A DNA stretch of 63,953 nucleotides, filler included, from an uncultured Methanosarcinales archaeon (GTDB lineage: Archaea; Nanobdellota; Nanobdellia; Woesearchaeales; JAGLXL01), in NCBI GenBank assembly GCA_964472345.1. It is 4 parts of 4 records of this genome, joined end to end, with 100 filler letters (N's around TTAATTAATTAA, not from the genome) between each part and the next. Parts side by side here need not be neighbours in the genome. Positions count along the whole stretch, not along the records: positions 35,830 to 52,416 come from CAYYLB010000022.1; 3 more parts are not named here. One strand, given 5' to 3'. Each line of letters begins with the position of its first letter. Position 1 is the stretch's first letter. Positions 1-63,953 of this stretch are shown one piece after another. The notes below the pieces were generated by a model. The model saw only the letters and a list, made by a program, of their open reading frames with translations. It was not told the DNA's origin and ran no database searches. The position numbers and the translations under genes were made by a program.

Positions 1-366
1 GCTGGTGGTAAGGAAAGGGTGAGTTCGGCATCTCTGCAGCTGGCTTTCTGGTACTGCCGACAGTCACGCACCTCTGGCAGGCCGCTGCCGTTTTTCCTCC
101 GCTGATTGATGCCGTACGAAACGCCGGCCCCGCTATGCCGCCGCCACACGCAGCGCCGGAGCCGCAGGCGGAGGCGCGATGGGGTACGCTCGGCCGCCGC
201 CAGGTTTTCAGTGCACCGCAGGCACGGCCCGCTCCCGTCGCGCAAGAGGCCACATTCCGTTACAGGCGGAGGCGCGATTGGTTACGTTCGCCGTGGTTCG
301 GGAAACGCATGGCGATCCGGGCGTGGTTCACCGCGTCACACAGGCGAAGGTGCTGAGAGGGGGCCT

Positions 367-600
367 TCAGATGGTCTCGAGCTGGCTCACCACATTCCAC
401 ATCTGGGAGCGGAGGTGAGGCTCGATGGAATTGGCCGAAAAGAGTTCCTCAATCTCGAGCATGGCCTTGTCCTTGCCGAGCTGCGGATCCTGCTCAAGGA
501 AGGCAATGATGCACTCGAGGCGCTCGCGGATATGCCTGGTGATGGCGGGGTCTCCCTTGAGCTCGTTGATGGCAGCGACGACTGACTGGACAGAGCTCAC
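367..600 (-). CDS. UPF0147 family protein
   Basis: 77 aa helical archaeal protein ending ..HLRSQMWNVVSQLE; last gene of the L37ae-rpoP-pcc1-pfdB operon. Confidence 0.8.
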   Translation of the reverse strand: MSSVQSVVAAINELKGDPAITRHIRERLECIIAFLEQDPQLGKDKAMLEIEELFSANSIEPHLRSQMWNVVSQLETI

Positions 601-935
601 GACTCCCCACCTTCTTTTTTCATCGCTTGGACAATCTCGCGCTGCAGCTCATCAGCTTTCTTGCGCAGGCGCTCTTCCTGCATCTCGATGTTCTTGACGC
701 GAAGCTCAACCGTCGCTTTCCGCTCCTTCAGGCCTTTCTCAAGCTCCCCGCGGTCGCTGAGCACCATCAGGCTGCCGATGATCTTGTACGCCTGCTGCGT
801 GCCCTTCAGCTCGGTGAGCGCGGATTCGGATTCGTTCAGCTGCAGCTGGAACTGCTGTTTCTGCATCAGCAGGGCCTGCAGGTTTTGCTGGAACAGCTGG
901 AGCTGTGCGACTTTCTTCTGCGAATCATTGGTCAT
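597..935 (-). CDS. pfdB: Prefoldin beta subunit
   Basis: Coiled coils flanking YKIIGSLMV hairpin; conserved archaeal operon context. Confidence 0.92.
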   Translation of the reverse strand: MTNDSQKKVAQLQLFQQNLQALLMQKQQFQLQLNESESALTELKGTQQAYKIIGSLMVLSDRGELEKGLKERKATVELRVKNIEMQEERLRKKADELQREIVQAMKKEGGES

Positions 936-1152
936 GCTGAACCTTCTCTGCCATTTCGAGCAGCCGTGTTGCGGAGCCCATCACTGCTTTCAGTGCCGTT
1001 GCGTCGGCTGCGGTGATCACAAGGGAGCAGTCCCTGCCGCTCCTGCGGAGGCGCACGCTCAAGCGCTCCGTCGTGGCCTCTTCGGGTTTCAATGCGGCGC
1101 AGAGCATGCCTCTCTCGTCGCGGCAGCGGATGGTCGCACGATAGGGGAACAT
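925..1152 (-). CDS. pcc1: KEOPS complex subunit Pcc1
   Basis: ALKPE and ITAADATALKA motifs; position between rpoP and pfdB. Confidence 0.8.
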   Translation of the reverse strand: MFPYRATIRCRDERGMLCAALKPEEATTERLSVRLRRSGRDCSLVITAADATALKAVMGSATRLLEMAEKVQHDQ

Positions 1153-1153
1153 C

Positions 1154-1294
1154 TTACCTGGCCTTGACCTTTGTTGTTGCCGTGCGCTCCTTGTAGAGCA
1201 TCTTGCTGCCGCAATAGGGGCAGCGCACCCGTGTCCGGAGGTACTCGTCGCCGACTTCTTTCCCGCAGGAAAAACAGGTGTAGTGGACCATCAT
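1154..1294 (-). CDS. rpoP: RNA polymerase subunit Rpo12 (RpoP)
   Basis: Read by hand, not in ORF track: MMVHYTCFSCGKEVGDEYLRTRVRCPYCGSKMLYKERTATTKVKAR; Zn ribbon CxxC..CPYC. Confidence 0.92.
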   Translation of the reverse strand: MMVHYTCFSCGKEVGDEYLRTRVRCPYCGSKMLYKERTATTKVKAR

Positions 1295-1545
1295 GCCTCC
1301 GTGGCCGCTTCTTTGGCGGCATTTTCTTCACGGATCACATAGGCGCGGCCCGTGAAGGTTGCGCTGCACTTGCGGCACGACCAGATGCCGACACTGACGC
1401 GGCGGACAGCGCGGTAGGCGCAATAAGGGCACGGGTGCCGTGCACGCTGCAGGCGCTCGATCTTGTCGAACGTGATTTTGCTGCGTGGGCCATAGCGCGC
1501 GCCAAAGCGCTTCGTTGACGTAAGTTTTTCTTTCTTTGCGGCCAT
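1291..1545 (-). CDS. rpl37ae: 50S ribosomal protein L37ae (eL43)
   Basis: RFGARYG, CPYC, GIWSCRKC motifs. Confidence 0.96.
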   Translation of the reverse strand: MAAKKEKLTSTKRFGARYGPRSKITFDKIERLQRARHPCPYCAYRAVRRVSVGIWSCRKCSATFTGRAYVIREENAAKEAATEA

Positions 1546-1552
1546 TGGAAAA

Positions 1553-1693
1553 TGGGGCTGCCCGGATTTTCAGGTGGGGCGCCCCGCGGATGAACAGGAA
1601 GGAACGCGTCCCTTTGAACCGGGGTCTGCTGGTCCCAAACCAGCGAGGATGATTCTTGCAGCACCGTGCTGGACCAAGCTACCCCACAGCCCC
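1553..1693 (-). tRNA. tRNA-Pro(UGG) with two introns (1653-1672 in D-loop; 1567-1612 in T-loop)
   Basis: Acceptor GGGGCTG/CAGCCCC-A, anticodon arm GCTGG-TT TGG GA-CCAGC, T arm CCCGG/CCGGG; removing two BHB-bounded introns (20 and 46 nt) leaves 75 nt. Confidence 0.92.
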
Positions 1694-1797
1694 GATGATG
1701 AGCAAAAACGGGGAATGGTTTTTAAAGGTTTCGCACCAACAGGTTTCTTGGATGAGCCGCCCCAACATTTTATAAAGCACGGCAGGCGCGCATTCCC

Positions 1798-2901
1798 ATG
1801 GACATCACACCCGAGCAGAAGCGGAAGCTGAAGAAGTTCGTCAAGGAACTCAGCGCGCTGCGCGCGAACCACACGGAATTCGTCACTGTCTGCATCCCTG
1901 CGGGCTACGAGCTCAGCAAGATCACCAATCACCTTGCGGAGGAGCAGGGCACCGCTTCCAACATCAAGAGCACGGGCACGCGGAAGAATGTGCAGGCAGC
2001 ATTGGAGCGGATGATTCAGCACCTCAAGCTGTATGCGCAGACGCCGCCCAACGGCTTGGCGCTGTTTTCCGGCAATGTGGCTGCGCGCGAGGGGCAGCAG
2101 GATGTGAGGGTGTGGAGCATCGAGCCGCCCATCCCGGTCCAGACGCGGATCTACCGCTGCGACAAGACGTTCGTGCTGGACATCCTTGAAGAGATGCTCG
2201 AGGAAAAGAGCATCTACGGGCTGGTTGTCATTGACCGGAGGGATGCCGACATCGCGCTGTTGAAGGGAAAGACGATTCTGCATCTGGCAAAGACGCACTC
2301 CCACGTGCCGGGAAAGTTTAAGGCGGGGGGACAAAGTGCAATGCGTTTCCACCGCATCATCGAAGGCGCGGCAAAGGACCATTACCGGAAGGTTGCAGAG
2401 TACGTGAAGGAGCAGTTCCTCGGCATGAAGGGCCTGCAGGGTATTCTCGTCGGCGGCCCCGGTCCGACGAAGAATGATTTTCTTGAGCTGGGGCAGCTGA
2501 CCACGGAACTGAAGAACAAGGTGCTTGCGGTGAAGGACCTGAGCTATACGGGGATGTTCGGGCTGCAGGAGCTGGTGGAGAAGAGCCAGGACGTGCTGGC
2601 AAAAGAGGAGATTGTGGTCGAGCAGAAGATCATGGACGAGTTCTTCACGCGGCTGGCGAAGGACACGGCAAAAGCAGCGTACGGCAGGCAGCAGGTTGCG
2701 CATGCGCTGCAGATCGGCGCGGTTGACACGCTGCTGCTCTCCGAGTCGCTGGATGATGAGGTCATCGACCGGCTGAGTGAGCAGGCGGCGGCGACGGGGA
2801 CGAAAGTCATGATGATCTCGACTGAGACGCGCCAGGGCGTGCAGCTCCGTGATCTTGGCGGCATGGCTGCGCTGCTGCGGTTTCCGGTTGAGAGCGGATG
2901 A
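1798..2901 (+). CDS. prf1: Peptide chain release factor aRF1
   Basis: NIKS, YRCD and GGQ motifs. Confidence 0.96.
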   Translation: MDITPEQKRKLKKFVKELSALRANHTEFVTVCIPAGYELSKITNHLAEEQGTASNIKSTGTRKNVQAALERMIQHLKLYAQTPPNGLALFSGNVAAREGQQDVRVWSIEPPIPVQTRIYRCDKTFVLDILEEMLEEKSIYGLVVIDRRDADIALLKGKTILHLAKTHSHVPGKFKAGGQSAMRFHRIIEGAAKDHYRKVAEYVKEQFLGMKGLQGILVGGPGPTKNDFLELGQLTTELKNKVLAVKDLSYTGMFGLQELVEKSQDVLAKEEIVVEQKIMDEFFTRLAKDTAKAAYGRQQVAHALQIGAVDTLLLSESLDDEVIDRLSEQAAATGTKVMMISTETRQGVQLRDLGGMAALLRFPVESG

Positions 2902-3593
2902 TGGACCTTGTGCAGGAAGCGTTCACGAGGCTGTGGCCGGAGCGGGCATTTCCCTATACTGCCGAGATCACCTATTCGGGGAGGTTCAGCCCCTATAATG
3001 CGCGGGTGCGGCTTGCGCGCAACCACCTGCAGTTCGGGCTGAGCGCGGAGTGGAAGCGCGTTGACCGGGAGATTGTGATCGGGCTGGTGCAGTCGCTGCT
3101 TGCAAGAACCCTGAAAGAGAAGGGGGCAACGGTGAATGTGCAGCTCTATCACGCCTTTGTGAGGAAACTGCCTGACGCGATTCCGCGCGGCGCAAGCGAT
3201 CCGGTTCTTGAGCAGGCATTCGCCCGGCTGAATGAGCTCTACTTCTACAGCCTGCTGGATCAGCCGACGCTCGCATGGGGCACCGCCAGCACCACGAAGC
3301 TCGGGCATTATAACCTGCATACGGACACAGTCGTGCTGTCGGCGGTCTTCCGTGAGGCGCCGCGGGAGCTGCTCGAGTACGTGCTCTACCATGAGATGCT
3401 GCACAAGAAGCACAAGTACCGGCAGCAGGGCAACCGCAGCCATTTCCACACGAAGGCGTTTAAGGCCGACGAAAAGAGATTTAACGACGCAGGTCGGCTC
3501 GAACGGCAGCTTGAGGGGTTCTTGGGCACGCAGCGCCGCGCGGCCCGGCGGAGGGGATTTCAGAAGAGGAGTTTTTTCTCGCGCTGGCTCTGA
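2898..3593 (+). CDS. SprT/YgjP-like zinc metallopeptidase domain protein
   Basis: YVLYHEMLH (HExxH) plus downstream HTKAF. Confidence 0.7.
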   Translation: MMDLVQEAFTRLWPERAFPYTAEITYSGRFSPYNARVRLARNHLQFGLSAEWKRVDREIVIGLVQSLLARTLKEKGATVNVQLYHAFVRKLPDAIPRGASDPVLEQAFARLNELYFYSLLDQPTLAWGTASTTKLGHYNLHTDTVVLSAVFREAPRELLEYVLYHEMLHKKHKYRQQGNRSHFHTKAFKADEKRFNDAGRLERQLEGFLGTQRRAARRRGFQKRSFFSRWL

Positions 3594-3716
3594 GGGGTGG
3601 CCGCCCGCCCGCCGGCCCTGGTTTTTGGCACGGTCTTCACGCCAGCCGCGGCAGAATTTCGCAACAGCCCCGAGTCCGCCAAAACCTTTAAAAACACCAT
3701 CGCTCCAATGACCTCT

Positions 3717-3932
3717 ATGCCACGTCCGAACATTCTGCCGCTTGCGGCGATGGAGAAGCTGATGCGCAAGGCGGGAGCGCCGCGCGTCGCTGACAATGCC
3801 AAGACAGAGCTTGCGGACGCGCTGGAGGAGTTTGCGCTGCAGCTGAGCGCGGAGGCATTGAAGTTTTCCCAGCACGCGGGCAGGAAGACGGTCACGGCGG
3901 TTGACATCAGGCTCGCACGGAGAAAATCATAA
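3717..3932 (+). CDS. Archaeal histone
   Basis: LPLAAMEKLMRKAGAPRV...HAGRKTVTAVDI histone fold; TATA-like TTTAAAAA at ~3687; start could be 3708. Confidence 0.92.
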   Translation: MPRPNILPLAAMEKLMRKAGAPRVADNAKTELADALEEFALQLSAEALKFSQHAGRKTVTAVDIRLARRKS

Positions 3933-3946
3933 CGGGGGTTTTGGCG

Positions 3947-4345
3947 ATGCTCAAGCAGACGACGGCAAGCAGTGTGAAGGAAGGGGACACCATTCTCGTC
4001 GAAGGGCATCCGTGCCGCGTCGTCAGCACGCAAAAATCAAAGCCGGGAAAGCACGGCGCGGCAAAAGCGCGGATTGTCGCGGTCGGGATCATTGACCAGA
4101 AGAAGCGCGACCTGGTGATGCCGGGCTCGGAGCGCATCGACGTGCCGCTCATCGAGAAAAAGAGCGCGCAGGTGCTGAGTATCACGAACAGCGTCGCGAA
4201 CGTCATGGACATGGAAACCTACGAGACATTCGATCTGCTGATTCCGGAAGAGCTCCAGGGGCAGGTAAGAGACGGCGTGCAGGTGCTCTACTGGACGATC
4301 ATGGACCAGAAGCTGATGAAGCAGGTGAAAGGGGCTGAGCAGTAA
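3947..4345 (+). CDS. eif5a: Translation factor aIF5A
   Basis: SKPGKHGAAK hypusine motif. Confidence 0.95.
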   Translation: MLKQTTASSVKEGDTILVEGHPCRVVSTQKSKPGKHGAAKARIVAVGIIDQKKRDLVMPGSERIDVPLIEKKSAQVLSITNSVANVMDMETYETFDLLIPEELQGQVRDGVQVLYWTIMDQKLMKQVKGAEQ

Positions 4346-4506
4346 TGGCAAAGTTCGAAGAGCCGGTCGCACGGATGTTCCGGAACGTGTTCGTCTGCCG
4401 GAAGTGCAAGCATAAGATCCGATCGCCGAGCATGCGCGTCAGCCAGGGCATCACCAAGTGCCGGAACTGCGGAAGCCGGGTGCTGAGGCCGCGGCGCAGG
4501 AAATAG
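4345..4506 (+). CDS. rpl40e: 50S ribosomal protein L40e
   Basis: Read by hand: MAKFEEPVARMFRNVFVCRKCKHKIR...KCRNCGSRVLRPRRRK. Confidence 0.9.
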   Translation: MAKFEEPVARMFRNVFVCRKCKHKIRSPSMRVSQGITKCRNCGSRVLRPRRRK

Positions 4507-4507
4507 C

Positions 4508-5695
4508 ATGACGCTGGCCGCTGCGCTGCTGCAGTACCGGTGGATCATTCTCTTTTATCTTGCGCTTGCCCTGTTCCTTGTTCTCAGGCGCAGGCGGCTT
4601 GCCGTGCAGTCGAAGATCATCCTCCTGTACCGCACGACGATCGGCATCCGGCTGATGGACTGGCTTGCAGGCAGGTATCGTGAGTGGGTGAAGCTGTTCG
4701 GCTATATGGGCATCGGCATCGGGTTTGTGGGGCTCGTGCTGATTTCGGCGCTGCTGCTGATCGGCTTTGCGCAGCTGTTCACAAGGCCGGAGCAGCCTGC
4801 GAGCGTCTCGCTCGTGCTGCCGGGGGTCGAAGTGCCAGGCCTTGGGGTGCTGCCGTTCTGGCACTGGCTGATCGCGATCTTTGTGATTGCCGTGGTGCAT
4901 GAGTTCGGGCATGGGATCGTGGCGCGGGCGCATGGCATAGGGATAAACTGGACCGGCCTCGTGCTGATAGGGCCCATCATCGGCGCGTTTGTCGAGCCGG
5001 ATGAAAAGCGCCTGGCGAAGGAGCACGACGTCGTGCAGTATTCGGTGTACGCGGCAGGGGCGGTCGCCAACATCTTCCTCGGGATCATCGCAGTGCTGCT
5101 GATGCTGTTTGTCGCGCTCCCGCTGCAGCAGTCGCTCGTCGAGCCGGTAGGATTTGCGTTTGATGGCTATTACGGAAGCGGGTATCCCGCGGAACGCGCC
5201 GGACTCCGCGCAGGAGACGTCATCACCGCTGTTGGTGGTGAGGAGCATGCGGATGCGCAGCGGTTCTCGGAGATGATGGGCAGAATGCGGCCGAATGAGA
5301 CACTTGAGGTGAGGACCGCTAGCAACGCAACGCTGCTGCTCACCGCGGCCGCCCATCCTGATGATGCGCAAAGGGCTTTCATTGGCATCGTCGGCATCCG
5401 CAGCGAATACCAGGTGAAGCAGGGGCAGTTCGCGGCGCTGAACCGCGTGCTGCTCACGCTGATCGTCTTCCTCCGCTGGCTCTTCGTGCTGAGCCTCGGC
5501 ATCGGGCTGTTCAACGTGCTGCCGTTGCCGATTGTCGACGGCGGGCGGATGGCGCAGACATTCCTCAGGAAAGCCTGGGGCGAGCATCGCGGGAACAAGG
5601 CGTTTGGGACGGTGAGCTTCTTCTTCCTGCTCGTGCTTGCGCTGAGCCTGCTGGTGCCGATGATCCGGTCGCTGGTGCGGTACGTGCAGGTGTGA
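4508..5695 (+). CDS. Site-2 protease (M50) with PDZ domain
   Basis: HEFGH, NVLPLPIVDGG, PAERAGLRAGDVI; multiple TM segments. Confidence 0.92.
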   Translation: MTLAAALLQYRWIILFYLALALFLVLRRRRLAVQSKIILLYRTTIGIRLMDWLAGRYREWVKLFGYMGIGIGFVGLVLISALLLIGFAQLFTRPEQPASVSLVLPGVEVPGLGVLPFWHWLIAIFVIAVVHEFGHGIVARAHGIGINWTGLVLIGPIIGAFVEPDEKRLAKEHDVVQYSVYAAGAVANIFLGIIAVLLMLFVALPLQQSLVEPVGFAFDGYYGSGYPAERAGLRAGDVITAVGGEEHADAQRFSEMMGRMRPNETLEVRTASNATLLLTAAAHPDDAQRAFIGIVGIRSEYQVKQGQFAALNRVLLTLIVFLRWLFVLSLGIGLFNVLPLPIVDGGRMAQTFLRKAWGEHRGNKAFGTVSFFFLLVLALSLLVPMIRSLVRYVQV

Positions 5696-5773
5696 ATCTT
5701 GTTTTTCAATGTCGTTGTCCCAGCGCGTGCCGGGAAGCAGAAGAATGAAACTCCAATCGCCGCAACCACCTTG

Positions 5774-5830
5774 CTCAAAAAATCTCGTAAAAAGGAAACT
5801 CTCGTAAAAAAGAAAGAAGAAAAAAGAAGG
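5774..5830 (-). terminator. Oligo-T archaeal terminator tract
   Basis: Successive T-runs on the minus strand right after the micropeptide stop. Confidence 0.5.
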
Positions 5831-5834
5831 AGGC

Positions 5835-5894
5835 TTATCGTCGCTTCTTGCGTCCCCCTTTCTTCCCTTTCTTTGCCTTTTTCTTCTTTGGCAT
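5835..5894 (-). CDS. 19-aa Lys/Arg-rich micropeptide MPKKKKAKKGKKGGRKKRR
   Basis: SD GGAGGTG (5902-5908), TATA TTTATATA (5944-5951) and long oligo-T tract after the stop. Confidence 0.65.
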   Translation of the reverse strand: MPKKKKAKKGKKGGRKKRR

Positions 5895-6158
5895 AATCAG
5901 GCACCTCCTTTTTTTCTGATTGAAGGAATGAATGTCATCTTCCTATATAAAGGTTTGTATAACTGTTCGTGTAACTGTTTGTGCGGTCGTGGCGGGGAAA
6001 CGGATCCATCGCACGCAGGAGTTGGTGCGCGGGCTTTATCGACGGTAATGTTCACGCGCTGCGCTGCCGTCGGCGGCCGGGCTGCTCCCGCTCCGGCAGC
6101 GCGCAGCCTCGATGCGCGCAACGCTTCGTGCTGAAAACGTTGCGTGCCGCTTTTCCCC

Positions 6159-6455
6159 TCACCTGCGCATCAGTGCTGCAAGCGTTTTCTCGACGGAACG
6201 GGTGCCGCGCGGCTTGCTGATGTGGGCGCGGATGACGGCAGCGGCGGATGCCGGATCGCGCACGTCGCGGATGTTCGCGGCCAGCGGCGCTTGTTTGAAG
6301 ACATCATCGATCCAGCGCGCAAAGTCGTTTTTCTGGTCGGTGACATGGTGCGAGAACGTCTCGCGCGGCATGGTGTCGAGCTGCCGTGCGAGCTCGCGCA
6401 GGCTGCGCAGGCGTGTGCCGTCACGCAGGACAAACGCAACATTCTCAGGTATCAC
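6159..6455 (-). CDS. DUF5752-like small protein (glycogen-cluster associated)
   Basis: FVLRDG..LRSLRELA..FSHHV..NDFARWI; GTG start after SD GGAGGTG. Confidence 0.7.
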   Translation of the reverse strand: MIPENVAFVLRDGTRLRSLRELARQLDTMPRETFSHHVTDQKNDFARWIDDVFKQAPLAANIRDVRDPASAAAVIRAHISKPRGTRSVEKTLAALMRR

Positions 6456-6571
6456 GGGGGCACCTCCGCACCTGCGCGCGGGCGCGAGGTGCATGTCCTT
6501 GTGAGCGGGGTATGCGTGAAACGGGGTGTGCGTTCGTCGTGCGGGGCGGTCGTCGTGCGGCAGCGCATGGT

Positions 6572-7774
6572 TTACCTTAGGGGCGCGACGCGCACCCTGC
6601 TATGCTCGACGCGTTGCTGGAAATCGGTGAAGACGTTCATGAACGCGAGGAAGCACTCGTAGGGCGTCTCATAGGGATTAAAGTACTTATGGACGTCGCC
6701 ATCGTTGAACCATTTGGTGCACATGTAATAGAAGTGGTCGCTGGTCTGCAGCTTCCTCCAGCTCTCGAGCAGCTCAGGATTGTTGGCTGCCTTGACTGCA
6801 GCTTCGAGCGCGTAGAGTTTCTGCAGCGCAGACTGCTGCATGGCATTCCCGACCCACGCGCTCACGTCGCGCTCCATGTCCGCCCAGCTCACAAGATGGG
6901 GGATGTCGAGCGTTCCCGCGCTCGGATACCGCCGGATGGCCTCGCTCGGCGTGACGAAGTCATTGTCGGCGTGCGTGAGGAGTGCGGCGGGCAGCTGCTC
7001 CATGAAACGGAAGATGCCGCTCTCCGCCCACTGGTGCTCGCCGAAGGTCTCATAGTCCATGAAGAGGTTCACGACGTGGCCGTTGCCGTTCGCTGTGGTG
7101 ATCCACGAGGCGAACGTCTCTGCGCTCAGCGGGAAGCCGGTCCAGTCCTTGTTGGAGAAGCGGAAGGCGATATCGTCGCTCAGGCGGTAATTCTTGAGGA
7201 GCAGGCGTAGGGGTGAGTTGTGCGCTTGGTAGACGAAGTTGGGCGATCTCCACTCAAGGAGCGGATCCCAGCCTTCGGCGAGGACAGCATGATAGCCCAT
7301 GTCCTGGGCGGCCGCCGCGAGCCGGTTATTGTAGATGAGCTCGGTGTTCCGGAACACGGCTGGCTGCGTCCCAAAGAGCTGCTTGATCTTTTCCTGATGC
7401 AGCAGCACCTGCTCGCGGAATTCCTTCGGCGAGAAAAGGAACGCAAGCGAGTGGTGATATGTCTCGCCGAGGAGCTCGACGCGGCCGGTGGCGGCGAGGC
7501 GCTGGAAGGACGCAAGCACGTCCCGCGCGGAGGATTCGAACTGCTCAAGCACGACGCCGGAAAACGAGAATGCCACTTTGAACTCCGGGTGCCGCTCGAG
7601 AAGCCGGAGGAGGAGCGCATTCATGGGGAGGTAGCACTTTTCCGCAACTTTTTGGAGCACCTGGCGGTTGGTCTGCTCATCAAAATATGGCCTATCGGTT
7701 CCGATGTCAAAGACGCGGTAGCGGCGGATGCGGTAAGGCTGATGCACCTGGAAGTAAAAGCAGACGCTTACCAC
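6572..7774 (-). CDS. Glycoside hydrolase family 57 (alpha-amylase type)
   Basis: FQVHQP, ETYHHS, FRNTEL, MDYETFGEH, TSDHFYY motifs; GTG start. Confidence 0.92.
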   Translation of the reverse strand: MVSVCFYFQVHQPYRIRRYRVFDIGTDRPYFDEQTNRQVLQKVAEKCYLPMNALLLRLLERHPEFKVAFSFSGVVLEQFESSARDVLASFQRLAATGRVELLGETYHHSLAFLFSPKEFREQVLLHQEKIKQLFGTQPAVFRNTELIYNNRLAAAAQDMGYHAVLAEGWDPLLEWRSPNFVYQAHNSPLRLLLKNYRLSDDIAFRFSNKDWTGFPLSAETFASWITTANGNGHVVNLFMDYETFGEHQWAESGIFRFMEQLPAALLTHADNDFVTPSEAIRRYPSAGTLDIPHLVSWADMERDVSAWVGNAMQQSALQKLYALEAAVKAANNPELLESWRKLQTSDHFYYMCTKWFNDGDVHKYFNPYETPYECFLAFMNVFTDFQQRVEHSRVRVAPLR

Positions 7775-8940
7775 GGGAGCATCTCCTCGTAGATGGCGCG
7801 GCACTGCTCAGCGGCATCGGTCCAGTCGAGCGCTGCGACTTCCCGTGCAGCATTGCGGCGCATGCAGTGCTGCGCTTCAGGAGAGCGTGCGAGGCTGATG
7901 ATCTTGTTTGCGAGCTCTTCAACGTCCCAGAAATCAACCTTGAGGCAGTGCGTGATGACTTCACTGACGCCGCTCTGCTTGGAGATGATGCAGGGGACGC
8001 CGCACGAGATGGCTTCCAGTGGAGTGATGCCGAACGGCTCGGAGACCGAAGGCATGACGTAGATATCTGCCATCCGGTAGGCGCGCTGCACATCCTCACC
8101 TCTCAGGAAGCCGGTGAAGAGGACGCGGTCGGCGATTCCGCCCGCAGCAGCCTGCTCGATCACCTGCGCTTCCATGTCACCGGAGCCGGCAAGGATGAAA
8201 AGGAAATGGTCGTCATGCTCAAGAACGCGCCTGGCCGCGGCGATGAAATAATCCGGGCCTTTCTGCAGCGTGATGCGGCCCAGGAAGAGGACGACCGTCT
8301 TGGTGGTGGGAAACCGGGCGCGCGGCAGGGTAACCGGGAAGTCGACCGCGTTGTGGACAACCTCAATTTTCTGTTCCGGGATGCCGTAGAAGTCGACGAT
8401 CTTCTGCTTGGTGAACTGCGAGACGGCAATCACCTTGTCAGCGGCGCGCATCCCGTCGCCCTCGATGCGGGAGACCTGCGGGTGGATGCCGTTGCCTCCG
8501 GTGCGGTCGAATTCCGTCGCGTGGACATGCACGACCAGCGGCTTTTTCGTCTTTTCCTTTGCGGCGATGCCGGCCTTGAAGGTCATCCAGTCATGAGCGT
8601 GAATAATGTCGAACTGCTCGTGCTGCGCGACCGCGGAGGCGTGCTGCGCGTAGCGCTCGACCTCTTCGAACAGGTCTTGGCCGTACAGCGAGTTGGTGCG
8701 CGGTGCGTAGGCTGCCGGCGTAAGGTAGGGCCTGAGCGCTGCGGTGATGCGGACCTGCTTCAGGTTGCCCACGGAGACGGCGGTGAGGAAGTCCGCATCG
8801 ATGTCCTCGGTCGCGTGCGGAAGAACGAGCGTCACATCAACGTTGGCATTCGCCAGGCCTCGGGTCAGGCCGTGACAGGCGGTTCCGAGGCCGCCGCTGT
8901 GGTAAGGGGGGAACTCCCAGCCGAACATCAGGACCTTCAT
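7768..8940 (-). CDS. GT4 glycosyltransferase
   Basis: WEFPP..SGGLG, HAHDW, EPFGITPLEA. Confidence 0.9.
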   Translation of the reverse strand: MKVLMFGWEFPPYHSGGLGTACHGLTRGLANANVDVTLVLPHATEDIDADFLTAVSVGNLKQVRITAALRPYLTPAAYAPRTNSLYGQDLFEEVERYAQHASAVAQHEQFDIIHAHDWMTFKAGIAAKEKTKKPLVVHVHATEFDRTGGNGIHPQVSRIEGDGMRAADKVIAVSQFTKQKIVDFYGIPEQKIEVVHNAVDFPVTLPRARFPTTKTVVLFLGRITLQKGPDYFIAAARRVLEHDDHFLFILAGSGDMEAQVIEQAAAGGIADRVLFTGFLRGEDVQRAYRMADIYVMPSVSEPFGITPLEAISCGVPCIISKQSGVSEVITHCLKVDFWDVEELANKIISLARSPEAQHCMRRNAAREVAALDWTDAAEQCRAIYEEMLPW

Positions 8941-9289
8941 CTCTTTTTTCCCCTGCCTCCGTCGGTCCCACCCAAATGGAAGAAGTGACGGGACTGTTTA
9001 TAAAGATTTCTTGGGGCGTTCGCTGAAGCCCTGCGCACTGCCATCACCTGCCGATGAGCGTGTGCGCCGCCGCCTGACCGCCGCGCAGATCCGAACATGG
9101 CGCTCATCCGCTCGTGCCTCTTGGCTCTGCTTCCCGTCCTCGCGCGCACGGCGCGCTCTCTCAGGCGCTGCAGCGATGCTCGCGCCGCCTCATTCTTTGC
9201 GGCACGCGGCGCTCTCATCACGATTGAGGAAACTATCCACTCTAAAGTGGTATGAAAGATTTAAAAGAGCTTTTTGCCCCGGGGAAGCG

Positions 9290-11080
9290 ATGCAGCAGGC
9301 GAGGGCGGCGTGCTTCTTTGAGGTTTCGTGGGAAGTGTGCAACAAGGTCGGGGGCATCTACACGGTGCTCGCAAGCAAGGCAGCGCAGCTGCAGCGGCAG
9401 TACGCGACGCTGTTTTTCATCGGGCCGTACATCGCCAGGAGCGCAGCCGCGGAGTTCCAGCACCTGCCGGCGCCGGAGAAGCTGCAGCCGGTCTTCGAGG
9501 CGCTGCGCGGCGAGGGAATTGAGTGCTACTATGGCACATGGCAGATCAAGGGGAAGCCTGCCGCGGTTCTCATCGACTGGGTGAAGTTCCTGCAGAGCAA
9601 GGACAGCATCAAGGCGTACCTGTGGGAGCGGTTCCGCATCGATTCGCTTACGGCAGGCAGCGATTTCGATGCGCCGGTTGTTTGGGGATGGGCGGTGGGA
9701 AAGTTCCTTGAGAAGGTGATGCAGGCATGGCAGTGCCCCGATGCGGTCGCACAATTCCATGAATGGCTGAGCGGGGCGGCGCTGCTGTATGTGAAGGACA
9801 AGCGTGTTCCCCTTGCGGCTGTGTTCACGACGCATGCGACGGTCCTGGGGAGGACGCTTGCGGGAGCCGATCGGCCGCTGTACGAGGAGCTTGCGCACCT
9901 GAGCGCTGAGGAGGAAGCGCGGGCGTTCGGCGTGCAGGCGAAGCATGGCCTCGAAAAGGCGAGCGCGCAGGCCGCAGATGTCTTTACGACGGTGAGCGAG
10001 ATCACAGGGCTTGAAGCGGAGCACCTGCTCGGGCGGAAGCCGGATGCGCTGCTGCCGAACGGGCTTGACTTCGAGCGCTTTCCTGATCTGGAGCAGATCC
10101 CTGCGAAGCACCAGGTTTACCGGGAGCGCATCAAGGAATTTTTGTATCCTTATTTCTTTCCGCATTACAGCTTCGACCTTGACAAGACGCTGTTCTTCTA
10201 CATCTCGGGCAGGTATGAGTTCCGCAACAAGGGGATTGACGTTACGATCGCCGCGCTCGGCAGGCTGAATGAGCGGCTGAAGCAGGAGAAGAGCGACCGC
10301 ACGATGGTGGCGTTTTTCTTCATCCCCGCCGATATCCACGTGCTGAATCTCGGGCTGGTGGAGAGCAAGAGCCTGTTCGAGGACCTGCAGGACGAGGTCG
10401 GGCATTACCTCGGCACGATGGGCCAGCGGATGATCCAGGCAGTCGTACAGGGGACGCCGCCGGATGAAGCGGCGCTCTTCGACGAGGAGTTCCTGTTCAA
10501 GATAAAGCGCTTCATCCTCTCGTTCAGGAAGGAAGGGGTTCCGCCGGCGGCGACGCACGGGCTTGCCAATGCGGACGATGCGATCCTGCGCGGGTTTGCA
10601 CAGTCGCAGCTGCAGAACCGTGCGGAGGACCGGGTGAAGGTCATCCTGTATCCGATCTATCTCAGCAGCTCGGACGGCCTGATCGACCTGGGGTATTACG
10701 AAACGATCTGGGGGTGCCATCTCGGCATCTTCCCAAGTTATTACGAGCCGTGGGGATACACGCCGCTGGAAAGCGCGGCATACGGCGTGCCCGCGGTGAC
10801 GACGGACCTCGCGGGGTTTGGGATCTACGCGCAGCAGCGGCTGAAAAGGCGCGACAGCGGAATTTTCATCATCAGCCGGCGGGGAAAGGGCGATGACGCA
10901 GTGGTCGGGCAGCTTGCCGCGCAGCTGTACGACTATGCAGTGCTGCCCAAGAGCAGGCGGGTGCAGAACAAGATTGCGGCGGAGCATTTTTCGCGGCAGC
11001 TGGACTGGAAGGAGCTGATCGGGCATTACATCGATGCGCACAACAAGGCGCTGGAGCGGGTGCGGCATGGAGCTCCGTAA
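9290..11080 (+). CDS. Glycogen synthase, GT3 family
   Basis: FEVSWEVCNKVGGIYTV, GRYEFRNKG, FPSYYEPWGYTPLE. Confidence 0.92.
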   Translation: MQQARAACFFEVSWEVCNKVGGIYTVLASKAAQLQRQYATLFFIGPYIARSAAAEFQHLPAPEKLQPVFEALRGEGIECYYGTWQIKGKPAAVLIDWVKFLQSKDSIKAYLWERFRIDSLTAGSDFDAPVVWGWAVGKFLEKVMQAWQCPDAVAQFHEWLSGAALLYVKDKRVPLAAVFTTHATVLGRTLAGADRPLYEELAHLSAEEEARAFGVQAKHGLEKASAQAADVFTTVSEITGLEAEHLLGRKPDALLPNGLDFERFPDLEQIPAKHQVYRERIKEFLYPYFFPHYSFDLDKTLFFYISGRYEFRNKGIDVTIAALGRLNERLKQEKSDRTMVAFFFIPADIHVLNLGLVESKSLFEDLQDEVGHYLGTMGQRMIQAVVQGTPPDEAALFDEEFLFKIKRFILSFRKEGVPPAATHGLANADDAILRGFAQSQLQNRAEDRVKVILYPIYLSSSDGLIDLGYYETIWGCHLGIFPSYYEPWGYTPLESAAYGVPAVTTDLAGFGIYAQQRLKRRDSGIFIISRRGKGDDAVVGQLAAQLYDYAVLPKSRRVQNKIAAEHFSRQLDWKELIGHYIDAHNKALERVRHGAP

Positions 11081-12002
11081 GGATTACCTGCTTGAGCGCT
11101 GGGTGATCCTTTCGGAAGCTCGCGGCTCGCGTCCGCGCGAGTTTGGCGAGCGTGTTGTTGTCAATGAGCAGGCAGCGTGCTTTTTCTGTCCGGGGAAGGA
11201 AGGGCAGACGCCTGATGAGATCGGGCGGCTTCCGAAAAGCGGCGACTGGAAGCTCCGGTGGTTCCCCAACAAGTTCCCTGCAGTCGGGAATGATGAAAAA
11301 ATCGCCGTGCGGCAGCAGGGGCTCCTGGCATCGGCGGGGGCGTATGGACATCATGAAATCATCGTCGAGACACCGGACCACGGGCTGCAGCTTTTTGATC
11401 TGAGCGAGAGCGAGGTGCTCGAGCTTCTGAACGTGTACGCAAACAGGCTGTTCTGGCTCCGGAAGGATCCAAGGGTGCAGTATGTGGCTGTTTTCAAGAA
11501 CCACGGGAGGAACGCAGGCACGTCATTGGTGCATTCGCACACGCAGGTGATCGCCTCGCACCACGTGCCGGAAGCGGTGCGGGAAGAGGCTGCTGTGGCT
11601 TGGAATGCGAAAGGGTGCGCGTATTGCGCGATTGCCGCTTCAGAGATGCGCTCGGAACGGCGATGCTTTGAGAACGTCTCGTTTGCGGCGTTTGCGCCGT
11701 ACGCGTCGCGGTTCAATTATGAATGCTGGATCTTTCCGAAGCGGCACGTGAAAAGCCTGCTCGGGCTTGAGCAGCATGAGCTTGCGGAGCTTGCCTCCAT
11801 CCTTCTGCAGGTGCTGCGGAAGCTGAAGGCGCTCGGTGCGGACTATAATTTCTTCCTTCACGAGGCTCCTCCGCAGAGCGAGCTGCATTTCCACATCGAG
11901 GTCGCGCCGCGGATTGCCACCTGGGGAGGGTTTGAGCTTGCGACCGGCATCGTGATCAACTCGGTGCATCCCGAGCAGGCGGCTGCATGGTACCGCTCAT
12001 GA
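11067..12002 (+). CDS. galT: GalT-like hexose-1-phosphate nucleotidyltransferase
   Basis: CFFCPG, FKNHG..AGTSLVHSHTQ (HxHxQ). Confidence 0.88.
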   Translation: MELRKDYLLERWVILSEARGSRPREFGERVVVNEQAACFFCPGKEGQTPDEIGRLPKSGDWKLRWFPNKFPAVGNDEKIAVRQQGLLASAGAYGHHEIIVETPDHGLQLFDLSESEVLELLNVYANRLFWLRKDPRVQYVAVFKNHGRNAGTSLVHSHTQVIASHHVPEAVREEAAVAWNAKGCAYCAIAASEMRSERRCFENVSFAAFAPYASRFNYECWIFPKRHVKSLLGLEQHELAELASILLQVLRKLKALGADYNFFLHEAPPQSELHFHIEVAPRIATWGGFELATGIVINSVHPEQAAAWYRS

Positions 12003-13795
12003 AGGCGCGCTATCAGGTAGGGGAGATGAGCGCGGCGGGAGAAGCAGAGAATGCCTCCTTCCTGCTCACGAACGAGGCAGGCTCGTTTTATTACCATAAC
12101 CAGCAGACGAAGTACGGCGGATGGTCGGTGTTTGATGGCGAGCTGTTTCATGTCCTGAGCGAGCTGCGGCTCGCCGCGCCGGCAGTGAGCGGGGTGGTGC
12201 ACCATCTCTCGGTGGTTGACGTCGTGCACGGCGCGCTGCGGGAGCAGTTTGCGGTGCCACGGGGCGAGCGCGCGCTGGTGCATCGGCTGAATGCGGAGAC
12301 GGACATCGGGCTGGTGCTTGACGTGCACAGGCCGTATGACAGCCGTGCGTTTGGGCGTTTCTACCGCGTTGAGGTCGAGGAGGGCAGGACGATCATCACC
12401 TTTGTGAAGAAGACCGACCGGCGGGAGGATCGCACGCACGGCGATGAGGAGTTCGTTTTTTTTGTCGTCGTGAATGCTCCCGGACGCGTGCTTGGGCGGT
12501 GGGAAGAGCGCGTGTACGCGCAGGATGCGTTGCGGAAGGACGCTTCACGGCGCTTTGTGTATCATGCGGCGCGGTTTCATGCCGCGGAGCTGGTGGTGAC
12601 CGCGGGCAGGGACCTGCAGGAAGCGCTGCGCTCGAATGCGAGGATCGCCGCGAATGTGCGGAAAGCGGTTGCGGCGCAGCGCGCGGCTTGCATCCGATTC
12701 GCGCAGCTTCCGCTCGAGGTTGCGGCGGCATCGTGGTCGCTCCAGGGCTTGCGGGCTGCGGCAGCGGCGCCCGCAAGCGCTGACAGGGCTGCGCCGCCTC
12801 CGTGCGTTTGGGCAGGGCTGCCCTGGTTCTTTCAGGAGTGGACGCGGGACGAAGCCGTTGCGCTGAAGGCGCTGATGCTGCTTGGTGAGTTTGACCTGGC
12901 AAAGAGGATAGTGTTCTCATTGCTGGAGCGCATTGATGCGCAAGGGCTTCTGCCGGCGCGGATTCCTGCGGCTGCCGGCGATCTGCGCAGCGCTGACGCG
13001 GTCGGCTGGCTGTTTGTGCGCTGCGGCGAATATCATGCATTGAAAGGGTTCACGAAGGAAGAGAAGTCGCGTGTGGAGGAAGCGCTCGTCCGCGTGCTCG
13101 AGTCGCATGAGCAGCTGCATACGCGCGATGGGCTTGCGTCGCACGGGCCGCAGGAGAGCTGGATGGACACCGCAAGCCGTTCACAGGCGATCGAGCTGCA
13201 GGCGCTGCGCCTTGCGCTCGAGCGTGTCGCATTTCAGCTGACGAAGAATGTCATCTACCGGGAGCGCGGGCAGGCGCTTCGGGAGCGGGTGCGCACGCTG
13301 CTGTGGGACGGGACACAGCTTGCGGACAGTGCTGGCGACGGCACAGCGCGGCCGAACGTATTCCTCGCGGCGTACGCCTATCCTGAGCTGTTGACGAAGA
13401 GGGAATGGAAGCGGTGCTTTTCCGCGGTGCTGCCGAAGCTGTGGCTTGCATGGGGCGGGCTTGCGACAATCGGCCTGAGCGACGCGCGCTTCCGGCAGGA
13501 ATACACAGGCATGGACGATAAGAGCTATCATCACGGCGACAGCTGGTTCTGGGTGAATAATATCGCCGCGCTGGTGATGCACCGGATTGATGCGCGTGGG
13601 TTCAGGGCGTATTGGGCGAAGATCCTGCAGGCCTCAACGCGGGAGCTGCTCTGGTCGGGAGCGCTTGGGCATGCTGCTGAGCTGAGCTCGGCGAAGGAGC
13701 TGCGCAGCGAAGGCTGCGTTTCCCAGGCGTGGAGCGCGGCGACGTTGGTGGAGCTGTGGAATGAGCTGAAGGGGAAACAAGCTCGGAAGGAATAA
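11999..13795 (+). CDS. Amylo-alpha-1,6-glucosidase (glycogen debranching enzyme, GH133-like)
   Basis: AGLPWF..WTRD, SADAVGW, SWMD, YHHGDSW, QAWS motifs. Confidence 0.85.
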   Translation: MKARYQVGEMSAAGEAENASFLLTNEAGSFYYHNQQTKYGGWSVFDGELFHVLSELRLAAPAVSGVVHHLSVVDVVHGALREQFAVPRGERALVHRLNAETDIGLVLDVHRPYDSRAFGRFYRVEVEEGRTIITFVKKTDRREDRTHGDEEFVFFVVVNAPGRVLGRWEERVYAQDALRKDASRRFVYHAARFHAAELVVTAGRDLQEALRSNARIAANVRKAVAAQRAACIRFAQLPLEVAAASWSLQGLRAAAAAPASADRAAPPPCVWAGLPWFFQEWTRDEAVALKALMLLGEFDLAKRIVFSLLERIDAQGLLPARIPAAAGDLRSADAVGWLFVRCGEYHALKGFTKEEKSRVEEALVRVLESHEQLHTRDGLASHGPQESWMDTASRSQAIELQALRLALERVAFQLTKNVIYRERGQALRERVRTLLWDGTQLADSAGDGTARPNVFLAAYAYPELLTKREWKRCFSAVLPKLWLAWGGLATIGLSDARFRQEYTGMDDKSYHHGDSWFWVNNIAALVMHRIDARGFRAYWAKILQASTRELLWSGALGHAAELSSAKELRSEGCVSQAWSAATLVELWNELKGKQARKE

Positions 13796-13906
13796 TGCAA
13801 GCTAAACTCAATAAAGTTGAAGCAATAAACAGTGGAGAGGGCAATTTCTGAAAACAGGCGCCATTCAACAACTTTAATAAAGCAACTGATTCTATGTATG
13901 TTTAAT

Positions 13907-14539
13907 ATGAAGTTTTACTTATCATCTTACAAAATTGGAAACAAAAAAGAAGAGCTGAAAAAATTAGCTCGTGGAAAGAAGCTCGGATTTATCCCAAATT
14001 CTTTAGATTACGTAGAACCTAAAGCAAGAAAAGAAAGCAACGATAAAAACATGAAAGACTTGACTGATCTTGGGATAGATATTGAAATGCTTGACCTAAA
14101 GGATTATTTTGGCAAAAAAGAAGCATTAAAGAAGAAAATCGACAGTCTTGGCGGAGTTTGGATTAGAGGAGGAAATACTTTTGTTTTGCGTCAAGCAATG
14201 AAACTTAGTGGCTTTGATGAAATAATCAAAAACATGGACAGGGACGATTTTCTTTATGGTGGGTGTAGTGCTGGAATATCTGTTCTTGCTCCAAGTCTCA
14301 AGGCACTCCAACAAGTTGATGATCCAACAATCACACCCTACATGGAATCAAAAGATGTAATTTGGGATGGTTTGGGAATCTTAGATTACATAATTTTGCC
14401 ACATTACAAATCAAATCATCCAGAGTCTGCTGATATCGGTAAAGAAGTTGAATTTTGTAAGAAAAATAACATTCCTTTCAAGACTTTAAGAGATGGTGAA
14501 GTAATCGTAATCGAGCGAATGACACTCTTAATGAAATAG
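13907..14539 (+). CDS. Peptidase E (S51) family protein
   Basis: GGNTFVL, GCSAG nucleophile, LPHY; markedly AT-rich. Confidence 0.85.
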   Translation: MKFYLSSYKIGNKKEELKKLARGKKLGFIPNSLDYVEPKARKESNDKNMKDLTDLGIDIEMLDLKDYFGKKEALKKKIDSLGGVWIRGGNTFVLRQAMKLSGFDEIIKNMDRDDFLYGGCSAGISVLAPSLKALQQVDDPTITPYMESKDVIWDGLGILDYIILPHYKSNHPESADIGKEVEFCKKNNIPFKTLRDGEVIVIERMTLLMK

Positions 14540-14625
14540 AATTTGCCCTCTGATGCTTGTTCTTGGTATGTCGCTTTGCTCTTTGAATGGAATGGACTTC
14601 AAATTTACTTTGAATTGGAACCGAG

Positions 14626-15035
14626 CTAGAACAGAGTCAGCCGCAGGCCAGCTTTCCCGGCAACCTGCACGACTGCGGTTTCTACTTCAGGTGTCTCAGC
14701 GAGAATAAGGATTTCTTTGTCATGGTACCCAGCAGCCAGCGCCTCTAACGCAGATCGCTCGAACTGATCGGGGGTGTGCATATCCCTTGGATCAAAGCGC
14801 TCATACGGCCCTCTTGTTCCCGCCATGAACAGCCTATCACCTTTTTTCCAGACGCCAACGACAACCGCGGGAGCCAACGCTTTGGGAAGCCCTTATCACG
14901 GGCGAATTCCTCCAAAACGCTTTGAGGATAAGGCCTCTCATCTTCAAGGCGCAGCGTACATTCATCAAAAAAGCCGTATGCGCCTCGGAAGCGTTGATCA
15001 GCGGTGATATAGATCTGAGCCGAAAAGGTTTTCAT
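14626..15035 (-). pseudogene. Hypothetical gene split over two frames (indel or -1 frameshift)
   Basis: MKTFSAQ... (from 15035) overlaps -1-frame ORF 14626-14877, which has no good start. Confidence 0.45.
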
Positions 15036-15042
15036 GGAAACA

Positions 15043-15363
15043 CTACCTTTGCTTCCCCACAAGCCCCTTCACACGCTCATCGCCGCGCGGCTGGGCGCGC
15101 CTGCCCAGGCGATAGTATGTCTTTTCCGCGATGTTGCCCCAGCTGAACTCCCCCTGCTCCCGCTCCACTTTGTCAACCTCAAACTCCCCCAATTCCAGCC
15201 CCTTGCGCAGGTGGTAATAGATAACCCGCCGTGTCGCAGCAGGGAACAGCTGGGCATGCCACTTGCTGATCTGGTAGCCATACGAACTTCCCACAACAGA
15301 GAGGATCTCCACGATGTTCTGCCGGATCTGGCTCTGGGGCGGACGGCCGCGGCGTTGTTTCAT
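15043..15363 (-). CDS. Winged-helix (PadR-like) hypothetical protein
   Basis: IVEIL...YGYQI...VIYYHL...KTYYRL. Confidence 0.65.
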   Translation of the reverse strand: MKQRRGRPPQSQIRQNIVEILSVVGSSYGYQISKWHAQLFPAATRRVIYYHLRKGLELGEFEVDKVEREQGEFSWGNIAEKTYYRLGRRAQPRGDERVKGLVGKQR

Positions 15364-15590
15364 TGTCCTGCCACGATGAGGCTGCTGGTCAGCTTCACCT
15401 GATTGTCTGAGCGGATATTGTCCATCACAAATGCACCGAGCGCCTCTGCGTTTTGCAGCTCAACTTCTGCGAGCAGGTCCCACTCCCCGAAGAGGATGAA
15501 CGCGCGTTTCACCTCTTTCATCGTCTTCAGCCTCTCCAGTATCTCCCGCTCATGGTTCCCGTTCAGCGCGACAAGCACGAATGCTTTCAT
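15360..15590 (-). CDS. Lrp/AsnC ligand-binding (RAM) domain protein
   Basis: KAFVLV...LFGEWDLLAEV. Confidence 0.85.
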   Translation of the reverse strand: MKAFVLVALNGNHEREILERLKTMKEVKRAFILFGEWDLLAEVELQNAEALGAFVMDNIRSDNQVKLTSSLIVAGQ

Positions 15591-15757
15591 TACCCTCACC
15601 CCAGGCGCAGAAAGGCGCAGTGGTTTAAATATATTTGCAGTATGGAAACGAATAATCCCTAAGCGGGGGTTTCGGGCGATGGGAGGCGGTCAAGCGCAAG
15701 TTTTTTTCAGCCGCATTAAACACAACATTTAAAAATTAAACAATGGCCTTAACCGCC

Positions 15758-16390
15758 ATGAAATCCATCATCATCGCCCCCGTCGGCGACCACCTGCAGG
15801 ACCTGTTTGTCGCCCTGCGTGATTTTCCGCCGGAGCGCGTCATCCTGCTCACTCCTGCAGACCGCCTGCATCTCGCCGATGGCGCACGGCGCAGCCTCAG
15901 CCGCTTAAGCATCCCTGCGGAGATCAAAAAAATCACGGGGAATGTCTGGGAGGAGATGTTCCGTGCGGTCGCAGAGGTCAGCGAGCTGTATCAAGGCAAG
16001 AGCATCATTGTCCACACATCGACCGGGGACCGGATGGCAAGCTGCGCTGCGACGAGCGCTGCGTTCGTGAACGGCCTGAAAGCGATTGCGGTCGACGGGA
16101 AGGAGGCGATGCTGCTGCCGGTGCTGAAGTTCTCCTACTACCGGCTGCTGACGGAGAAGAAGATGCAGATCCTGAGGTTCATGTACCGGCACAACTGCTG
16201 CGCCTCGCTTGAAGAGCTTTCCAGGAGGCTGAAGATGTCGCTGCCGCTCGTCTCCTACCATATCAACGGGAACCTGAAAAGCGACGGGCTGAAGGATCTC
16301 GGGCTCGCCGAGACGGTGCACGAGAACAGCAGGACCCGGATCAGGCTCACGATCCTCGGCAGGCTGCTGGTGAAGGGGCACATCTCGTAG
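15758..16390 (+). CDS. CARF-like Rossmann + wHTH transcriptional regulator (HFX_2341/Csa3-like)
   Basis: N-terminal PERVILL and IIVHTSTGDR; C-terminal SLEELSRRLKMSLPLVSYH HTH. Confidence 0.65.
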   Translation: MKSIIIAPVGDHLQDLFVALRDFPPERVILLTPADRLHLADGARRSLSRLSIPAEIKKITGNVWEEMFRAVAEVSELYQGKSIIVHTSTGDRMASCAATSAAFVNGLKAIAVDGKEAMLLPVLKFSYYRLLTEKKMQILRFMYRHNCCASLEELSRRLKMSLPLVSYHINGNLKSDGLKDLGLAETVHENSRTRIRLTILGRLLVKGHIS

Positions 16391-16412
16391 CCCCCGCTGA
16401 ACTCTGGCATCA

Positions 16413-16502
16413 TAGTAAATCGCAATGATTCTGGAACTTCTTGGATGCGATTTACTATGCTAGCAAATCTCCCCAATGTCCAATCATGAAGGAGATTTGC
16501 TA
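16413..16502. mobile_element. 90-bp double-hairpin MITE-like element, TCA target duplication
   Basis: 45-bp palindrome + TGC + 42-bp palindrome; TCA at 16410-16412 and 16503-16505; homologue at 58619-58708. Confidence 0.8.
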
Positions 16503-16523
16503 TCAGCTTGAGCCGGTAACGCC

Positions 16524-17294
16524 TTAAAACAGGCGCCGCACATCTTCCCGGTGCTTCCTGATAAGGAAATAAAGCGCGGCCCCCACCATCACTGCGCTCA
16601 GCCACTGCCCCGACGTCAGCCCGAGATGCGCTGCCTCTTCCTTCCAGAAGTCCAGCACGAACCTGCCAAGCCCCTCAAGCAGGACAAAGTTCCAGAACAC
16701 GAAGCCCTGCGCAAACTGCTTCCGTCCCAAAAACAGCAGCCACCCGAAGGCAATGAACCGCTTCACCATCTCATACAGCTGGTACGGGTGCCGGCATACA
16801 TCCCCTCCGCCGGTGTTCCGGAAGTTCACGCACCAGCGCACACTGCTTACCGTCCCCCAAAGCTCTCCGTTGATGAAGTTTGCAACTCTGCCAAGCGCGA
16901 GCGCGAGCATCATCGGCGCGCTCAGGATGTCCGCTAATTGCAGGAACGCGATCTTCTTCCTCCTGCAGAAGAGTGCGGCGGCAAGCGCGATGCCGGCAAG
17001 CCCGCCGTGGAAGCTCAGCCCGCCGCGCCACACCGCGAAAAACTCACCAACCGAAAAGAGGTCCGGCCGGTAAAACGCGAAGAAGAAGACGCGCGAGCCG
17101 ATCAGGACGCCGGCGATCAGCCAGACGATAAGGTCAGAAACCTCGTTTGCAGCCAGCGGCAGCTTCCCCTTCTTTTGTGCCCTTGCAAGCATTCCGTAGG
17201 CGAGCAGCGCCCCCAGGAAGAACACGAGTCCGTACCAGCGGATCTGGAATGGGCCGAGCTGCACCAGCACCGGGTTGAGGGTATGGATGAACAT
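16524..17294 (-). CDS. lgt: Prolipoprotein diacylglyceryl transferase
   Basis: IRWYG, GGLSFHGG, GRVANFINGELWG, RHPYQLYE. Confidence 0.93.
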   Translation of the reverse strand: MFIHTLNPVLVQLGPFQIRWYGLVFFLGALLAYGMLARAQKKGKLPLAANEVSDLIVWLIAGVLIGSRVFFFAFYRPDLFSVGEFFAVWRGGLSFHGGLAGIALAAALFCRRKKIAFLQLADILSAPMMLALALGRVANFINGELWGTVSSVRWCVNFRNTGGGDVCRHPYQLYEMVKRFIAFGWLLFLGRKQFAQGFVFWNFVLLEGLGRFVLDFWKEEAAHLGLTSGQWLSAVMVGAALYFLIRKHREDVRRLF

Positions 17295-17295
17295 C

Positions 17296-17985
17296 TCAGA
17301 TCGTCCACGTCCAGGCGATGACTGCCCCGTAGATCAGCACGCCGAGCAGGAAGAATGAGGGGCTTCCCTTGCGCTTGCGGGGGATGACTTCCCGTGCCTC
17401 GAGGAAGAGCAGCAGGCCTGCGAGGAGGCCGAGCAAGCCGAAGTTGACGATGGAAGGGATGCTGACCATGCTCGCGAACGCCGCGCCGAGGAATGGGGCA
17501 CTTGAGAAAAAGAGGCGGGCGCGCCAGTGCTGGAAGCGGTGGCTGTGCGGCAGCACGTTGATAATCACATGCAGCGATACGGGGATGAAGTAGAGCATCC
17601 CGTTGAGGACGCTGGCGCTGATGAGGGAGACAAGGACAATGCCTATGAAGAAGTGGTAGAAAAAGATGGTGATGGCATGCTCATGCTCGACCTCCTCGAT
17701 GATCTGCTCCCGGGGGAGGTGCTGGTAGATCCATTTCTCGATGAGGTGGTAGCTCACGAAGCCAAGGAGCATGAAGACGAATATCAGGTGGGGGTAGGAT
17801 TGCGCTCCTGAATAGACCTGGGGGAAGAGGTGCAGGAAGATGTAGGTGACGGAGAGGCCGGCAACAAATGAGACAAAGCGCTCTTTATAGAAAGTGGCAT
17901 AGCGCGCGAGCATGCCTTCGGAGGCGTAATCAACCGCACCAAGGAGGAGCGTGAGCCCAAGGGCAAGGGCAGTTGGCGAAGCCAT
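17296..17985 (-). CDS. Multi-pass membrane protein (ZIP-like)
   Basis: SFVAGLSVTYIFLHLFP, His-rich loops, EAREVIP. Confidence 0.6.
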   Translation of the reverse strand: MASPTALALGLTLLLGAVDYASEGMLARYATFYKERFVSFVAGLSVTYIFLHLFPQVYSGAQSYPHLIFVFMLLGFVSYHLIEKWIYQHLPREQIIEEVEHEHAITIFFYHFFIGIVLVSLISASVLNGMLYFIPVSLHVIINVLPHSHRFQHWRARLFFSSAPFLGAAFASMVSIPSIVNFGLLGLLAGLLLFLEAREVIPRKRKGSPSFFLLGVLIYGAVIAWTWTI

Positions 17986-18091
17986 AGGGCGGGAAAACGA
18001 AGGCTGGTTTAAAAACCTTAGTTAGTTTCAATCGTCATTGTCGTGTCCTAATATTATTTCGTTTCAGCTTCATTTTTCATCCTCCGCCAAA

Positions 18092-18191
18092 NNNNNNNNN
18101 NNNNNNNNNNNNNNNNNNNNNNNNNNNNNNNNNNNTTAATTAATTAANNNNNNNNNNNNNNNNNNNNNNNNNNNNNNNNNNNNNNNNNNNN
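18092..18191. other. Artificial contig linker (N-run with TTAATTAATTAA)
   Basis: 100 nt, same design in three places. Confidence 0.97.
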
Positions 18192-18857
18192 CAGAACCAG
18201 CCCCACTACCAGACTCCGGCAACATTCGCGCCGCTTCCCGTCGTAAAGGCCGTCTCCGGCGACTTCGCTCCTGCAGAGCAGCGCCTGATGAGGGAATCGC
18301 TGATTGTGCTCATTTTCGGCAAGCGCGGCTCGGGAAAGAGCGCGCTCGGCTTCCGCCTGCTGGAGAATATCCATGCGGAAGCGTCGCGTCCGTGCTACGT
18401 GCTCGGAGTTTCCGCAGGGGTTCTTCCGAAATGGATCGCGCCCATCGAGGAGCTTGAGCAGGTGGGCAACGGCGGTGTCGTGCTGGTTGACGAGGGCGCC
18501 ATCGCCTTCGGCGCGCGGGAGAGCATGGCGGCCAAGAACCGCGAGCTGGGCAAGCTGATGGCCGTTGCGCGCCACAAGGACCTCACCTTGCTGTTCATCA
18601 CGCAGAACACCGGCATGCTCGACAAGAACGTGCTGAAGCTGGCGGACACGCTGCTCATCAAGGAAGGCAGCCTTCTGCAGCTCGAGATGGAGCGCCCCGA
18701 GATCAGGAAGTTCTACGAGAAGGCGAGCACCGCGTTCGGCACGCTCGATGGCGAGAAGAAGCAGTATGTGTATGTGGTTGACAGCGACTTCGAAGGCGTG
18801 ATCCGCGCAGGCTTGCCTGGCTTCTGGAGCAGCAGGGTGAGCAAGAGCAGGGCGTAG
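18192..18857 (+). CDS. Zot/FtsK-HerA-like P-loop ATPase (5' truncated by gap)
   Basis: GKRGSGKS, VLVDEG, ARHK..FITQN; frame stays open back to the gap. Confidence 0.7.
   Translation, partial: QNQPHYQTPATFAPLPVVKAVSGDFAPAEQRLMRESLIVLIFGKRGSGKSALGFRLLENIHAEASRPCYVLGVSAGVLPKWIAPIEELEQVGNGGVVLVDEGAIAFGARESMAAKNRELGKLMAVARHKDLTLLFITQNTGMLDKNVLKLADTLLIKEGSLLQLEMERPEIRKFYEKASTAFGTLDGEKKQYVYVVDSDFEGVIRAGLPGFWSSRVSKSRA
18832..18856 (+). repeat. 25-bp direct repeat copy 1 (3' end of ATPase gene)
   Basis: GCAGGGTGAGCAAGAGCAGGGCGTA identical at 19936-19960. Confidence 0.92.
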
Positions 18858-18890
18858 CTCCCTTCCCCGCTAAAGAAGGCCGCAGAGCAT

Positions 18891-19322
18891 TCACCGCTTG
18901 GCGGGGGGATGAAACTGCCGGCCGAGCTTGGGGACCACACGCAGGGCAAAAGCGATTGCCTCTTCAGCCTCGTCGCGTGTCACTTTCTTTCCGCGATAGT
19001 TGATGTCATTCCGGATCTCCCGGTAGCGGTCAGCCGTCCTGGCATCAGCCGCAGGGAGCAGTCCTTGTTCCGCCGCAAACGCGATCACCGCCTCGTGCGA
19101 GTACGGCTTGTATCCTTCCCGCGCGAGAAATGCCTGGAGCGCTTCCCGCAGCGCCTCGTAGGCGCTCTCAAACCGGAACGATGCGCTCGCTTCGTCCAAC
19201 GGAAGGCGCTGGAGGTCGGCGAGCCGCCCGTTCGCCTGCTGCAGCAGTGAGGCAGCTTCTGCCGGATCCGGGCTTCTCCTGATGGCCTTGCCCTCTTTCA
19301 CGCATTCGCCGAACGATTTCAT
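18891..19322 (-). CDS. HEPN domain protein
   Basis: SAYEALREALQAFL..SHEAVI..RNDINY; coupled to upstream MNT. Confidence 0.8.
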   Translation of the reverse strand: MKSFGECVKEGKAIRRSPDPAEAASLLQQANGRLADLQRLPLDEASASFRFESAYEALREALQAFLAREGYKPYSHEAVIAFAAEQGLLPAADARTADRYREIRNDINYRGKKVTRDEAEEAIAFALRVVPKLGRQFHPPAKR

Positions 19323-19852
19323 ACGGCCTCAAGATATCCTGAGAGGATGATGCCATTGGCCAGCGTGTTCAGGAATTCCTTCTCGATTCTCTTCGGGCGA
19401 AGCTCCTGGAGCCGTACCTTCCGGTGGAGCCGCCGCTCAAAGATGGTAAGATCAGGTCTTGCGCTCCGTGTCGTGACCACCGCGACGTCGATATCGCTTG
19501 TTTCCGTATCCTCACCTCGTGCGAACGAGCCGAAGAGGACGATGGCCTGGGGGTGGTTGTATGCATCCGTAAGGGCCGCGACAAGGCCCGATTCGTAAAG
19601 TGTGTAGAGATTGACGCTCCGCTTCAGCGCCCGGAAGCGCTCGTCATCCCGGTGCGCCTTGAGCAGCACCAGCCCCCGTTCCCTGCGCTGCACGAGGAAG
19701 CCTTCTGCCACAAGTGTTGCCGCGAGCTTCCGTATCCAGGGCAGGGAAATTTTCAGCGTCCGCTCAAGCTCGCGCAGGTGCGCCTCTCTCGTCGGGTGCT
19801 CAAGGAAGAAGCGCAGGAGCCGATCCGTTGTGCTGGTAACTAAAATTCCCAT
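19319..19852 (-). CDS. wHTH + minimal nucleotidyltransferase (MNT)
   Basis: LFGSFARGED...SDIDV. Confidence 0.88.
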   Translation of the reverse strand: MGILVTSTTDRLLRFFLEHPTREAHLRELERTLKISLPWIRKLAATLVAEGFLVQRRERGLVLLKAHRDDERFRALKRSVNLYTLYESGLVAALTDAYNHPQAIVLFGSFARGEDTETSDIDVAVVTTRSARPDLTIFERRLHRKVRLQELRPKRIEKEFLNTLANGIILSGYLEAV

Positions 19853-19935
19853 TTGAGAACTAAAATTACCATGTGATATTTAACGTTTTCGGTTGTTGGG
19901 CTCGGTGAGCGGTGGCTTCCGGCGCGTCCCTCGCG

Positions 19936-19960
19936 GCAGGGTGAGCAAGAGCAGGGCGTA
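19936..19960 (+). repeat. 25-bp direct repeat copy 2
   Basis: Identical to 18832-18856. Confidence 0.92.
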
Positions 19961-20053
19961 ATCGTGAGGAACAGATGGTTAGCTTGTTGTTCTCACGCCT
20001 CGTAGGTATACTAAATTTAATCTTATACCTTTTTATAAAAAATAAAATAAAAA

Positions 20054-20365
20054 CTATGCCGGCAGCTCCCTCCGCAGGTCAAAGTCAAACCGCGACAGGA
20101 ACTCCTCCGCTACATCGGGGTGGCGCTCCGCGAGCTGCTCGTACACGTCCTTGCTGAAGCAATGCGCGCAGATGCTCATGCCTTTGCCGCAGAAGAGGCA
20201 CGGGACCATGCCGTCGAAATCAAAGCCGTCGACCTCGGACGCGAGCGCGGGCCGCACTTCCGCAAGCCACCCCCGCATGCGCTTCGCCAGGCAGTCTGGG
20301 CAGATCGGGTTTGTGATCTCATGCGCACAAACCACACAGCTTGATTCCGTCGCGCTTTCTTGCAT
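20054..20365 (-). CDS. Cys-rich putative zinc-binding protein
   Basis: Four CxxC pairs; SD GGAGGTG before ATG 20365. Confidence 0.75.
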   Translation of the reverse strand: MQESATESSCVVCAHEITNPICPDCLAKRMRGWLAEVRPALASEVDGFDFDGMVPCLFCGKGMSICAHCFSKDVYEQLAERHPDVAEEFLSRFDFDLRRELPA

Positions 20366-20366
20366 G

Positions 20367-20582
20367 GCACACACCTCCTGCTTTCGCTGGGATTCAACAC
20401 GCGATTCCTCCCCAGCGATTGACGCCCCAGAATGAGTGTTGAACCCCGCCGCTCTCAGCTCGTCCTCATGACGAACTGGAGGGTCCAACCCTTGATGCAA
20501 TTGAGAGCCGAGGCCCTATAAGACCACAGATGCACAAGCCTTCGGATGTACTCATATCGCATGATGGTGGGGAGGTGTGTGC
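20367..20582 (-). promoter_or_regulatory. Candidate structured 5' leader RNA
   Basis: Several stems with minus-strand G-U pairs; 12-bp inverted repeat covering the SD. Confidence 0.45.
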
Positions 20583-20786
20583 GCTTTAAATAGGTTATGG
20601 TGGGGAAATATAGAGAGCATATACCCTGCCACCCCACGCGATGGGCGGGAGCGCTGCATTGTGCCGTTGCAGGCAGCGCTCAGTGGGAGCCGCCCCAACA
20701 GGACTGCGTGCGCAAAACTTTAAATAAACACAACCACTCCGCCCGCACATGAAGAGGTGGCTGAACATTCCCATCAGCAACGAACC

Positions 20787-21491
20787 ATGACCACGCTCCA
20801 CGAAGAGCTCAAGCACCGCCTTCGAAGGCGCTGGATCCGCGAATTCATCCTCGGAGGGCAGGATGGCCTCGTCAACGTCCTCGGCCTCATTCTTGGCGTT
20901 GCAGTCGCAACCAGCGATGTCAAGCTCGTGCTGATCGCGGGCATCTCCGCGCTGTTTGCGGAAAGCATCTCGATGGGCGCTGTCGCTTATACCAGCTCCA
21001 AGGCAGCGCTCGATTTCTACCACAGCATGCGTGCGATCGAGGAGCGCGAAGTGGAAGACGTGCCGGACGAGGAGCGAAAGGAGATCCGTGACATCTACGC
21101 CGCCAAGGGCTTTCGCGGCAGGCTGCTTGATCAGGCTGTCAGCACCATCACGGCTGACAAGAAGGTCTGGGTCGACACCATGATGCTCGAGGAGCTCAAC
21201 CTGGCGAAAGGGCAGGAGGAAGAGCCTCTGAAGGTCGGCTTCGTTGTCCTTGCGGCAACGGTCATCGGCTCCCTGGTACCCTTGCTGCCATTCTTCTTCC
21301 TTGATGTCAAAAACGGGGCAATTGCGGCGGTCGTGCTGTCCATCGCCGCCCTCTTCGCCGCCGGCGTAGCAAAGGCGAAGCTCACCATCGGGAGCTGGAA
21401 AAAGTCGGGCCTCGAGCTTGCGGTCATCGGCACGCTCGCTGCGGCTGTCGGGTATGGGATTGGAAAGGCGCTGGAGTGGCTGTTTCTCTAG
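20787..21491 (+). CDS. VIT1/CCC1 family Fe/Mn transporter
   Basis: ILGGQDGLV, ESISMG, MMLEEL; start could be 20757. Confidence 0.92.
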   Translation: MTTLHEELKHRLRRRWIREFILGGQDGLVNVLGLILGVAVATSDVKLVLIAGISALFAESISMGAVAYTSSKAALDFYHSMRAIEEREVEDVPDEERKEIRDIYAAKGFRGRLLDQAVSTITADKKVWVDTMMLEELNLAKGQEEEPLKVGFVVLAATVIGSLVPLLPFFFLDVKNGAIAAVVLSIAALFAAGVAKAKLTIGSWKKSGLELAVIGTLAAAVGYGIGKALEWLFL

Positions 21492-21583
21492 CCCTCTTCT
21501 TCGCCGGCCCCTGCCATTCCACTTCGGACGCTTACGCCCGTGCCCCCCACAAACCATTTAAAGGAACACCACCAACCAGCAGC

Positions 21584-22786
21584 ATGCTCATCGGCCTCGT
21601 CGGCAAGCCTTCGGTAGGCAAGAGCACGTTCTTCAAGGCAGCCACGCTTGCGGAAGTCGAAATTGCGAGCTACCCATTTACCACGATCAAAGCCAACACG
21701 GGGGTTGCGTACGTCAAGGTGCAGTGTGTCGATCGCGAATTCGGCGTGCAGTGCACCCCCCGCGAAGGGTATTGCCTTGACGGCTGGCGGTTTGTTCCCG
21801 TGCAGCTGATGGACGTTGCAGGCCTGATCCCCGGAGCGCATGAAGGCAAAGGGCTCGGCAACCAGTTCCTTGACGAGCTGCGGCAGGCGGACGTGCTGAT
21901 CCATGTCGTTGACATCGCCGGCGCGACGAACGAGCGCGGCGAGCCGGTCGCTGCCGGCAGCTACGATCCTGCAGATGACATTGCGTTCCTCGAAGAGGAG
22001 CTTGACCTATGGTATGTGGGCATCCTCATAAAAATATGGGAGAAGTTCGTGCGGCTTGCGGTGCAGGAGCAGACGGAAATAAAGCGGGCCATCGCCAGGC
22101 AGTTTTCCGGCCTTGGCGGAGTCACGGAAGAGCTTGTTGAGCGCATCCTGCAGGAGCTTGGCCTGAAGCAGAAGCCGCTCAATGAGTGGGCTGATGATGA
22201 TGTCAGGCGGTTCGCAACGGGCATCCGCAGGAAAACGAAGCCCATCATCCTCGCATGCAACAAGATTGATGTTTCCCCCGCTGCGGAGAACTTTGCGCGG
22301 ATCAGGAAGGCGCACCCCGGCCGCCTCATGGTGCCGTGCAGCGCGGAGAGCGAGATTGCGCTGCGCGAAGCCGCGAAGAAGGGGCTGGTCAGGTATGTTC
22401 CGGGCGAGGAGCGCTTTACGGTCATAAGTCCGGCGGGGCTTTCCGGGAAGCAGCAGCACGCGCTCGACTTCATCGCGGCCAAGATCCTCGGCGCCTACGG
22501 CTCGACAGGAGTGCAGCAGGTGCTCGATGCTGCGGTCTTCCAGCTCCTCAGGCAGATTGCGGTCTTCCCCGGCGGCGTGAACAACCTCGTTGACTCAAAA
22601 GGCCGTGTCCTGCCGGACTGCTTCCTGCTCCCGCCGGACGCAACTGCGCTTGATTTTGCGTTCAGGATTCACACCGACATAGGGAAGAAGTTCATCCGCG
22701 CGATTGATGTGCGGCAGAAAGTGCCCATCGGCAAGGACTCCGTCCTGAAAAATAGGGACGTGGTTGAGATTAAGACGGGCGCGTGA
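21584..22786 (+). CDS. ychF: YchF/Obg-like translation-associated NTPase with TGS domain
   Basis: GKPSVGKST, YPFTT, DVAGL, NKID, IHTDIG. Confidence 0.92.
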   Translation: MLIGLVGKPSVGKSTFFKAATLAEVEIASYPFTTIKANTGVAYVKVQCVDREFGVQCTPREGYCLDGWRFVPVQLMDVAGLIPGAHEGKGLGNQFLDELRQADVLIHVVDIAGATNERGEPVAAGSYDPADDIAFLEEELDLWYVGILIKIWEKFVRLAVQEQTEIKRAIARQFSGLGGVTEELVERILQELGLKQKPLNEWADDDVRRFATGIRRKTKPIILACNKIDVSPAAENFARIRKAHPGRLMVPCSAESEIALREAAKKGLVRYVPGEERFTVISPAGLSGKQQHALDFIAAKILGAYGSTGVQQVLDAAVFQLLRQIAVFPGGVNNLVDSKGRVLPDCFLLPPDATALDFAFRIHTDIGKKFIRAIDVRQKVPIGKDSVLKNRDVVEIKTGA

Positions 22787-22917
22787 TTTCTCAAAGCTCA
22801 GCGCGTTGGTGAAAAGTCCTGAGCATGATTCCGAAGGCTTCAAAACCTGCAAAAGTTTGGCTGGAGCGGGCCGCGGGCGAGCAGAACCGGACGGCCATAC
22901 CCCCGCTCAATGGCCCA

Positions 22918-24369
22918 TCACTCCACCACCACATCGCTGAGCGCCTGGTGCAGGATGGCCGTGACGCCGAGCTTGTTCTTTCCAGTCGTCTTCGCGCGGT
23001 ACAGCGCCTCGTCCGCCTTCTTCAGCAGCGCAGCAGCATCAACGATCCGATCCCGGCAGAAGACAAGGCCAGCGCTGATCGTCACCCTTCCGGACGGCTG
23101 CTGCTCGCGGTGCGGAAACGGATAATCCGCAACTGCCTGCTTCAGCTCCTGCAGCAGCGCCCGCGCGTCAACAATGTCCATGCCCGGCAGCGCGACGATA
23201 AACTCCTCTCCGCCGTACCGCGCGAGCTGCCCGTGCTGCCCCAGCCGCGTTGCCAGCAGCCTGGCCAATTCGCGCAGCAGCTGATCGCCCGCAGGATGCC
23301 CGTGCTGGTTGTTGTACGTACGAAAATCGTCAACGTCGAGCAGTGCAAGCACATAGGAAGCCTCCCGCGGGTATGTTCCCTCAAGAACCTGGAAGAAACG
23401 GGCGCGGTTCGCCAGCCCTGTCAGCTGGTCGGTGATCGCCATCTGCCTGATGGTTGCGTACTGCTGCGCGTTCCGCACGGCAAGCGCCATGGGCTTTGCG
23501 AGTGCCGAGAGCATATCAAGAGCGCGTGAATCATGCTGCGGAGAAAAGATCAACAATGCGCCAACAAGCTCCGTGGTGCTGAGCAGGGGCACTGCGATCA
23601 TTGCAAGGCCCTTTACTGCTGTTATGTCAATGCCCTTGAAGAGGATATCCTGGTCCGGATTGCGCACGACGAGGGGGCTTTTCGCTGCCGTGAGATGGCG
23701 GAGGAGCGCCTGTTCGATGGCGGCAAGGCGCGGATCTCCTGTGCGGCTGGTGCCGCCCGGGATTGCCATGATGGTGCAGTCCGCCTGCATGGCGCGCTGC
23801 ACGGCGAACGCGAGCCTCGGCAGGAGCTGTTCAAATTCAAGCGATGCCACGCTGATCTCACTTATCTCCAGGAGCGAACGGACGACGCTCCCGTCCTGGT
23901 GGTGCGCTTTTTCGTGCGTCAGCATACTCGAAAGGATTGCAGCGAGCAGCCTTGCTGCGTTCTTGTGCGTCTCCTGAAGCCGAGGAAGCTGCGCCCCAAG
24001 CAGTTCAAGCTCTCCGAGCCGGAGGGATGCGATGCCGCTTGCGGAAGCGATGTTCATCTCCTGGGCCGCGAACGGGCCGAGCACCACGGCCCCAATGACC
24101 TGCTCATCAACCTTGAGCGCCGCGAGCAGTGATTCCGAGCCATCGGGGTAGCGCGCACGCTCATGCTGCTGGGCCAGCGCGTCGCGGCGGGCTGCGGCGT
24201 ACTGCGCAGCAGCGGACTGCTCGAGGCGCTCGGCGTGCGCCGGCATGCCTGCGCGGGCAACGATTATCCCTTGGACGTCGCTGCACGCCATGGGAATCTG
24301 GAGAACGGCGTGGCATCTGCTGATCATATCCTGAAGCAGTGCAGCGTGGGCGGCGAGGTGCATTGTCAT
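22918..24369 (-). CDS. Diguanylate cyclase (PocR-like sensor + GAF + GGDEF)
   Basis: TDQLTGLANR, DVDDF..YN..GHPAGD, RYGGEEF, ADEALYRAK. Confidence 0.92.
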   Translation of the reverse strand: MTMHLAAHAALLQDMISRCHAVLQIPMACSDVQGIIVARAGMPAHAERLEQSAAAQYAAARRDALAQQHERARYPDGSESLLAALKVDEQVIGAVVLGPFAAQEMNIASASGIASLRLGELELLGAQLPRLQETHKNAARLLAAILSSMLTHEKAHHQDGSVVRSLLEISEISVASLEFEQLLPRLAFAVQRAMQADCTIMAIPGGTSRTGDPRLAAIEQALLRHLTAAKSPLVVRNPDQDILFKGIDITAVKGLAMIAVPLLSTTELVGALLIFSPQHDSRALDMLSALAKPMALAVRNAQQYATIRQMAITDQLTGLANRARFFQVLEGTYPREASYVLALLDVDDFRTYNNQHGHPAGDQLLRELARLLATRLGQHGQLARYGGEEFIVALPGMDIVDARALLQELKQAVADYPFPHREQQPSGRVTISAGLVFCRDRIVDAAALLKKADEALYRAKTTGKNKLGVTAILHQALSDVVVE

Positions 24370-24408
24370 AGGAGAGAATGCATTATTCTTAAATGTTCAT
24401 GTCATCCA

Positions 24409-24747
24409 CTAGACAAGCTTCAGGCTGCTGACGAGCCGGTCGATTTCCGCGTCATCCGCAGGGCCGAGCGCGCCGCAGGTCTTCGTTCCAGGCTCAACCA
24501 CCGTCCTGCCCGCATCGGTGATCAGGGCGGTGACGATCCCTGCGTCCTTTGCCTGCTGCAGGTAGTTGAGCAGCTCGCGCTCCCCGTCCACCTTGAGAAC
24601 GACCTTCGCCATGCCTTCCTGGCGCCATGCCCTGACGAGCTTTTCCGGCGAGCGCAGCGCCGCCTCGACCGCGGCGTGCGCTGCCTGCGCGGCGAGCTTG
24701 CCCTTGGGCAGCTTCAGGTCCTGACGCACGAGGATAGCCTGTTTCAT
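24409..24747 (-). CDS. pth2: Peptidyl-tRNA hydrolase Pth2
   Basis: KGKLAAQAAHA, DAGRT. Confidence 0.95.
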   Translation of the reverse strand: MKQAILVRQDLKLPKGKLAAQAAHAAVEAALRSPEKLVRAWRQEGMAKVVLKVDGERELLNYLQQAKDAGIVTALITDAGRTVVEPGTKTCGALGPADDAEIDRLVSSLKLV

Positions 24748-24800
24748 CGCCGGCGGGAGGCGCACGAACCTTTTTAAATCATTGGGTTCTTGTGCAGTGC

Positions 24801-25700
24801 ATGTCCGCAGAGCTTTCGGAAGAGGCACGGCAGCAGTTCATCCGTGCCGGGAAAATATCCGCAGAGGCGCTCGCATACGGAAAAAGCCTTATCAGGCCGG
24901 GCGTGCGCGTCGTGGATGTCCTTGACCGGATCGAGGAGAAGATTGCCGCACTGGGAGGGGCGTGCGCGTTCCCTCCGCAGATATCGCTCAATGACGTCGC
25001 GGCGCATGCCTGTCCTGATGCGGACGACCAGACCATCCTTGGGGATCAGCTCGTCAAGCTTGACCTTGGCGCGCATGCTGAAGGTGCGGTGACGGATACC
25101 GCGGTGACGATCGATCTGAGCGGCAGCTGGGGCGAGCTTGTCAAGGCGACGCGCGAGGCGCTCGACGCTGCGCTGAAGCTTGCTGTTCCAGGAACGGCTA
25201 TTGGCGGCATCGGCAAGACAATCCAGGAAGTGATCCAGAGCCATGGCTTTCAGCCGGTGCGCAACCTCAGCGGGCATGGAATCGGGCACTTCACCATCCA
25301 TACCGCACCGAGCATCCCGAACATTGATACAGGGGACCGGCGGACGCTCGAGGAAGGGATGACCATCGCCATCGAGCCTTTTGCGAGCACCGGTGCGGGT
25401 TTTGTCTATGAGAGCGGAGCGGCGGGCGTGCTCATGCTCACCGAAAAGAAGCCCGTCAGAAGCACCATCACGCGGGACGTCCTGCAGCACATCGGGCAGT
25501 ACCGGGGGCTGCCGTTCGCCCGCAAGTGGCTGACACGTGCGTTCGGCAGCGGGAAGACGAATTTTGCGCTGCGGCAGCTCGCGCAGCTCGGTGTCCTTCA
25601 TGAGTATCCCCCGCTGGTTGACCGGAGCCACGGGATGGTGTCCCAGGCAGAAGCGTCGGTGCTGATTGCGGAGAAGCCCATCGTGCTGACCAAGGTGTGA
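24801..25700 (+). CDS. map: Methionine aminopeptidase type II
   Basis: AFP..S.N..AAH, KLDLGAH, DTA, NLSGH, IEPF. Confidence 0.95.
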   Translation: MSAELSEEARQQFIRAGKISAEALAYGKSLIRPGVRVVDVLDRIEEKIAALGGACAFPPQISLNDVAAHACPDADDQTILGDQLVKLDLGAHAEGAVTDTAVTIDLSGSWGELVKATREALDAALKLAVPGTAIGGIGKTIQEVIQSHGFQPVRNLSGHGIGHFTIHTAPSIPNIDTGDRRTLEEGMTIAIEPFASTGAGFVYESGAAGVLMLTEKKPVRSTITRDVLQHIGQYRGLPFARKWLTRAFGSGKTNFALRQLAQLGVLHEYPPLVDRSHGMVSQAEASVLIAEKPIVLTKV

Positions 25701-26363
25701 ATGATGGCATTCCAGGAGATGAGCCGCGCGGAAAAAGCGGTTGTGGTGCTTTCCTATGTGCTGCGGGCGAGCATTGCTGCTGCCATTGTGGGGGCTGCAT
25801 GGAAAGCACAGTGGCTCACCCTCTTCCTCGCGTCGTTCATCCTGATCCTGACATTCCTGCCGTTCTTTCTCCAGCGGAGGCACCATGTCCACCTTCCAAC
25901 GGAATTCGAGCTTGCCATCGTCGTCTTCATTTACGCCGCGCTCTTCCTCGGCGAGGTGCATGCGTATTACACCCAGCTCTGGTGGTGGGATCTCGTGCTG
26001 CATGCAGGCTCGGGGCTGCTCTTCGGGTTTGCCGGGTTCTTGATCATCTACACCCTGAACTACCAGGTTCGGCTGCAGCTGAAGATGGCGCCCGGCTACG
26101 TCGCGCTGTTCGGCTTCACCTTCGCGGTTGCCGCCGGCGCCATCTGGGAGATCTTTGAGTTCGTAGCGGATGCGTCCTTTGGCCTGAACATGCAGAAGTC
26201 GGGGCTGCTGGACACCATGGGGGACCTGATCGTCGATGCGCTCGGCGCGCTGCTCGTTTCCGTCCTCGGCTATGTGTACCTGAAGAAAGGGGAAATGCTG
26301 CTGTTCACGCGCCTCGTGCGGCGCTTTGTGGAGAAGAATCCGGGGCTGTTCGGGGTGAAGTAA
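25701..26363 (+). CDS. Membrane protein (DUF2238-like)
   Basis: WWDLVLH, AIWEIFEF..D, DTMGDL. Confidence 0.75.
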   Translation: MMAFQEMSRAEKAVVVLSYVLRASIAAAIVGAAWKAQWLTLFLASFILILTFLPFFLQRRHHVHLPTEFELAIVVFIYAALFLGEVHAYYTQLWWWDLVLHAGSGLLFGFAGFLIIYTLNYQVRLQLKMAPGYVALFGFTFAVAAGAIWEIFEFVADASFGLNMQKSGLLDTMGDLIVDALGALLVSVLGYVYLKKGEMLLFTRLVRRFVEKNPGLFGVK

Positions 26364-26376
26364 TTCTTCGGCATGC

Positions 26377-26418
26377 TGGCGAATCTCGTTCGTTATAGGG
26401 CTTTTCCGAGATTTGCTC
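26377..26418. repeat. Solo 42-bp palindrome of the double-hairpin family
   Basis: GCGAATCTCG...CGAGATTTGC, same length as 16461-16502 and 58619-58660. Confidence 0.65.
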
Positions 26419-26421
26419 TAA

Positions 26422-26741
26422 GAGCCTATCCCATTAGGCGTTTAGCAGCCTAAGGTCGAACGCCTGTGGTTAAACCAGCAAGGGCGTCGCGGGGGGTTGC
26501 CGAGGCTCTGCCGAGCGCAACTAGAGAACGGAGCGAAGCGGAGTGAACGTGGATGCACCCGAGCGGAGCGAGCGGTGTGCCAGCAATCGCGGATTGCTCC
26601 GCACCCCATACGGGAACGGTTCCGGCTTCGCTGGAACTCAGGAACGCAGCGAAGCGGAGTGACCTTACAGCCCAATCTGATTTATGCGGCGAAGCGTTCG
26701 AAGCTGCTAAACGCCCCCGTTTCGTCTATTGGGATAGGCTC
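26422..26741. mobile_element. Nested MITE-like element A
   Basis: Outer TIR GAGCCTATCCCA, TAA on both sides; inner IR GGCGTTTAGCAGC (26437-26449/26703-26715). Confidence 0.82.
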
Positions 26742-26770
26742 TAAGCCTCGCCGCCGCTTTTCCCCACTGG

Positions 26771-27013
26771 TCACTTCAGTCCCAGCTCCTCTTTGATATG
26801 CCTCTCGATCACGCGCGACATGTTCAGGCTGTGCCTCTTGCAGTGGCCCCGGAACTTCCGCAGCAGAGCGCCGTCGATCGTGAAGTTGGCGCGCTCGCGG
26901 TAGCTGAGCTTCGGCAGCTTCTTGGTCCGCTCGTACTCGAGCAGCGCTTCGAAGACCTCGGGATGCTCGCGGATGACCTTGTCGATGAGCTCACGCTTAT
27001 TCTTCGATGACAT
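26771..27013 (-). CDS. Putative antitoxin with C-terminal ribbon-helix-helix
   Basis: RANFTID..L...NMSRVIE; overlaps the Doc gene. Confidence 0.65.
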   Translation of the reverse strand: MSSKNKRELIDKVIREHPEVFEALLEYERTKKLPKLSYRERANFTIDGALLRKFRGHCKRHSLNMSRVIERHIKEELGLK

Positions 27014-27332
27014 TTTTTATCACCCGTTCGATGACCTCTGTGTTGGTTGTTTTTTTCTTGATGAGGTGAACCACCGCCTGTGCGACCTTTTCGGGGCGGT
27101 AATGGAAATCATCTGCCTCAAGGTAAAACATGATGACCGCAGCGGCAGTGCGCTTGTTGCCGTCTTCAAAGACGTGGTCGGCAAGGATGGCGCGCACGAG
27201 CAGCGCCGCACACCGAAGCCAGTTCCTGCTCCGCCGCTGGATCTCAATGGCATAATCAAGGCTGCTTTCGTTGCTCAGCCGGCCGTTGTGGAACTGCTGG
27301 TTGATTGCAACGATGTCTTTTTTTGAGAGCAT
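26997..27332 (-). CDS. Fic/Doc family toxin
   Basis: HVFEDGNKRTA Doc-type motif. Confidence 0.85.
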   Translation of the reverse strand: MLSKKDIVAINQQFHNGRLSNESSLDYAIEIQRRSRNWLRCAALLVRAILADHVFEDGNKRTAAAVIMFYLEADDFHYRPEKVAQAVVHLIKKKTTNTEVIERVIKNVIEE

Positions 27333-27559
27333 TTGTGTGTATAAATAAGTAGTTATATTTAAATTTCACTAATTTTATACATATCTATACTTATAAAAGC
27401 GTTGAGCGTGCCGTTCGGATTGGGCCAGCCGGGCGGAGCGAAATCTTTGCCGCGCCGCAAGCTCGCAGGCGCAGACACTTTTCCACGGAGCCCAGCCGAC
27501 CAAAACACTTATAAATAAGCGAAGCTTACAGTACGCAATGCATACTTTATGAGGGCTCA

Positions 27560-27823
27560 ATGGTTGCCGAAGAGATCGTGAAGGTGGGGAAGCGCGGGCA
27601 GATCACCATCCCGCTGCCCATCCGCAATGCGGAGCAGCTGCGCGAGGGAGACTTCCTTGAGGTCAGCGACGTCGGCGGCATTCTCGCGCTGCGCAAGGTA
27701 GAGAAAAAGCCAACTGTTCTCGATTTATTCGCGGAAGTTGGTGCTGCGCTGAGGAAGCAGGGCGTGACGACAAAAGAAAGGGCGCTTGAGCTCGCCGAGC
27801 GCATCAAACAGGGACGGGCATGA
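27560..27823 (+). CDS. AbrB/MazE-type antitoxin
   Basis: KVGKRGQITIP..IR...GD. Confidence 0.88.
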   Translation: MVAEEIVKVGKRGQITIPLPIRNAEQLREGDFLEVSDVGGILALRKVEKKPTVLDLFAEVGAALRKQGVTTKERALELAERIKQGRA

Positions 27824-28263
27824 GGATTGTTCTTGACACGAATGTGTTCGTCGCCGGGTTTGTTGCTCTCGCGGGAGATGAGGAGTCTGTCGATGCCGCG
27901 GTGCTCCGCCGTCTTTTGCTGAAGCGGGAGGTGCTGCTGCTTTCCGCCCCCCTTGAGGAGCAGCTCATGCGGGTCGTGCTTCGGGTGAAAGACAAGGATT
28001 TCGCGGGGCTCGTGAGGTACCTGCTCTGGTCTGACTTCCGCGCGGAGTTCGTTCCCCTTGAAAATGAGGAGATAAGGAAACGGTTCGAGCAGGGGGTTCC
28101 GCGCAAGGATCTTGACATCTTCCTCACGGCGCTTCTCGGCAAGGCGGACGTGCTCGTGTCAAATGATGCCGATTTCCTCAACAAAGCATCAGAGGCACGG
28201 CAATCGTTTCGGTGCGTGCGGCCGGACGGCTTTCTCAAGGAGGTTCAGGGAAAAACAGGATGA
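27820..28263 (+). CDS. PIN domain toxin
   Basis: IVLDTNV, KDLDI, LVSNDADF. Confidence 0.85.
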   Translation: MRIVLDTNVFVAGFVALAGDEESVDAAVLRRLLLKREVLLLSAPLEEQLMRVVLRVKDKDFAGLVRYLLWSDFRAEFVPLENEEIRKRFEQGVPRKDLDIFLTALLGKADVLVSNDADFLNKASEARQSFRCVRPDGFLKEVQGKTG

Positions 28264-28408
28264 GGCGGCCGGGTGCTCCTTGCTGCTTCACTTCTCTGTG
28301 GAGTCGCTCTCACCCCATATTCTACTCATTAAGCTACTGGATGGCACAATATGCGGGCGAAGGGGCACCGGTAGCCCAGAAGCTGGTGTTTCTGAGAGGG
28401 GATGGCTC

Positions 28409-29656
28409 TCACCTGTCCCACTCTATTATCATATCTCTTTTATTTTCTTCATCATGGAGCTTCTGAGCCTGAGCGCCGAGTGTAGTCATCCTTTGCACTA
28501 CCCCATCGTTTCTAGTGCATAACCGTTGGTACTCCTTCGGGAGTTCTTCCAGTTCTTTCCACTCTCTTTGACGTCGGCGCATTGCTTGTTCAACTCCGGA
28601 AGGAAGCGCGTCCAATCTCGAGCCTCCAGCTGTTGCAAGCGAGTTAAACACCTCTGTAGGATTGCACAGTATACCCCGCATTGCCAAGAAGTACGCGGCC
28701 CCAACACTATGCGGATCGCCTTCGCTCTGGTTGAACTTTTCTGCAAGCGCAGCGACTTCTGATTCGAAGTAGACCTTTGCAGCCAGCGCAGTATCCGGTC
28801 GTGTTGCATGAAGCTCCCCTAGCATAGCATCAACACATGCGTAGGCGCACGCTTCTTCGAGCGCCGAAACATCGCCTGATGGACCAGAAAGGAATGTATA
28901 GCCATGCATGTTGGCTTCCTGGTGTTGTGCCATAACGTGCCCGCTCTCATGAATGAGCGTGACGAGCTCCTGAATCCGTTGAACTCCTGCGGAAGAAACA
29001 ACGTTGCTCAGGGGGTTGTGATACCCCAAAATTCCCGGTTCTTGTTCTTCGTGCAGAAATACGACGGTGGCGGGGTACGATCTTCCTGTGAGCTGTTCGA
29101 AGAGCTCTCGTACCGTTAGTTCTGGATTAAAATCAGTAGCTGCCTCGCCGAGCACAGTTCCTGATAAATTTAATAATGCCCTTTCGATCTCGCGCTTGCG
29201 CATATCACTTTCCACACCTAGGAGAGAAACAGAGAGGATAAGGTGATCGACCTGCGCCCGTTCCACCCCCTCCACGATTGATTGGAGCATCTCTTTGCGC
29301 CGCTGCCGGTCTGTGACTGGCGAGAGTTCGCCGAACTGTTGCGTGATATCCCCAAGAGTCTTCGCATAAAGTTCATTCAAAGATTTAAGATTGCTTACCA
29401 ATTCTCTCCATTCTTGCACTGCCGCTGAAGGCGCGTAGAATCCCTCTATATTCCTGAATATTTCTGGTTGTTCTGGTGGTGATATCATAATCCTGTATGC
29501 GGGCGCTTCAACCGTTCCATATATTCTTTGGTGAGAGTACCTCCACCGCCAAGCACCCAACTCCCCAACCGCAATGCCTAGAACGAGAACTCCTGCTGCC
29601 AGTAGTGCCAAGTTTCGCAATCGTTTTCTCTTTTGTGAGGGGGCCTTCTTTTCCAT
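28409..29656 (-). CDS. Membrane-anchored hypothetical protein with HExxH zinc motif
   Basis: N-terminal TM; LIHESGH and downstream EEACA; lower GC. Confidence 0.6.
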   Translation of the reverse strand: MEKKAPSQKRKRLRNLALLAAGVLVLGIAVGELGAWRWRYSHQRIYGTVEAPAYRIMISPPEQPEIFRNIEGFYAPSAAVQEWRELVSNLKSLNELYAKTLGDITQQFGELSPVTDRQRRKEMLQSIVEGVERAQVDHLILSVSLLGVESDMRKREIERALLNLSGTVLGEAATDFNPELTVRELFEQLTGRSYPATVVFLHEEQEPGILGYHNPLSNVVSSAGVQRIQELVTLIHESGHVMAQHQEANMHGYTFLSGPSGDVSALEEACAYACVDAMLGELHATRPDTALAAKVYFESEVAALAEKFNQSEGDPHSVGAAYFLAMRGILCNPTEVFNSLATAGGSRLDALPSGVEQAMRRRQREWKELEELPKEYQRLCTRNDGVVQRMTTLGAQAQKLHDEENKRDMIIEWDR

Positions 29657-29755
29657 AGAATGATGCCACACAATCAAGTATATAAAGATTTCTAAATTAC
29701 CCACCAGTTAGTAGTGTCAAAGTAGCCAGTGCGTCAAGCGGTATCCTATCTCTTT

Positions 29756-31015
29756 TCACAGCCTCTCAAACTCCACCTTCTCTTCCTTGCCTGTCCGCAG
29801 GTCTTTCACGGTCGCCTTGCCGCGCTCTACCTCATCATCGCCGATGAATATCACCTTGCGCGCGCCGCGCCTGTCAGCATACGCAACCTGCTGCTTCACG
29901 CCCCTGCCGCTGAGGTCCATATCCACCGCGTAGCGCTTCCGCAGCACGCCGCAGAGCTTCAGCGCCTCTGCTTTCGCCTTCTCGCCAACGACGACGATGA
30001 AATAATCAGGCGCCCGCTCCGCAGCCTGCCACAGCCCATGCTCCTCCAGCAGCAGCTGCAAGGTCGCATCGCCGATGGCAAAGCCCGTTGCCGGCGTTTT
30101 TTCGCCGCCGAACTGCGCAATCAGGTCGTCATACCTCCCGCCGGCGAAGATGCTGCGCATCGCTTCCTTTGCGTCGAAGCACTCGAAGACGGTACCAGTG
30201 TAATACTCAAGGCCGCGGGCGGTCGCAGGATCAATCTGGCAGTACGGCTCCATACCCATCCACTTCAGCGCTTTGATGACTGCCTCAAGCTCCGCAAGGC
30301 CGCGGGCAGCTTCATCATTGAGGAACGGCAGCTTTTTGACGGCAGCAATGCTCCGCGCATCGAGCAGCGTCATGATCCCCTTGATCTGCGTCGGGCTGAG
30401 CTTCAGGTCATTCAGGCTGCCCGCAAACGCTTCCCTGCCCATCTTGCCGCTCTTGTCAATCAGCCGGATGGTGCCCGCGGCATCCTTGATCTTCAGTCCA
30501 TTCAGCAGCCCCTCAAGCAGCTTGCGGTTGTTCAGCTTCACCACAAACTGGCCTTTCTTCAGCCCCAGGCTGAGCAGGAAGCCGACGGCAAGCGCAATCA
30601 CTTCCGCGTCCGCTTCCGGCTTGTCAGAGCCGAACAGCTCGGCGCCCATCTGGTAAAACTCGCGCAGCCTGCCTGCCTGCGGCCGCTCATAGCGCCACAG
30701 CCGGTCAGCATAGAACCACTTCACCGGCTTCGCAAGCTCCTTCTGCTTCTGCACGAACAGCCGCGCCGCAGGGACGGTAAGGTCAAAACGCAGCCCGAAC
30801 TGCTCCGCTCCGCGCTTCTCCAGCACGAAGATCTCTTCCTTGATGGCATCGCCTGCCTTTGCCGTGAGCAGGTCAAGCTGCTCGAACACCGGCGTCTCGA
30901 TCTCGCCGTAGCCGTAGCGCATGGCAAGAGAGCGGAACCTGTCGAAGAGCGCATGGCGCGCTGCTTTCTCTGCAGGATAAAAATCCCTTGTTCCCTTGGG
31001 TTTTTGGTAGGCCAT
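29756..31015 (-). CDS. hisS: Histidine--tRNA ligase
   Basis: KGTRDF, LRFDLT, RYERPQAGRLREF, RGLEYYTG, GGRYD. Confidence 0.96.
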   Translation of the reverse strand: MAYQKPKGTRDFYPAEKAARHALFDRFRSLAMRYGYGEIETPVFEQLDLLTAKAGDAIKEEIFVLEKRGAEQFGLRFDLTVPAARLFVQKQKELAKPVKWFYADRLWRYERPQAGRLREFYQMGAELFGSDKPEADAEVIALAVGFLLSLGLKKGQFVVKLNNRKLLEGLLNGLKIKDAAGTIRLIDKSGKMGREAFAGSLNDLKLSPTQIKGIMTLLDARSIAAVKKLPFLNDEAARGLAELEAVIKALKWMGMEPYCQIDPATARGLEYYTGTVFECFDAKEAMRSIFAGGRYDDLIAQFGGEKTPATGFAIGDATLQLLLEEHGLWQAAERAPDYFIVVVGEKAKAEALKLCGVLRKRYAVDMDLSGRGVKQQVAYADRRGARKVIFIGDDEVERGKATVKDLRTGKEEKVEFERL

Positions 31016-31427
31016 AGCCGCCATTATTCTCGAGCGCTTTATATAGATTTTGACGGCAGCGGCACGCGTGTCCTTTTTTACGGCATGGGATGCGCGAGAA
31101 CGCGTCGGCAGATGCGGGTTTGGTCGCAACGAACGCTGCAGTAGTTTTCACGGACGCCGCCGAAATACTCCCTGCAGGTTTAGTTGTGTTGATGCGTATA
31201 ATACCCTAACAGGAAACCGGCAGAGTGCTTCACGACTGACAAGATTCGCCCCGCAGCTGCCGCCTCGAACGTGACAAAGTGGTACGCAAGGAACTCCTCG
31301 GTTGAAGCGAAGCCCACCGCCGAAGACGAACTGCTGAAACACGCTCATGTATAGCGTCAAGCATATAAATCTATAAATAGGCTCATGGCGAAGAAACATG
31401 CATCAAATGCATCTGAAGAGGCACGCT

Positions 31428-31646
31428 ATGGCACTCCACCTTTTTAAGCAACGATCCGGAAAGCCCATCGAACTCGACAAAGCCAACGCGAACGACTTCC
31501 GGGGGGAATGGTTAGCCCTTGTTGATAATAAGATTGTTGCCCATCACCGCGAGCTCTCGAATGTGATGGGATTGACACGCGGCAAGCATCGGGGTAGCGA
31601 GCCGAGGTATGTGCGCGTTCCCCTAAGCAACGTCGCGATGTACTGA
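31428..31646 (+). CDS. DUF5678-like small protein
   Basis: FRGEWLALVDNKIVAH; start could be 31398. Confidence 0.7.
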   Translation: MALHLFKQRSGKPIELDKANANDFRGEWLALVDNKIVAHHRELSNVMGLTRGKHRGSEPRYVRVPLSNVAMY

Positions 31647-32051
31647 CCTAGGTGAAATACTTCTCTTCTCAATGATGACCTCCTTTGAGGTTTCGTCGAA
31701 TGTCACCCGATACCGCTCAAAGAAGCCTTCTCTCCCCAGAAGCGGTTCCATCTGGTCAATGTCAGAAAAAAATGCGGGAATCGGGAACTCCTCATCCCTG
31801 AGGCGGATGGTGGCGGTGCCGCTCCAGCAGGCGATTTCTTCTCCATGCGCGCATTCGGCCCGGGCATCCGGAGGTTGTGTATAATCAATCCCCAGGAGCA
31901 CGCCGACGGTTTTGGGAAAAAGGCTCCGGTTTGCACCGGAATCGACGATGCAGACAAAGGTTCCGGCACCCTTGATGCTGATGTCGAGCAGTGGCTGAAG
32001 AGGGTAGCCGGGAATCAGCGACTTGTAGGGGAATCTCTCAACAGCTTTCAT
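31623..32051 (-). CDS. Retropepsin-like aspartic protease
   Basis: IVDSGA and LLGR motifs. Confidence 0.82.
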   Translation of the reverse strand: MKAVERFPYKSLIPGYPLQPLLDISIKGAGTFVCIVDSGANRSLFPKTVGVLLGIDYTQPPDARAECAHGEEIACWSGTATIRLRDEEFPIPAFFSDIDQMEPLLGREGFFERYRVTFDETSKEVIIEKRSISPRSVHRDVA

Positions 32052-32299
32052 CAGCCTGCTGCATTTCCCGTCATTATTTAAGTGTTTATGTCCTTTAAAG
32101 CGGCACGCGTGTCCGTTTTACACAAACACTTACGACGCTTCCGCCATTGGGCGATGCGATAGATGAAGAACGAACTAGGAGAAAGCCCCCACGTGGCGCA
32201 CGCCTTCCTTTTCGCTGACGGTGGGCAGGTACTTCGTGCAACTCGAGAGCCTCCGTTCGTTGGCAAGATCGAAAAAGGTTTATAAGCCCGCTTCTCCTC

Positions 32300-32869
32300 A
32301 TGCAGCTGATGGAACGCGCGGTCAGCGATAAGAACATCCTGCGAAGGTTCTGCAACGAGTTCTGCCCCGTTATTGAAAAATATACACACTATATGATTGT
32401 GGCCGGCTTTTTGGCGATAGCGACGGGCAGGACGCGGGGGACGGAAGATATTGACATGATTGCCGGAAGGATGGACAAGCCACATTTCGTGCAGATGCAT
32501 AAGAATCTTACGGCGAACGGATTTGTTTGCATGCAATCCGACGACCCTGGGAGTATCTACGATGATTATCTGGCAGAGAACGTCGGTGTCCGCTACACAT
32601 GGAAGGATATGCCGGTGCCTGAGATGGAAATGAAGTTTGCGAAGGACCGCATCGACGAGCTTGGGCTACGGGAGAGAGTGAAGATACCCCTCACGAACCT
32701 TGAGGTGTGGTTCGCCCCTGTCGAGATGAACATCGCATTCAAAGAAGAGTATCTGAAATCGGACAAGGATATGGAAGACGCAAGGCACCTGCGCCTCATA
32801 TTCTCAGGTGAAATAAGCGAAGAAAGGGTTAAATGCTACAAGGGCCTGATACGCCAGGTACGACCATGA
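32300..32869 (+). CDS. Nucleotidyltransferase-like protein (DUF6036/AbiEii-like)
   Basis: IVAG..A...GR.RGTEDID; C-terminal KD.ED. Confidence 0.7.
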   Translation: MQLMERAVSDKNILRRFCNEFCPVIEKYTHYMIVAGFLAIATGRTRGTEDIDMIAGRMDKPHFVQMHKNLTANGFVCMQSDDPGSIYDDYLAENVGVRYTWKDMPVPEMEMKFAKDRIDELGLRERVKIPLTNLEVWFAPVEMNIAFKEEYLKSDKDMEDARHLRLIFSGEISEERVKCYKGLIRQVRP

Positions 32870-33084
32870 GAGACAAGACCCACATGGAACAGGTAGAGCG
32901 CTGGGCGCACTATGTTAAAACAGATCCACGGTGGAGGGATGCCCACGACCAGTTTATCAACGCCCAGTACGAAATGGCTCACGCGTTTATTAAACGGTTA
33001 GCGAAGCAGCCCGGCGGCAAAGAAAAGATTATCAAGCTCTACGGCATAAGGAACAGGAAAGGGTATCCAAAGCTCCTTGGCTAG
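32866..33084 (+). CDS. Hypothetical small protein coupled to the NTase
   Basis: ATGA overlap with upstream gene; 72 aa. Confidence 0.7.
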   Translation: MRDKTHMEQVERWAHYVKTDPRWRDAHDQFINAQYEMAHAFIKRLAKQPGGKEKIIKLYGIRNRKGYPKLLG

Positions 33085-33683
33085 CGCTTCCCCTTGTAGC
33101 GCCCCCGCTTCTTCACATCCTCATAGCGTGCAAGCACCGCCGCTGCCTCCGGGTACGCTTCCCGGTACGCGGCAAGCACCAGCTCCATGCTCTTCGGATA
33201 GGTTCGGTAATGCCTGCTTTCCAGCGCCCGGTCGAGCAGGTGCAGGTCAACCGCCTTGTCCTCGACGCGCCTGGACAGGAAGCCCAGCCCGAAGTCGATG
33301 AAGAAAATCTCCTTGCTGAGGATCATGTTGCTGGTGGTGACGTCGCCGTGGATGATGTGCTGCGCGTGGAGCTGCGCGAGCTTCCTGCCGATTTCCGGCG
33401 CGAGCTGCTGGTGCTGCCGGTCAAAGACGTCCCTGACGAGCGGCCCTTCGATGAACTCCATCTCCAGCAGGCCGCGCTGCTCCTCTGCATTGGTAAGGCG
33501 CGGCGCAGGGAACTCAAGCTTCTGCAGCCGCGTGAGCATGCGCGCCTCGTGGCGCGTCCGCAGCGTGCGCAGCTGCCGGTCAATCGCCGCATGGCGGTAG
33601 CGCTTGCGGATGCGGTGCTTCACGATCCGATTTCCTCTGCGCAGGATGAGCGCTTCGGCGCCGAGGGCGAGTGGTGGGTTCAT
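33081..33683 (-). CDS. bud32: KEOPS kinase/ATPase Bud32
   Basis: GAEA, HGDVTTSN, IDFGL, DKAVDL, RGRY. Confidence 0.94.
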   Translation of the reverse strand: MNPPLALGAEALILRRGNRIVKHRIRKRYRHAAIDRQLRTLRTRHEARMLTRLQKLEFPAPRLTNAEEQRGLLEMEFIEGPLVRDVFDRQHQQLAPEIGRKLAQLHAQHIIHGDVTTSNMILSKEIFFIDFGLGFLSRRVEDKAVDLHLLDRALESRHYRTYPKSMELVLAAYREAYPEAAAVLARYEDVKKRGRYKGKR

Positions 33684-33770
33684 TCCTGCCGCAGAAGTGC
33701 GCTGCCTTTTATGCTTTTGCAACAGTGAAAAGCGAAAAATATTTATACAAAATACTACATCTGTATACAA

Positions 33771-34067
33771 ATGAGCGAAATCCTGAGCGTGCGGCTTCCA
33801 ACACCGGATCTGAAAGAGCTGCAGCGCCTCTCAGTTGAAGAGGGAAAGAAGAAGTCCGAGCTCCTGCGTGAGGTCATTCACCGGGGCTTGCGGCAGCAGA
33901 GGCTGGAGTTTGCGCTGGAAAAGTTCAGGAACAAAGAAGCGACTGCAGCAAAAGCGGCGCGCCTCGCCGGGATTCCGCTGACTGCGTTTCTTGATTTCCT
34001 GCAGGAGAGGGGTGTTGATTTCCATTACACCGAAAAGGAGCTTGAAGAAGAGTTTCAGGCCCTATGA
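33771..34067 (+). CDS. UPF0175 family RHH/HTH antitoxin
   Basis: LSVRLP..KSELLR; KAARLAGI. Confidence 0.8.
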   Translation: MSEILSVRLPTPDLKELQRLSVEEGKKKSELLREVIHRGLRQQRLEFALEKFRNKEATAAKAARLAGIPLTAFLDFLQERGVDFHYTEKELEEEFQAL

Positions 34068-34582
34068 TTTCGGACGCTTCGCCGCTGATCATCTACGGCA
34101 CCATCAACAGGCTCGGGCTGCTGCGCGACGTGCTTGGCGACCTGGTGATTGCGGAAGCTGTCTTCCGCGAAGTGGTGGTCCGCGGCAAAGAGATCAGCAG
34201 TCCGGACGCCTTTCTCATTGAGGATGCGGTGAAACGGCGCTGGATTCGCGTCGTTGCGCTCAACGAGGAGCACCAGCGGAAGGCAGCAAGGCTCCTCGAG
34301 CTCTACACGCAACTTGATGCCGGGGAAGCTGAGACGATTGCGCTCGCGCTGCAGCGGAAGCAGAAAGGAGTGCTCATCGATGGGGAGATCGCCCGGAAAG
34401 TCGCGCGTTTCCACGGGCTCACGCCGCGCGGAAGCCTCGGTGTGCTGCTGCTTGCCGTAAAAAGCGGACGGATAACCTCAACGGAAGCCGAGGAGCTGCT
34501 TGCGATGATGCTATCCACCAAGTTCAGGATCTCCGCCAGCGTGCTGGGGCGGTTTCATCTGCTGCTGCGGAAAGTCAGATGA
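34064..34582 (+). CDS. DUF3368 family PIN domain protein
   Basis: ISDASPLI, LDAGEAETIALA, GSLGVL. Confidence 0.85.
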   Translation: MISDASPLIIYGTINRLGLLRDVLGDLVIAEAVFREVVVRGKEISSPDAFLIEDAVKRRWIRVVALNEEHQRKAARLLELYTQLDAGEAETIALALQRKQKGVLIDGEIARKVARFHGLTPRGSLGVLLLAVKSGRITSTEAEELLAMMLSTKFRISASVLGRFHLLLRKVR

Positions 34583-34722
34583 GCGCGGCGGCTGCGTCGG
34601 AATGAAATGCAAAGCGGCGGCCGCGGACAGGAAAGAATGGAATGTGTGCGGAAGAGTTGCTGCGATTTTTTATAGGGGTGCAGGGGGGCCGTAGCACTCA
34701 AAGGCGCGATGGGAGAATCCGC

Positions 34723-35586
34723 TTACGCTGCATTACGCCGCTTATAGTGGTCGCTGCCTTCGGAGACGTGAGGGATACTGCCTTGAGCTTCCGGCTCCTT
34801 TTTCTTGAGACCATACTTTTCGTATCCGTGCTCTCCCCACTTTCCTGTTTTGAGTGCGCTTATGATATGTATCAACTCGCCATAGGACAGTTGGATAAAT
34901 CTTAGCTTATTCTCAACTTCAAGTCCCGCTTTTTCGACATGGGGCTTTAGGTATTTTGCTAGCTCTACGGGGTGGTATTTTGTGAAGTGGTGTGCTGCAT
35001 ATTTTTCTACGATAACATCAAGTGCTTTCTGCGCATGTTTGGTCTGGTTTTCCCGCAAATGACGCTTCAGGTGACCGAGGGTGAGCTTCTTGCTTTTCGC
35101 GAACGTTTCTGCAATCCCTGTCAGCCCTTCGCCCTTTCTGACATCCGCGCCGATGTGGTCGTCATACTGGGCAGTCAGAAACTGGTACTGTTCCTCCACA
35201 TCGTCAACTCCGTTCTCTTCGAGCGCTTCAACGATGGAAGGCTGAACTTTTTTGAAGTACGCTTTCAGACCCTCAACGATCGCCTTCTGGAGTTCCTCTT
35301 TCTTATCTTCCGTCTTTGTATCATCCCCACCAATTCCTTTAAGGTGCTCGGTTGCCTTCTCGTAGAGTTTGTCGTGTGCAGGAGTGAAGACCTTGTTATA
35401 GAGATCGTTTAGGTTTTCCTCTTTTGTGAACTCCTCGTAATTTTTGAGCGATCCTTTGATTTCCTTGGAAGGATTCTCCTTGAGATCAGCAAAGAAATCA
35501 TCAAGGTGCCTATACTCTCCGTTGTTGTTGCGGTCCCTGCGCCCCCCCTTGTTTCCGGTCATTCTTGCTTCGAGTGTATTGGCCAT
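34723..35586 (-). CDS. Hypothetical protein (charged, helical)
   Basis: 287-aa ORF with protein-like composition; TATA-like element upstream. Confidence 0.7.
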   Translation of the reverse strand: MANTLEARMTGNKGGRRDRNNNGEYRHLDDFFADLKENPSKEIKGSLKNYEEFTKEENLNDLYNKVFTPAHDKLYEKATEHLKGIGGDDTKTEDKKEELQKAIVEGLKAYFKKVQPSIVEALEENGVDDVEEQYQFLTAQYDDHIGADVRKGEGLTGIAETFAKSKKLTLGHLKRHLRENQTKHAQKALDVIVEKYAAHHFTKYHPVELAKYLKPHVEKAGLEVENKLRFIQLSYGELIHIISALKTGKWGEHGYEKYGLKKKEPEAQGSIPHVSEGSDHYKRRNAA

Positions 35587-35729
35587 AGTATTTAAAGTTT
35601 CTCCACACATTCTAAATTTTCACCACCGCAGGAGAGTTAAAACTTATAAACTTTTCGCTTCTACGGATGGAAAATGACCAAAACGTCCCACTCTTCGCTG
35701 GTCGGGCAGCCAAGTCTTTAAAAATGGCT

Positions 35730-35829
35730 NNNNNNNNNNNNNNNNNNNNNNNNNNNNNNNNNNNNNNNNNNNNTTAATTAATTAANNNNNNNNNNNNNNN
35801 NNNNNNNNNNNNNNNNNNNNNNNNNNNNN
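35730..35829. other. Artificial contig linker
   Basis: 100-nt N-run with TTAATTAATTAA. Confidence 0.97.
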
Positions 35830-35830
35830 A

Positions 35831-36583
35831 TTAGTGCTTCTTCTCGTTTTTGTGCAGGTGCCTTAAAGCGTGGGTGAGAGCTGCCACATACGCATCGTTC
35901 AGCCCTCCGAGGCGGTAGATGACCACTTCGCTGATGCCAAGCGATGCAGCGAGCTCCACATCATGCGCAAGCTGCTTCGGCGGAAGGAGCGGCTCGGTTC
36001 CAAGAATGCCGCGCGCAATCGTCCCGAACGCGGGGATGCAGCTGTTTCCCCAGTTGCTTTTCGCTGCGGTAAGCGCTTTGGCGAGGTCACGGCGGTGCAT
36101 TGACTGATAGAGCATCAGAATCCTGTGCGTCCGGAAGCGCAGCGGATCGACGTGAAGGCCAAGCAGCGCGGCAAGCGCCGTGTTCATGGCATATTCCGCC
36201 GTAAAGACGCGCGGGTGGCCTGCGATGAAGCCGTCGATGAGCTTCCTGTTTCGCAGCAGGTTGGGGATCTGCGACACCGCCAGCAGGGGATTCCGCAATG
36301 GAAGCTCAAGATCGAGCATGACGGGCACCGTTGAATGCCGCAGCTCGCGGAAGATGCGCTGCAACGCCGCGCGCCTGCTGAACGGTGATATCCAGTAGCC
36401 TTCGCTTTGCGCAAGCGTCGGCCAGTAGACGCATTCCTTGACATGCCGTTTGATGCGGGACGAGAGGCGCGAGAATTCCCGCAGGCTTGGCGCTGCGAGA
36501 TAAAGCCGCACCGGCCAGCTGACAAGCTTGAGCTTCGTGAGGTTTTCCTGCGTCGGAAATTCCTCGAAGAAGCTGATGAGCAT
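35831..36583 (-). CDS. Hypothetical protein (possible TIM-barrel-like)
   Basis: 250-aa ORF; VMLDLELP, VVIYRLGG. Confidence 0.7.
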   Translation of the reverse strand: MLISFFEEFPTQENLTKLKLVSWPVRLYLAAPSLREFSRLSSRIKRHVKECVYWPTLAQSEGYWISPFSRRAALQRIFRELRHSTVPVMLDLELPLRNPLLAVSQIPNLLRNRKLIDGFIAGHPRVFTAEYAMNTALAALLGLHVDPLRFRTHRILMLYQSMHRRDLAKALTAAKSNWGNSCIPAFGTIARGILGTEPLLPPKQLAHDVELAASLGISEVVIYRLGGLNDAYVAALTHALRHLHKNEKKH

Positions 36584-36619
36584 GCATCCGGAAACACGGG
36601 AGAGCTTAAAAAACTATTC

Positions 36620-36752
36620 GTATTTGTTTAGCACCCTAAGGTCGAAATTCCTTCGGCGCAGATCATCGAGGGCGTCGCGGGGGGACGCCCCATACGGGGA
36701 CGCAGCCCCATCGATGACATGAGCATGAATTTCGAAGGTGCTAAACAAATAC
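36620..36752. mobile_element. MITE C, 133 bp
   Basis: Perfect 16-bp TIR GTATTTGTTTAGCACC; perfect 8-bp TSD AACTATTC (36612-36619/36753-36760). Confidence 0.9.
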
Positions 36753-36930
36753 AACTATTCAATGCATGGGGGTATGGTGCGAAGCTCCATTTGCTGTGGC
36801 GGATACCGTTCCGTTGCTCAGCTTTCTCGCCCTCCAGCACGCACCGATTCTGAAGCGGTAGCACTCTTGCCGCGCAATCGAGGTTCTGTCGCTTTTTCGG
36901 GACTTAAAAACGGGTGTCGCAAAGATGACC

Positions 36931-38091
36931 TTATTCCAAAGATTGTTTAGATGCCAAATACTCCAGAAAAAGCGTGTGAAATATCCTATATCTTCCCCTG
37001 TCTGGTTTATCTAATACACCTTTTCTTAATAATTCTTTGATGTAGGGCGAGACGTAATTGCTTGGCATCTTTAACCATTCAACAGCATCTTTAAATGAAA
37101 ATTCTAATGTTTTTGCATTTTTCGCAATCGCAATTATTATTTCTCTGGCTTTGGGGGTTAATGGATGAAACATCGGGGAAAAGAAATCTTGCCCTAATCG
37201 ATAATCAATTTTCTCTTTCGCCCTGAATATGACCTCTTTCGTTATGCGTGCTTCAGCTTCATTCAAAGAATCAAACAGCAAGTAAGAGATTGAAACAAGA
37301 ACATAGGGGTGTCCTTCACTTTTGTCTAATAAGTAGGTTATTGCATCTTCATCTATTGTTACGCTTTGACTCGCAAGTTTTTTTATAATATAACTTCTCA
37401 TCGCATCACGACTTAAAGGAGTCAGTCTCTGGCAAGGAAAAAATCTGTTTAACGGGGAAAAAGATTCGGACATTCTTTCAGTAAAATTAAATTTTCCCGC
37501 TAAAATTACAGAATATTTTGTTTCACTTTCTATGCGCTGGAATACTTCCCTCATAAAGGTTAATATGTCCCCTTTGATTTTTTCAAAAGAATCTGCTTCA
37601 TCAATCAGTAATACGCAACAGGTAAATTCTCCCTGCATTTCTTCCCATAGTTTTATCAGCCGTTGTCTGAATAACTCTTGAACAACTTGGTTTTTTTCTA
37701 TGGATAAACTCACATCATTCCATTCTATAGTTGGTTTTAGAGTTGCCACCCATTGTTGCAATTTATTAAAGGCGTCGCCAAATGGTCTTCTACTCAATAG
37801 TTCTCTTTTTATATTTGAAGAGATATAATCGCAGAATTCTGGTATGTTTGAAATGTTGCCCTCATAATTTGACATTCTTAAAACAAGGGCTCCTTGTGCT
37901 TTTGCAATCTGCTCGAATTTCACAAGCAGGGATGTTTTCCCCATTCCCCTATTCCCCGTAATGACTAGATTCATCGGTGAGCCGTTCCTTGTTTGAATTA
38001 AGACCTTTTCAAACTCTGTTATCTCTGGTTCTCTTCCTACAAAAAAATCAGGTCTTGCTGGTTGGGAAGGATTAAATGGGTTGAACCTCAT
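36931..38091 (-). CDS. AAA-type ATPase with C-terminal wHTH (archaeal ATPase/STAND-like)
   Basis: FVGRE.E, GNRGMGKT, LLIDEAD, SEGHPY; AT-rich. Confidence 0.85.
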   Translation of the reverse strand: MRFNPFNPSQPARPDFFVGREPEITEFEKVLIQTRNGSPMNLVITGNRGMGKTSLLVKFEQIAKAQGALVLRMSNYEGNISNIPEFCDYISSNIKRELLSRRPFGDAFNKLQQWVATLKPTIEWNDVSLSIEKNQVVQELFRQRLIKLWEEMQGEFTCCVLLIDEADSFEKIKGDILTFMREVFQRIESETKYSVILAGKFNFTERMSESFSPLNRFFPCQRLTPLSRDAMRSYIIKKLASQSVTIDEDAITYLLDKSEGHPYVLVSISYLLFDSLNEAEARITKEVIFRAKEKIDYRLGQDFFSPMFHPLTPKAREIIIAIAKNAKTLEFSFKDAVEWLKMPSNYVSPYIKELLRKGVLDKPDRGRYRIFHTLFLEYLASKQSLE

Positions 38092-38346
38092 AGGAAAGTA
38101 AAAAGTATATTTGATATATAAATATTTGCATATTCTTCTAACTTAAACCTTTTTATAAAAAGATAAAATGTATGGTTAGTATAGAAATATTTATATACTT
38201 TGCATATTTTTTATCTCTTCGTGAGAAGATGGATAAAAAAGCAATCCGAAGCGAGGGAGCAGTGGACTAGGTCGCTGCAATCCCCACAAGCGACAGAAGG
38301 TGAGAAAAAAGCTAAAAGTCCCACAGAACAGAAAGCGCCTGCAATC

Positions 38347-38559
38347 GGCGTTATTGAAAAGTCCTCGCTCGCGCTCGGTCAGCGCCTTCAAAATGCCCTA
38401 TGTGCTTACCGCGAGTGCTGCGTTCCCGTATGGGGTGCGGAGCAATCCGCGATTGCTGGCACACCGCTCGCTCCGCTCGGGTGCATCCCCTCGCGACGCA
38501 CCCGATGGAGCACTGCAAGGCATTTTGACCTGCTGGCGCTTGAACTTTTCAATAACGCC
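38347..38559. mobile_element. MITE D, 213 bp
   Basis: 16-bp TIR GGCGTTATTGAAAAGT; flanks CTGCAATC/CCGCAATC; inner nested IRs; 68 bp shared with element A. Confidence 0.85.
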
Positions 38560-38563
38560 CCGC

Positions 38564-38636
38564 AATCGAAGCGTTTAAATAAGCAAGGAGTGTGCCTGCC
38601 ATTATGGCTGAGATGAGCGAGGAGCAGCGCCGTGCG
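38564..38636 (+). repeat. 73-bp direct repeat copy 1 (promoter + first 11 codons of HIT gene)
   Basis: 72/73 identical to 39425-39497. Confidence 0.93.
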
Positions 38637-38663
38637 GGAGCTCCCGCAGCAACTGGAGGGCGC

Positions 38664-39356
38664 ATGAAACTCGGCGGAAAGCGTGCACTGGTCACCGGCG
38701 GCGCAAGCGGCATCGGGAAGGCCATCGCGCAGCTCTTTGCGAAGGAGGGGGCGGCCGTAACGGTTTTTGACATCAACAAGCCTGCTTTTTCTGTCCGATT
38801 CGTGCGGGTTGACCTCCGCGACGAGCGGCAGATCGCCCATGCGGTGGCGGCCATCAGGAAGCTTGACATACTCGTGAACAACGCAGGCGTCTACTTTCGT
38901 ACGCCGGTGGAGGAAACCGCGACGCAGCAGCTCGACGACGTCTTCGCCGTGAATTTCCGTGCAGCCTACCTGCTGTCCCGGCACGCGCTTCCGCTGCTCA
39001 GGAAAAGCAAGGGGACCATCATCAACATCGCGTCGGAGCTCGCAATCGTGCCGGAGGCGGAGTCGGCAGCCTACTGCTCGTCAAAGGCTGCGCTGCTCAT
39101 GCTGACACGGTGCCTGGCGAAGGCATACGCCGGCATGGTGCGCGTGAATGCCATCCTCCCTGGCCCGGTGGACACGCCGATGCTGCGGAACGCATTCGCT
39201 TCGCGTGAGGAGATGGAGAACTACCTGCAGCAGAACCCGATGAAACGCGCTGCGAAGCCGGAGGAAGTGGCTAAGCTCGCGCTCTTTCTTGCATCCGGCG
39301 ACGCTGCCTACATCACGGGCGGGCAGTATGCTATTGACGGGGGAGAGTCGCTGTAG
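38664..39356 (+). CDS. Short-chain dehydrogenase/reductase
   Basis: TGGASGIG, NNAG, YCSSK; alternative in-frame start 38604. Confidence 0.93.
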   Translation: MKLGGKRALVTGGASGIGKAIAQLFAKEGAAVTVFDINKPAFSVRFVRVDLRDERQIAHAVAAIRKLDILVNNAGVYFRTPVEETATQQLDDVFAVNFRAAYLLSRHALPLLRKSKGTIINIASELAIVPEAESAAYCSSKAALLMLTRCLAKAYAGMVRVNAILPGPVDTPMLRNAFASREEMENYLQQNPMKRAAKPEEVAKLALFLASGDAAYITGGQYAIDGGESL

Positions 39357-39424
39357 AGGCATCCGTTGCGCGGTTCGCCTGGCGCCAGCTGCTGGTGCAC
39401 CTCGCAGAACCACGCCGCCGATGA

Positions 39425-39497
39425 AATCGAAGCGTTTAAATAAGCAAGGAGTGTGTCTGCCATTATGGCTGAGATGAGCGAGGAGCAGCGCCGTGCG
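39425..39497 (+). repeat. 73-bp direct repeat copy 2
   Basis: See 38564-38636. Confidence 0.93.
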
Positions 39498-40211
39498 CTC
39501 ATGGAGAAGCTCAAGGGAATGAATCCCGAGGAGCTGCGGGAGTTCCAGAAGAAGCAGTGCATTTTCTGCCAGATTGTCGCGGGCAAGATGCAGGCCAAGA
39601 AGCTCTATGAGGACGAGCGCAGCATCGCGATCCTTGATATCAACCCCGCGGCGCTCGGCCATGTGCTGCTGCTGCCCAAGGAGCATTATGCCATCATGCC
39701 GCAGGTGCCGGAGCAGGACATCGGCCATCTCGGCATCGTCGCGAAGCACCTGTCGCGCGTGCTGCTCAAGGCGCTCAAAGCGCAGGGAACGACGGTGTTC
39801 ATCGCAAACGGCCTTGCCGCCGGGCAGCGGGCGCAGCACCTGATGATCCATATCATCCCTCGGACAGAGAATGACCAGCTCGGCATCACCGTGCCGCAGC
39901 GGCAGATGGATGACAATCAGCTCGCGCAGCTTCAGGAAGCGCTGCTCGCCCAGGTCAACAAGCTCTTTGGCATCAGGAAAGAGATGGTGAAGGAGAAGCA
40001 GCCGGCGGCTGGCGTCGGGGAGCAGCCGGGAGCGGCAGGCGGGCAGCAGGAGCGGCCGGAGAGCGCCGCAGGGCAGCAGCACACAGGCAGGCCTGCCAGG
40101 ACAGGGCGAAAAGCGCCTGCAAAGGAAAAGAAGCGGCTTGCGGAGGAGCGCGAGAAGCGGAAGAAGCCGGCCGACGTGAGCCTGGACGACATTGCGGGGC
40201 TGTTCTCATGA
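39465..40211 (+). CDS. HIT family protein (degenerate triad)
   Basis: CIFCQI, DINP...GHVLLLPKEH, AGQ..QHLMIHIIPR. Confidence 0.88.
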   Translation: MAEMSEEQRRALMEKLKGMNPEELREFQKKQCIFCQIVAGKMQAKKLYEDERSIAILDINPAALGHVLLLPKEHYAIMPQVPEQDIGHLGIVAKHLSRVLLKALKAQGTTVFIANGLAAGQRAQHLMIHIIPRTENDQLGITVPQRQMDDNQLAQLQEALLAQVNKLFGIRKEMVKEKQPAAGVGEQPGAAGGQQERPESAAGQQHTGRPARTGRKAPAKEKKRLAEEREKRKKPADVSLDDIAGLFS

Positions 40212-40750
40212 GCAGCTGCGAGTTCTGCGGGATAGCCGCCGGCACGCTTGAGGGTGATGAGCTGTATCACGATGACAAGCTCCTTGCGGTCCTCCATCGC
40301 AAGCCTGCAGCTCCCGGGCACATCCTCCTCTTCACGCTCGGGCATTTTCCCATCATGGAGCAGGTCCCTGATCCGGTCATTGCGCATGCGTTCGTCGTTG
40401 CGAACAAGCTGAGCATTGCGCTGTTCGAGACGCTCAACGCGCAGGGCAGCAATGTGATCATCGAGAATGGAATCCCTGCCGGCCAGACGATCCCGCATTT
40501 CGCGCTGCACATCATACCCCGCGCCGAGCAGGATGGCCTGCGGCTGGAATGGCAGCCGAAGAAGTACAGCGACGATGAGATGGACATCGCGCTCGCGCAG
40601 GTCAAGGAGCAGGCGGAAGGCATCAGCCCCGGCGCGTTCGAGACGGAACGGAAAGAGGTCGTGCTCGCTGAGCCGGAGCCGCCGGAAGAGAAACCGCCGC
40701 AGAAGAAAGGCCGCGATTACCGGCTTCGGCAGCTGAGGAGAATACCTTAG
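40208..40750 (+). CDS. HIT family protein (degenerate triad)
   Basis: CEFC, PGHILL, AGQTIPHFALHIIPR. Confidence 0.88.
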   Translation: MSSCEFCGIAAGTLEGDELYHDDKLLAVLHRKPAAPGHILLFTLGHFPIMEQVPDPVIAHAFVVANKLSIALFETLNAQGSNVIIENGIPAGQTIPHFALHIIPRAEQDGLRLEWQPKKYSDDEMDIALAQVKEQAEGISPGAFETERKEVVLAEPEPPEEKPPQKKGRDYRLRQLRRIP

Positions 40751-42362
40751 AGCCTGCCCACGTGGCGTTTAGCAGCCTAAGGTCGAACGCCTGCGATTAA
40801 AATAATTCTAATTGAGTCCGATATATATCTGATAAAAACATAATTGACGGTTTGATATCTCCATCTTTGGACTGCCTCAAAGCGTTATAATATTTATGCT
40901 TCTCATCATTATAGATGATTACCGGAAAAAAAGCATGCTTAATCAATATAAAATTTAAGAGCAATCTCGAGACTCTGCCGTTGCCATCAGAGAAAGGGTG
41001 AATATACACAAATTGATTATGAAAAATGCCTGCTAGTACAAAAGGGTGTAGTTTCTTCTCATTCTCCGAATACCATTTTATAAGATCTTTTAGCCTCTCA
41101 TCTACAAATTGCATTGGCGTTGTAGTATCCACGAGCGTGCCATTAGAATCTATAATACAATTTTCCTCTAGTTTGTAACTACCGGCATTCTCATCAATTC
41201 CTTGTTGGGTTATCAAGTGAAGCTGCTTGATGAACTCTAAAGTAAGTTCATGAGCCGTATCAAAGATATTTTCAACAGCTTTTTTCGAGTTCTCTGTTTC
41301 CAATATATCTTTTTTTTCCTTTTTTATCCCTTCCCACCCTTTCGTAAGTCCAGTAGTTACTTCTTCAAAAGTAAGAGCATTTCCTTCTATCTTATCTGTG
41401 TTGTAGACATATTTTATTTTCCATTCATTTATTTTTTTAGTTATTTCAAATGGATTAGTAAATCTCTTTAGCTTTTCTTTGGTTAAGATATCCAGAATAG
41501 CGGTTTCGGTCGATTCAATATTCTTTAGTTTATTTAAGATAAAATCTTTCCCTTCAAGATAATATTGCATATTCAGCTTTGCTAGTTCCTGCTGTTTGTC
41601 ATCGAAAAGATTTGCCTGTTTCCCAGTAAAAGCGGAATATGATTTAATAATATAATTTTTGAATGCATCTTCATCAAACTTAAGTTTGATATCAAAAAAC
41701 TCCAGTAATTTTTTTACCGGTTCTTCCCAAGAACGAATGAAATAAACGTCGCTGTTGCCTTCTCTTGTTGCGTGGATAATCCTTGTTTTTCTAGCAATAT
41801 CTCTGATTTTTTTTAGATTATGCTGCGGGAGTTGAGAGGCTTTCAGCAATGGGTTGGTGCTAAATCTTTCTAATATTCGCTGGGTATGGATGCTGAACAG
41901 GATATCTGCATTACTACCAAACAAATTCAACAGAAATTTTATGATTTTTACTTTTCCATTGTTCTCGTTTAATTTGTATGTCCCTCGGCTCTCTTTAGCC
42001 AGAAAATTTTTTTCTTCTAGTTTTCTTAAGTAAGGGTAAACCCCTTCTCTAAACTTTAGGTTTAGAAGCGCAGCTAACTCATCTGGGCTAAAAACCAGTT
42101 TATTAATTCTGCATATTTTTATTAATAATTGTATTTCTTTATTCATATCTTATGTTAAAAAGTATTAACTATTTATAAATGTTTGTATTATCTATTAGTA
42201 AATTAATACTTTAATTAATACGGTAGCCCGGATTAAACAGCAAGGGCGGCGCGGGGGGGTTGCCGATCGAAGCGGGCGCAACGAGAGAACGGAGCGAAGC
42301 GGAGTGACCATACAGCCCCATCAGCGATTCCCTCATGAATTTCGAATGTGCTAAACAAATAC
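40750..42362. mobile_element. Element B: hybrid MITE carrying a Fic gene
   Basis: Left arm matches A (30 bp identical); right arm 42231-42362 matches the rest of A and ends in the C-type TIR; GATTAAA at both cargo junctions. Confidence 0.75.
40797..42146 (-). CDS. Fic family protein with N-terminal wHTH
   Basis: HPFSDGNGRVSR canonical Fic motif; TDKIEGN; AT-rich. Confidence 0.92.
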   Translation of the reverse strand: MNKEIQLLIKICRINKLVFSPDELAALLNLKFREGVYPYLRKLEEKNFLAKESRGTYKLNENNGKVKIIKFLLNLFGSNADILFSIHTQRILERFSTNPLLKASQLPQHNLKKIRDIARKTRIIHATREGNSDVYFIRSWEEPVKKLLEFFDIKLKFDEDAFKNYIIKSYSAFTGKQANLFDDKQQELAKLNMQYYLEGKDFILNKLKNIESTETAILDILTKEKLKRFTNPFEITKKINEWKIKYVYNTDKIEGNALTFEEVTTGLTKGWEGIKKEKKDILETENSKKAVENIFDTAHELTLEFIKQLHLITQQGIDENAGSYKLEENCIIDSNGTLVDTTTPMQFVDERLKDLIKWYSENEKKLHPFVLAGIFHNQFVYIHPFSDGNGRVSRLLLNFILIKHAFFPVIIYNDEKHKYYNALRQSKDGDIKPSIMFLSDIYRTQLELF

Positions 42363-42394
42363 CCTTAATCCACCTTGGCCGGGCCTCCCGCGGA

Positions 42395-43249
42395 TTATAT
42401 CCCGCCGTATCCTGTCAGTATCAGCGCCGCCAGCGCAATCAGGAAGCTCGGCACGAAGGGGATGCCGTTCCGGAGCACGACGCGGGAGAGCTTCTTCTGC
42501 CGGTAGAGCCTCTTGAGCAGGGCGATCTGCTCCCTGCTCAGCCCCGGCTCGCTGGCGCGCGCGACGCGCTTTCCCTTTACGACAACATCCTCCGCGAGCC
42601 AGTCGCCTTCCGTCAGCTGCGCCGGCCGCACGGCCTTGCGCAGCGCCGCATCCTCGACCGATCTCACCAGTCCGAGCAGGTAGAAGAGCGCGACGGGCAT
42701 GATGACCAGCAGCAGGAGCAGGAGCCGCAGCGATGCGTCGCTGGTGAGCAGGAGCGCGAGCAGGAGCACGCCGCTGGCGATGAAGGTGGCGTTCCTGATC
42801 GCCTGGGCGCGCCTGGTGAAGGCGCCAAAATGGTTCGCGACGCCGCGTGCGTTTCTCACGGCAAGCACGAGCAGCCAGCAGAGGCCGTACGCGGCGCCTG
42901 CGAGCATGAGGAGGGCGAAGAACACGGCAAGCGGCGGCGGGGGAAAGAGCCTGAAGTCCAGGCCGATGGCTGCCCCGAGGCCCATGAGCAGCTTGCTGTC
43001 GCCGCCCCCCCACTGGTGCGTGTAATACATAAGGTAGGCGATGGCCACGAAGACGGCGAAGCCCGCAAGGCCGCGCAGCAGGATGCTCCCGTCGGGTTCT
43101 CCGAGCGAGAAGAGCGCACGGATGCCCAGCGCCGAGAAGATGAGCCCGTAGCTGAGCCAGTCAGGGACTTCGCGGGTTTTAAGGTCGGTGTAGGAGGCGG
43201 CGAGCAGGGCGGCAAGGGCGACGCCATACAGTACGAGCTCGAGCAGCAT
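42395..43249 (-). CDS. Prepilin peptidase (A24)
   Basis: TDLKTREVPD, GGGDSKLL, IPFVP. Confidence 0.9.
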   Translation of the reverse strand: MLLELVLYGVALAALLAASYTDLKTREVPDWLSYGLIFSALGIRALFSLGEPDGSILLRGLAGFAVFVAIAYLMYYTHQWGGGDSKLLMGLGAAIGLDFRLFPPPPLAVFFALLMLAGAAYGLCWLLVLAVRNARGVANHFGAFTRRAQAIRNATFIASGVLLLALLLTSDASLRLLLLLLVIMPVALFYLLGLVRSVEDAALRKAVRPAQLTEGDWLAEDVVVKGKRVARASEPGLSREQIALLKRLYRQKKLSRVVLRNGIPFVPSFLIALAALILTGYGGI

Positions 43250-43319
43250 GCAGCAGGCAATGAGAATGCTGATTATAAATGTTTATGCTGCACGACGGAG
43301 AGTTTTTGGCGGGCTACCA

Positions 43320-43766
43320 TTATTTCAGCAGAGCATCAACAAGCATGTCAAGAGTCCTACGAAAGGCATTCGTTGCGGGGCGGGGAAACGGGGGGAGCGA
43401 GCCGTCCCTGCGCAGGCGGTTGATGCGGTGATCAGGCCCGAGGCGGCGGACACGGGCAATATCAATATGATGGTATTCAATCGTGTACACACTATTCATT
43501 GTTTTGATCGTGAGGGTTGCGGGTTCGCCCGGCTCCAATCTCACCTCAGTTATGGGGGATGTTTGCAACACGTCAACAGCTTCTTCAACCTTATTATCAT
43601 CCCCGTCTTTTGTGGAGGAAAACAAGAGGAAATCATTGGCAGCTGCGAACGGCTGGCCCCTTCTGACAACGTACGCGACACTTAGCAAGAGTGATGTTTC
43701 TGCGGCATACACTGCCGAGAGTTCGCCATTCCTGTAGTACCGGATTTCCTGTCCTTCCTGAAGCAT
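43320..43766 (-). CDS. Hypothetical protein
   Basis: 148-aa ORF filling the gap between genes. Confidence 0.55.
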   Translation of the reverse strand: MLQEGQEIRYYRNGELSAVYAAETSLLLSVAYVVRRGQPFAAANDFLLFSSTKDGDDNKVEEAVDVLQTSPITEVRLEPGEPATLTIKTMNSVYTIEYHHIDIARVRRLGPDHRINRLRRDGSLPPFPRPATNAFRRTLDMLVDALLK

Positions 43767-43866
43767 GATAGCTCACTTGTTAACAACAACGAAGTAGTAA
43801 CAAGTATATAAAATTTTCGCCCCGGCGCCCCAAACATTTATTAACCATTTTACTATTCCAAAGTGG

Positions 43867-44589
43867 ATGTTCTTTAAAAAGAAGAAGCCTGAGCCGGAGA
43901 TGCAGGAGCCAAAAAGGGCATGGCCGCTGCCGAAGCATGTGGCGCTCGACCTCGAAGGTGTTGCGAAGTGGGCTGAAGAGCAGCACGTCACCCTTGATGA
44001 AGCGTACCTCAAGAGCTTCGCGCTGGTGCAGGAGCTGGTGCAGCAGCAGGTAGCGATGAACATCCCGGTCATGACATTCTTCGTCCTGTCGGCAGGATTG
44101 CGCGGCACGGCGCAGGCGACCGCCCTGCTCGGGCAGTTCGCGGCATTCGCCAAGGAGCCTGCGCTCAGAGGGCTGCTGCGGCAGCACAAAGTCAAGGTGA
44201 CGTTCCTCGGCAAGTGGTACGACCTGCCGCAGGCGGCCGTCGAGGCGATCCGCGTGATGAGCGAGGAGACGAAGGATTATGACAGCTTTTTCCTGAACCT
44301 CTGCATGAACTACGACGGGCAGGAAGAGATCGTTGACGCGTGCAGGCTGCTTGGCAGGCAGATCAGGATAGGGAAGCTTGATCCGGATCTCGTGAGCAAG
44401 GAGCTGCTCAAGGAGAATCTAGCTTCGTCATATTTCATCCCGCCGGACGTGATCCTCCGCAACGGCAGGGAATCCATCCTCAGCTCGCTGCTGCTCTGGG
44501 ACAGCGCCGGCGCGCGTTTTGTCGTGAGCAAGAGCAACTTCCCGGAGCTGACGGTGGAGCGGTTTGTGCAGCTGCTGAACGGGGGGTAA
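43867..44589 (+). CDS. cis-prenyltransferase (UppS) family protein, degenerate
   Basis: PKHVAL, NYDGQEEIVDA, PDVILR; catalytic motifs altered. Confidence 0.8.
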   Translation: MFFKKKKPEPEMQEPKRAWPLPKHVALDLEGVAKWAEEQHVTLDEAYLKSFALVQELVQQQVAMNIPVMTFFVLSAGLRGTAQATALLGQFAAFAKEPALRGLLRQHKVKVTFLGKWYDLPQAAVEAIRVMSEETKDYDSFFLNLCMNYDGQEEIVDACRLLGRQIRIGKLDPDLVSKELLKENLASSYFIPPDVILRNGRESILSSLLLWDSAGARFVVSKSNFPELTVERFVQLLNGG

Positions 44590-44678
44590 GCCTTTTGCCG
44601 TCCAATGCGGGGTTCACTCCGCTTGGCGCCGCTTGGGAATCGAAGCGTTTATAAATGAGTGGGAAGCTCTCGCCGCTT

Positions 44679-45221
44679 ATGGTCAATGCGCTGGAAGTCG
44701 ATGCCACGGAGCTCATCGAGCGGGCGGCGAAGCTGCTTGAGGAGCACCAGCCCGTGAAGCCGCCGGCCTGGGCAGGATTCGCCAAAACCGGGCGGCATAA
44801 GGAGCGGCCGCCGGCGCATGACGGCTGGTGGCATATCCGCGCCGCTGCCGTGCTGCGGAGCGCCTACAAGCTTGGTCCCATCGGCACGAGCAAGCTGCGC
44901 ACCAAGTACGGCGGACGCAAGAGCCGCGGCTACAAGCCTGAGCATTTCTACAAAGGCAGCGGAGCCGTCATCAGGAAGGTGCTGCAGCAGCTTGAGCAGG
45001 CAGGGTTATTGCTCACGGTCACCAAGGGGGTCCACAAGGGCAGGAAAATCACTGATAAGGGCAAGTCTCTGCTCGACAAGATCGCAGCACAGATGATCAA
45101 GGAGGGGCCGCGCCAGCGCAGCCGGGCGATTGAGCTCGTGACAGTGAAGGCGGAGCCTGCCGCGCCGGGCGGGAACCCTGAACTCTCGCCCAAAGGAGAG
45201 CGGATCCGGAAAAAGCAATGA
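44679..45221 (+). CDS. rps19e: 30S ribosomal protein S19e
   Basis: PPAWA.FAKTG.HKERPP..WW.IRAA. Confidence 0.96.
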   Translation: MVNALEVDATELIERAAKLLEEHQPVKPPAWAGFAKTGRHKERPPAHDGWWHIRAAAVLRSAYKLGPIGTSKLRTKYGGRKSRGYKPEHFYKGSGAVIRKVLQQLEQAGLLLTVTKGVHKGRKITDKGKSLLDKIAAQMIKEGPRQRSRAIELVTVKAEPAAPGGNPELSPKGERIRKKQ

Positions 45222-45523
45222 GCCCGCTCGACGAGGCGCGGTGGCGGAAGCTCGAGGAGCTGCAGTCGCAGGCGCAGCACCAGCAGGAAGCGCAGCAGCA
45301 GCTCGCACAGGCTGAGCAGGCGATCAAGCAGCTCTTCTCGAAAGAGGCGCTTGCGCGCTACGGGAACATAAGGGCAGCGCAGCCGCAGCTCGCGGCGCAG
45401 CTGATAGTTGTCCTGGCGCAGCTGCTCCAGCAGGGGCGTGTGCAGCAGGTCGATGATGCGCTGCTGCGGAAGATCCTTGAGCAGCTTGGCAAAAAGCGCG
45501 AGATGAGGATCATCAGAAGATAA
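45218..45523 (+). CDS. PDCD5-like DNA-binding protein
   Basis: EALARYGNI...L.KIL; conserved position between S19e and L39e. Confidence 0.88.
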   Translation: MSPLDEARWRKLEELQSQAQHQQEAQQQLAQAEQAIKQLFSKEALARYGNIRAAQPQLAAQLIVVLAQLLQQGRVQQVDDALLRKILEQLGKKREMRIIRR

Positions 45524-45525
45524 CC

Positions 45526-45699
45526 ATGGCACGGTACAAGCATCCGGCACGGAAGAAGCGGCTTGCGAAGCGCAACAAGCAGACGCGCTGGGCTCCGTTC
45601 TGGACCGTGCCCAAGAAGTACGGCAAGACGCGGCGCGTGCATCCCGGACGGCATACCGCCGTGAAAAGAAGCTGGCGAAGGACGAAGACGAAGGCGTGA
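45526..45699 (+). CDS. rpl39e: 50S ribosomal protein L39e
   Basis: Read by hand: MARYKHPARKKRLAKRNKQTRWAPFW...KRSWRRTKTKA. Confidence 0.9.
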   Translation: MARYKHPARKKRLAKRNKQTRWAPFWTVPKKYGKTRRVHPGRHTAVKRSWRRTKTKA

Positions 45700-45705
45700 T
45701 GATGT

Positions 45706-46269
45706 ATGGTGAAACTTGAGCGCGTTTACAATGTCCCGCTGCGAAGGGAGTGGCTGAAGGCGCCCCCCTACAAGCGCGCCAAGAAAGCGGTTGCTGCAGT
45801 GCGCCAGTTTCTCATGCGCCATATGAAGGGCGAGCAGGTCAAGCTCGGCAGCCACCTGAACGAGGCGATCTGGGAGCGCGGCATCAAGAAGCCGCCGCAC
45901 CATGTGAAGGTGACGGCCATCAAAGACGATGACGGTGTTGTCCGCGCTGAGCTTTTTGGCTTTGCGCTCGAGGCTCCGAAGAAGGAGGAGAAGAAAGGCG
46001 CGCTCGAAGGGCTGAAGGAGAAGCTGATCGGCGGCAGGCAGAAGAAGCCGGCAAAGGAAGCGAAAGCAACGGAAGCGAAAGCTCCTGCCGCTGCGAAGGG
46101 CAAGGAGCCTGCCTCTCCGGGAACTCTCGAAGAGGCGGCGGAGAAGGCATCGGCAATTGCTCCCCCTCCTGCAGGAAGCGCCAGTCTGGGTGAGGCGGCG
46201 CCAAAGCGGCGGAAGGGCGAAAAAAAGCCGTCAGCGGCAAAAGGAGTGAAAGGCGCGGATGAGGCTTGA
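45706..46269 (+). CDS. rpl31e: 50S ribosomal protein L31e with low-complexity C-terminal extension
   Basis: ERVYNVPLR, RAKKAV, LNEAIWERGI. Confidence 0.95.
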   Translation: MVKLERVYNVPLRREWLKAPPYKRAKKAVAAVRQFLMRHMKGEQVKLGSHLNEAIWERGIKKPPHHVKVTAIKDDDGVVRAELFGFALEAPKKEEKKGALEGLKEKLIGGRQKKPAKEAKATEAKAPAAAKGKEPASPGTLEEAAEKASAIAPPPAGSASLGEAAPKRRKGEKKPSAAKGVKGADEA

Positions 46270-46414
46270 CCGTTCTTCGGCAGCCGCCGGCATCGGCCAG
46301 CTTGGCGCGCGGCTGAAGGCGTACGCCGCGCAGCTCACATTGTACGAGAAGCTCGCGTGGGGGGCGATTGTTCTTGGGATTTTTCTTGTTATCGCCGGGC
46401 TGGTACTGCTGTAG
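46259..46414 (+). CDS. Small single-TM membrane protein (51 aa)
   Basis: Read by hand: ...YEKLAWGAIVLGIFLVIAGLVLL; overlaps L31e stop. Confidence 0.55.
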   Translation: MRLDRSSAAAGIGQLGARLKAYAAQLTLYEKLAWGAIVLGIFLVIAGLVLL

Positions 46415-47189
46415 GAAAAAGCCGGTTATAGGCCAGCATACAATATAAAACAACAAGCGCTGTCCCATCCCGCCGCCTTACTTCGATACAGCGCTGATCG
46501 CTATATTTGTGCATGAGGAGGAGGCCTTTGTGCATCGACTCACGCTCTTCACCGCTTGTGAGAGCTTTTGCATCATCTTTTTTTGCTGTTTTTTTATCAA
46601 TAATAATTTTGACGTTTGTTTCGAGGGCGTCATAACTATCCCCTTCAAATGTCGCTTTAATTTCTGGTCGGGCGAAGAAAGTTCCGCCATCGTAAAACCC
46701 TAGACAGATGCCATTTCTTCCAAGCCAGAGGCCGATGGAGAATGTATCTGATTCTGGTACATGCTCCCGGCTGTTGTCGATAGCCTCTGTAACAACGTAG
46801 AAAATTTTGCCTCCGTCAAATTTTTTTTTGAGAGCAGCCCGCATGTCAGGATTCTGTTCAGAATAAAAATCGAGGAGGGCAGCATTGACTGCGTCGACAA
46901 CGACGCTTGGCCTGGAAAGCGAGTATGCCTGAGGAGTGGTATAATTTTTCCTTCCACTGGACGGTTTTACTGCGACCACAAGCTTTTCGAAAAGAGAAAC
47001 AAGCCTTCCACGATACGGCGGCTTCTGTTGTTCAGTATCCTCCGTTCCTTCTCTTCCCAATGTAAAATAGTGCTCATTCCCCGGCTTCGGTTCCCAGCCT
47101 ATCGTTGCGAGAATCTCTTCCAGCGGTGGTTCATCGGGACGGAAGACGCCCACCCGCCGGTTCCGCAGAAGCAATGGGAACAGAGGCAT
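46389..47189 (-). CDS. Hypothetical protein with possible HATPase-like motif
   Basis: EAIDNSREH and YDGG resemble N and G1 boxes; lower GC; start could be 47213. Confidence 0.55.
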   Translation of the reverse strand: MPLFPLLLRNRRVGVFRPDEPPLEEILATIGWEPKPGNEHYFTLGREGTEDTEQQKPPYRGRLVSLFEKLVVAVKPSSGRKNYTTPQAYSLSRPSVVVDAVNAALLDFYSEQNPDMRAALKKKFDGGKIFYVVTEAIDNSREHVPESDTFSIGLWLGRNGICLGFYDGGTFFARPEIKATFEGDSYDALETNVKIIIDKKTAKKDDAKALTSGEERESMHKGLLLMHKYSDQRCIEVRRRDGTALVVLYCMLAYNRLFPTAVPARR

Positions 47190-47264
47190 GCATCTTGTCT
47201 GCCAGAGGTCCATATAAATCTTTTTCTGTGGCGCAGCCTCTGTATCAGAAGGAGTGCAGTCTCT

Positions 47265-48977
47265 TCATTTCTGTCGCAGCACCTTCTCAATCTCCTTCAC
47301 CTTCAGCGTGTTCAGCACGTCCTTCGCCTCCAGCCAGCCGCGCCGTGCCATCGCAACGCCCAGCTCAAGGTACTGCAGCTGGCTCTTCGCGTGCGCGTCG
47401 GTGCTGATGGCAAACCGGCAGCCGGCTTCCTTTGCCGCGCGGATATGGACATCCTTCAGATCGAGACGCTCCGGCTGGCCGTTGATCTCGAGGAACGTGC
47501 CGGTGCGCTTCGCGCAGTCGAACAGCTTCTCCAGATTCACCGCATACGGCTCGCGCCGCTGGATCAGCCTTCCGGTGGGATGCGCGAGGATGTGCACCTG
47601 GTCATTCTCAAGCGCGGAGCAGATGCGCTTCGTCATCTCCTGCTCAGTCATCTTGGTTGCCAGATGCACGCTGCCGAGCACAACATCAAGCTGCTTCTGC
47701 AGTTTCCTGCTGAGCGCAAGCCTTCCGTTCTTGAGGATGTCCACCTCCGCGCCTTTGAAAATCCGGATGTCAAGCTTCCTGCTGAGCTTGTCAATCTCCT
47801 GCATCTGCTTGAGCAAGCGCTTCTCGTCCAGTGCGTGCGTGATGGCAAGCTGGCCAACATGGTCGGTGATGGCAACAAATTTCAGCCCCAACTGCTGCGC
47901 ATATCGTGCCAGTGCCTCGATGCTGTCCGATCCATCGCTCCACTCCGTCTGCGTCTGGAAGTCGCCAGCCACCTGGCCGTACGCGATCAGCTTCGGCAGC
48001 TTTCCTTTCGCAGCAGCTTCAAGCTCACCCGTGTTGTTGCGCAGCTCCGGCTCCATCCGCTGCAGCCCGAGCTTCCGGTAGATCTCCTCTTCTGTCCTGC
48101 CGGCAACCCATTTTTTTCCCTTGAGCGCGAACAGCCCGTACTCGCTCAGGGTGTAGCCCTTGCTGAGCGCCAGCGTGCGGAGCGCGACGTTATGCTCCTT
48201 GCTGCCGGTGAAGTACTGCAAGGCGCTCCCATAGTCCCTTTCCTTCAGGACGCGCACATCCACCTGGAGGCCGCTGTGAAGCCTGACTGCGCTTTTCGTC
48301 GCGCCGTGCGCAAGCACCTCAGCCACCTCAGGCATCTTCACGAAAAAATCCATGACCTCCTGCGGCTTCGCGCTGGTCACAAGGATGTCAAGGTCACCGA
48401 TGCTCTCCTGCCTCCTCCGGTAGCTGCCCGCTATTTCCACGTCGGCCACGGAGTGCAGCGCAGCAAGCCTGGAGCGCAGCTCTTCCGCGGCCGGCATGAT
48501 AGAGCCGAGCAGGAACCGCTTTCCGCGCTGCTGCGCGATCGCAATGCCCTTGAGGATGTCCTCCTCGACTTTCGCGCCAAACCCTTCGAGCTCCCGTATC
48601 TTGTGCCCCTGTGCAGCCTTCCCGAGCTCCGCGAGATTCCTTATCCTAAGCTTGTCGTACAGCAGCTTGATCCGCTTCGGCCCAAGCCCGGGAACGCCGA
48701 GCAGCGCGTCGACGTCCATGGGCATCTGCTTCTTCAGCTGCTCGTAATAGCGCAGCCTGCCGGTTTTCAGCAGCTCTCCGATTTTCTCCGTGATGCTTGC
48801 GCCGATGCCCGGCAGTTCCTCAAGCCCGCCGCGCTTCCAGACTTCAGCGATGTCCTCAGCGAGCGATTCGACCGTGCGCGCTGCTTTCTGATACGCCCTC
48901 GGCTTGAACGGCACGCCCTGCATCTCGAGCAGCCCGGCTATGTGGGACAGGATCTGCGCGATTTCCTGGTTTTTCAT
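47265..48977 (-). CDS. polX: DNA polymerase X with PHP domain
   Basis: HhH repeats, AGSYRR, GDLDIL, YFTGSKEHN, TDH, TDAH. Confidence 0.95.
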   Translation of the reverse strand: MKNQEIAQILSHIAGLLEMQGVPFKPRAYQKAARTVESLAEDIAEVWKRGGLEELPGIGASITEKIGELLKTGRLRYYEQLKKQMPMDVDALLGVPGLGPKRIKLLYDKLRIRNLAELGKAAQGHKIRELEGFGAKVEEDILKGIAIAQQRGKRFLLGSIMPAAEELRSRLAALHSVADVEIAGSYRRRQESIGDLDILVTSAKPQEVMDFFVKMPEVAEVLAHGATKSAVRLHSGLQVDVRVLKERDYGSALQYFTGSKEHNVALRTLALSKGYTLSEYGLFALKGKKWVAGRTEEEIYRKLGLQRMEPELRNNTGELEAAAKGKLPKLIAYGQVAGDFQTQTEWSDGSDSIEALARYAQQLGLKFVAITDHVGQLAITHALDEKRLLKQMQEIDKLSRKLDIRIFKGAEVDILKNGRLALSRKLQKQLDVVLGSVHLATKMTEQEMTKRICSALENDQVHILAHPTGRLIQRREPYAVNLEKLFDCAKRTGTFLEINGQPERLDLKDVHIRAAKEAGCRFAISTDAHAKSQLQYLELGVAMARRGWLEAKDVLNTLKVKEIEKVLRQK

Positions 48978-49867
48978 GCGGCCTCTTTTACCGGTTTTCT
49001 TTCACGGCGGCGATGCCTCAGAATCTTATAAACCTGTTGCTTCTCTCGGGACGGCGGTGCCATGGAAATGTCATGCAGAAGGATGGTGATGTTGTCCTCC
49101 GCGCTGCATTCCTCCTGCAGGTTGAGGGCTTTCTTTTTCAATGCACATAGCGCAGCCAGCGGCTCTCTGCTTCTCACAACCTTCGCAGCTTCCGGAACGG
49201 ACAGGATGTTCCATAACCCGTCGGACGCCGCGATGATGCGGTAGCCATTCTTTATGTTCTGCTGCTGGTAACAAACTTCGCCGGGAGAAATGCCGGTGAC
49301 CGCATTGCTCACGTATGAGTAAAGCCGATGATCACGCGTTTCAAATAATGGGATGCCCCGCTCGTCCAGCACAACTACTTTGACGTCTCCCGCGTGCGCA
49401 ACGTGGAGCTGACTGCCCACCAGCTGGAAGGCGGCATAGCACGCGCCACCCTCACCCAGGCCTGCTTCTTTCATACGCCGATAGGCGTCATCCTGCAGCG
49501 CTGCTGCGCTGGCCCCCGTGAGCCAGTGGAGCTTCCGCGCCATCGCCTGGCACGCCTCCGCGAGAATCCGCGCTGCTACCTCGCCGCGTTCATAGCCGCC
49601 CATGCCGTCCACGACCGCGAAGATGTCCGCTGCCGTGTTCAGGTAGAGCGCATCCTCATTGGGCGGCTCGCGCAATCCGTGGCTGCAAACGTAAGCAATC
49701 GGGCCGTGCCTGCCGTCGATCAGCTCCGGCGCAGGCATTTCGGTGATGATCCTGTCGATGGGTGCTGAAACCACATCATCGGAATGGGCAAGCGGGTATA
49801 TTAAGCTGCGCACAAAAAGGTTTATTAATGGTGAAAAAGTTCTGGCAGAGGGGGTGGAAGTATTCAC
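48974..49867 (-). CDS. PP2C-family phosphatase
   Basis: NEDA, DGMGG, GD, SDGL, DNIT; true start may be near 49774. Confidence 0.88.
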   Translation of the reverse strand: MNTSTPSARTFSPLINLFVRSLIYPLAHSDDVVSAPIDRIITEMPAPELIDGRHGPIAYVCSHGLREPPNEDALYLNTAADIFAVVDGMGGYERGEVAARILAEACQAMARKLHWLTGASAAALQDDAYRRMKEAGLGEGGACYAAFQLVGSQLHVAHAGDVKVVVLDERGIPLFETRDHRLYSYVSNAVTGISPGEVCYQQQNIKNGYRIIAASDGLWNILSVPEAAKVVRSREPLAALCALKKKALNLQEECSAEDNITILLHDISMAPPSREKQQVYKILRHRRRERKPVKEAA

Positions 49868-49876
49868 TCAGGTGCT

Positions 49877-50131
49877 ATGGCAGGGACTCGTGGTAACATA
49901 GAGACGCTTATCGCAAAAATTGTTCGTGAAAATCCCGAGGTTACTGCGGAACAAGTCAAAGCGCAGTACGACTTGATTAGGGCTGCTCTGGGGAAAAGGG
50001 CGAAAGTGCCTAACTTTATCGACATCATCGCTGCACGGCAGCTGCAGGACTTATATGAACGGCGCCCAGCATCCTCGGGAGCAGATGTCGCCGCAGTCAA
50101 CTCCGGTCAACCATCGTATGAAACCCATTAA
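49877..50131 (+). CDS. Hypothetical protein
   Basis: SD AGGTG; 84 aa. Confidence 0.6.
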   Translation: MAGTRGNIETLIAKIVRENPEVTAEQVKAQYDLIRAALGKRAKVPNFIDIIAARQLQDLYERRPASSGADVAAVNSGQPSYETH

Positions 50132-50369
50132 CCTCATCCCCCTCGGCATCGCCGTCGTCTTTGTTGGAATCCTCATCGTCTTCATCGGCATGCTGCTCGC
50201 CGCGCGGGATGGAAAGGCAGGCGAGAATGCAGGCACCAAGGTCGCGCTCGGCGGCTTCATCGGGCCCATCCCGTTCGGGTTCGGGAACGACAAGATGCTG
50301 CTGTATGCTGTTATTGCGCTGAGCGCACTGCTCGCAGCTGCTTTCTTCATCCTGGGCAGGCGGTGGTGA
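50118..50369 (+). CDS. DUF131 (TIGR00304-like) membrane protein
   Basis: GGFIGPIPFGFG between two TM helices. Confidence 0.8.
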   Translation: MKPINLIPLGIAVVFVGILIVFIGMLLAARDGKAGENAGTKVALGGFIGPIPFGFGNDKMLLYAVIALSALLAAAFFILGRRW

Positions 50370-50376
50370 TGGACCA

Positions 50377-50634
50377 ATGAGTGCGCTCGGCAAGCTCGTC
50401 GCTTTCCTGATCGGCCTCCTCCTGCTTCCCCGTGTCGCGACGCTCGTCTGGCTCTTTGCCGTTCCGCTGCTCAGCGTGAGCGCAACAGGAGCGCTTGCTC
50501 TCAGCGCGTGCATCTCCCTGCTCCTCATTGTCATTACCTTCTTCATCAGCAAGGCGGCAGGGCTCGGCTTTCTTGCCGGTGCAGTGGTTGATGCGGTGAT
50601 CGGCTACGCCGTGCTCCAGCCTCACGTGCCGTAA
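50377..50634 (+). CDS. Hypothetical membrane protein
   Basis: Hydrophobic 85 aa; SD GGTGA. Confidence 0.6.
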   Translation: MSALGKLVAFLIGLLLLPRVATLVWLFAVPLLSVSATGALALSACISLLLIVITFFISKAAGLGFLAGAVVDAVIGYAVLQPHVP

Positions 50635-50666
50635 ATTTTATATACTCAGTGTATATCCGGGTATAC

Positions 50667-50891
50667 ATGATAAGCAGAAAACTCGTTCAGGTTCCCCTGC
50701 CGATTGGGCTGGCGCAGGAAATTGATTCTTTGGTCGAGGGCGGCGAATTCACCAGCCGGAGCGAGGCCCTGAAATTTGGCGCCCGCTTGGTTGTATTGCT
50801 GTCGAAGCGCACCCACCGGCGGGCCGAAGACTATGCCTATAGCGAAATAAGAGAAGGGCTGTTGCGAGGCCAAAAAAGCCATGTATCTTGA
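50667..50891 (+). CDS. CopG/RHH antitoxin
   Basis: VQVPLP...IDSLV..G.F.SRSEAL; TATAC/GTATA inverted repeats at 50641-50666. Confidence 0.85.
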   Translation: MISRKLVQVPLPIGLAQEIDSLVEGGEFTSRSEALKFGARLVVLLSKRTHRRAEDYAYSEIREGLLRGQKSHVS

Positions 50892-51264
50892 TACAGATAT
50901 TATCCTTGCCCTGGCGAAAAAAGAGGATTGGCTGAAAAAGCATGTCAGCATTGACAAGATTCAACCCGCACGGACATCGGTATTTGCCATCATTGAAGCG
51001 CAGCTGGTTCTCGAGCGGGAGTATTCCCGGCAAGAGGCCCTGCAGGTCCTTTCTGCGGTTCAGAAGCTCATGATTAACCTCCTGCCTTTCGATGAAAGGG
51101 TGTTATCCAAGAGCCAGGAACTGCTCCGGGAGCATCCGCAACTCAATATTTTCGATTCCGTCCATGCCGCCTTTGCGCTCGTTCATCAGGACTTGCTCGT
51201 GAGCACGGATACGGTTTATCCGACAATCCCCGGGCTGAACGTAAAAGATCCGCGGGCGATGTAA
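50881..51264 (+). CDS. vapC: VapC-type PIN toxin
   Basis: YLDTD, FDSVHAA, VSTD. Confidence 0.87.
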   Translation: MYLDTDIILALAKKEDWLKKHVSIDKIQPARTSVFAIIEAQLVLEREYSRQEALQVLSAVQKLMINLLPFDERVLSKSQELLREHPQLNIFDSVHAAFALVHQDLLVSTDTVYPTIPGLNVKDPRAM

Positions 51265-51339
51265 AGATAATCGGGGGTGGCGTCAATCAGCCCATTGGTA
51301 CTGCAAGCCAAGCAAGACCGACGCTGAACCGACCTCGGT

Positions 51340-51879
51340 GTGGCTGTCGCGCAAAACGCAGGACGCTTTTTGGATGGGGCCGCTCTCCTATTAGTGATGG
51401 TCATCTTTGCCGCTGAACGCCAACCGGGCGCCGCGGCAGGCCCACGCAAGCGGGCACCGGAAGCAGGAACTGCGGCAGGCAGCGGAGCCGTGGCTGGCGA
51501 GGCGACGACCCATCATCCTATCTCCGGCGGGGATGCCGTTTCCACCGCAGCAAGCTACGGGCGGGGCACGGAAACCGCGTACCTCGTCCGCTTCCATGAG
51601 CAGCGCGACGATTTCACCGCAGGCATCCCCTGCAGCCGCATCGAGAGCTTTCCCCGCTCCGGGAACGAGGGCCTCTACGGCTGGACAACCATTCCGAGCG
51701 ACGGCAGGATCCACCGACGCGAGGATCTGATCGGAACCTGGCAGGGCTACGTGACGGACATCCATGAGAGCATCCACACGCCGGATGAGTATGAGACGCG
51801 GCGGCTGGTGGAATGGGTTCTTGAGCCTCTCAGGGGAGCAACCGATAAATACCGGAAGCACTTCACGTACCGCCGATGA
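51340..51879 (+). CDS. Hypothetical protein with HExxH motif
   Basis: DIHESIH...EYETR; start uncertain. Confidence 0.55.
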   Translation: MAVAQNAGRFLDGAALLLVMVIFAAERQPGAAAGPRKRAPEAGTAAGSGAVAGEATTHHPISGGDAVSTAASYGRGTETAYLVRFHEQRDDFTAGIPCSRIESFPRSGNEGLYGWTTIPSDGRIHRREDLIGTWQGYVTDIHESIHTPDEYETRRLVEWVLEPLRGATDKYRKHFTYRR

Positions 51880-52151
51880 ACAGGCGTGTGCATCTCACCA
51901 TCTCCGGGGACGTGCAGGGCGTCAGCTTCCGCTCCTATGCGCGCCAGGAGGCGCTCCGTCTTGGCGTGAGCGGCTGGGTTCGGAACACGCCGGACGGGAG
52001 CGTTGAAATCGTTGCGGAAGGGGAAGAAGCGCTGCTCGGGAAGCTCATCGCTTTGTGCAGGCAGGGCCCGCGGCATGCAGCCGTCGCACACGTTGCGATA
52101 GCCTGGGAGCCCTTCACGGGGGCGTTTTCCGGATTCTCTATCAAATATTAA
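51876..52151 (+). CDS. acyP: Acylphosphatase
   Basis: GDVQGVSFR, GWVRN..DGSV. Confidence 0.95.
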   Translation: MNRRVHLTISGDVQGVSFRSYARQEALRLGVSGWVRNTPDGSVEIVAEGEEALLGKLIALCRQGPRHAAVAHVAIAWEPFTGAFSGFSIKY

Positions 52152-52216
52152 ACATATTAACTATATAGTGGTGAAAAACCGTAAAGCTTATAAAGGAGGG
52201 CCCCTCCAGAGCAGCC

Positions 52217-52416
52217 ATGTCAGTCAAAGATCTCCTCGGATTGCAGGACACGCTCCTCTCAGATGCAGACATCATGGCGAAGCTCAAGGAAGCGCTTGAC
52301 CGCAAGCTGGGCGAAATCGAGTTTGTGGACGGGAAAGGGGTGAAGGTCGTGGTCAAGCTGCCCGCGGGCGACTTCAGCAAATATCTTGATCCCTGGGATG
52401 GCACCTCGGGGAAAGG
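52217..52416 (+). CDS. Hypothetical protein (3' truncated by gap)
   Basis: Open to the gap; TATA upstream. Confidence 0.55.
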
Positions 52417-52516
52417 NNNNNNNNNNNNNNNNNNNNNNNNNNNNNNNNNNNNNNNNNNNNTTAATTAATTAANNNNNNNNNNNNNNNNNNNNNNNNNNNN
52501 NNNNNNNNNNNNNNNN
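52417..52516. other. Artificial contig linker
   Basis: 100-nt N-run with TTAATTAATTAA. Confidence 0.97.
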
Positions 52517-52517
52517 G

Positions 52518-52976
52518 TTAATTAAGCAGAAAAAGTCTGGGAATCAGATCAACTATTTCTTGGATTACTCACAAGAAGAACTCATACCCTCCCTGAACAC
52601 TGTTGAACATTCAAGATTTGAGAGGCTTCCTGCAAAGGTAAGACTGTCCGTAAACGATTTTTTAAAAGAATTGGAAGTGAAGCCAATAATTGCTGTTATT
52701 TTTGGTTCTTACGCAGTCGGTTCTTATATGAAGAACTCAGACATTGACATTTTGTTAGTTTTTCAGAAAATTGAAGATTCCAAGAAGATTGAAGATACTG
52801 CAAAGAAAATGAGCATGAAAACGAATACGCAATTAAACCCCGTTTATCTTAATTATCAGGAATTCAAAGAATCGTTTCATGATCCAACCAAAGAATTTTT
52901 CAAAAAGCTTAAGAAAGACAAGATGATTTTGATTGGGATTGAGTGGTGGAGGCAATTGACTGATGAAGAGGCCTGA
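52518..52976 (+). CDS. Minimal nucleotidyltransferase (5' truncated by gap)
   Basis: IFGSYA.G...SDIDI. Confidence 0.85.
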   Translation, partial: LIKQKKSGNQINYFLDYSQEELIPSLNTVEHSRFERLPAKVRLSVNDFLKELEVKPIIAVIFGSYAVGSYMKNSDIDILLVFQKIEDSKKIEDTAKKMSMKTNTQLNPVYLNYQEFKESFHDPTKEFFKKLKKDKMILIGIEWWRQLTDEEA

Positions 52977-53505
52977 TTGGAAGCTCTGGTTAAAAAATGA
53001 GAAAGAATGCAAGTTTTGGCTAGATAGTTACATCAGAAAAAATATTCTTAAGAAAAGTTCTGATGAATCGAGATTATATCTAAGAAGAACAGACCATAAC
53101 CTGATTTTTGCCAATTGGATCATGGAAAAGCACAAAGATGAAATTCCAGAAGTTTTTGGAGGAGATAATTTTTATGATTGGGTGATTAATATCTATTATT
53201 ATGCAATCTATCATGCTGCCCTTGCTCTTATGAGTAAAGAGGGATTCACGTCTAAAAATCATTCCGCTACACTTGCTTTTCTGATTTACCACCACTATTA
53301 TTCGCAGAAAGCGCTGGAGAAGGAAGATGTTGAGTTAATCGCTAGTTCTTTGGATAGAGAAGACATTGAGACTCTCGGTGTCTCGAAAGAATTGAGAGAA
53401 AAAGCTTGTTATGATGTTCATGAATCTTTTGAGAAGAGATTAGCTGAACAGATAAGGGAAGAGGCAGTTGACTTTGCTAACAAGATAAAATTGTTGTTGA
53501 AATAG
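52963..53505 (+). CDS. HEPN domain protein
   Basis: YYAIYHAALAL, SKNH, LREKACY. Confidence 0.82.
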   Translation: MKRPDWKLWLKNEKECKFWLDSYIRKNILKKSSDESRLYLRRTDHNLIFANWIMEKHKDEIPEVFGGDNFYDWVINIYYYAIYHAALALMSKEGFTSKNHSATLAFLIYHHYYSQKALEKEDVELIASSLDREDIETLGVSKELREKACYDVHESFEKRLAEQIREEAVDFANKIKLLLK

Positions 53506-53507
53506 AC

Positions 53508-54254
53508 CTATTTTTCTTTGCAGTTATCCCACATGAACTGAAAGAATTTTCTGTATCCATCAGCCAAAAGCTTACTCTTGAGAATAAATTGTAAAGGTTC
53601 TTCATATAATTCTCCTGGCTTTACACCCACAAAGGTAACGACATAATCTCCAAAAATATCTACTGCTGTTGCACTGGAGTATTCTTTAGGCAAGAATTTA
53701 TAGGGCTTTCCCACTAATTTTAGAATTTCCGGCTTTTTTTCTTTTACTTCGTAATCAAATAAGTGCATAAATTCAATTCCTCGCTTTTTTCTCTCTTCGT
53801 CAAAGTGTCTTAGGTAGTGTTTAAGCCGGGGGTCAAGCCAGAAAGCTTTGGCACCGATGAAATAGACTGTTTGCTTTTGTTCTAGGATTAATTGGAGATA
53901 ATTTTTGAAACCCTCCACACCTTGAAAGAAATATGCTTCTGCATCTGGCTCTACGAATTTATAGAGCTTTTTCATTTCTGGGAGCAAAGTATCTAACGCT
54001 GATTCTTTTTCTTTGATGATTTCTTTCAGTCGTTCAGGATTAATGGCTTTAAACCGCCTCTCACCTTTGACGAATGTCTCAGAAGCGAGACCTTTCTCAA
54101 TGAGCTTATTGAGAGAGTCATAGACGTTTCTGCGATGGACTTTTGATTTAACAGAAATCTTATTTACATTGACCTCTCCCAGATGCAGTAAGGCCTCGTA
54201 AACCCTGGCTTCATTAAGCGAAAGCCCGGTTTTTTGCAGTATTTCTTGGTACAT
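53508..54254 (-). CDS. TrmB family transcriptional regulator
   Basis: GLSLNEARVYEALL, RRNVYDSLNKLIEKGL. Confidence 0.88.
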   Translation of the reverse strand: MYQEILQKTGLSLNEARVYEALLHLGEVNVNKISVKSKVHRRNVYDSLNKLIEKGLASETFVKGERRFKAINPERLKEIIKEKESALDTLLPEMKKLYKFVEPDAEAYFFQGVEGFKNYLQLILEQKQTVYFIGAKAFWLDPRLKHYLRHFDEERKKRGIEFMHLFDYEVKEKKPEILKLVGKPYKFLPKEYSSATAVDIFGDYVVTFVGVKPGELYEEPLQFILKSKLLADGYRKFFQFMWDNCKEK

Positions 54255-54300
54255 TGCTAGTGGGGGTTATTTGGGTGTATTATAAACTTTTCGTTTTGAG

Positions 54301-54317
54301 GTGGTGTTTGCCACCAC
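54301..54317. promoter_or_regulatory. Candidate operator GTGGTG-N5-CACCAC between divergent TATA boxes
   Basis: Perfect 6-bp inverted repeat between the TrmB gene and the divergent operon. Confidence 0.45.
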
Positions 54318-54384
54318 AAAGATTTATATGCTTGCCTTTGTAACTACCTGTAAGTTAAAACAAATTACTGAGGAAGCGATAAAA

Positions 54385-55128
54385 ATGAAACAACCACAAA
54401 ATGGGGGGTATCAGGACTTTACCTCATTATTGGCTGGGGAAAGAGTGCATTTGCCCTACTCAGGAGACCATACAAACCCACCATATCGACCAGGAGCTTC
54501 TAGTAGTGTCCATGGGTATGATATTGGTGGAACTTTAGCTAGTGCTGAAAATAGAGATACTGTGATAAGGGGTATTCTCGGTCTTGAAGCTAATGCTGAT
54601 ATTAAAAGTTTATTATTTGTTGATCCCGATGCCACAAGGAGAATTTCAAGTGCACAAGAAGAAGGAATCCAAACTGGAAGGATTAAGGTTGATGTTTTAG
54701 ATGGTGTTGTTGAACAACTTAGGGAGGAAAGAGCTAGAGGAGAAGATGGAACATTAATTACAGCAGGAACTTATCAAATGGCTCGTAGCTTTATCTATGG
54801 TGCCGGTCTTGAAGATTATGTAACAACTTTAACAACTTCAGAAGAAGCAGGAGCAGGTAATCAAAAGACAGTAGAAATGTTTCTCAAAGTGTATGAAAGA
54901 TTAATTGAAAAAGGTAAGTCTATGGAAACTTATTGTGATGACTCAGAAAATGGGGCTAAAGTGGCAGTTGAAGCCAGCAGGATCGTTGAAAAGAAATCTG
55001 GTCCTGGTTTTACTGTTTTCCTTGTTAAAAGAGATGCACTCGACGAAGAATTGGGGCCAAGCAGGGACGGTTATATTGTCGTGCGTTCAATAAGGGATAA
55101 AAATAAATTTAGGGGGGTTCAAAGATGA
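54385..55128 (+). CDS. HAD-like hydrolase fold protein
   Basis: YDIGGTL (motif I-like), ITAG, QK, YCDDS. Confidence 0.55.
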   Translation: MKQPQNGGYQDFTSLLAGERVHLPYSGDHTNPPYRPGASSSVHGYDIGGTLASAENRDTVIRGILGLEANADIKSLLFVDPDATRRISSAQEEGIQTGRIKVDVLDGVVEQLREERARGEDGTLITAGTYQMARSFIYGAGLEDYVTTLTTSEEAGAGNQKTVEMFLKVYERLIEKGKSMETYCDDSENGAKVAVEASRIVEKKSGPGFTVFLVKRDALDEELGPSRDGYIVVRSIRDKNKFRGVQR

Positions 55129-56567
55129 ATACTCCTCATTGGCAACATCTGATAACCAGAAGGTTAGCAGTCCAGGTTGCAATTGCATGGAATTATGGAT
55201 TAGGTATTCTCTTTAATAAAAGATATCGAACAGGGATATACAACACGTTAGTTTATTACGATGGCAAAAAGACAGATTATTTTGTTGATGGAGATGAGCT
55301 TAAAAAACACAATGAAGATCTCGATCGGTTATTGGATAATCCTGAATGTGTGGCAGGACTTATTCCTGAAGCTAAAGAGTTTGTTGAAGAAACGTATGAA
55401 TTTATTAAAGAATTGATAACTGATGTGCATATATTATCTAATAAGGAGTTATCTGCATTATTTTCTCAGTTTTCACACCACCACATGAATTACTATACTC
55501 GAATGTGGATGGTTTTCAGAATCTGTGAGAGAATCATCTTAAAGGTTGAATCAATGCTAAAAGAAAATATTGAAGATGAAAATGAGGTAAAAGAACTCTC
55601 AAGAGTGTTCTCGATTCCGTTGAAACCAAATGACGTTACGAATGAAAGAATGGATTTATTGAGAATTGCTCAAAGAAGGAGTGAATTAGGTGATGATGAA
55701 ATGAAAACTCTTCTGCATAAACACACTCAAAAATATAGACATATCCCTATGTTTGATTTTGACCATGAGCCATACACTTTCGAGCATTTTGCAAGTGAGC
55801 TTGGCTCGGCAGAGAAACCTCACGAAGAGTTGGAAAAGATCGAATCATCCTTCAAAGAAAGAAAAAAAGAATCTGAGGCTCTGCTCAAGAAACTAAATCC
55901 AAAGGCAGAGTTAACAAATTTAATCATTATGTTGAAGAAAGCAGTTTTCTTAAGAGATTATAGGGATATGATTAGACAAAAACTGAACCTTGTCGTAATG
56001 GAATTTTATCAGGAAATTGGCTCAAGAATTGGATTAAATGTTAAAGAAGTTGCTTTACTTACAAACGAGGAAATTGAAAAATATTTGCTTGACCCCTTAC
56101 AATGTGATAAAGATGAGATTGAAAGACGAAAAAAGTCTTTTTTACTTGTTCAGTTAAATGACAAGATTGAAATATATTCTGGGGAAGAATCTTACAAGAA
56201 AGCTAAGGAATTAAATTTGTATAATGTTGCTGAGGATGTTAATTTAATCAAAGGGAGATCAGCTTCTCCAGGAAAAAAACGAGGAATTGCCAAAATAGTC
56301 TATACAAATCTTGATTTTGGTAAGTTAAATGATGGGGACATCTTAATTGCTGCCATGACTAGACAAGATTTTGTTCCAGTAATGAGGCGAGTATCTGCGA
56401 TTGTTACTAATGAAGGAGGTGTTACGTCACACGCAGCGATCATTGCACGAGAGTTAGGACTGCCATGTATTGTAGGTACGGAGGTCGCCACCGAAGTTCT
56501 GAAGGACGGAGATTTAATTGAAGTTGATGCGACAAATGGAGTAGTGAGAAAGCTGAAGCAGAATTAA
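55125..56567 (+). CDS. PEP-utilising enzyme mobile (phospho-His swivel) domain protein
   Basis: GRSASPG, GDILIA.MT, GGVTSHAAIIARELG.PC; no nucleotide-binding domain recognised. Confidence 0.85.
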   Translation: MNTPHWQHLITRRLAVQVAIAWNYGLGILFNKRYRTGIYNTLVYYDGKKTDYFVDGDELKKHNEDLDRLLDNPECVAGLIPEAKEFVEETYEFIKELITDVHILSNKELSALFSQFSHHHMNYYTRMWMVFRICERIILKVESMLKENIEDENEVKELSRVFSIPLKPNDVTNERMDLLRIAQRRSELGDDEMKTLLHKHTQKYRHIPMFDFDHEPYTFEHFASELGSAEKPHEELEKIESSFKERKKESEALLKKLNPKAELTNLIIMLKKAVFLRDYRDMIRQKLNLVVMEFYQEIGSRIGLNVKEVALLTNEEIEKYLLDPLQCDKDEIERRKKSFLLVQLNDKIEIYSGEESYKKAKELNLYNVAEDVNLIKGRSASPGKKRGIAKIVYTNLDFGKLNDGDILIAAMTRQDFVPVMRRVSAIVTNEGGVTSHAAIIARELGLPCIVGTEVATEVLKDGDLIEVDATNGVVRKLKQN

Positions 56568-56797
56568 TTTTTTATCCCCGCCGGTTTTTTTTCGTTTAGC
56601 CCCCTGACTTCTGAGATTTTACTTCCAGATTTCCCCGATTCGGTTAGTTAAAGAAGAGGGTGCTTATTACCCTATCTATCGTTGCCCTCTTCAGCGGACA
56701 TAAGCTGTACTGCTTCGCAGATGACGGCGCCGACAGCAGCTTTTCTGCCAAGCCTGTCGGGCAAACCTTTTTATAGTCTCCGAGCCTCCGGCCACCC

Positions 56798-57589
56798 ATG
56801 GCTGAGCCGTGGCATGCGATTCCTGAAGGGAAGACGGTCCCGAAACTCCATATGCCGGTGCTGCTCGAAGGCCTGCCGGGCATCGGGAACGTCGGCAAGA
56901 TTGCGATTGACTTCCTTATTGAAGAACTAAAGGCGAAGAAGCTCTATGCATTGTTTTCGCATACGCTGCCGCATTCGGTGTTCGTGAATGAGAACAATCT
57001 CGTTGAGCTTCCGAGCATTGAGGTCTATTACAAGCAGTTCAGCGACCGGAAGAAGCCTGACCTGCTGATCCTTACGGGGGATGTGCAGCCGACGGAGGAG
57101 GTGAGCAGCTACGCGTTCTGCGAGAAAGTGCTTGAGCTCGCGAAGGGATTCGGGGTGAATGAAGTGATCACCACGGGAGGCATCGGCCTGCGCGAGGTGC
57201 CGGAGGAGCCGCGGATCTTCATCACGGGGAACAGCAAGACGCTCATTGAGCGGTATGCAAAGAAGCATGCGGTTGAGACGAGCATCCACGGCGTTGTGGG
57301 GCCGATTGTCGGCGTCTCGGGGCTGCTGCTCGGGCTTGCCGGCCGGTACGGGATGGAAGGCGTTGCGCTGCTGGCAGAAACGTTCGGGCATCCTATGTAT
57401 CTCGGCGTGAAGGGTGCGAGGGAAATCCTGCGCGTGCTGAACGGGCAGTGGGGGCTGAAGCTTGACCTGGTGAAGCTGACGAAAGAGATCGAGCAGCTCG
57501 AGAAGGAAACCATCAAGCGGACCAAGGAGCTCACGGCCATGCAGCGGGCGATGAAGGGCAACAGCGGCGAAACGACCTACATTGGGTAA
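56798..57589 (+). CDS. PAC2 family proteasome assembly chaperone
   Basis: EGLPGIGNVGKIA, GDVQP, C-terminal YIG. Confidence 0.9.
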   Translation: MAEPWHAIPEGKTVPKLHMPVLLEGLPGIGNVGKIAIDFLIEELKAKKLYALFSHTLPHSVFVNENNLVELPSIEVYYKQFSDRKKPDLLILTGDVQPTEEVSSYAFCEKVLELAKGFGVNEVITTGGIGLREVPEEPRIFITGNSKTLIERYAKKHAVETSIHGVVGPIVGVSGLLLGLAGRYGMEGVALLAETFGHPMYLGVKGAREILRVLNGQWGLKLDLVKLTKEIEQLEKETIKRTKELTAMQRAMKGNSGETTYIG

Positions 57590-57590
57590 G

Positions 57591-58199
57591 ATGTACGCGG
57601 CACTTGTTCTTGCGGCAATCTGCATCGCGGCGTTCGTGCTGCAGCTTGCGGTGCCCGGCTTTTCTGGGATGTTCACGCTGGTTTCTGCAGACGTCGCTGC
57701 GCGGCCGTGGACGCTGCTCAGCGCGGTCTTCCTGCACGGCGATGTCGTGCACCTGCTGTACAACCTGTTTGCGCTGGCGCTGTTCGGCATGATCCTTGAG
57801 CAGGCTGTCGGCAGGAGGCGTTTCCTGCTGATCTTCTTCGGCGGCGGGGTGCTTGCGAGCATCGGCGCGGCGGTGCTGTACCCTGCTGCGCTGGGTGCGA
57901 GCGGCGCAATCTTCGGCATCCTTGGAGCGCTTGCTATCTTGCGGCCGCGGATGCAGGTGTGGGTGAGCTTTTTTCCCATGCCGATGATCATGGCTGCGGC
58001 GGTCTGGGCGATAGGCGATTTCGTCGGGCTGTTCTTACCCACCAACGTCGCGAACCTGGCGCATCTGGTTGGGCTGGCGTTCGGGATCGGAGCCGGTTTT
58101 TACCTAAGGAAGAAGTTTGGCGAGCATCAGCAGAGAGAGTTCGGTGGAGGGCTTGACGAGGACACCATCAACCGGTGGGAAGAGAAGTGGATGAGGTGA
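57591..58199 (+). CDS. Rhomboid family intramembrane protease
   Basis: HLLYN, GASG, AHLVG. Confidence 0.92.
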   Translation: MYAALVLAAICIAAFVLQLAVPGFSGMFTLVSADVAARPWTLLSAVFLHGDVVHLLYNLFALALFGMILEQAVGRRRFLLIFFGGGVLASIGAAVLYPAALGASGAIFGILGALAILRPRMQVWVSFFPMPMIMAAAVWAIGDFVGLFLPTNVANLAHLVGLAFGIGAGFYLRKKFGEHQQREFGGGLDEDTINRWEEKWMR

Positions 58200-58248
58200 G
58201 CCGTTTTCTGCCGATAAGTATTTAAAGAATGTTTCGCTCGCCAGTGTT

Positions 58249-58443
58249 ATGGAAGAAGACGTTCACCAGCTTTTCAAGGAGATCCGGACCATCAGGGATG
58301 AGGTTATTTACATCCGAAGGCACATGCCGGACAGGGAGATGTTTCTCACTGCAGAGGAAAAGCGGCTGCTTGAGGAAAGCTTTGTGAATGAGCGGCGGAC
58401 GATGCTTACCGGTGCAGCGCTCAGGAAGAAGCTCCGCTTATGA
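58249..58443 (+). CDS. Putative antitoxin of RelE
   Basis: 64 aa, ATGA overlap with RelE. Confidence 0.7.
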   Translation: MEEDVHQLFKEIRTIRDEVIYIRRHMPDREMFLTAEEKRLLEESFVNERRTMLTGAALRKKLRL

Positions 58444-58790
58444 GCTATCAGATCTATTATGACCGACAGCCACAGAAATTCCTCGCGAAAGCCGAAAAGA
58501 ATATCGCGCAACGACTGGTTGATAAGATTGAAGGTACCCTCTCAAGTGATCCTGTTCCACATGATGCGAAGCCCATTGTCGGTGAGCATGGCGTTTTCCG
58601 CCTCCGTATCGGCGATTATAGCGAATCTCGTTAATAACCAAACATTTGCGAGATTCGCTAGAATAGCAAATTGCAAGTAAAAAGTTTGTAAATTTTTGCA
58701 ATTTGCTATTACCGCGCTTTGTACCGGATTGATTATGGACAGAGAAAGATTTTTGTTTTCCTGATTGATAAGAGGTCGCGGGTGTATTGA
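58440..58790 (+). pseudogene. RelE/ParE toxin interrupted by 90-bp element
   Basis: FRLRIGDY|RALYRIDY...KRSRVY is restored (85 aa) when 93 nt are removed. Confidence 0.85.
58619..58708. mobile_element. 90-bp double-hairpin MITE-like element, TTA target duplication
   Basis: 42-bp + GAA + 45-bp palindromes; TTA at 58616-58618 and 58709-58711. Confidence 0.85.
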
Positions 58791-59058
58791 ACCGCTTGGG
58801 AGGGCCGCTGGAGTTTCGCGCAGAGTGTTGCTCCGATCAGCTCGCCTTCTCGCACCGAGCGGCATTCACGCTTGTAGGGCGCGAGGGCTTCAGCGATATG
58901 GTCTTGTGTCAGGTGCATTTTTTGTTCGGCGATTGTGCAAGTATACTAAAAGACATTAATTCTTTGACAGATGAATGTTGTTTATAAAAGTTATCTACTT
59001 CTTAGTGGATATCACACCAACAACAACCTTAATAAAAGCAGTTACAATCATCCTGTTT

Positions 59059-60303
59059 ATGCCTGCCATCAAAGCAGTCCACGCCCGTGAAATCCTTGAC
59101 AGCAGGGGCAACCCGACGGTTGAGGTTGACGTGCTCGTGGACGACTTCATCGCGCGTGCGAGCGTGCCGAGCGGTGCGAGCAAGGGGAAGCATGAGGCAG
59201 TCGAGCTGCGGGATGCGAGGCGGAAGAGGTACCTCGGCATGGGCGTCCGGGGGGCGGTGCGGAACGTGCAGCGCTTCATCGCTCCGGCGCTGCGCGGCAA
59301 GGACTGCACGAAGCAGTGGGAGATTGACGAAGCGCTGATCCACGCGGACGGGACGGCGAACAAGCGCGACCTTGGGGCGAACGCGCTGCTCGGGGTGAGC
59401 ATGGCAGCCTGCAGGGCGGGAGCGCACGCAAGCGGCATGCCGCTGTTTGCGCACGTGCGGAAGCTCGCGGGGACGAGGCGCCTTGCGCTGCCGAAGCTGT
59501 TCTTTAATATCATCAACGGCGGGAAGCATGCAGGCACTGCGCTTGCCATCCAGGAATGTATGATCGTTCCGCAGGTAAAGAGCACATCGGAGAGCATCCG
59601 CATCGCGAGCGAAACCTATCACACTCTGAAGCAGGCGATTGTGCGGAAGTACGGGCGCTTTGCCGCGAATGTCGGTGACGAAGGCGGCTTCGCTCCACCC
59701 ATCAGGCGCGTTGAGGACGCACTCGACCTGATCGAGGCTGCGGTGCAGCGGCTTGGCTATGGGCGGAAAGTGAGGCTTGCGCTTGACTGCGCCGCGAGCA
59801 CCTTTTACCAGCAGGGGCTTTACCACCTTGCAGCCGGGCAGAGCCTGCGGGCGAGCGAGCTGCTTGATTATTACCTGATGCTTGCGCGGGCATACCCTAT
59901 CATCGCGCTCGAAGACCCGTTCCATGAGGAAGACTTTGATCATTTCGCGGAGCTGGCACGGAAGCTGCGGGGGAAGGCGCTCGTGGTCGCTGATGACCTG
60001 ACGGCGACGAATCCGCAGCGGATCCTACTTGCAGCGCGGAAGCACGCCGCAAGCTGCCTGCTGCTCAAGCCGAACCAGATCGGGACCGTGAGCGAGGCGA
60101 TGGAAGCGGCGCGGCTCGCAAGAAAGCACGGCTGGCGGGTGATGGTTTCGCATCGCAGCGGCGAGACGACGGATGATTTCATCGCGGACTTCGCGGTCGG
60201 GATCGGCGCGGACTTTTTGAAAGCAGGAGCGCCGGCGCGCGGCGAGCGGGTGGCGAAGTACAACCAGCTGCTCAGGATTGGAGAAGTAGTGGGAAGCGGG
60301 TAA
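59059..60303 (+). CDS. eno: Enolase
   Basis: EILDSRGNPTVE, GDEGGF, LLKPNQIG, SHRSGET. Confidence 0.97.
   Translation: MPAIKAVHAREILDSRGNPTVEVDVLVDDFIARASVPSGASKGKHEAVELRDARRKRYLGMGVRGAVRNVQRFIAPALRGKDCTKQWEIDEALIHADGTANKRDLGANALLGVSMAACRAGAHASGMPLFAHVRKLAGTRRLALPKLFFNIINGGKHAGTALAIQECMIVPQVKSTSESIRIASETYHTLKQAIVRKYGRFAANVGDEGGFAPPIRRVEDALDLIEAAVQRLGYGRKVRLALDCAASTFYQQGLYHLAAGQSLRASELLDYYLMLARAYPIIALEDPFHEEDFDHFAELARKLRGKALVVADDLTATNPQRILLAARKHAASCLLLKPNQIGTVSEAMEAARLARKHGWRVMVSHRSGETTDDFIADFAVGIGADFLKAGAPARGERVAKYNQLLRIGEVVGSG
60226..60278 (+). repeat. 53-bp direct repeat copy 1 (enolase 3' end)
   Basis: 52/53 identical to 61770-61822. Confidence 0.93.
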
Positions 60304-60472
60304 ATGGGAATTTCTGTTTTTTCCGTGCCTGGTGTGCCTCAGTGACCCGCCAGTCCCGCTTTGGGGCGCTCGTGAACACATCGAGAAGAAAAGCTTAAAT
60401 ATAACTTATGTCTACTAAACATAGCATTTTATAATATAGTATGTAAATCATAATAATCAAGATATAAGAAAT

Positions 60473-61870
60473 ATGAACATTGAGAGGAGAATGGCGCTCG
60501 ACCTTCAAAAATACAACTTCCACTGGAGGGAAGGGTTTGCGTACGGATTCCCGCAGAAGCGTGAGCTTTATCACCTGATCGTGCCGCGGATGAAAGAGCG
60601 GCAAATCATCTCCATCATCGGGCTGCGGAGAACCGGCAAAACGACGCTCCTGAAGCAGCTCATCGACCGGCTTATCGCTGATGGCGTCAGGCGTGAGCAC
60701 GTCCTTTTTTACTCATTTGATGAGGAGCAGCCGAGCCTCCGGGAGGTTCTCCAGGAGTACGAAGCGCGGATGGGAAAAGAGCTCATTGCCATGCGGGAGT
60801 GCGTCTACGTGTTCCTCGACGAGGTGCAGAAGCTGCAGGGCTGGCAGAACCAGGCCAAATATTTTTATGACCATGTCCCCTCCGTGAAGTTCGTCATCAG
60901 CGGGTCCTCTTCCCTTTTCATCCGGCAGCAGTCCCAGGAATCGCTGGCGGGAAGGATCTATGAGCTCCGGCTCCATCCGCTCTCATTTCGGGAGTTCCTC
61001 CTGTTCAGCGGGAAGGGCGAGCTGCAGGAGAAGAAAGGCCTCTTTGCCGAAGCGCTCGCCAGCGAGTTCCTTTCCTACCTCCGCAGGCAATTCATCGAGA
61101 CCATCGGGAAAAGCGATGACGACGTTGCGGCGTACGTGAAAAGCATCGTCGAGAAGGTGGTCTACCAGGACATCCCCCAGCTCTTCCCCATTGAGTACGA
61201 AGGGCTGCTGCTCCGCATCCTGGCGATTGTCGCTTCGCATCCCGGGATGCTTTCGGACTATCAGGGGCTTGCGCGGGAACTTGGTATCAACCGGGCCACC
61301 CTTTCGAACTATTTTTTCTACCTCGAGGAGTCATTCCTGCTCAGGAAACTGTATAACTTCTCCAAGAACCGGCTGACATCGGAGAAAAAGATGAAAAAAA
61401 TCTATCTGGCAACGCCGTCGTTTTTCGCGGCGCTCAACAGGAATGTCGCAGAAAGCGAGGCGGTGGAAAACCTGATCGTCACCCAGCTTGAAGGGATGTT
61501 CTTCTGGAGGGATCCCCAAAAACACGAAGTGGATCTTGTGATCGAGCGTGATGGAGGCATCCTCCCTGTTGAGGTGAAGTGGAAAGAGGCAGTGGACAGG
61601 AAAGATATCAAAGGGCTGGTCAGATTCTGCGGGGTGTTTGGCTGCAGTACGGGCATTGTCATCACCAAAGGGCTGGCAAAGGAAGAATCCATCACCGCCC
61701 ATGGGCGCAGCATCGCCATCCGCTACGTACCTGCATGGCAGTACCTGCTTGAACCGAGTGACGATGAACGGAGCGCCGGCGCGCGGCGAGCGGGTGGCGA
61801 AGTACAACCCGCTGCTCAGGATCGAGGAGATGCTAGTGGGAAAACATTAAAAAATTCCCAAAAAGCTTAA
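60473..61870 (+). CDS. AAA+ ATPase (AAA_14 + DUF4143 type)
   Basis: GLRRTGKT, FLDEVQ, SGSS, SLAGR, EVD..PVEVK; start could be 60491. Confidence 0.9.
   Translation: MNIERRMALDLQKYNFHWREGFAYGFPQKRELYHLIVPRMKERQIISIIGLRRTGKTTLLKQLIDRLIADGVRREHVLFYSFDEEQPSLREVLQEYEARMGKELIAMRECVYVFLDEVQKLQGWQNQAKYFYDHVPSVKFVISGSSSLFIRQQSQESLAGRIYELRLHPLSFREFLLFSGKGELQEKKGLFAEALASEFLSYLRRQFIETIGKSDDDVAAYVKSIVEKVVYQDIPQLFPIEYEGLLLRILAIVASHPGMLSDYQGLARELGINRATLSNYFFYLEESFLLRKLYNFSKNRLTSEKKMKKIYLATPSFFAALNRNVAESEAVENLIVTQLEGMFFWRDPQKHEVDLVIERDGGILPVEVKWKEAVDRKDIKGLVRFCGVFGCSTGIVITKGLAKEESITAHGRSIAIRYVPAWQYLLEPSDDERSAGARRAGGEVQPAAQDRGDASGKTLKNSQKA
61770..61822 (+). repeat. 53-bp direct repeat copy 2 (displaced enolase 3' end)
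   Basis: Encodes GAPARGERVAKYNPLLRI, continuing EEMLVGKH*. Confidence 0.93.
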
Positions 61871-61896
61871 ATATCACCCACATCCTCCTTTCCCCC

Positions 61897-62136
61897 ATGG
61901 AAACAGACATTGTGGTGTGCGACGATCGTGGGCGGCTGCTGCTCCCCAAGGAGGTGCGTGAGGGGTATGGGAGATCGTTCCACGTTGTACGCACGGCGGG
62001 TGAGGTTGTTCTGGTGCCGGCTTCAGAGGATCCCGTGCGAGAGCTCGCCGAGCTTGGGAAGAAAGCGCGGCTGGGGGATTTCTCGCTTGGCGCGATCCGG
62101 AAAGCGCTACGCACGCAGGCGGAGAAGGAGCTTTGA
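61897..62136 (+). CDS. AbrB/MazE-type antitoxin
   Basis: DDRGRLLLPKEVR. Confidence 0.87.
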   Translation: METDIVVCDDRGRLLLPKEVREGYGRSFHVVRTAGEVVLVPASEDPVRELAELGKKARLGDFSLGAIRKALRTQAEKEL

Positions 62137-62510
62137 TGTATGCGGATACTGACTTCTTCCTCGCGCTGCTGAAAGAGAGTGACTGGCTGCGGGATCGCGC
62201 ACTCCATCTTGAGCGAAAGTATCACGGAAGGATCAGGACCTCGGTGGCAACGCTGATTGAGCTGCTCCTGCTCGCCAAGAGGTTTTCCATCGATCCGGAG
62301 CGGCTGGTGGCAGGGGCGTTCGCAATCGCGCTGCCGGTGGGGATCAGCCACGAAACTGCGCTCCTTGCTGCCCACTACATCAAAGACAAGGGCTTCCATG
62401 TTTTTGATGCGCTGCATGCTGCGTATTGCGATGGAGATGAAATCATCAGCTCTGATCATGTCTTTGACTCCATCGGCATCAAACGCATTGCGCTGGAGAA
62501 GCGAGCGTGA
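62136..62510 (+). CDS. vapC: VapC-type PIN toxin
   Basis: YADTD, FDALHAA, ISSD. Confidence 0.87.
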   Translation: MYADTDFFLALLKESDWLRDRALHLERKYHGRIRTSVATLIELLLLAKRFSIDPERLVAGAFAIALPVGISHETALLAAHYIKDKGFHVFDALHAAYCDGDEIISSDHVFDSIGIKRIALEKRA

Positions 62511-63385
62511 TGCACATGATTATCATCAGCTGCTCGAACTCACCGAAGCTTGCGGCGCGGATCGCGCGGAAGCTGCGCTGCCCGTTCGCGAAGCTTGAAA
62601 AGAGGCGCTTTCCTGATGGTGAGGCTTATGTGCGATTTCCCGTTACGCTCAAAGGGAAAGAGGCCGTTCTGGTGCAGAGCTTCCAGCCGGAGCCGCAGGA
62701 GGCACTGGTGGAGGCAGTGTGGGCGGCTGCGACCGCACGGGAGCTTGGCGCGAAGCGCGTGACGCTGGCCGCGCCGTACCTCGGCTACATGCGGCAGGAT
62801 GCGCGCTTCCGTCCGGGAGAGGCGGTTTCCGCCCTCATAGCGGCAAGGCTTCTTGGCGGCGCAGTCGATCGCGTGGTGACCATCGACCCGCACGCGCACC
62901 GCATCCCTGAGCTGCAGGCGATTTTCGGATGCCGGTTCACGCGGCTGACGGCGAACAATGCGCTTGCAGACTTCATCGGGAGCAGGATGCGCTGCGATGT
63001 GGTGATGGGGCCGGACGCCGAGAGCTACCAGTGGGCTGAGGCGATCGCTGCGCGTCTGGGCGTGCCGGCGGTCGTTTTGCGGAAGAAGCGCTACAGCTCG
63101 CGGCATGTCCGCGTGCGCTTTGCGGAGCGCGCGGAGCTGCGGGGCAAGGCGGTCGTGATCACGGATGACATCATCAGCACCGGGCACACCATGGTAGAGG
63201 CGGTGAAAGCAGCGAAGAGGCAGGGCGCAGCGCAGGTTTCGTGCGTCGCGGTGCACGGGGTATTTGCTGAAAACGCGATGCAGAAATTGCGGAAGGCGGG
63301 CGCGAAGCATGTGCTCACCACGAACACCATTGAAAACCGGCAGGCGAGGATCGATGTCGCTGCACTCGTCGCAGGGGCGTTATGA
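62510..63385 (+). CDS. prs: Ribose-phosphate pyrophosphokinase
   Basis: FPDGE, PYLGYMRQD, DDIISTGHT. Confidence 0.95.
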   Translation: MHMIIISCSNSPKLAARIARKLRCPFAKLEKRRFPDGEAYVRFPVTLKGKEAVLVQSFQPEPQEALVEAVWAAATARELGAKRVTLAAPYLGYMRQDARFRPGEAVSALIAARLLGGAVDRVVTIDPHAHRIPELQAIFGCRFTRLTANNALADFIGSRMRCDVVMGPDAESYQWAEAIAARLGVPAVVLRKKRYSSRHVRVRFAERAELRGKAVVITDDIISTGHTMVEAVKAAKRQGAAQVSCVAVHGVFAENAMQKLRKAGAKHVLTTNTIENRQARIDVAALVAGAL

Positions 63386-63951
63386 AGCTCCGCATCTATC
63401 TCTTCCGCCACGGGCAGACATTCTTCAACCGTGACCGGCGGTTCACCGGGTGGAAGGACTCGAAGCTGACGCCGCAAGGTGTCAATGATGCGAAGCGGAT
63501 CGCGCGGCTGCTGAGGAAGAAGCGGATTGACGTCGCGTACCAGACGCGGCTTTCACGGTCGAAGCAAACGTTGCGCGAGGTGCTGAGGCATCATCCCAAG
63601 TGCCATCAGATCATTACTGACGACCGGATGATCGAGCGGAGCTACGGGAAGCTCTCGGGGAAGTATCACCAGGGCGTCATTGCGCGTTTCGGAAAGAAAA
63701 AGTTCGACCGCTGGCATCGCAGCTACGATACGCCGCCGCCCGGTGGAGAGAGCATCAGGCAGGTCGAGAAGCGCGTGCGGGCGTTCATCAATGGTTTGCT
63801 GAAGAAGATGCGCCGGGAGAAGGTGAACGTGGCCATCTCCGCGCACGGCAACAGCATGCGGCCGTTTCGGAGGCATTTTGAGAAGCTAACAATCAAGGGG
63901 ATGATGGAGCTGGAGAATCCGTTTGATAGGTATTTTGAGTATGTGGTTGAG
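63382..63951 (+). CDS. Histidine phosphatase / cofactor-dependent phosphoglycerate mutase (runs off window end)
   Basis: Read by hand: FRHGQT..RFTGW.D, ERSYG, PPGGES, AHGNSMR. Confidence 0.88.
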   Translation, partial: MKLRIYLFRHGQTFFNRDRRFTGWKDSKLTPQGVNDAKRIARLLRKKRIDVAYQTRLSRSKQTLREVLRHHPKCHQIITDDRMIERSYGKLSGKYHQGVIARFGKKKFDRWHRSYDTPPPGGESIRQVEKRVRAFINGLLKKMRREKVNVAISAHGNSMRPFRRHFEKLTIKGMMELENPFDRYFEYVVE

Positions 63952-63953
63952 GC

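Follow-up and report, generated by a model that had tools for sequence, protein, structure and literature searches.

Several described systems place a gene inside, or beside, a small repeated element. Mobile insertion cassettes consist of IS-type inverted repeats around passenger genes without a transposase, an example being MIC231 of Bacillus cereus, while Pack-MULEs and the MITE-like elements of plants capture gene fragments of the same genome. Foreign DNA can also be joined to a chromosome by illegitimate integration, for which homology-facilitated illegitimate recombination and the template-switch models FoSTeS and MMBIR have been put forward. To our knowledge, the uptake of genes by the tiny host-dependent DPANN archaea is poorly known. 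The qnrS2 cassette of Aeromonas plasmids is given in one report as a mobile insertion cassette (PMC5444012), and IS elements, IS1397 among them, are presented as inserting into REP sequences, or palindromic units (PMC1525189). Integrons have been described in archaea by Ghaly et al. 2022 (PMC9668308), where an integron is taken to have at least two attC sites less than 4 kb apart (PMC9668308).

We report here on a stretch of 63,953 nucleotides of DNA from a tiny groundwater archaeon (the window) in which a gene encoding a Fic-domain protein lies within a repeat element. The window is made of four contigs of one metagenome-assembled genome (MAG), concatenated with N...TTAATTAATTAA...N linkers; the Fic locus is on contig C22 and an empty element, called element A, on contig C21. 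The MAG consists of 120 contigs and is rated 100% complete. It is compact, with 57% GC, and about a tenth of it is AT-rich, mostly gene-sized material.

Results

The empty elements are MITEs: they are short, non-coding and multicopy, with terminal inverted repeats and target duplications. A complete 133-nt copy of the C-type (36620..36752, + strand), carrying the 8-bp duplication AACTATTC on both sides, served as the reference for the right end. Eight full copies of this C-type MITE were found, six with exact 8-bp duplications, one with a 7/8 match and one with none, and further partial copies were recovered by nhmmer. Element A (26422..26741, + strand), the resident empty copy of the A-type, contains a nested 116-nt module and reads TGGTTAAACCA at the site considered below, with GGTTAAA at 26468-26474. 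As single-stranded DNA, the empty element folds into a long hairpin (-47.5 kcal/mol, z = -7.2) in which GATTAAACA is the loop of a 3-bp side stem. The sequence of this loop varies among the 12 further MITE copies that were read, which is not how the core of a recombinase site behaves. Duplications such as TCTTTTTT, TCAAAAAC, CTTTTTTC and TAA/TTA reflect a preference of the resident MITEs for AT-rich targets. MITE ends were also seen to adjoin other AT-rich genes, at C8:25674, C56, C60 and C1:45613.

The original prediction had placed the Fic gene inside a structured repeat element, and its coordinates all proved correct: a single MITE is interrupted at a defined internal point. The left arm (40764..40801, + strand) is of the A-type and ends in a first GATTAAA (40795-40801), and the right arm (42231..42362, + strand) starts with a second one (42231-42237, + strand), which is a target duplication or a junction microhomology. 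As predicted, the left arm is identical to element A over 30 bp (30/30, 40764-40793 versus 26437-26466). A 32-nt pattern drawn from this arm matches twice in the window, against 0.00 matches expected (100 shuffles), and the A-type left arm occurs three times in the genome. The right arm, in which repeat families D4, D5 and D13 are found, combines A-type-like internal modules with a C-type end. It is 85% identical to element A over 42238-42263 (26476-26501) and 94% identical over 42273-42307 (26512-26546), and over its terminal 29 nt (42334-42362) it shares 97% identity with the C-type end at 36724-36752. Outside the left arm, comparison with the complete D-type copies on C60, C44 and C21 identified a D-type outer inverted-repeat end, GAGCCTGCCCA... 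(40750..40763, + strand), present on the left only; the D-type right end is missing at the Fic locus. The element is a hybrid, as had been proposed, the two ends around Fic having the GTTTAGCA core in common but differing in subtype (A/D-type on the left, C-type on the right). CCTTA at 42363..42367 (+ strand) is repeated at 40745-40749, directly outside the left end, and this pair may perhaps represent a duplication on either side of the entire composite; it has 5 nt, whereas the duplications of the family are of 8 bp (C-type) or the 3-bp TAA/TTA (D-type).

On the profile of the 133-nt C-type MITE, the left arm covers positions 7-38 and the right arm covers 42-133. Uninterrupted copies in other archaea (loci L023, L026 and L029) read GCCTGCGATTAAACAGCAAGGGCG, that is, the left and right arms of the Fic element joined with a single GATTAAA. 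The site variant of the Fic element, CGATTAAAC, is that of these three loci, and the resident empty copy differs from it (TGGTTAAACC). Since uninterrupted MITEs elsewhere hold GATTAAA once, the Fic block is an insertion into one MITE, with a 7-bp duplication. It should be noted that the repeat is meaningful only because the empty copies of other genomes have GATTAAA once, exactly at the joint. No general duplication signature was found at other AT-rich genes: when the stop region of an AT-rich ORF is compared with its 150 upstream nt, a common 7-mer or longer is a frequent occurrence, in 7 of 25 real pairs and in 215 of 600 mismatched control pairs, and real pairs do no better than controls.

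Both Fic junctions are bridged by independent Logan contigs in runs X1 and X3, of which X1 may be the source sample. In X5, a run of a different study holding a strain about 3.5% divergent, the left junction is spanned by one contig that reaches 31 nt into the arm. The depths of the X1 contigs across the locus are alike (6.1, 8.0 and 5.8). The Fic locus is not an assembly chimera. Neither circular nor empty forms, which the original prediction suggested looking for, were found in the Logan contigs of four groundwater runs, although contigs miss rare forms. A joint 40801->42276, considered as a candidate empty allele, was rejected, its letters being those of the paralogous element A.

The AT-rich cargo (40802-42230, - strand, 1,429 bp) holds the Fic ORF and 84 bp bearing a TATA-like box. 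Its GC content is 0.34 over 41001-42000, compared to about 0.6 in the surroundings. The Fic gene (40797..42146, - strand) was called as an ORF of 449 aa and is the sole long ORF between the MITE arms, with no transposase inside. Its TAA stop codon (40797-40799) lies within the left GATTAAA, as had been described. The Pfam Fic family is matched at residues 301-401 (5.7e-19; PF02661, 69.2 bits against a cut-off of 24) and the translation shows the active-site motif HPFSDGNGR. The stretch concerned, HPFSDGNGRVSR, agrees with HxFx(D/E)GNGRxxR, which we take to be the motif of the Fic/DOC family, and TDKIEG is presumably a motif of the inhibitory-helix type. No Pfam family matches the N-terminal 240 aa. 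PADLOC retrieved PDC-S04 (1.5e-35) and SoFic (8.5e-31), the SoFic model covering the Fic-domain half only (residues 246-446); with the SoFic equivalog NF046030 (NCBIfam), the protein scored 38.9 bits, below the cut-off of 550. The protein is intact and probably an auto-inhibited enzyme of the AMP-transferase type, a kind that figures among candidate defence genes. Upstream of the gene, 84 nt (42147-42230, - strand) separate the ATG from the right GATTAAA, close to the 85 bp or so that had been estimated. They contain the TATA-like TTTATAAATA (42171-42180) 25-34 nt ahead of the ATG, and this region with its TTTATAAATA, conserved at the native locus described below, is the putative Fic promoter. 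Searching Rfam across the whole window gave no family at gathering score.

The cargo is a foreign chromosomal fragment. Its best relative is L044, a native Fic locus (GC 0.36) of genome G313, an AT-rich genome of the same order, to which it is 85.5% identical in DNA over 1,425 nt (40796-42220) and 90% in protein. No MITE is present next to L044. The homology to L044 starts in the stop codon, at ATTAAAA, and the homology to the MITE extends to 40801; the two overlap by 6 nt (ATTAAA), with no similarity past the overlap. At the right joint stand 10 nt (42221-42230, CGGTAGCCCG) that align with neither L044 nor the MITE, and a genome search for this filler (GGTAGCCCGG) gave no informative second copy. 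The best relative of the cargo is 85% identical, which limits how closely the right joint can be read, and among the 11 genomes of G313's family the gene was found in G313 only. Mobilisation by HUH or TnpB enzymes was considered and set aside, the cargo being collinear with the native locus and without element ends. A promoterless cassette is not supported, the cargo being a segment of the chromosome of a relative that brings along a TATA-like box.

The flanking genes are native and convergent. On the left is the GC-rich HIT-family gene HIT2 (40208..40750, + strand; Pfam HIT 6.5e-17), whose TAG stop (40748-40750) consists of TA from the flank and the first G of the repeat element; on the right is the A24 prepilin-peptidase gene PepA24 (42395..43249, - strand; Pfam Peptidase_A24 1.3e-14). 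Three relatives of the same family (G005, G006 and G004) retain the order HIT1-HIT2-PepA24-UppS with a HIT2-PepA24 spacer of about 30-70 nt, compared to 1,644 nt here, and it is MITE and Fic together that are absent from their syntenic spacer.

The original prediction suggested looking for other cargo at the same position, and one was found: on contigs C99 and C44, which are linked by an exact 55-nt overlap, a peptidase S51 gene adjoins the same left arm. The left junctions of the two cargos are 0-5 nt apart and in the same orientation. At the same place, the reading frame meets TAA in Fic and TAC, one base from TAA, in the peptidase gene; the chance that two cargos agree in frame and orientation is about 1 in 6. 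The right border is unlike that of Fic. The right arm is absent and the locus ends against a complete D-type element, so that its history differs from that of the Fic locus. For the peptidase cargo, the best DNA matches among 401 genomes, in 4 of them including its own, are 67-71% identical, too distant for its borders to be mapped. A bias of the cargos towards defence genes is not supported, one of the two being defence-like (Fic, with PADLOC SoFic and PDC-S04) and the other a dipeptidase-type gene.

These two loaded copies, on different contigs of one MAG, are the only ones found, and the Fic-bearing element is single-copy in its genome. No gene-sized cargo was present in 18 copies from outside this genome. 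Among 41 close relatives no loaded copy was detected, the genome itself being the sole match, nor was any in 401 genomes of the order (7 with arm-like DNA; 2 candidates scored per genome), in the 4 MITE copies of G041, or among 12 further left arms in a sample of 101 genomes of another family, 23 of which have matches to the MITE family. The family is also present in AT-rich hosts (L022 and L023, 37-49% GC). The arm motif had no match in viral contigs. Four right-arm-only matches were on inspection whole MITEs belonging to other subtypes, and in an 18-nt pattern scan of the collection 6 of 10 loci were chance matches in unrelated GC-rich contigs. Beyond the second cargo at the predicted position, a general gene-capture platform is not supported, the 18 outside copies being unloaded.

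The search for tyrosine or HUH recombinases, also suggested by the prediction, yielded one tyrosine recombinase (PF00589), on C36, which scores as the archaeal XerA (NF040815, 263.5 bits against a cut-off of 220), and one IS200/IS605 TnpA, on C75; integron-like machinery is unsupported. In agreement with the prediction, which saw no full attC and no IntI, the genome scored below both IntI cut-offs (TIGR02249, 208.6 against 265; NF011946, 152.3 against 435), and no RYYYAAC/GTTRRRY core pair 40-160 nt apart turned up on either strand when the two flanks of Fic were scanned by regular expression. There is no attC array, each element carrying one cargo. The match of the empty site to GTTRRRY was confirmed for GTTAAAC in the resident copy, element A, which has one palindromic site; it extends to no other copy, the loaded and other empty copies reading ATTAAAC, which fails GTTRRRY. 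A conserved recombination core is not supported either, the loop being hypervariable across the family. No TnpB zinc ribbon was found in the genome, nor a DDE_Tnp_1 transposase, the sole DDE family searched. Taken together, these results do not support an integron-like reading of the Fic locus.

Discussion

The reading that we favour, at roughly even chances, is that Fic arrived by microhomology-driven illegitimate integration of foreign AT-rich DNA into the unpaired AT-rich loop of a neutral MITE. Fic with its putative promoter is a piece of chromosome acquired horizontally from an AT-rich member of the same order, and this piece was joined into a GC-rich MITE lying in the short spacer between convergent native genes. 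The joining would be illegitimate recombination steered by short homology, without a dedicated recombinase: the MITE hairpin may have caused a template switch during replication, or a staggered break may have been closed by microhomology end joining. The small unpaired loop (GATTAAA) flanking the long hairpin would be the entry point, and may be one of the few AT-rich patches in harmlessly interruptible DNA of this compact GC-rich genome; in the 1.08-Mb GC-rich part, ATTAAA/TTTAAT occurs 107 times and GATTAAA/TTTAATC 26 times. A rare, harmless AT-rich patch would explain why a second MITE copy took the peptidase S51 gene at the same place. What the data show is the insertion with its 7-bp duplication, the foreign origin, the 6-nt overlap at the left joint, the second cargo and the lack of integron parts; we infer the enzymology of the joining, the selection for such a 'safe harbour' and the order of events. 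The 10 unmatched nt at the right joint resemble filler as in end joining, which argues for this reading; against it, the left junctions, in the same orientation and with the stop codon at the joint, are tidier than random end joining predicts, and the exact 7-bp duplication fits a staggered enzymatic cut as well.

Alternatively, the gene was captured in a MITE elsewhere, possibly in another host, and the unit then transposed into the HIT2-PepA24 spacer as a mobile insertion cassette, moved in trans by the transposase of the empty MITEs. We consider this account, which fits any mechanism of capture, unlikely. It is consistent with the absence of the whole 1,644-nt block from the spacer of the three family relatives and with CCTTA directly outside both ends (40745-40749 and 42363-42367), but this repeat of 5 bp is neither the 8 bp of the C-type nor the TAA/TTA of the D-type. 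C-type copies do transpose, judging from the exact 8-bp duplications at six of eight full copies, whereas the Fic-bearing element has ends of two subtypes (D/A-type left, C-type right) and is single-copy. The site variant, which matches L023, L026 and L029 and not the resident copy, would suit an origin elsewhere, as would the presence of the family in AT-rich hosts (L022, L023) and in 23 of 101 genomes of another family; yet no loaded unit was seen in those 101 genomes, in the 401 of the order or in viral contigs, and DDE_Tnp_1, the one DDE family searched, is absent.

Less probable still is a dedicated site-specific capture, integron-like or Xer-type, in which a recombinase would read the folded MITE loop and insert circularised cassettes in a fixed orientation. 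It would make sense of two unrelated cargos at the same arm position and orientation with the stop codon at the joint, but the peptidase cargo has no matching right joint. The Fic cargo is bounded at both ends by an exact 7-bp repeat, and the site is a single-stranded loop beside a subterminal hairpin; against this, the loop is hypervariable between copies, and the cargo brings its own promoter and matches the native locus just 6 nt into the site. GTTAAAC of the resident empty copy fits GTTRRRY, whereas no core pair lies by Fic and the loaded and other empty copies read ATTAAAC. Archaeal MAGs, including Nanoarchaeota, are reported to have integrons (PMC9668308), and XerA is present, but no integron integrase is, the element holds one cassette and no array, and the 18 copies from other genomes are all without a gene-sized cargo. 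In a related form that we think equally doubtful, the MITE side loop would be a true attachment site at which a host enzyme, for instance XerA or some unrecognised nuclease, would act on the folded single strand and insert single-gene cassettes, circularised and with their promoters; that such cassettes would come from neighbouring archaea, in a fixed orientation and with the stop codon at the joint, we likewise give little chance. Were it so, the MITEs would be a dispersed, self-multiplying gene-capture platform in DPANN archaea, an integron analogue without IntI or attC.

Finally, it is scarcely credible that there is no real interruption, but rather two independent truncated MITE insertions beside an earlier island (the outcome that would have spoken against the original prediction) or an assembly chimera, since, even though resident MITEs favour AT-rich targets (TCTTTTTT, TCAAAAAC, CTTTTTTC, TAA/TTA), MITE ends adjoin other AT-rich genes and the genome is a MAG of 120 contigs, the arms directly follow one another on the MITE model (positions 38 and 42) and rebuild the exact empty-site sequence of three copies elsewhere, contigs spanning the junctions come from the runs of two separate studies, and the X1 depths are alike on either side.

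The locus offers a rare before-and-after view at the nucleotide level: the spacer in its ancestral state, the target both empty and loaded, the latter with its duplication, and a native locus that resembles the donor. In a compact GC-rich genome, this suggests, MITEs are not just clutter and may act as harmless docking places where AT-rich foreign genes are stitched in at exposed AT-rich loops, and if the loop were enzymatically targeted, this would be a new kind of gene-capture system.

Compared with mobile insertion cassettes, the Fic element likewise has MITE-type ends around one passenger and no transposase, its empty versions being MITEs with target duplications. It differs in having ends of two subtypes, at most the 5-nt CCTTA as a target duplication of the composite and a single copy, in a capture step that is visible, Fic sitting in an internal loop and being bounded by a separate 7-bp duplication, and in its DPANN-type archaeal host. 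Like Pack-MULEs, it holds host gene sequence between transposon ends; unlike them, its cargo is an intact foreign gene with a promoter. The likeness to the IS1397/REP case is that small intergenic palindromes are preferred harmless landing sites with entry at the loop, whereas an IS brings its own transposase and the Fic DNA is simply a fragment of chromosome, lacking both a mobility gene and inverted repeats. With integron cassettes it shares a tightly trimmed single-gene unit by a hairpin-forming repeat, a 7-nt repeat at both borders and one orientation. By contrast with integrons, it lacks an IntI, an attC core pair and an array, GTTRRRY occurs in one copy only, the site varies in sequence, and the cargo comes with a putative promoter whereas integron cassettes are mostly promoterless. 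With microhomology-mediated integration it has in common the few shared nt at the joint, the filler bases, the short target duplication and the lack of a recombinase; it departs from it in that the same few nt of the repeat element were used twice and that both insertions end at the incoming stop codon. The Fic locus resembles a weak spot that gene capture can use repeatedly, rather than a machine of the integron kind.

A Fic gene interrupts a single MITE at one point

The genome studied (1.26 Mb, 120 contigs, 57% GC) is marked as that of a small archaeon by its gene content, namely the A24 prepilin peptidase, XerA and an ORF (44655-45221) that by eye looks like ribosomal protein S19e. The window is a pseudomolecule of four contigs separated by linkers (N...TTAATTAATTAA...N; 18092-18191, 35729-35830 and 52417-52516), so that gene neighbourhood across these points is meaningless. 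The Fic ORF (40797..42146, minus strand) is carried by contig C22 (window = C22 + 35829) and element A, the resident empty A-type MITE (26422..26741), by contig C21.

The coordinates originally given for the Fic locus were all confirmed. The left arm of the surrounding MITE (40764-40793) is identical to element A at 30 of 30 positions, and the right arm, 85-94% identical to element A in two blocks, terminates in a 29-nt C-type terminal repeat that is 97% identical to 36724-36752. A profile was made from five full-length C-type MITEs of 133 nt; the left arm aligns with its positions 7-38 and the right arm with 42-133. As these positions adjoin, the arms belong to one element interrupted at one point. 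C-type elements are bona fide MITEs: an exact 8-bp target duplication flanks six of the eight full copies read, with 7/8 in one and none in one. CCTTA, found directly beyond both ends of the MITE and Fic block, matches neither these 8-bp duplications nor the TAA/TTA ones at D-type ends; it may point to arrival of the composite as a single unit. Such an arrival as a mobile insertion cassette, of which MIC231 is an example, is compatible and can coexist with the joining mechanism proposed below.

D-type palindromic elements, with ends GAGCCTATCCC...GGGATAGGCTC and TAA or TTA flanks, frequently lie on stop codons. They were found at window 40745-40763 and, on other contigs, at C60:7503-7590, C44:505-592, C21:8231/8550 and C1:45613. 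The TAG stop of HIT2, the native gene beside the Fic locus, consists of the flank TA and the first G of the D-type element.

Empty sites define a 7-bp duplication

The Fic locus reads GCCTGCGATTAAA-[1,429 bp]-GATTAAACAGCAAGGGCG. An exact-pattern scan of two large sequence collections yielded four true A-type copies in other archaea, two on metagenome contigs of 37-49% GC (L022 and L023) and two in one MAG titled Nanoarchaeota archaeon (L026 and L029); six further matches were unrelated and due to chance. Three of these four copies have empty sites reading GCCTGCGATTAAACAGCAAGGGCG. Set against the empty sites, the Fic locus shows an insertion accompanied by duplication of 7 bp. A 7-mer shared between both ends of an AT-rich gene occurred in 215 of 600 control pairs, so that the repeat, common by chance, is meaningless alone, and it is the empty sites that make it significant.

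The MITE family is present in 23 of 101 sampled genomes of the family of genome G041. In 12 further left arms from this sample, the segment between a conserved CG and ACAGC varies (for example TTAA, CTTTG, TAGGT, TACGA, TTCCG) and never contains a gene-sized insert. Four right-arm-only matches considered as loaded copies were rejected, being complete MITEs of other subtypes. Loaded copies amount to 2 of 21 (three in the present genome, four in G041, two in metagenomes and the 12 further arms), both in the GC-rich genome.

MITEs at L089, L104, L102, L083 and other loci have a conserved central hairpin in common, GCGTYRCGRGGGG...CCCTACGGGAACGC, with very different terminal repeats, and form a modular MITE superfamily. 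Some have 10-11-bp duplications, their hosts are AT-rich and GC-rich archaea alike, and no Rfam match was obtained for them.

Origin of the Fic cargo

Fic-domain genes are widespread in the order: at E <= 1e-10, a match is present in 226 of the 401 genomes sampled, a tally that takes in four unpublished genomes on which the other results do not depend. A full-length homologue with 90% protein identity was found in G313, a genome of another family (locus GC 0.36), and in it alone among the 11 genomes of that family. Its DNA is 85.5% identical to the cargo over 1,425 nt (40796-42220), covering the entire cargo and promoter region and nothing beyond, and its neighbours are ordinary AT-rich genes with no MITE alongside. 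At the left joint, G313 homology begins at ATTAAAA, which includes the TAA stop, and MITE homology stops at 40801, an overlap of 6 nt between flanks otherwise devoid of shared sequence. At the right joint, G313-like homology fades at about 42213-42220 and is followed by 10 nt (CGGTAGCCCG) matching neither the G313 locus nor the MITE.

Three genomes of the same family as ours (G005, G006 and G004; loci 37-44% GC) have retained HIT1, HIT2, the convergent A24 peptidase and UppS in this order. Their HIT2-peptidase gap is about 30-70 nt whereas it is 1,644 nt here (MITE and Fic), which indicates that the block is derived in the present lineage. A 73-nt direct repeat, 99% identical (38564-38636 and 39425-39497), gives two unrelated genes, SDR (38592..) and HIT1 (39453..), a TATA-like region, start codon and about 12 first codons (M-P/S-AIMAEMSEEQRRA), and looks like a portable promoter-plus-leader module.

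The Fic protein is intact, with a PF02661 domain and the motifs HPFSDGNGR and TDKIEG, the latter of the inhibitory-helix type. Its N-terminal 240 residues have no Pfam match. The PADLOC SoFic and PDC-S04 models match its Fic half and the NCBIfam SoFic equivalog scores it far under the cut-off; a role in defence is possible. About 250 nt to the right of element A lies a gene pair (26771-27332, minus strand), a native-GC 111-aa Doc-type ORF of the Fic/DOC family (HVFEDGNKR) and an overlapping 80-aa partner, probably a toxin-antitoxin pair.

The junctions recur in independent contigs

DNA of this genome is contained in groundwater metagenomes. In run X1, Logan contigs match 40200-41014 and 41036-42305 with zero differences, contigs of run X3 span both Fic junctions, and run X5, from a different study, contains a strain whose Fic gene diverges by about 3.5%, with a contig running from 40771 into the gene; because X1 is possibly the source sample, X5 provides the independent support. 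An assembly artefact was rejected on these three grounds. Neither an empty allele nor a circular form of the Fic block, both proposed as things to look for, was seen in the Logan contigs, the sole joint reported carrying element A sequence and hence being a paralogue. In the X5 strain, on short and mutually unlinked contigs, Fic differs by about 3.3% and the flanking native genes by 5.5-8%, which could mean either that the cargo spread later or that it is under stronger constraint.

The arm site was used twice

The genome has three copies of the A-type left arm: one empty (C21), one loaded with Fic, and one on contig C99. The C99 copy reads ...GAACGCCTGCGAGTAAA|GAAGAAAATC... and continues into AT-rich DNA that codes, in the strand orientation of Fic, for the C-terminal portion of a PepE-like peptidase S51 protein; the end of C99 overlaps exactly, over 55 nt, the start of C44, which has the N-terminal part. 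This arm has GAGTAAA and the peptidase ORF continues 12 codons into it; a GATTAAA in its place would stop the ORF at an in-frame TAA, as in Fic. At the right border no right arm is found, only 70 nt with a TATA-like box followed by a complete D-type palindromic element, and no close donor was found for this cargo. The arm site is thus used twice, and the peptidase locus is no clean copy of the Fic locus. The expectation of other cargo at the same position was borne out on the left side and not at the right border. That of a landing site for defence genes was not supported, one of the two cargos, peptidase S51, not being a defence gene and a defence role of Fic being possible.

The peptidase locus also has a 53-nt direct repeat with three mismatches (C99:2246-2300 and C44:590-645), enclosing a small ribbon-helix-helix-like gene along with the arm, peptidase gene and D-type element, and a 12/15-nt repeat, AGTAAAGAA(GAA)AAT (C99:2683-2697 and C44:~437-448), enclosing the peptidase ORF. 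An allelic fragment integrated by a Campbell-type event may account for these repeats, as may strain variants assembled together.

A joining mechanism is favoured over a recombinase

A recombinase-driven capture platform appears improbable; it retains some credit because the two cargos agree in position, orientation and frame. The searches for tyrosine or HUH recombinases recovered one tyrosine recombinase (XerA by NCBIfam) and one IS200/IS605 TnpA (on C75); in this genome both integron integrase models stayed below cut-off and neither a TnpB zinc ribbon nor DDE_Tnp_1 was found. A dedicated capture machine is not evident. The integron-like match to GTTRRRY is not general: GTTAAAC is limited to the resident empty copy, the other empty sites being ATTAAAC, and no RYYYAAC/GTTRRRY or attC-type pair flanks Fic. 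The sole Y1 transposase (C75:923-1282, minus strand), of native GC content, has REP-like hairpins (CTGCGGG..CCCGCAG) on its flanks, which are also found on C54, C29, C36, C8 and C76, an arrangement resembling REP/RAYT, with the RAYT model below cut-off.

Nor does close trimming at the stop codon mark a cassette system, since it is a general feature of this genome: of the 31 AT-rich ORFs listed, most show the switch in GC content at the stop or only a few nt away. AT-rich stretches number 140 and total 130,535 nt, about 10% of the genome, mostly as gene-sized, single-gene islands. In the window they lie at 13700-14735, 36931-38215, 40802-42230 and 52517-56600 and also encode a second peptidase S51, an AAA/STAND-like ATPase with C-terminal wHTH, a HEPN protein, a TrmB regulator and a PEP-utilising-domain protein.

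Folding of the empty element as ssDNA gives a single extended hairpin (-47.5 kcal/mol, z = -7.2), in which GATTAAACA is the loop closed by a side stem of 3 bp. ATTAAA/TTTAAT occurs 107 times and GATTAAA/TTTAATC 26 times in 1.08 Mb of GC-rich sequence. With AT-rich sites rare and spacers of 30 nt, few sites tolerate 1.4 kb, and the loop is therefore read as a weak spot. We infer fork- or break-and-microhomology joining at this loop: a stalled fork or break at the MITE hairpin would expose an AT-rich 3' end, which could pair with ATTAAA of incoming AT-rich DNA and copy or join it; return at the same 7-mer would leave the 7-bp duplication, and selection and deletion bias would retain the gene and promoter alone.

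Comparison with known systems

Passenger genes enclosed by MITE-type ends are described as mobile insertion cassettes (PMC5444012), palindromic repeats serve as IS-element targets (PMC1525189) and archaeal MAGs contain integrons (PMC9668308). A census reports some DPANN genomes to be MITE-dense (PMC11602168), its main text using neither 'cargo' nor 'passenger'. Literature searches on MITEs in DPANN and on insertion cassettes yielded no account of archaeal genes being captured at an internal loop of a MITE.
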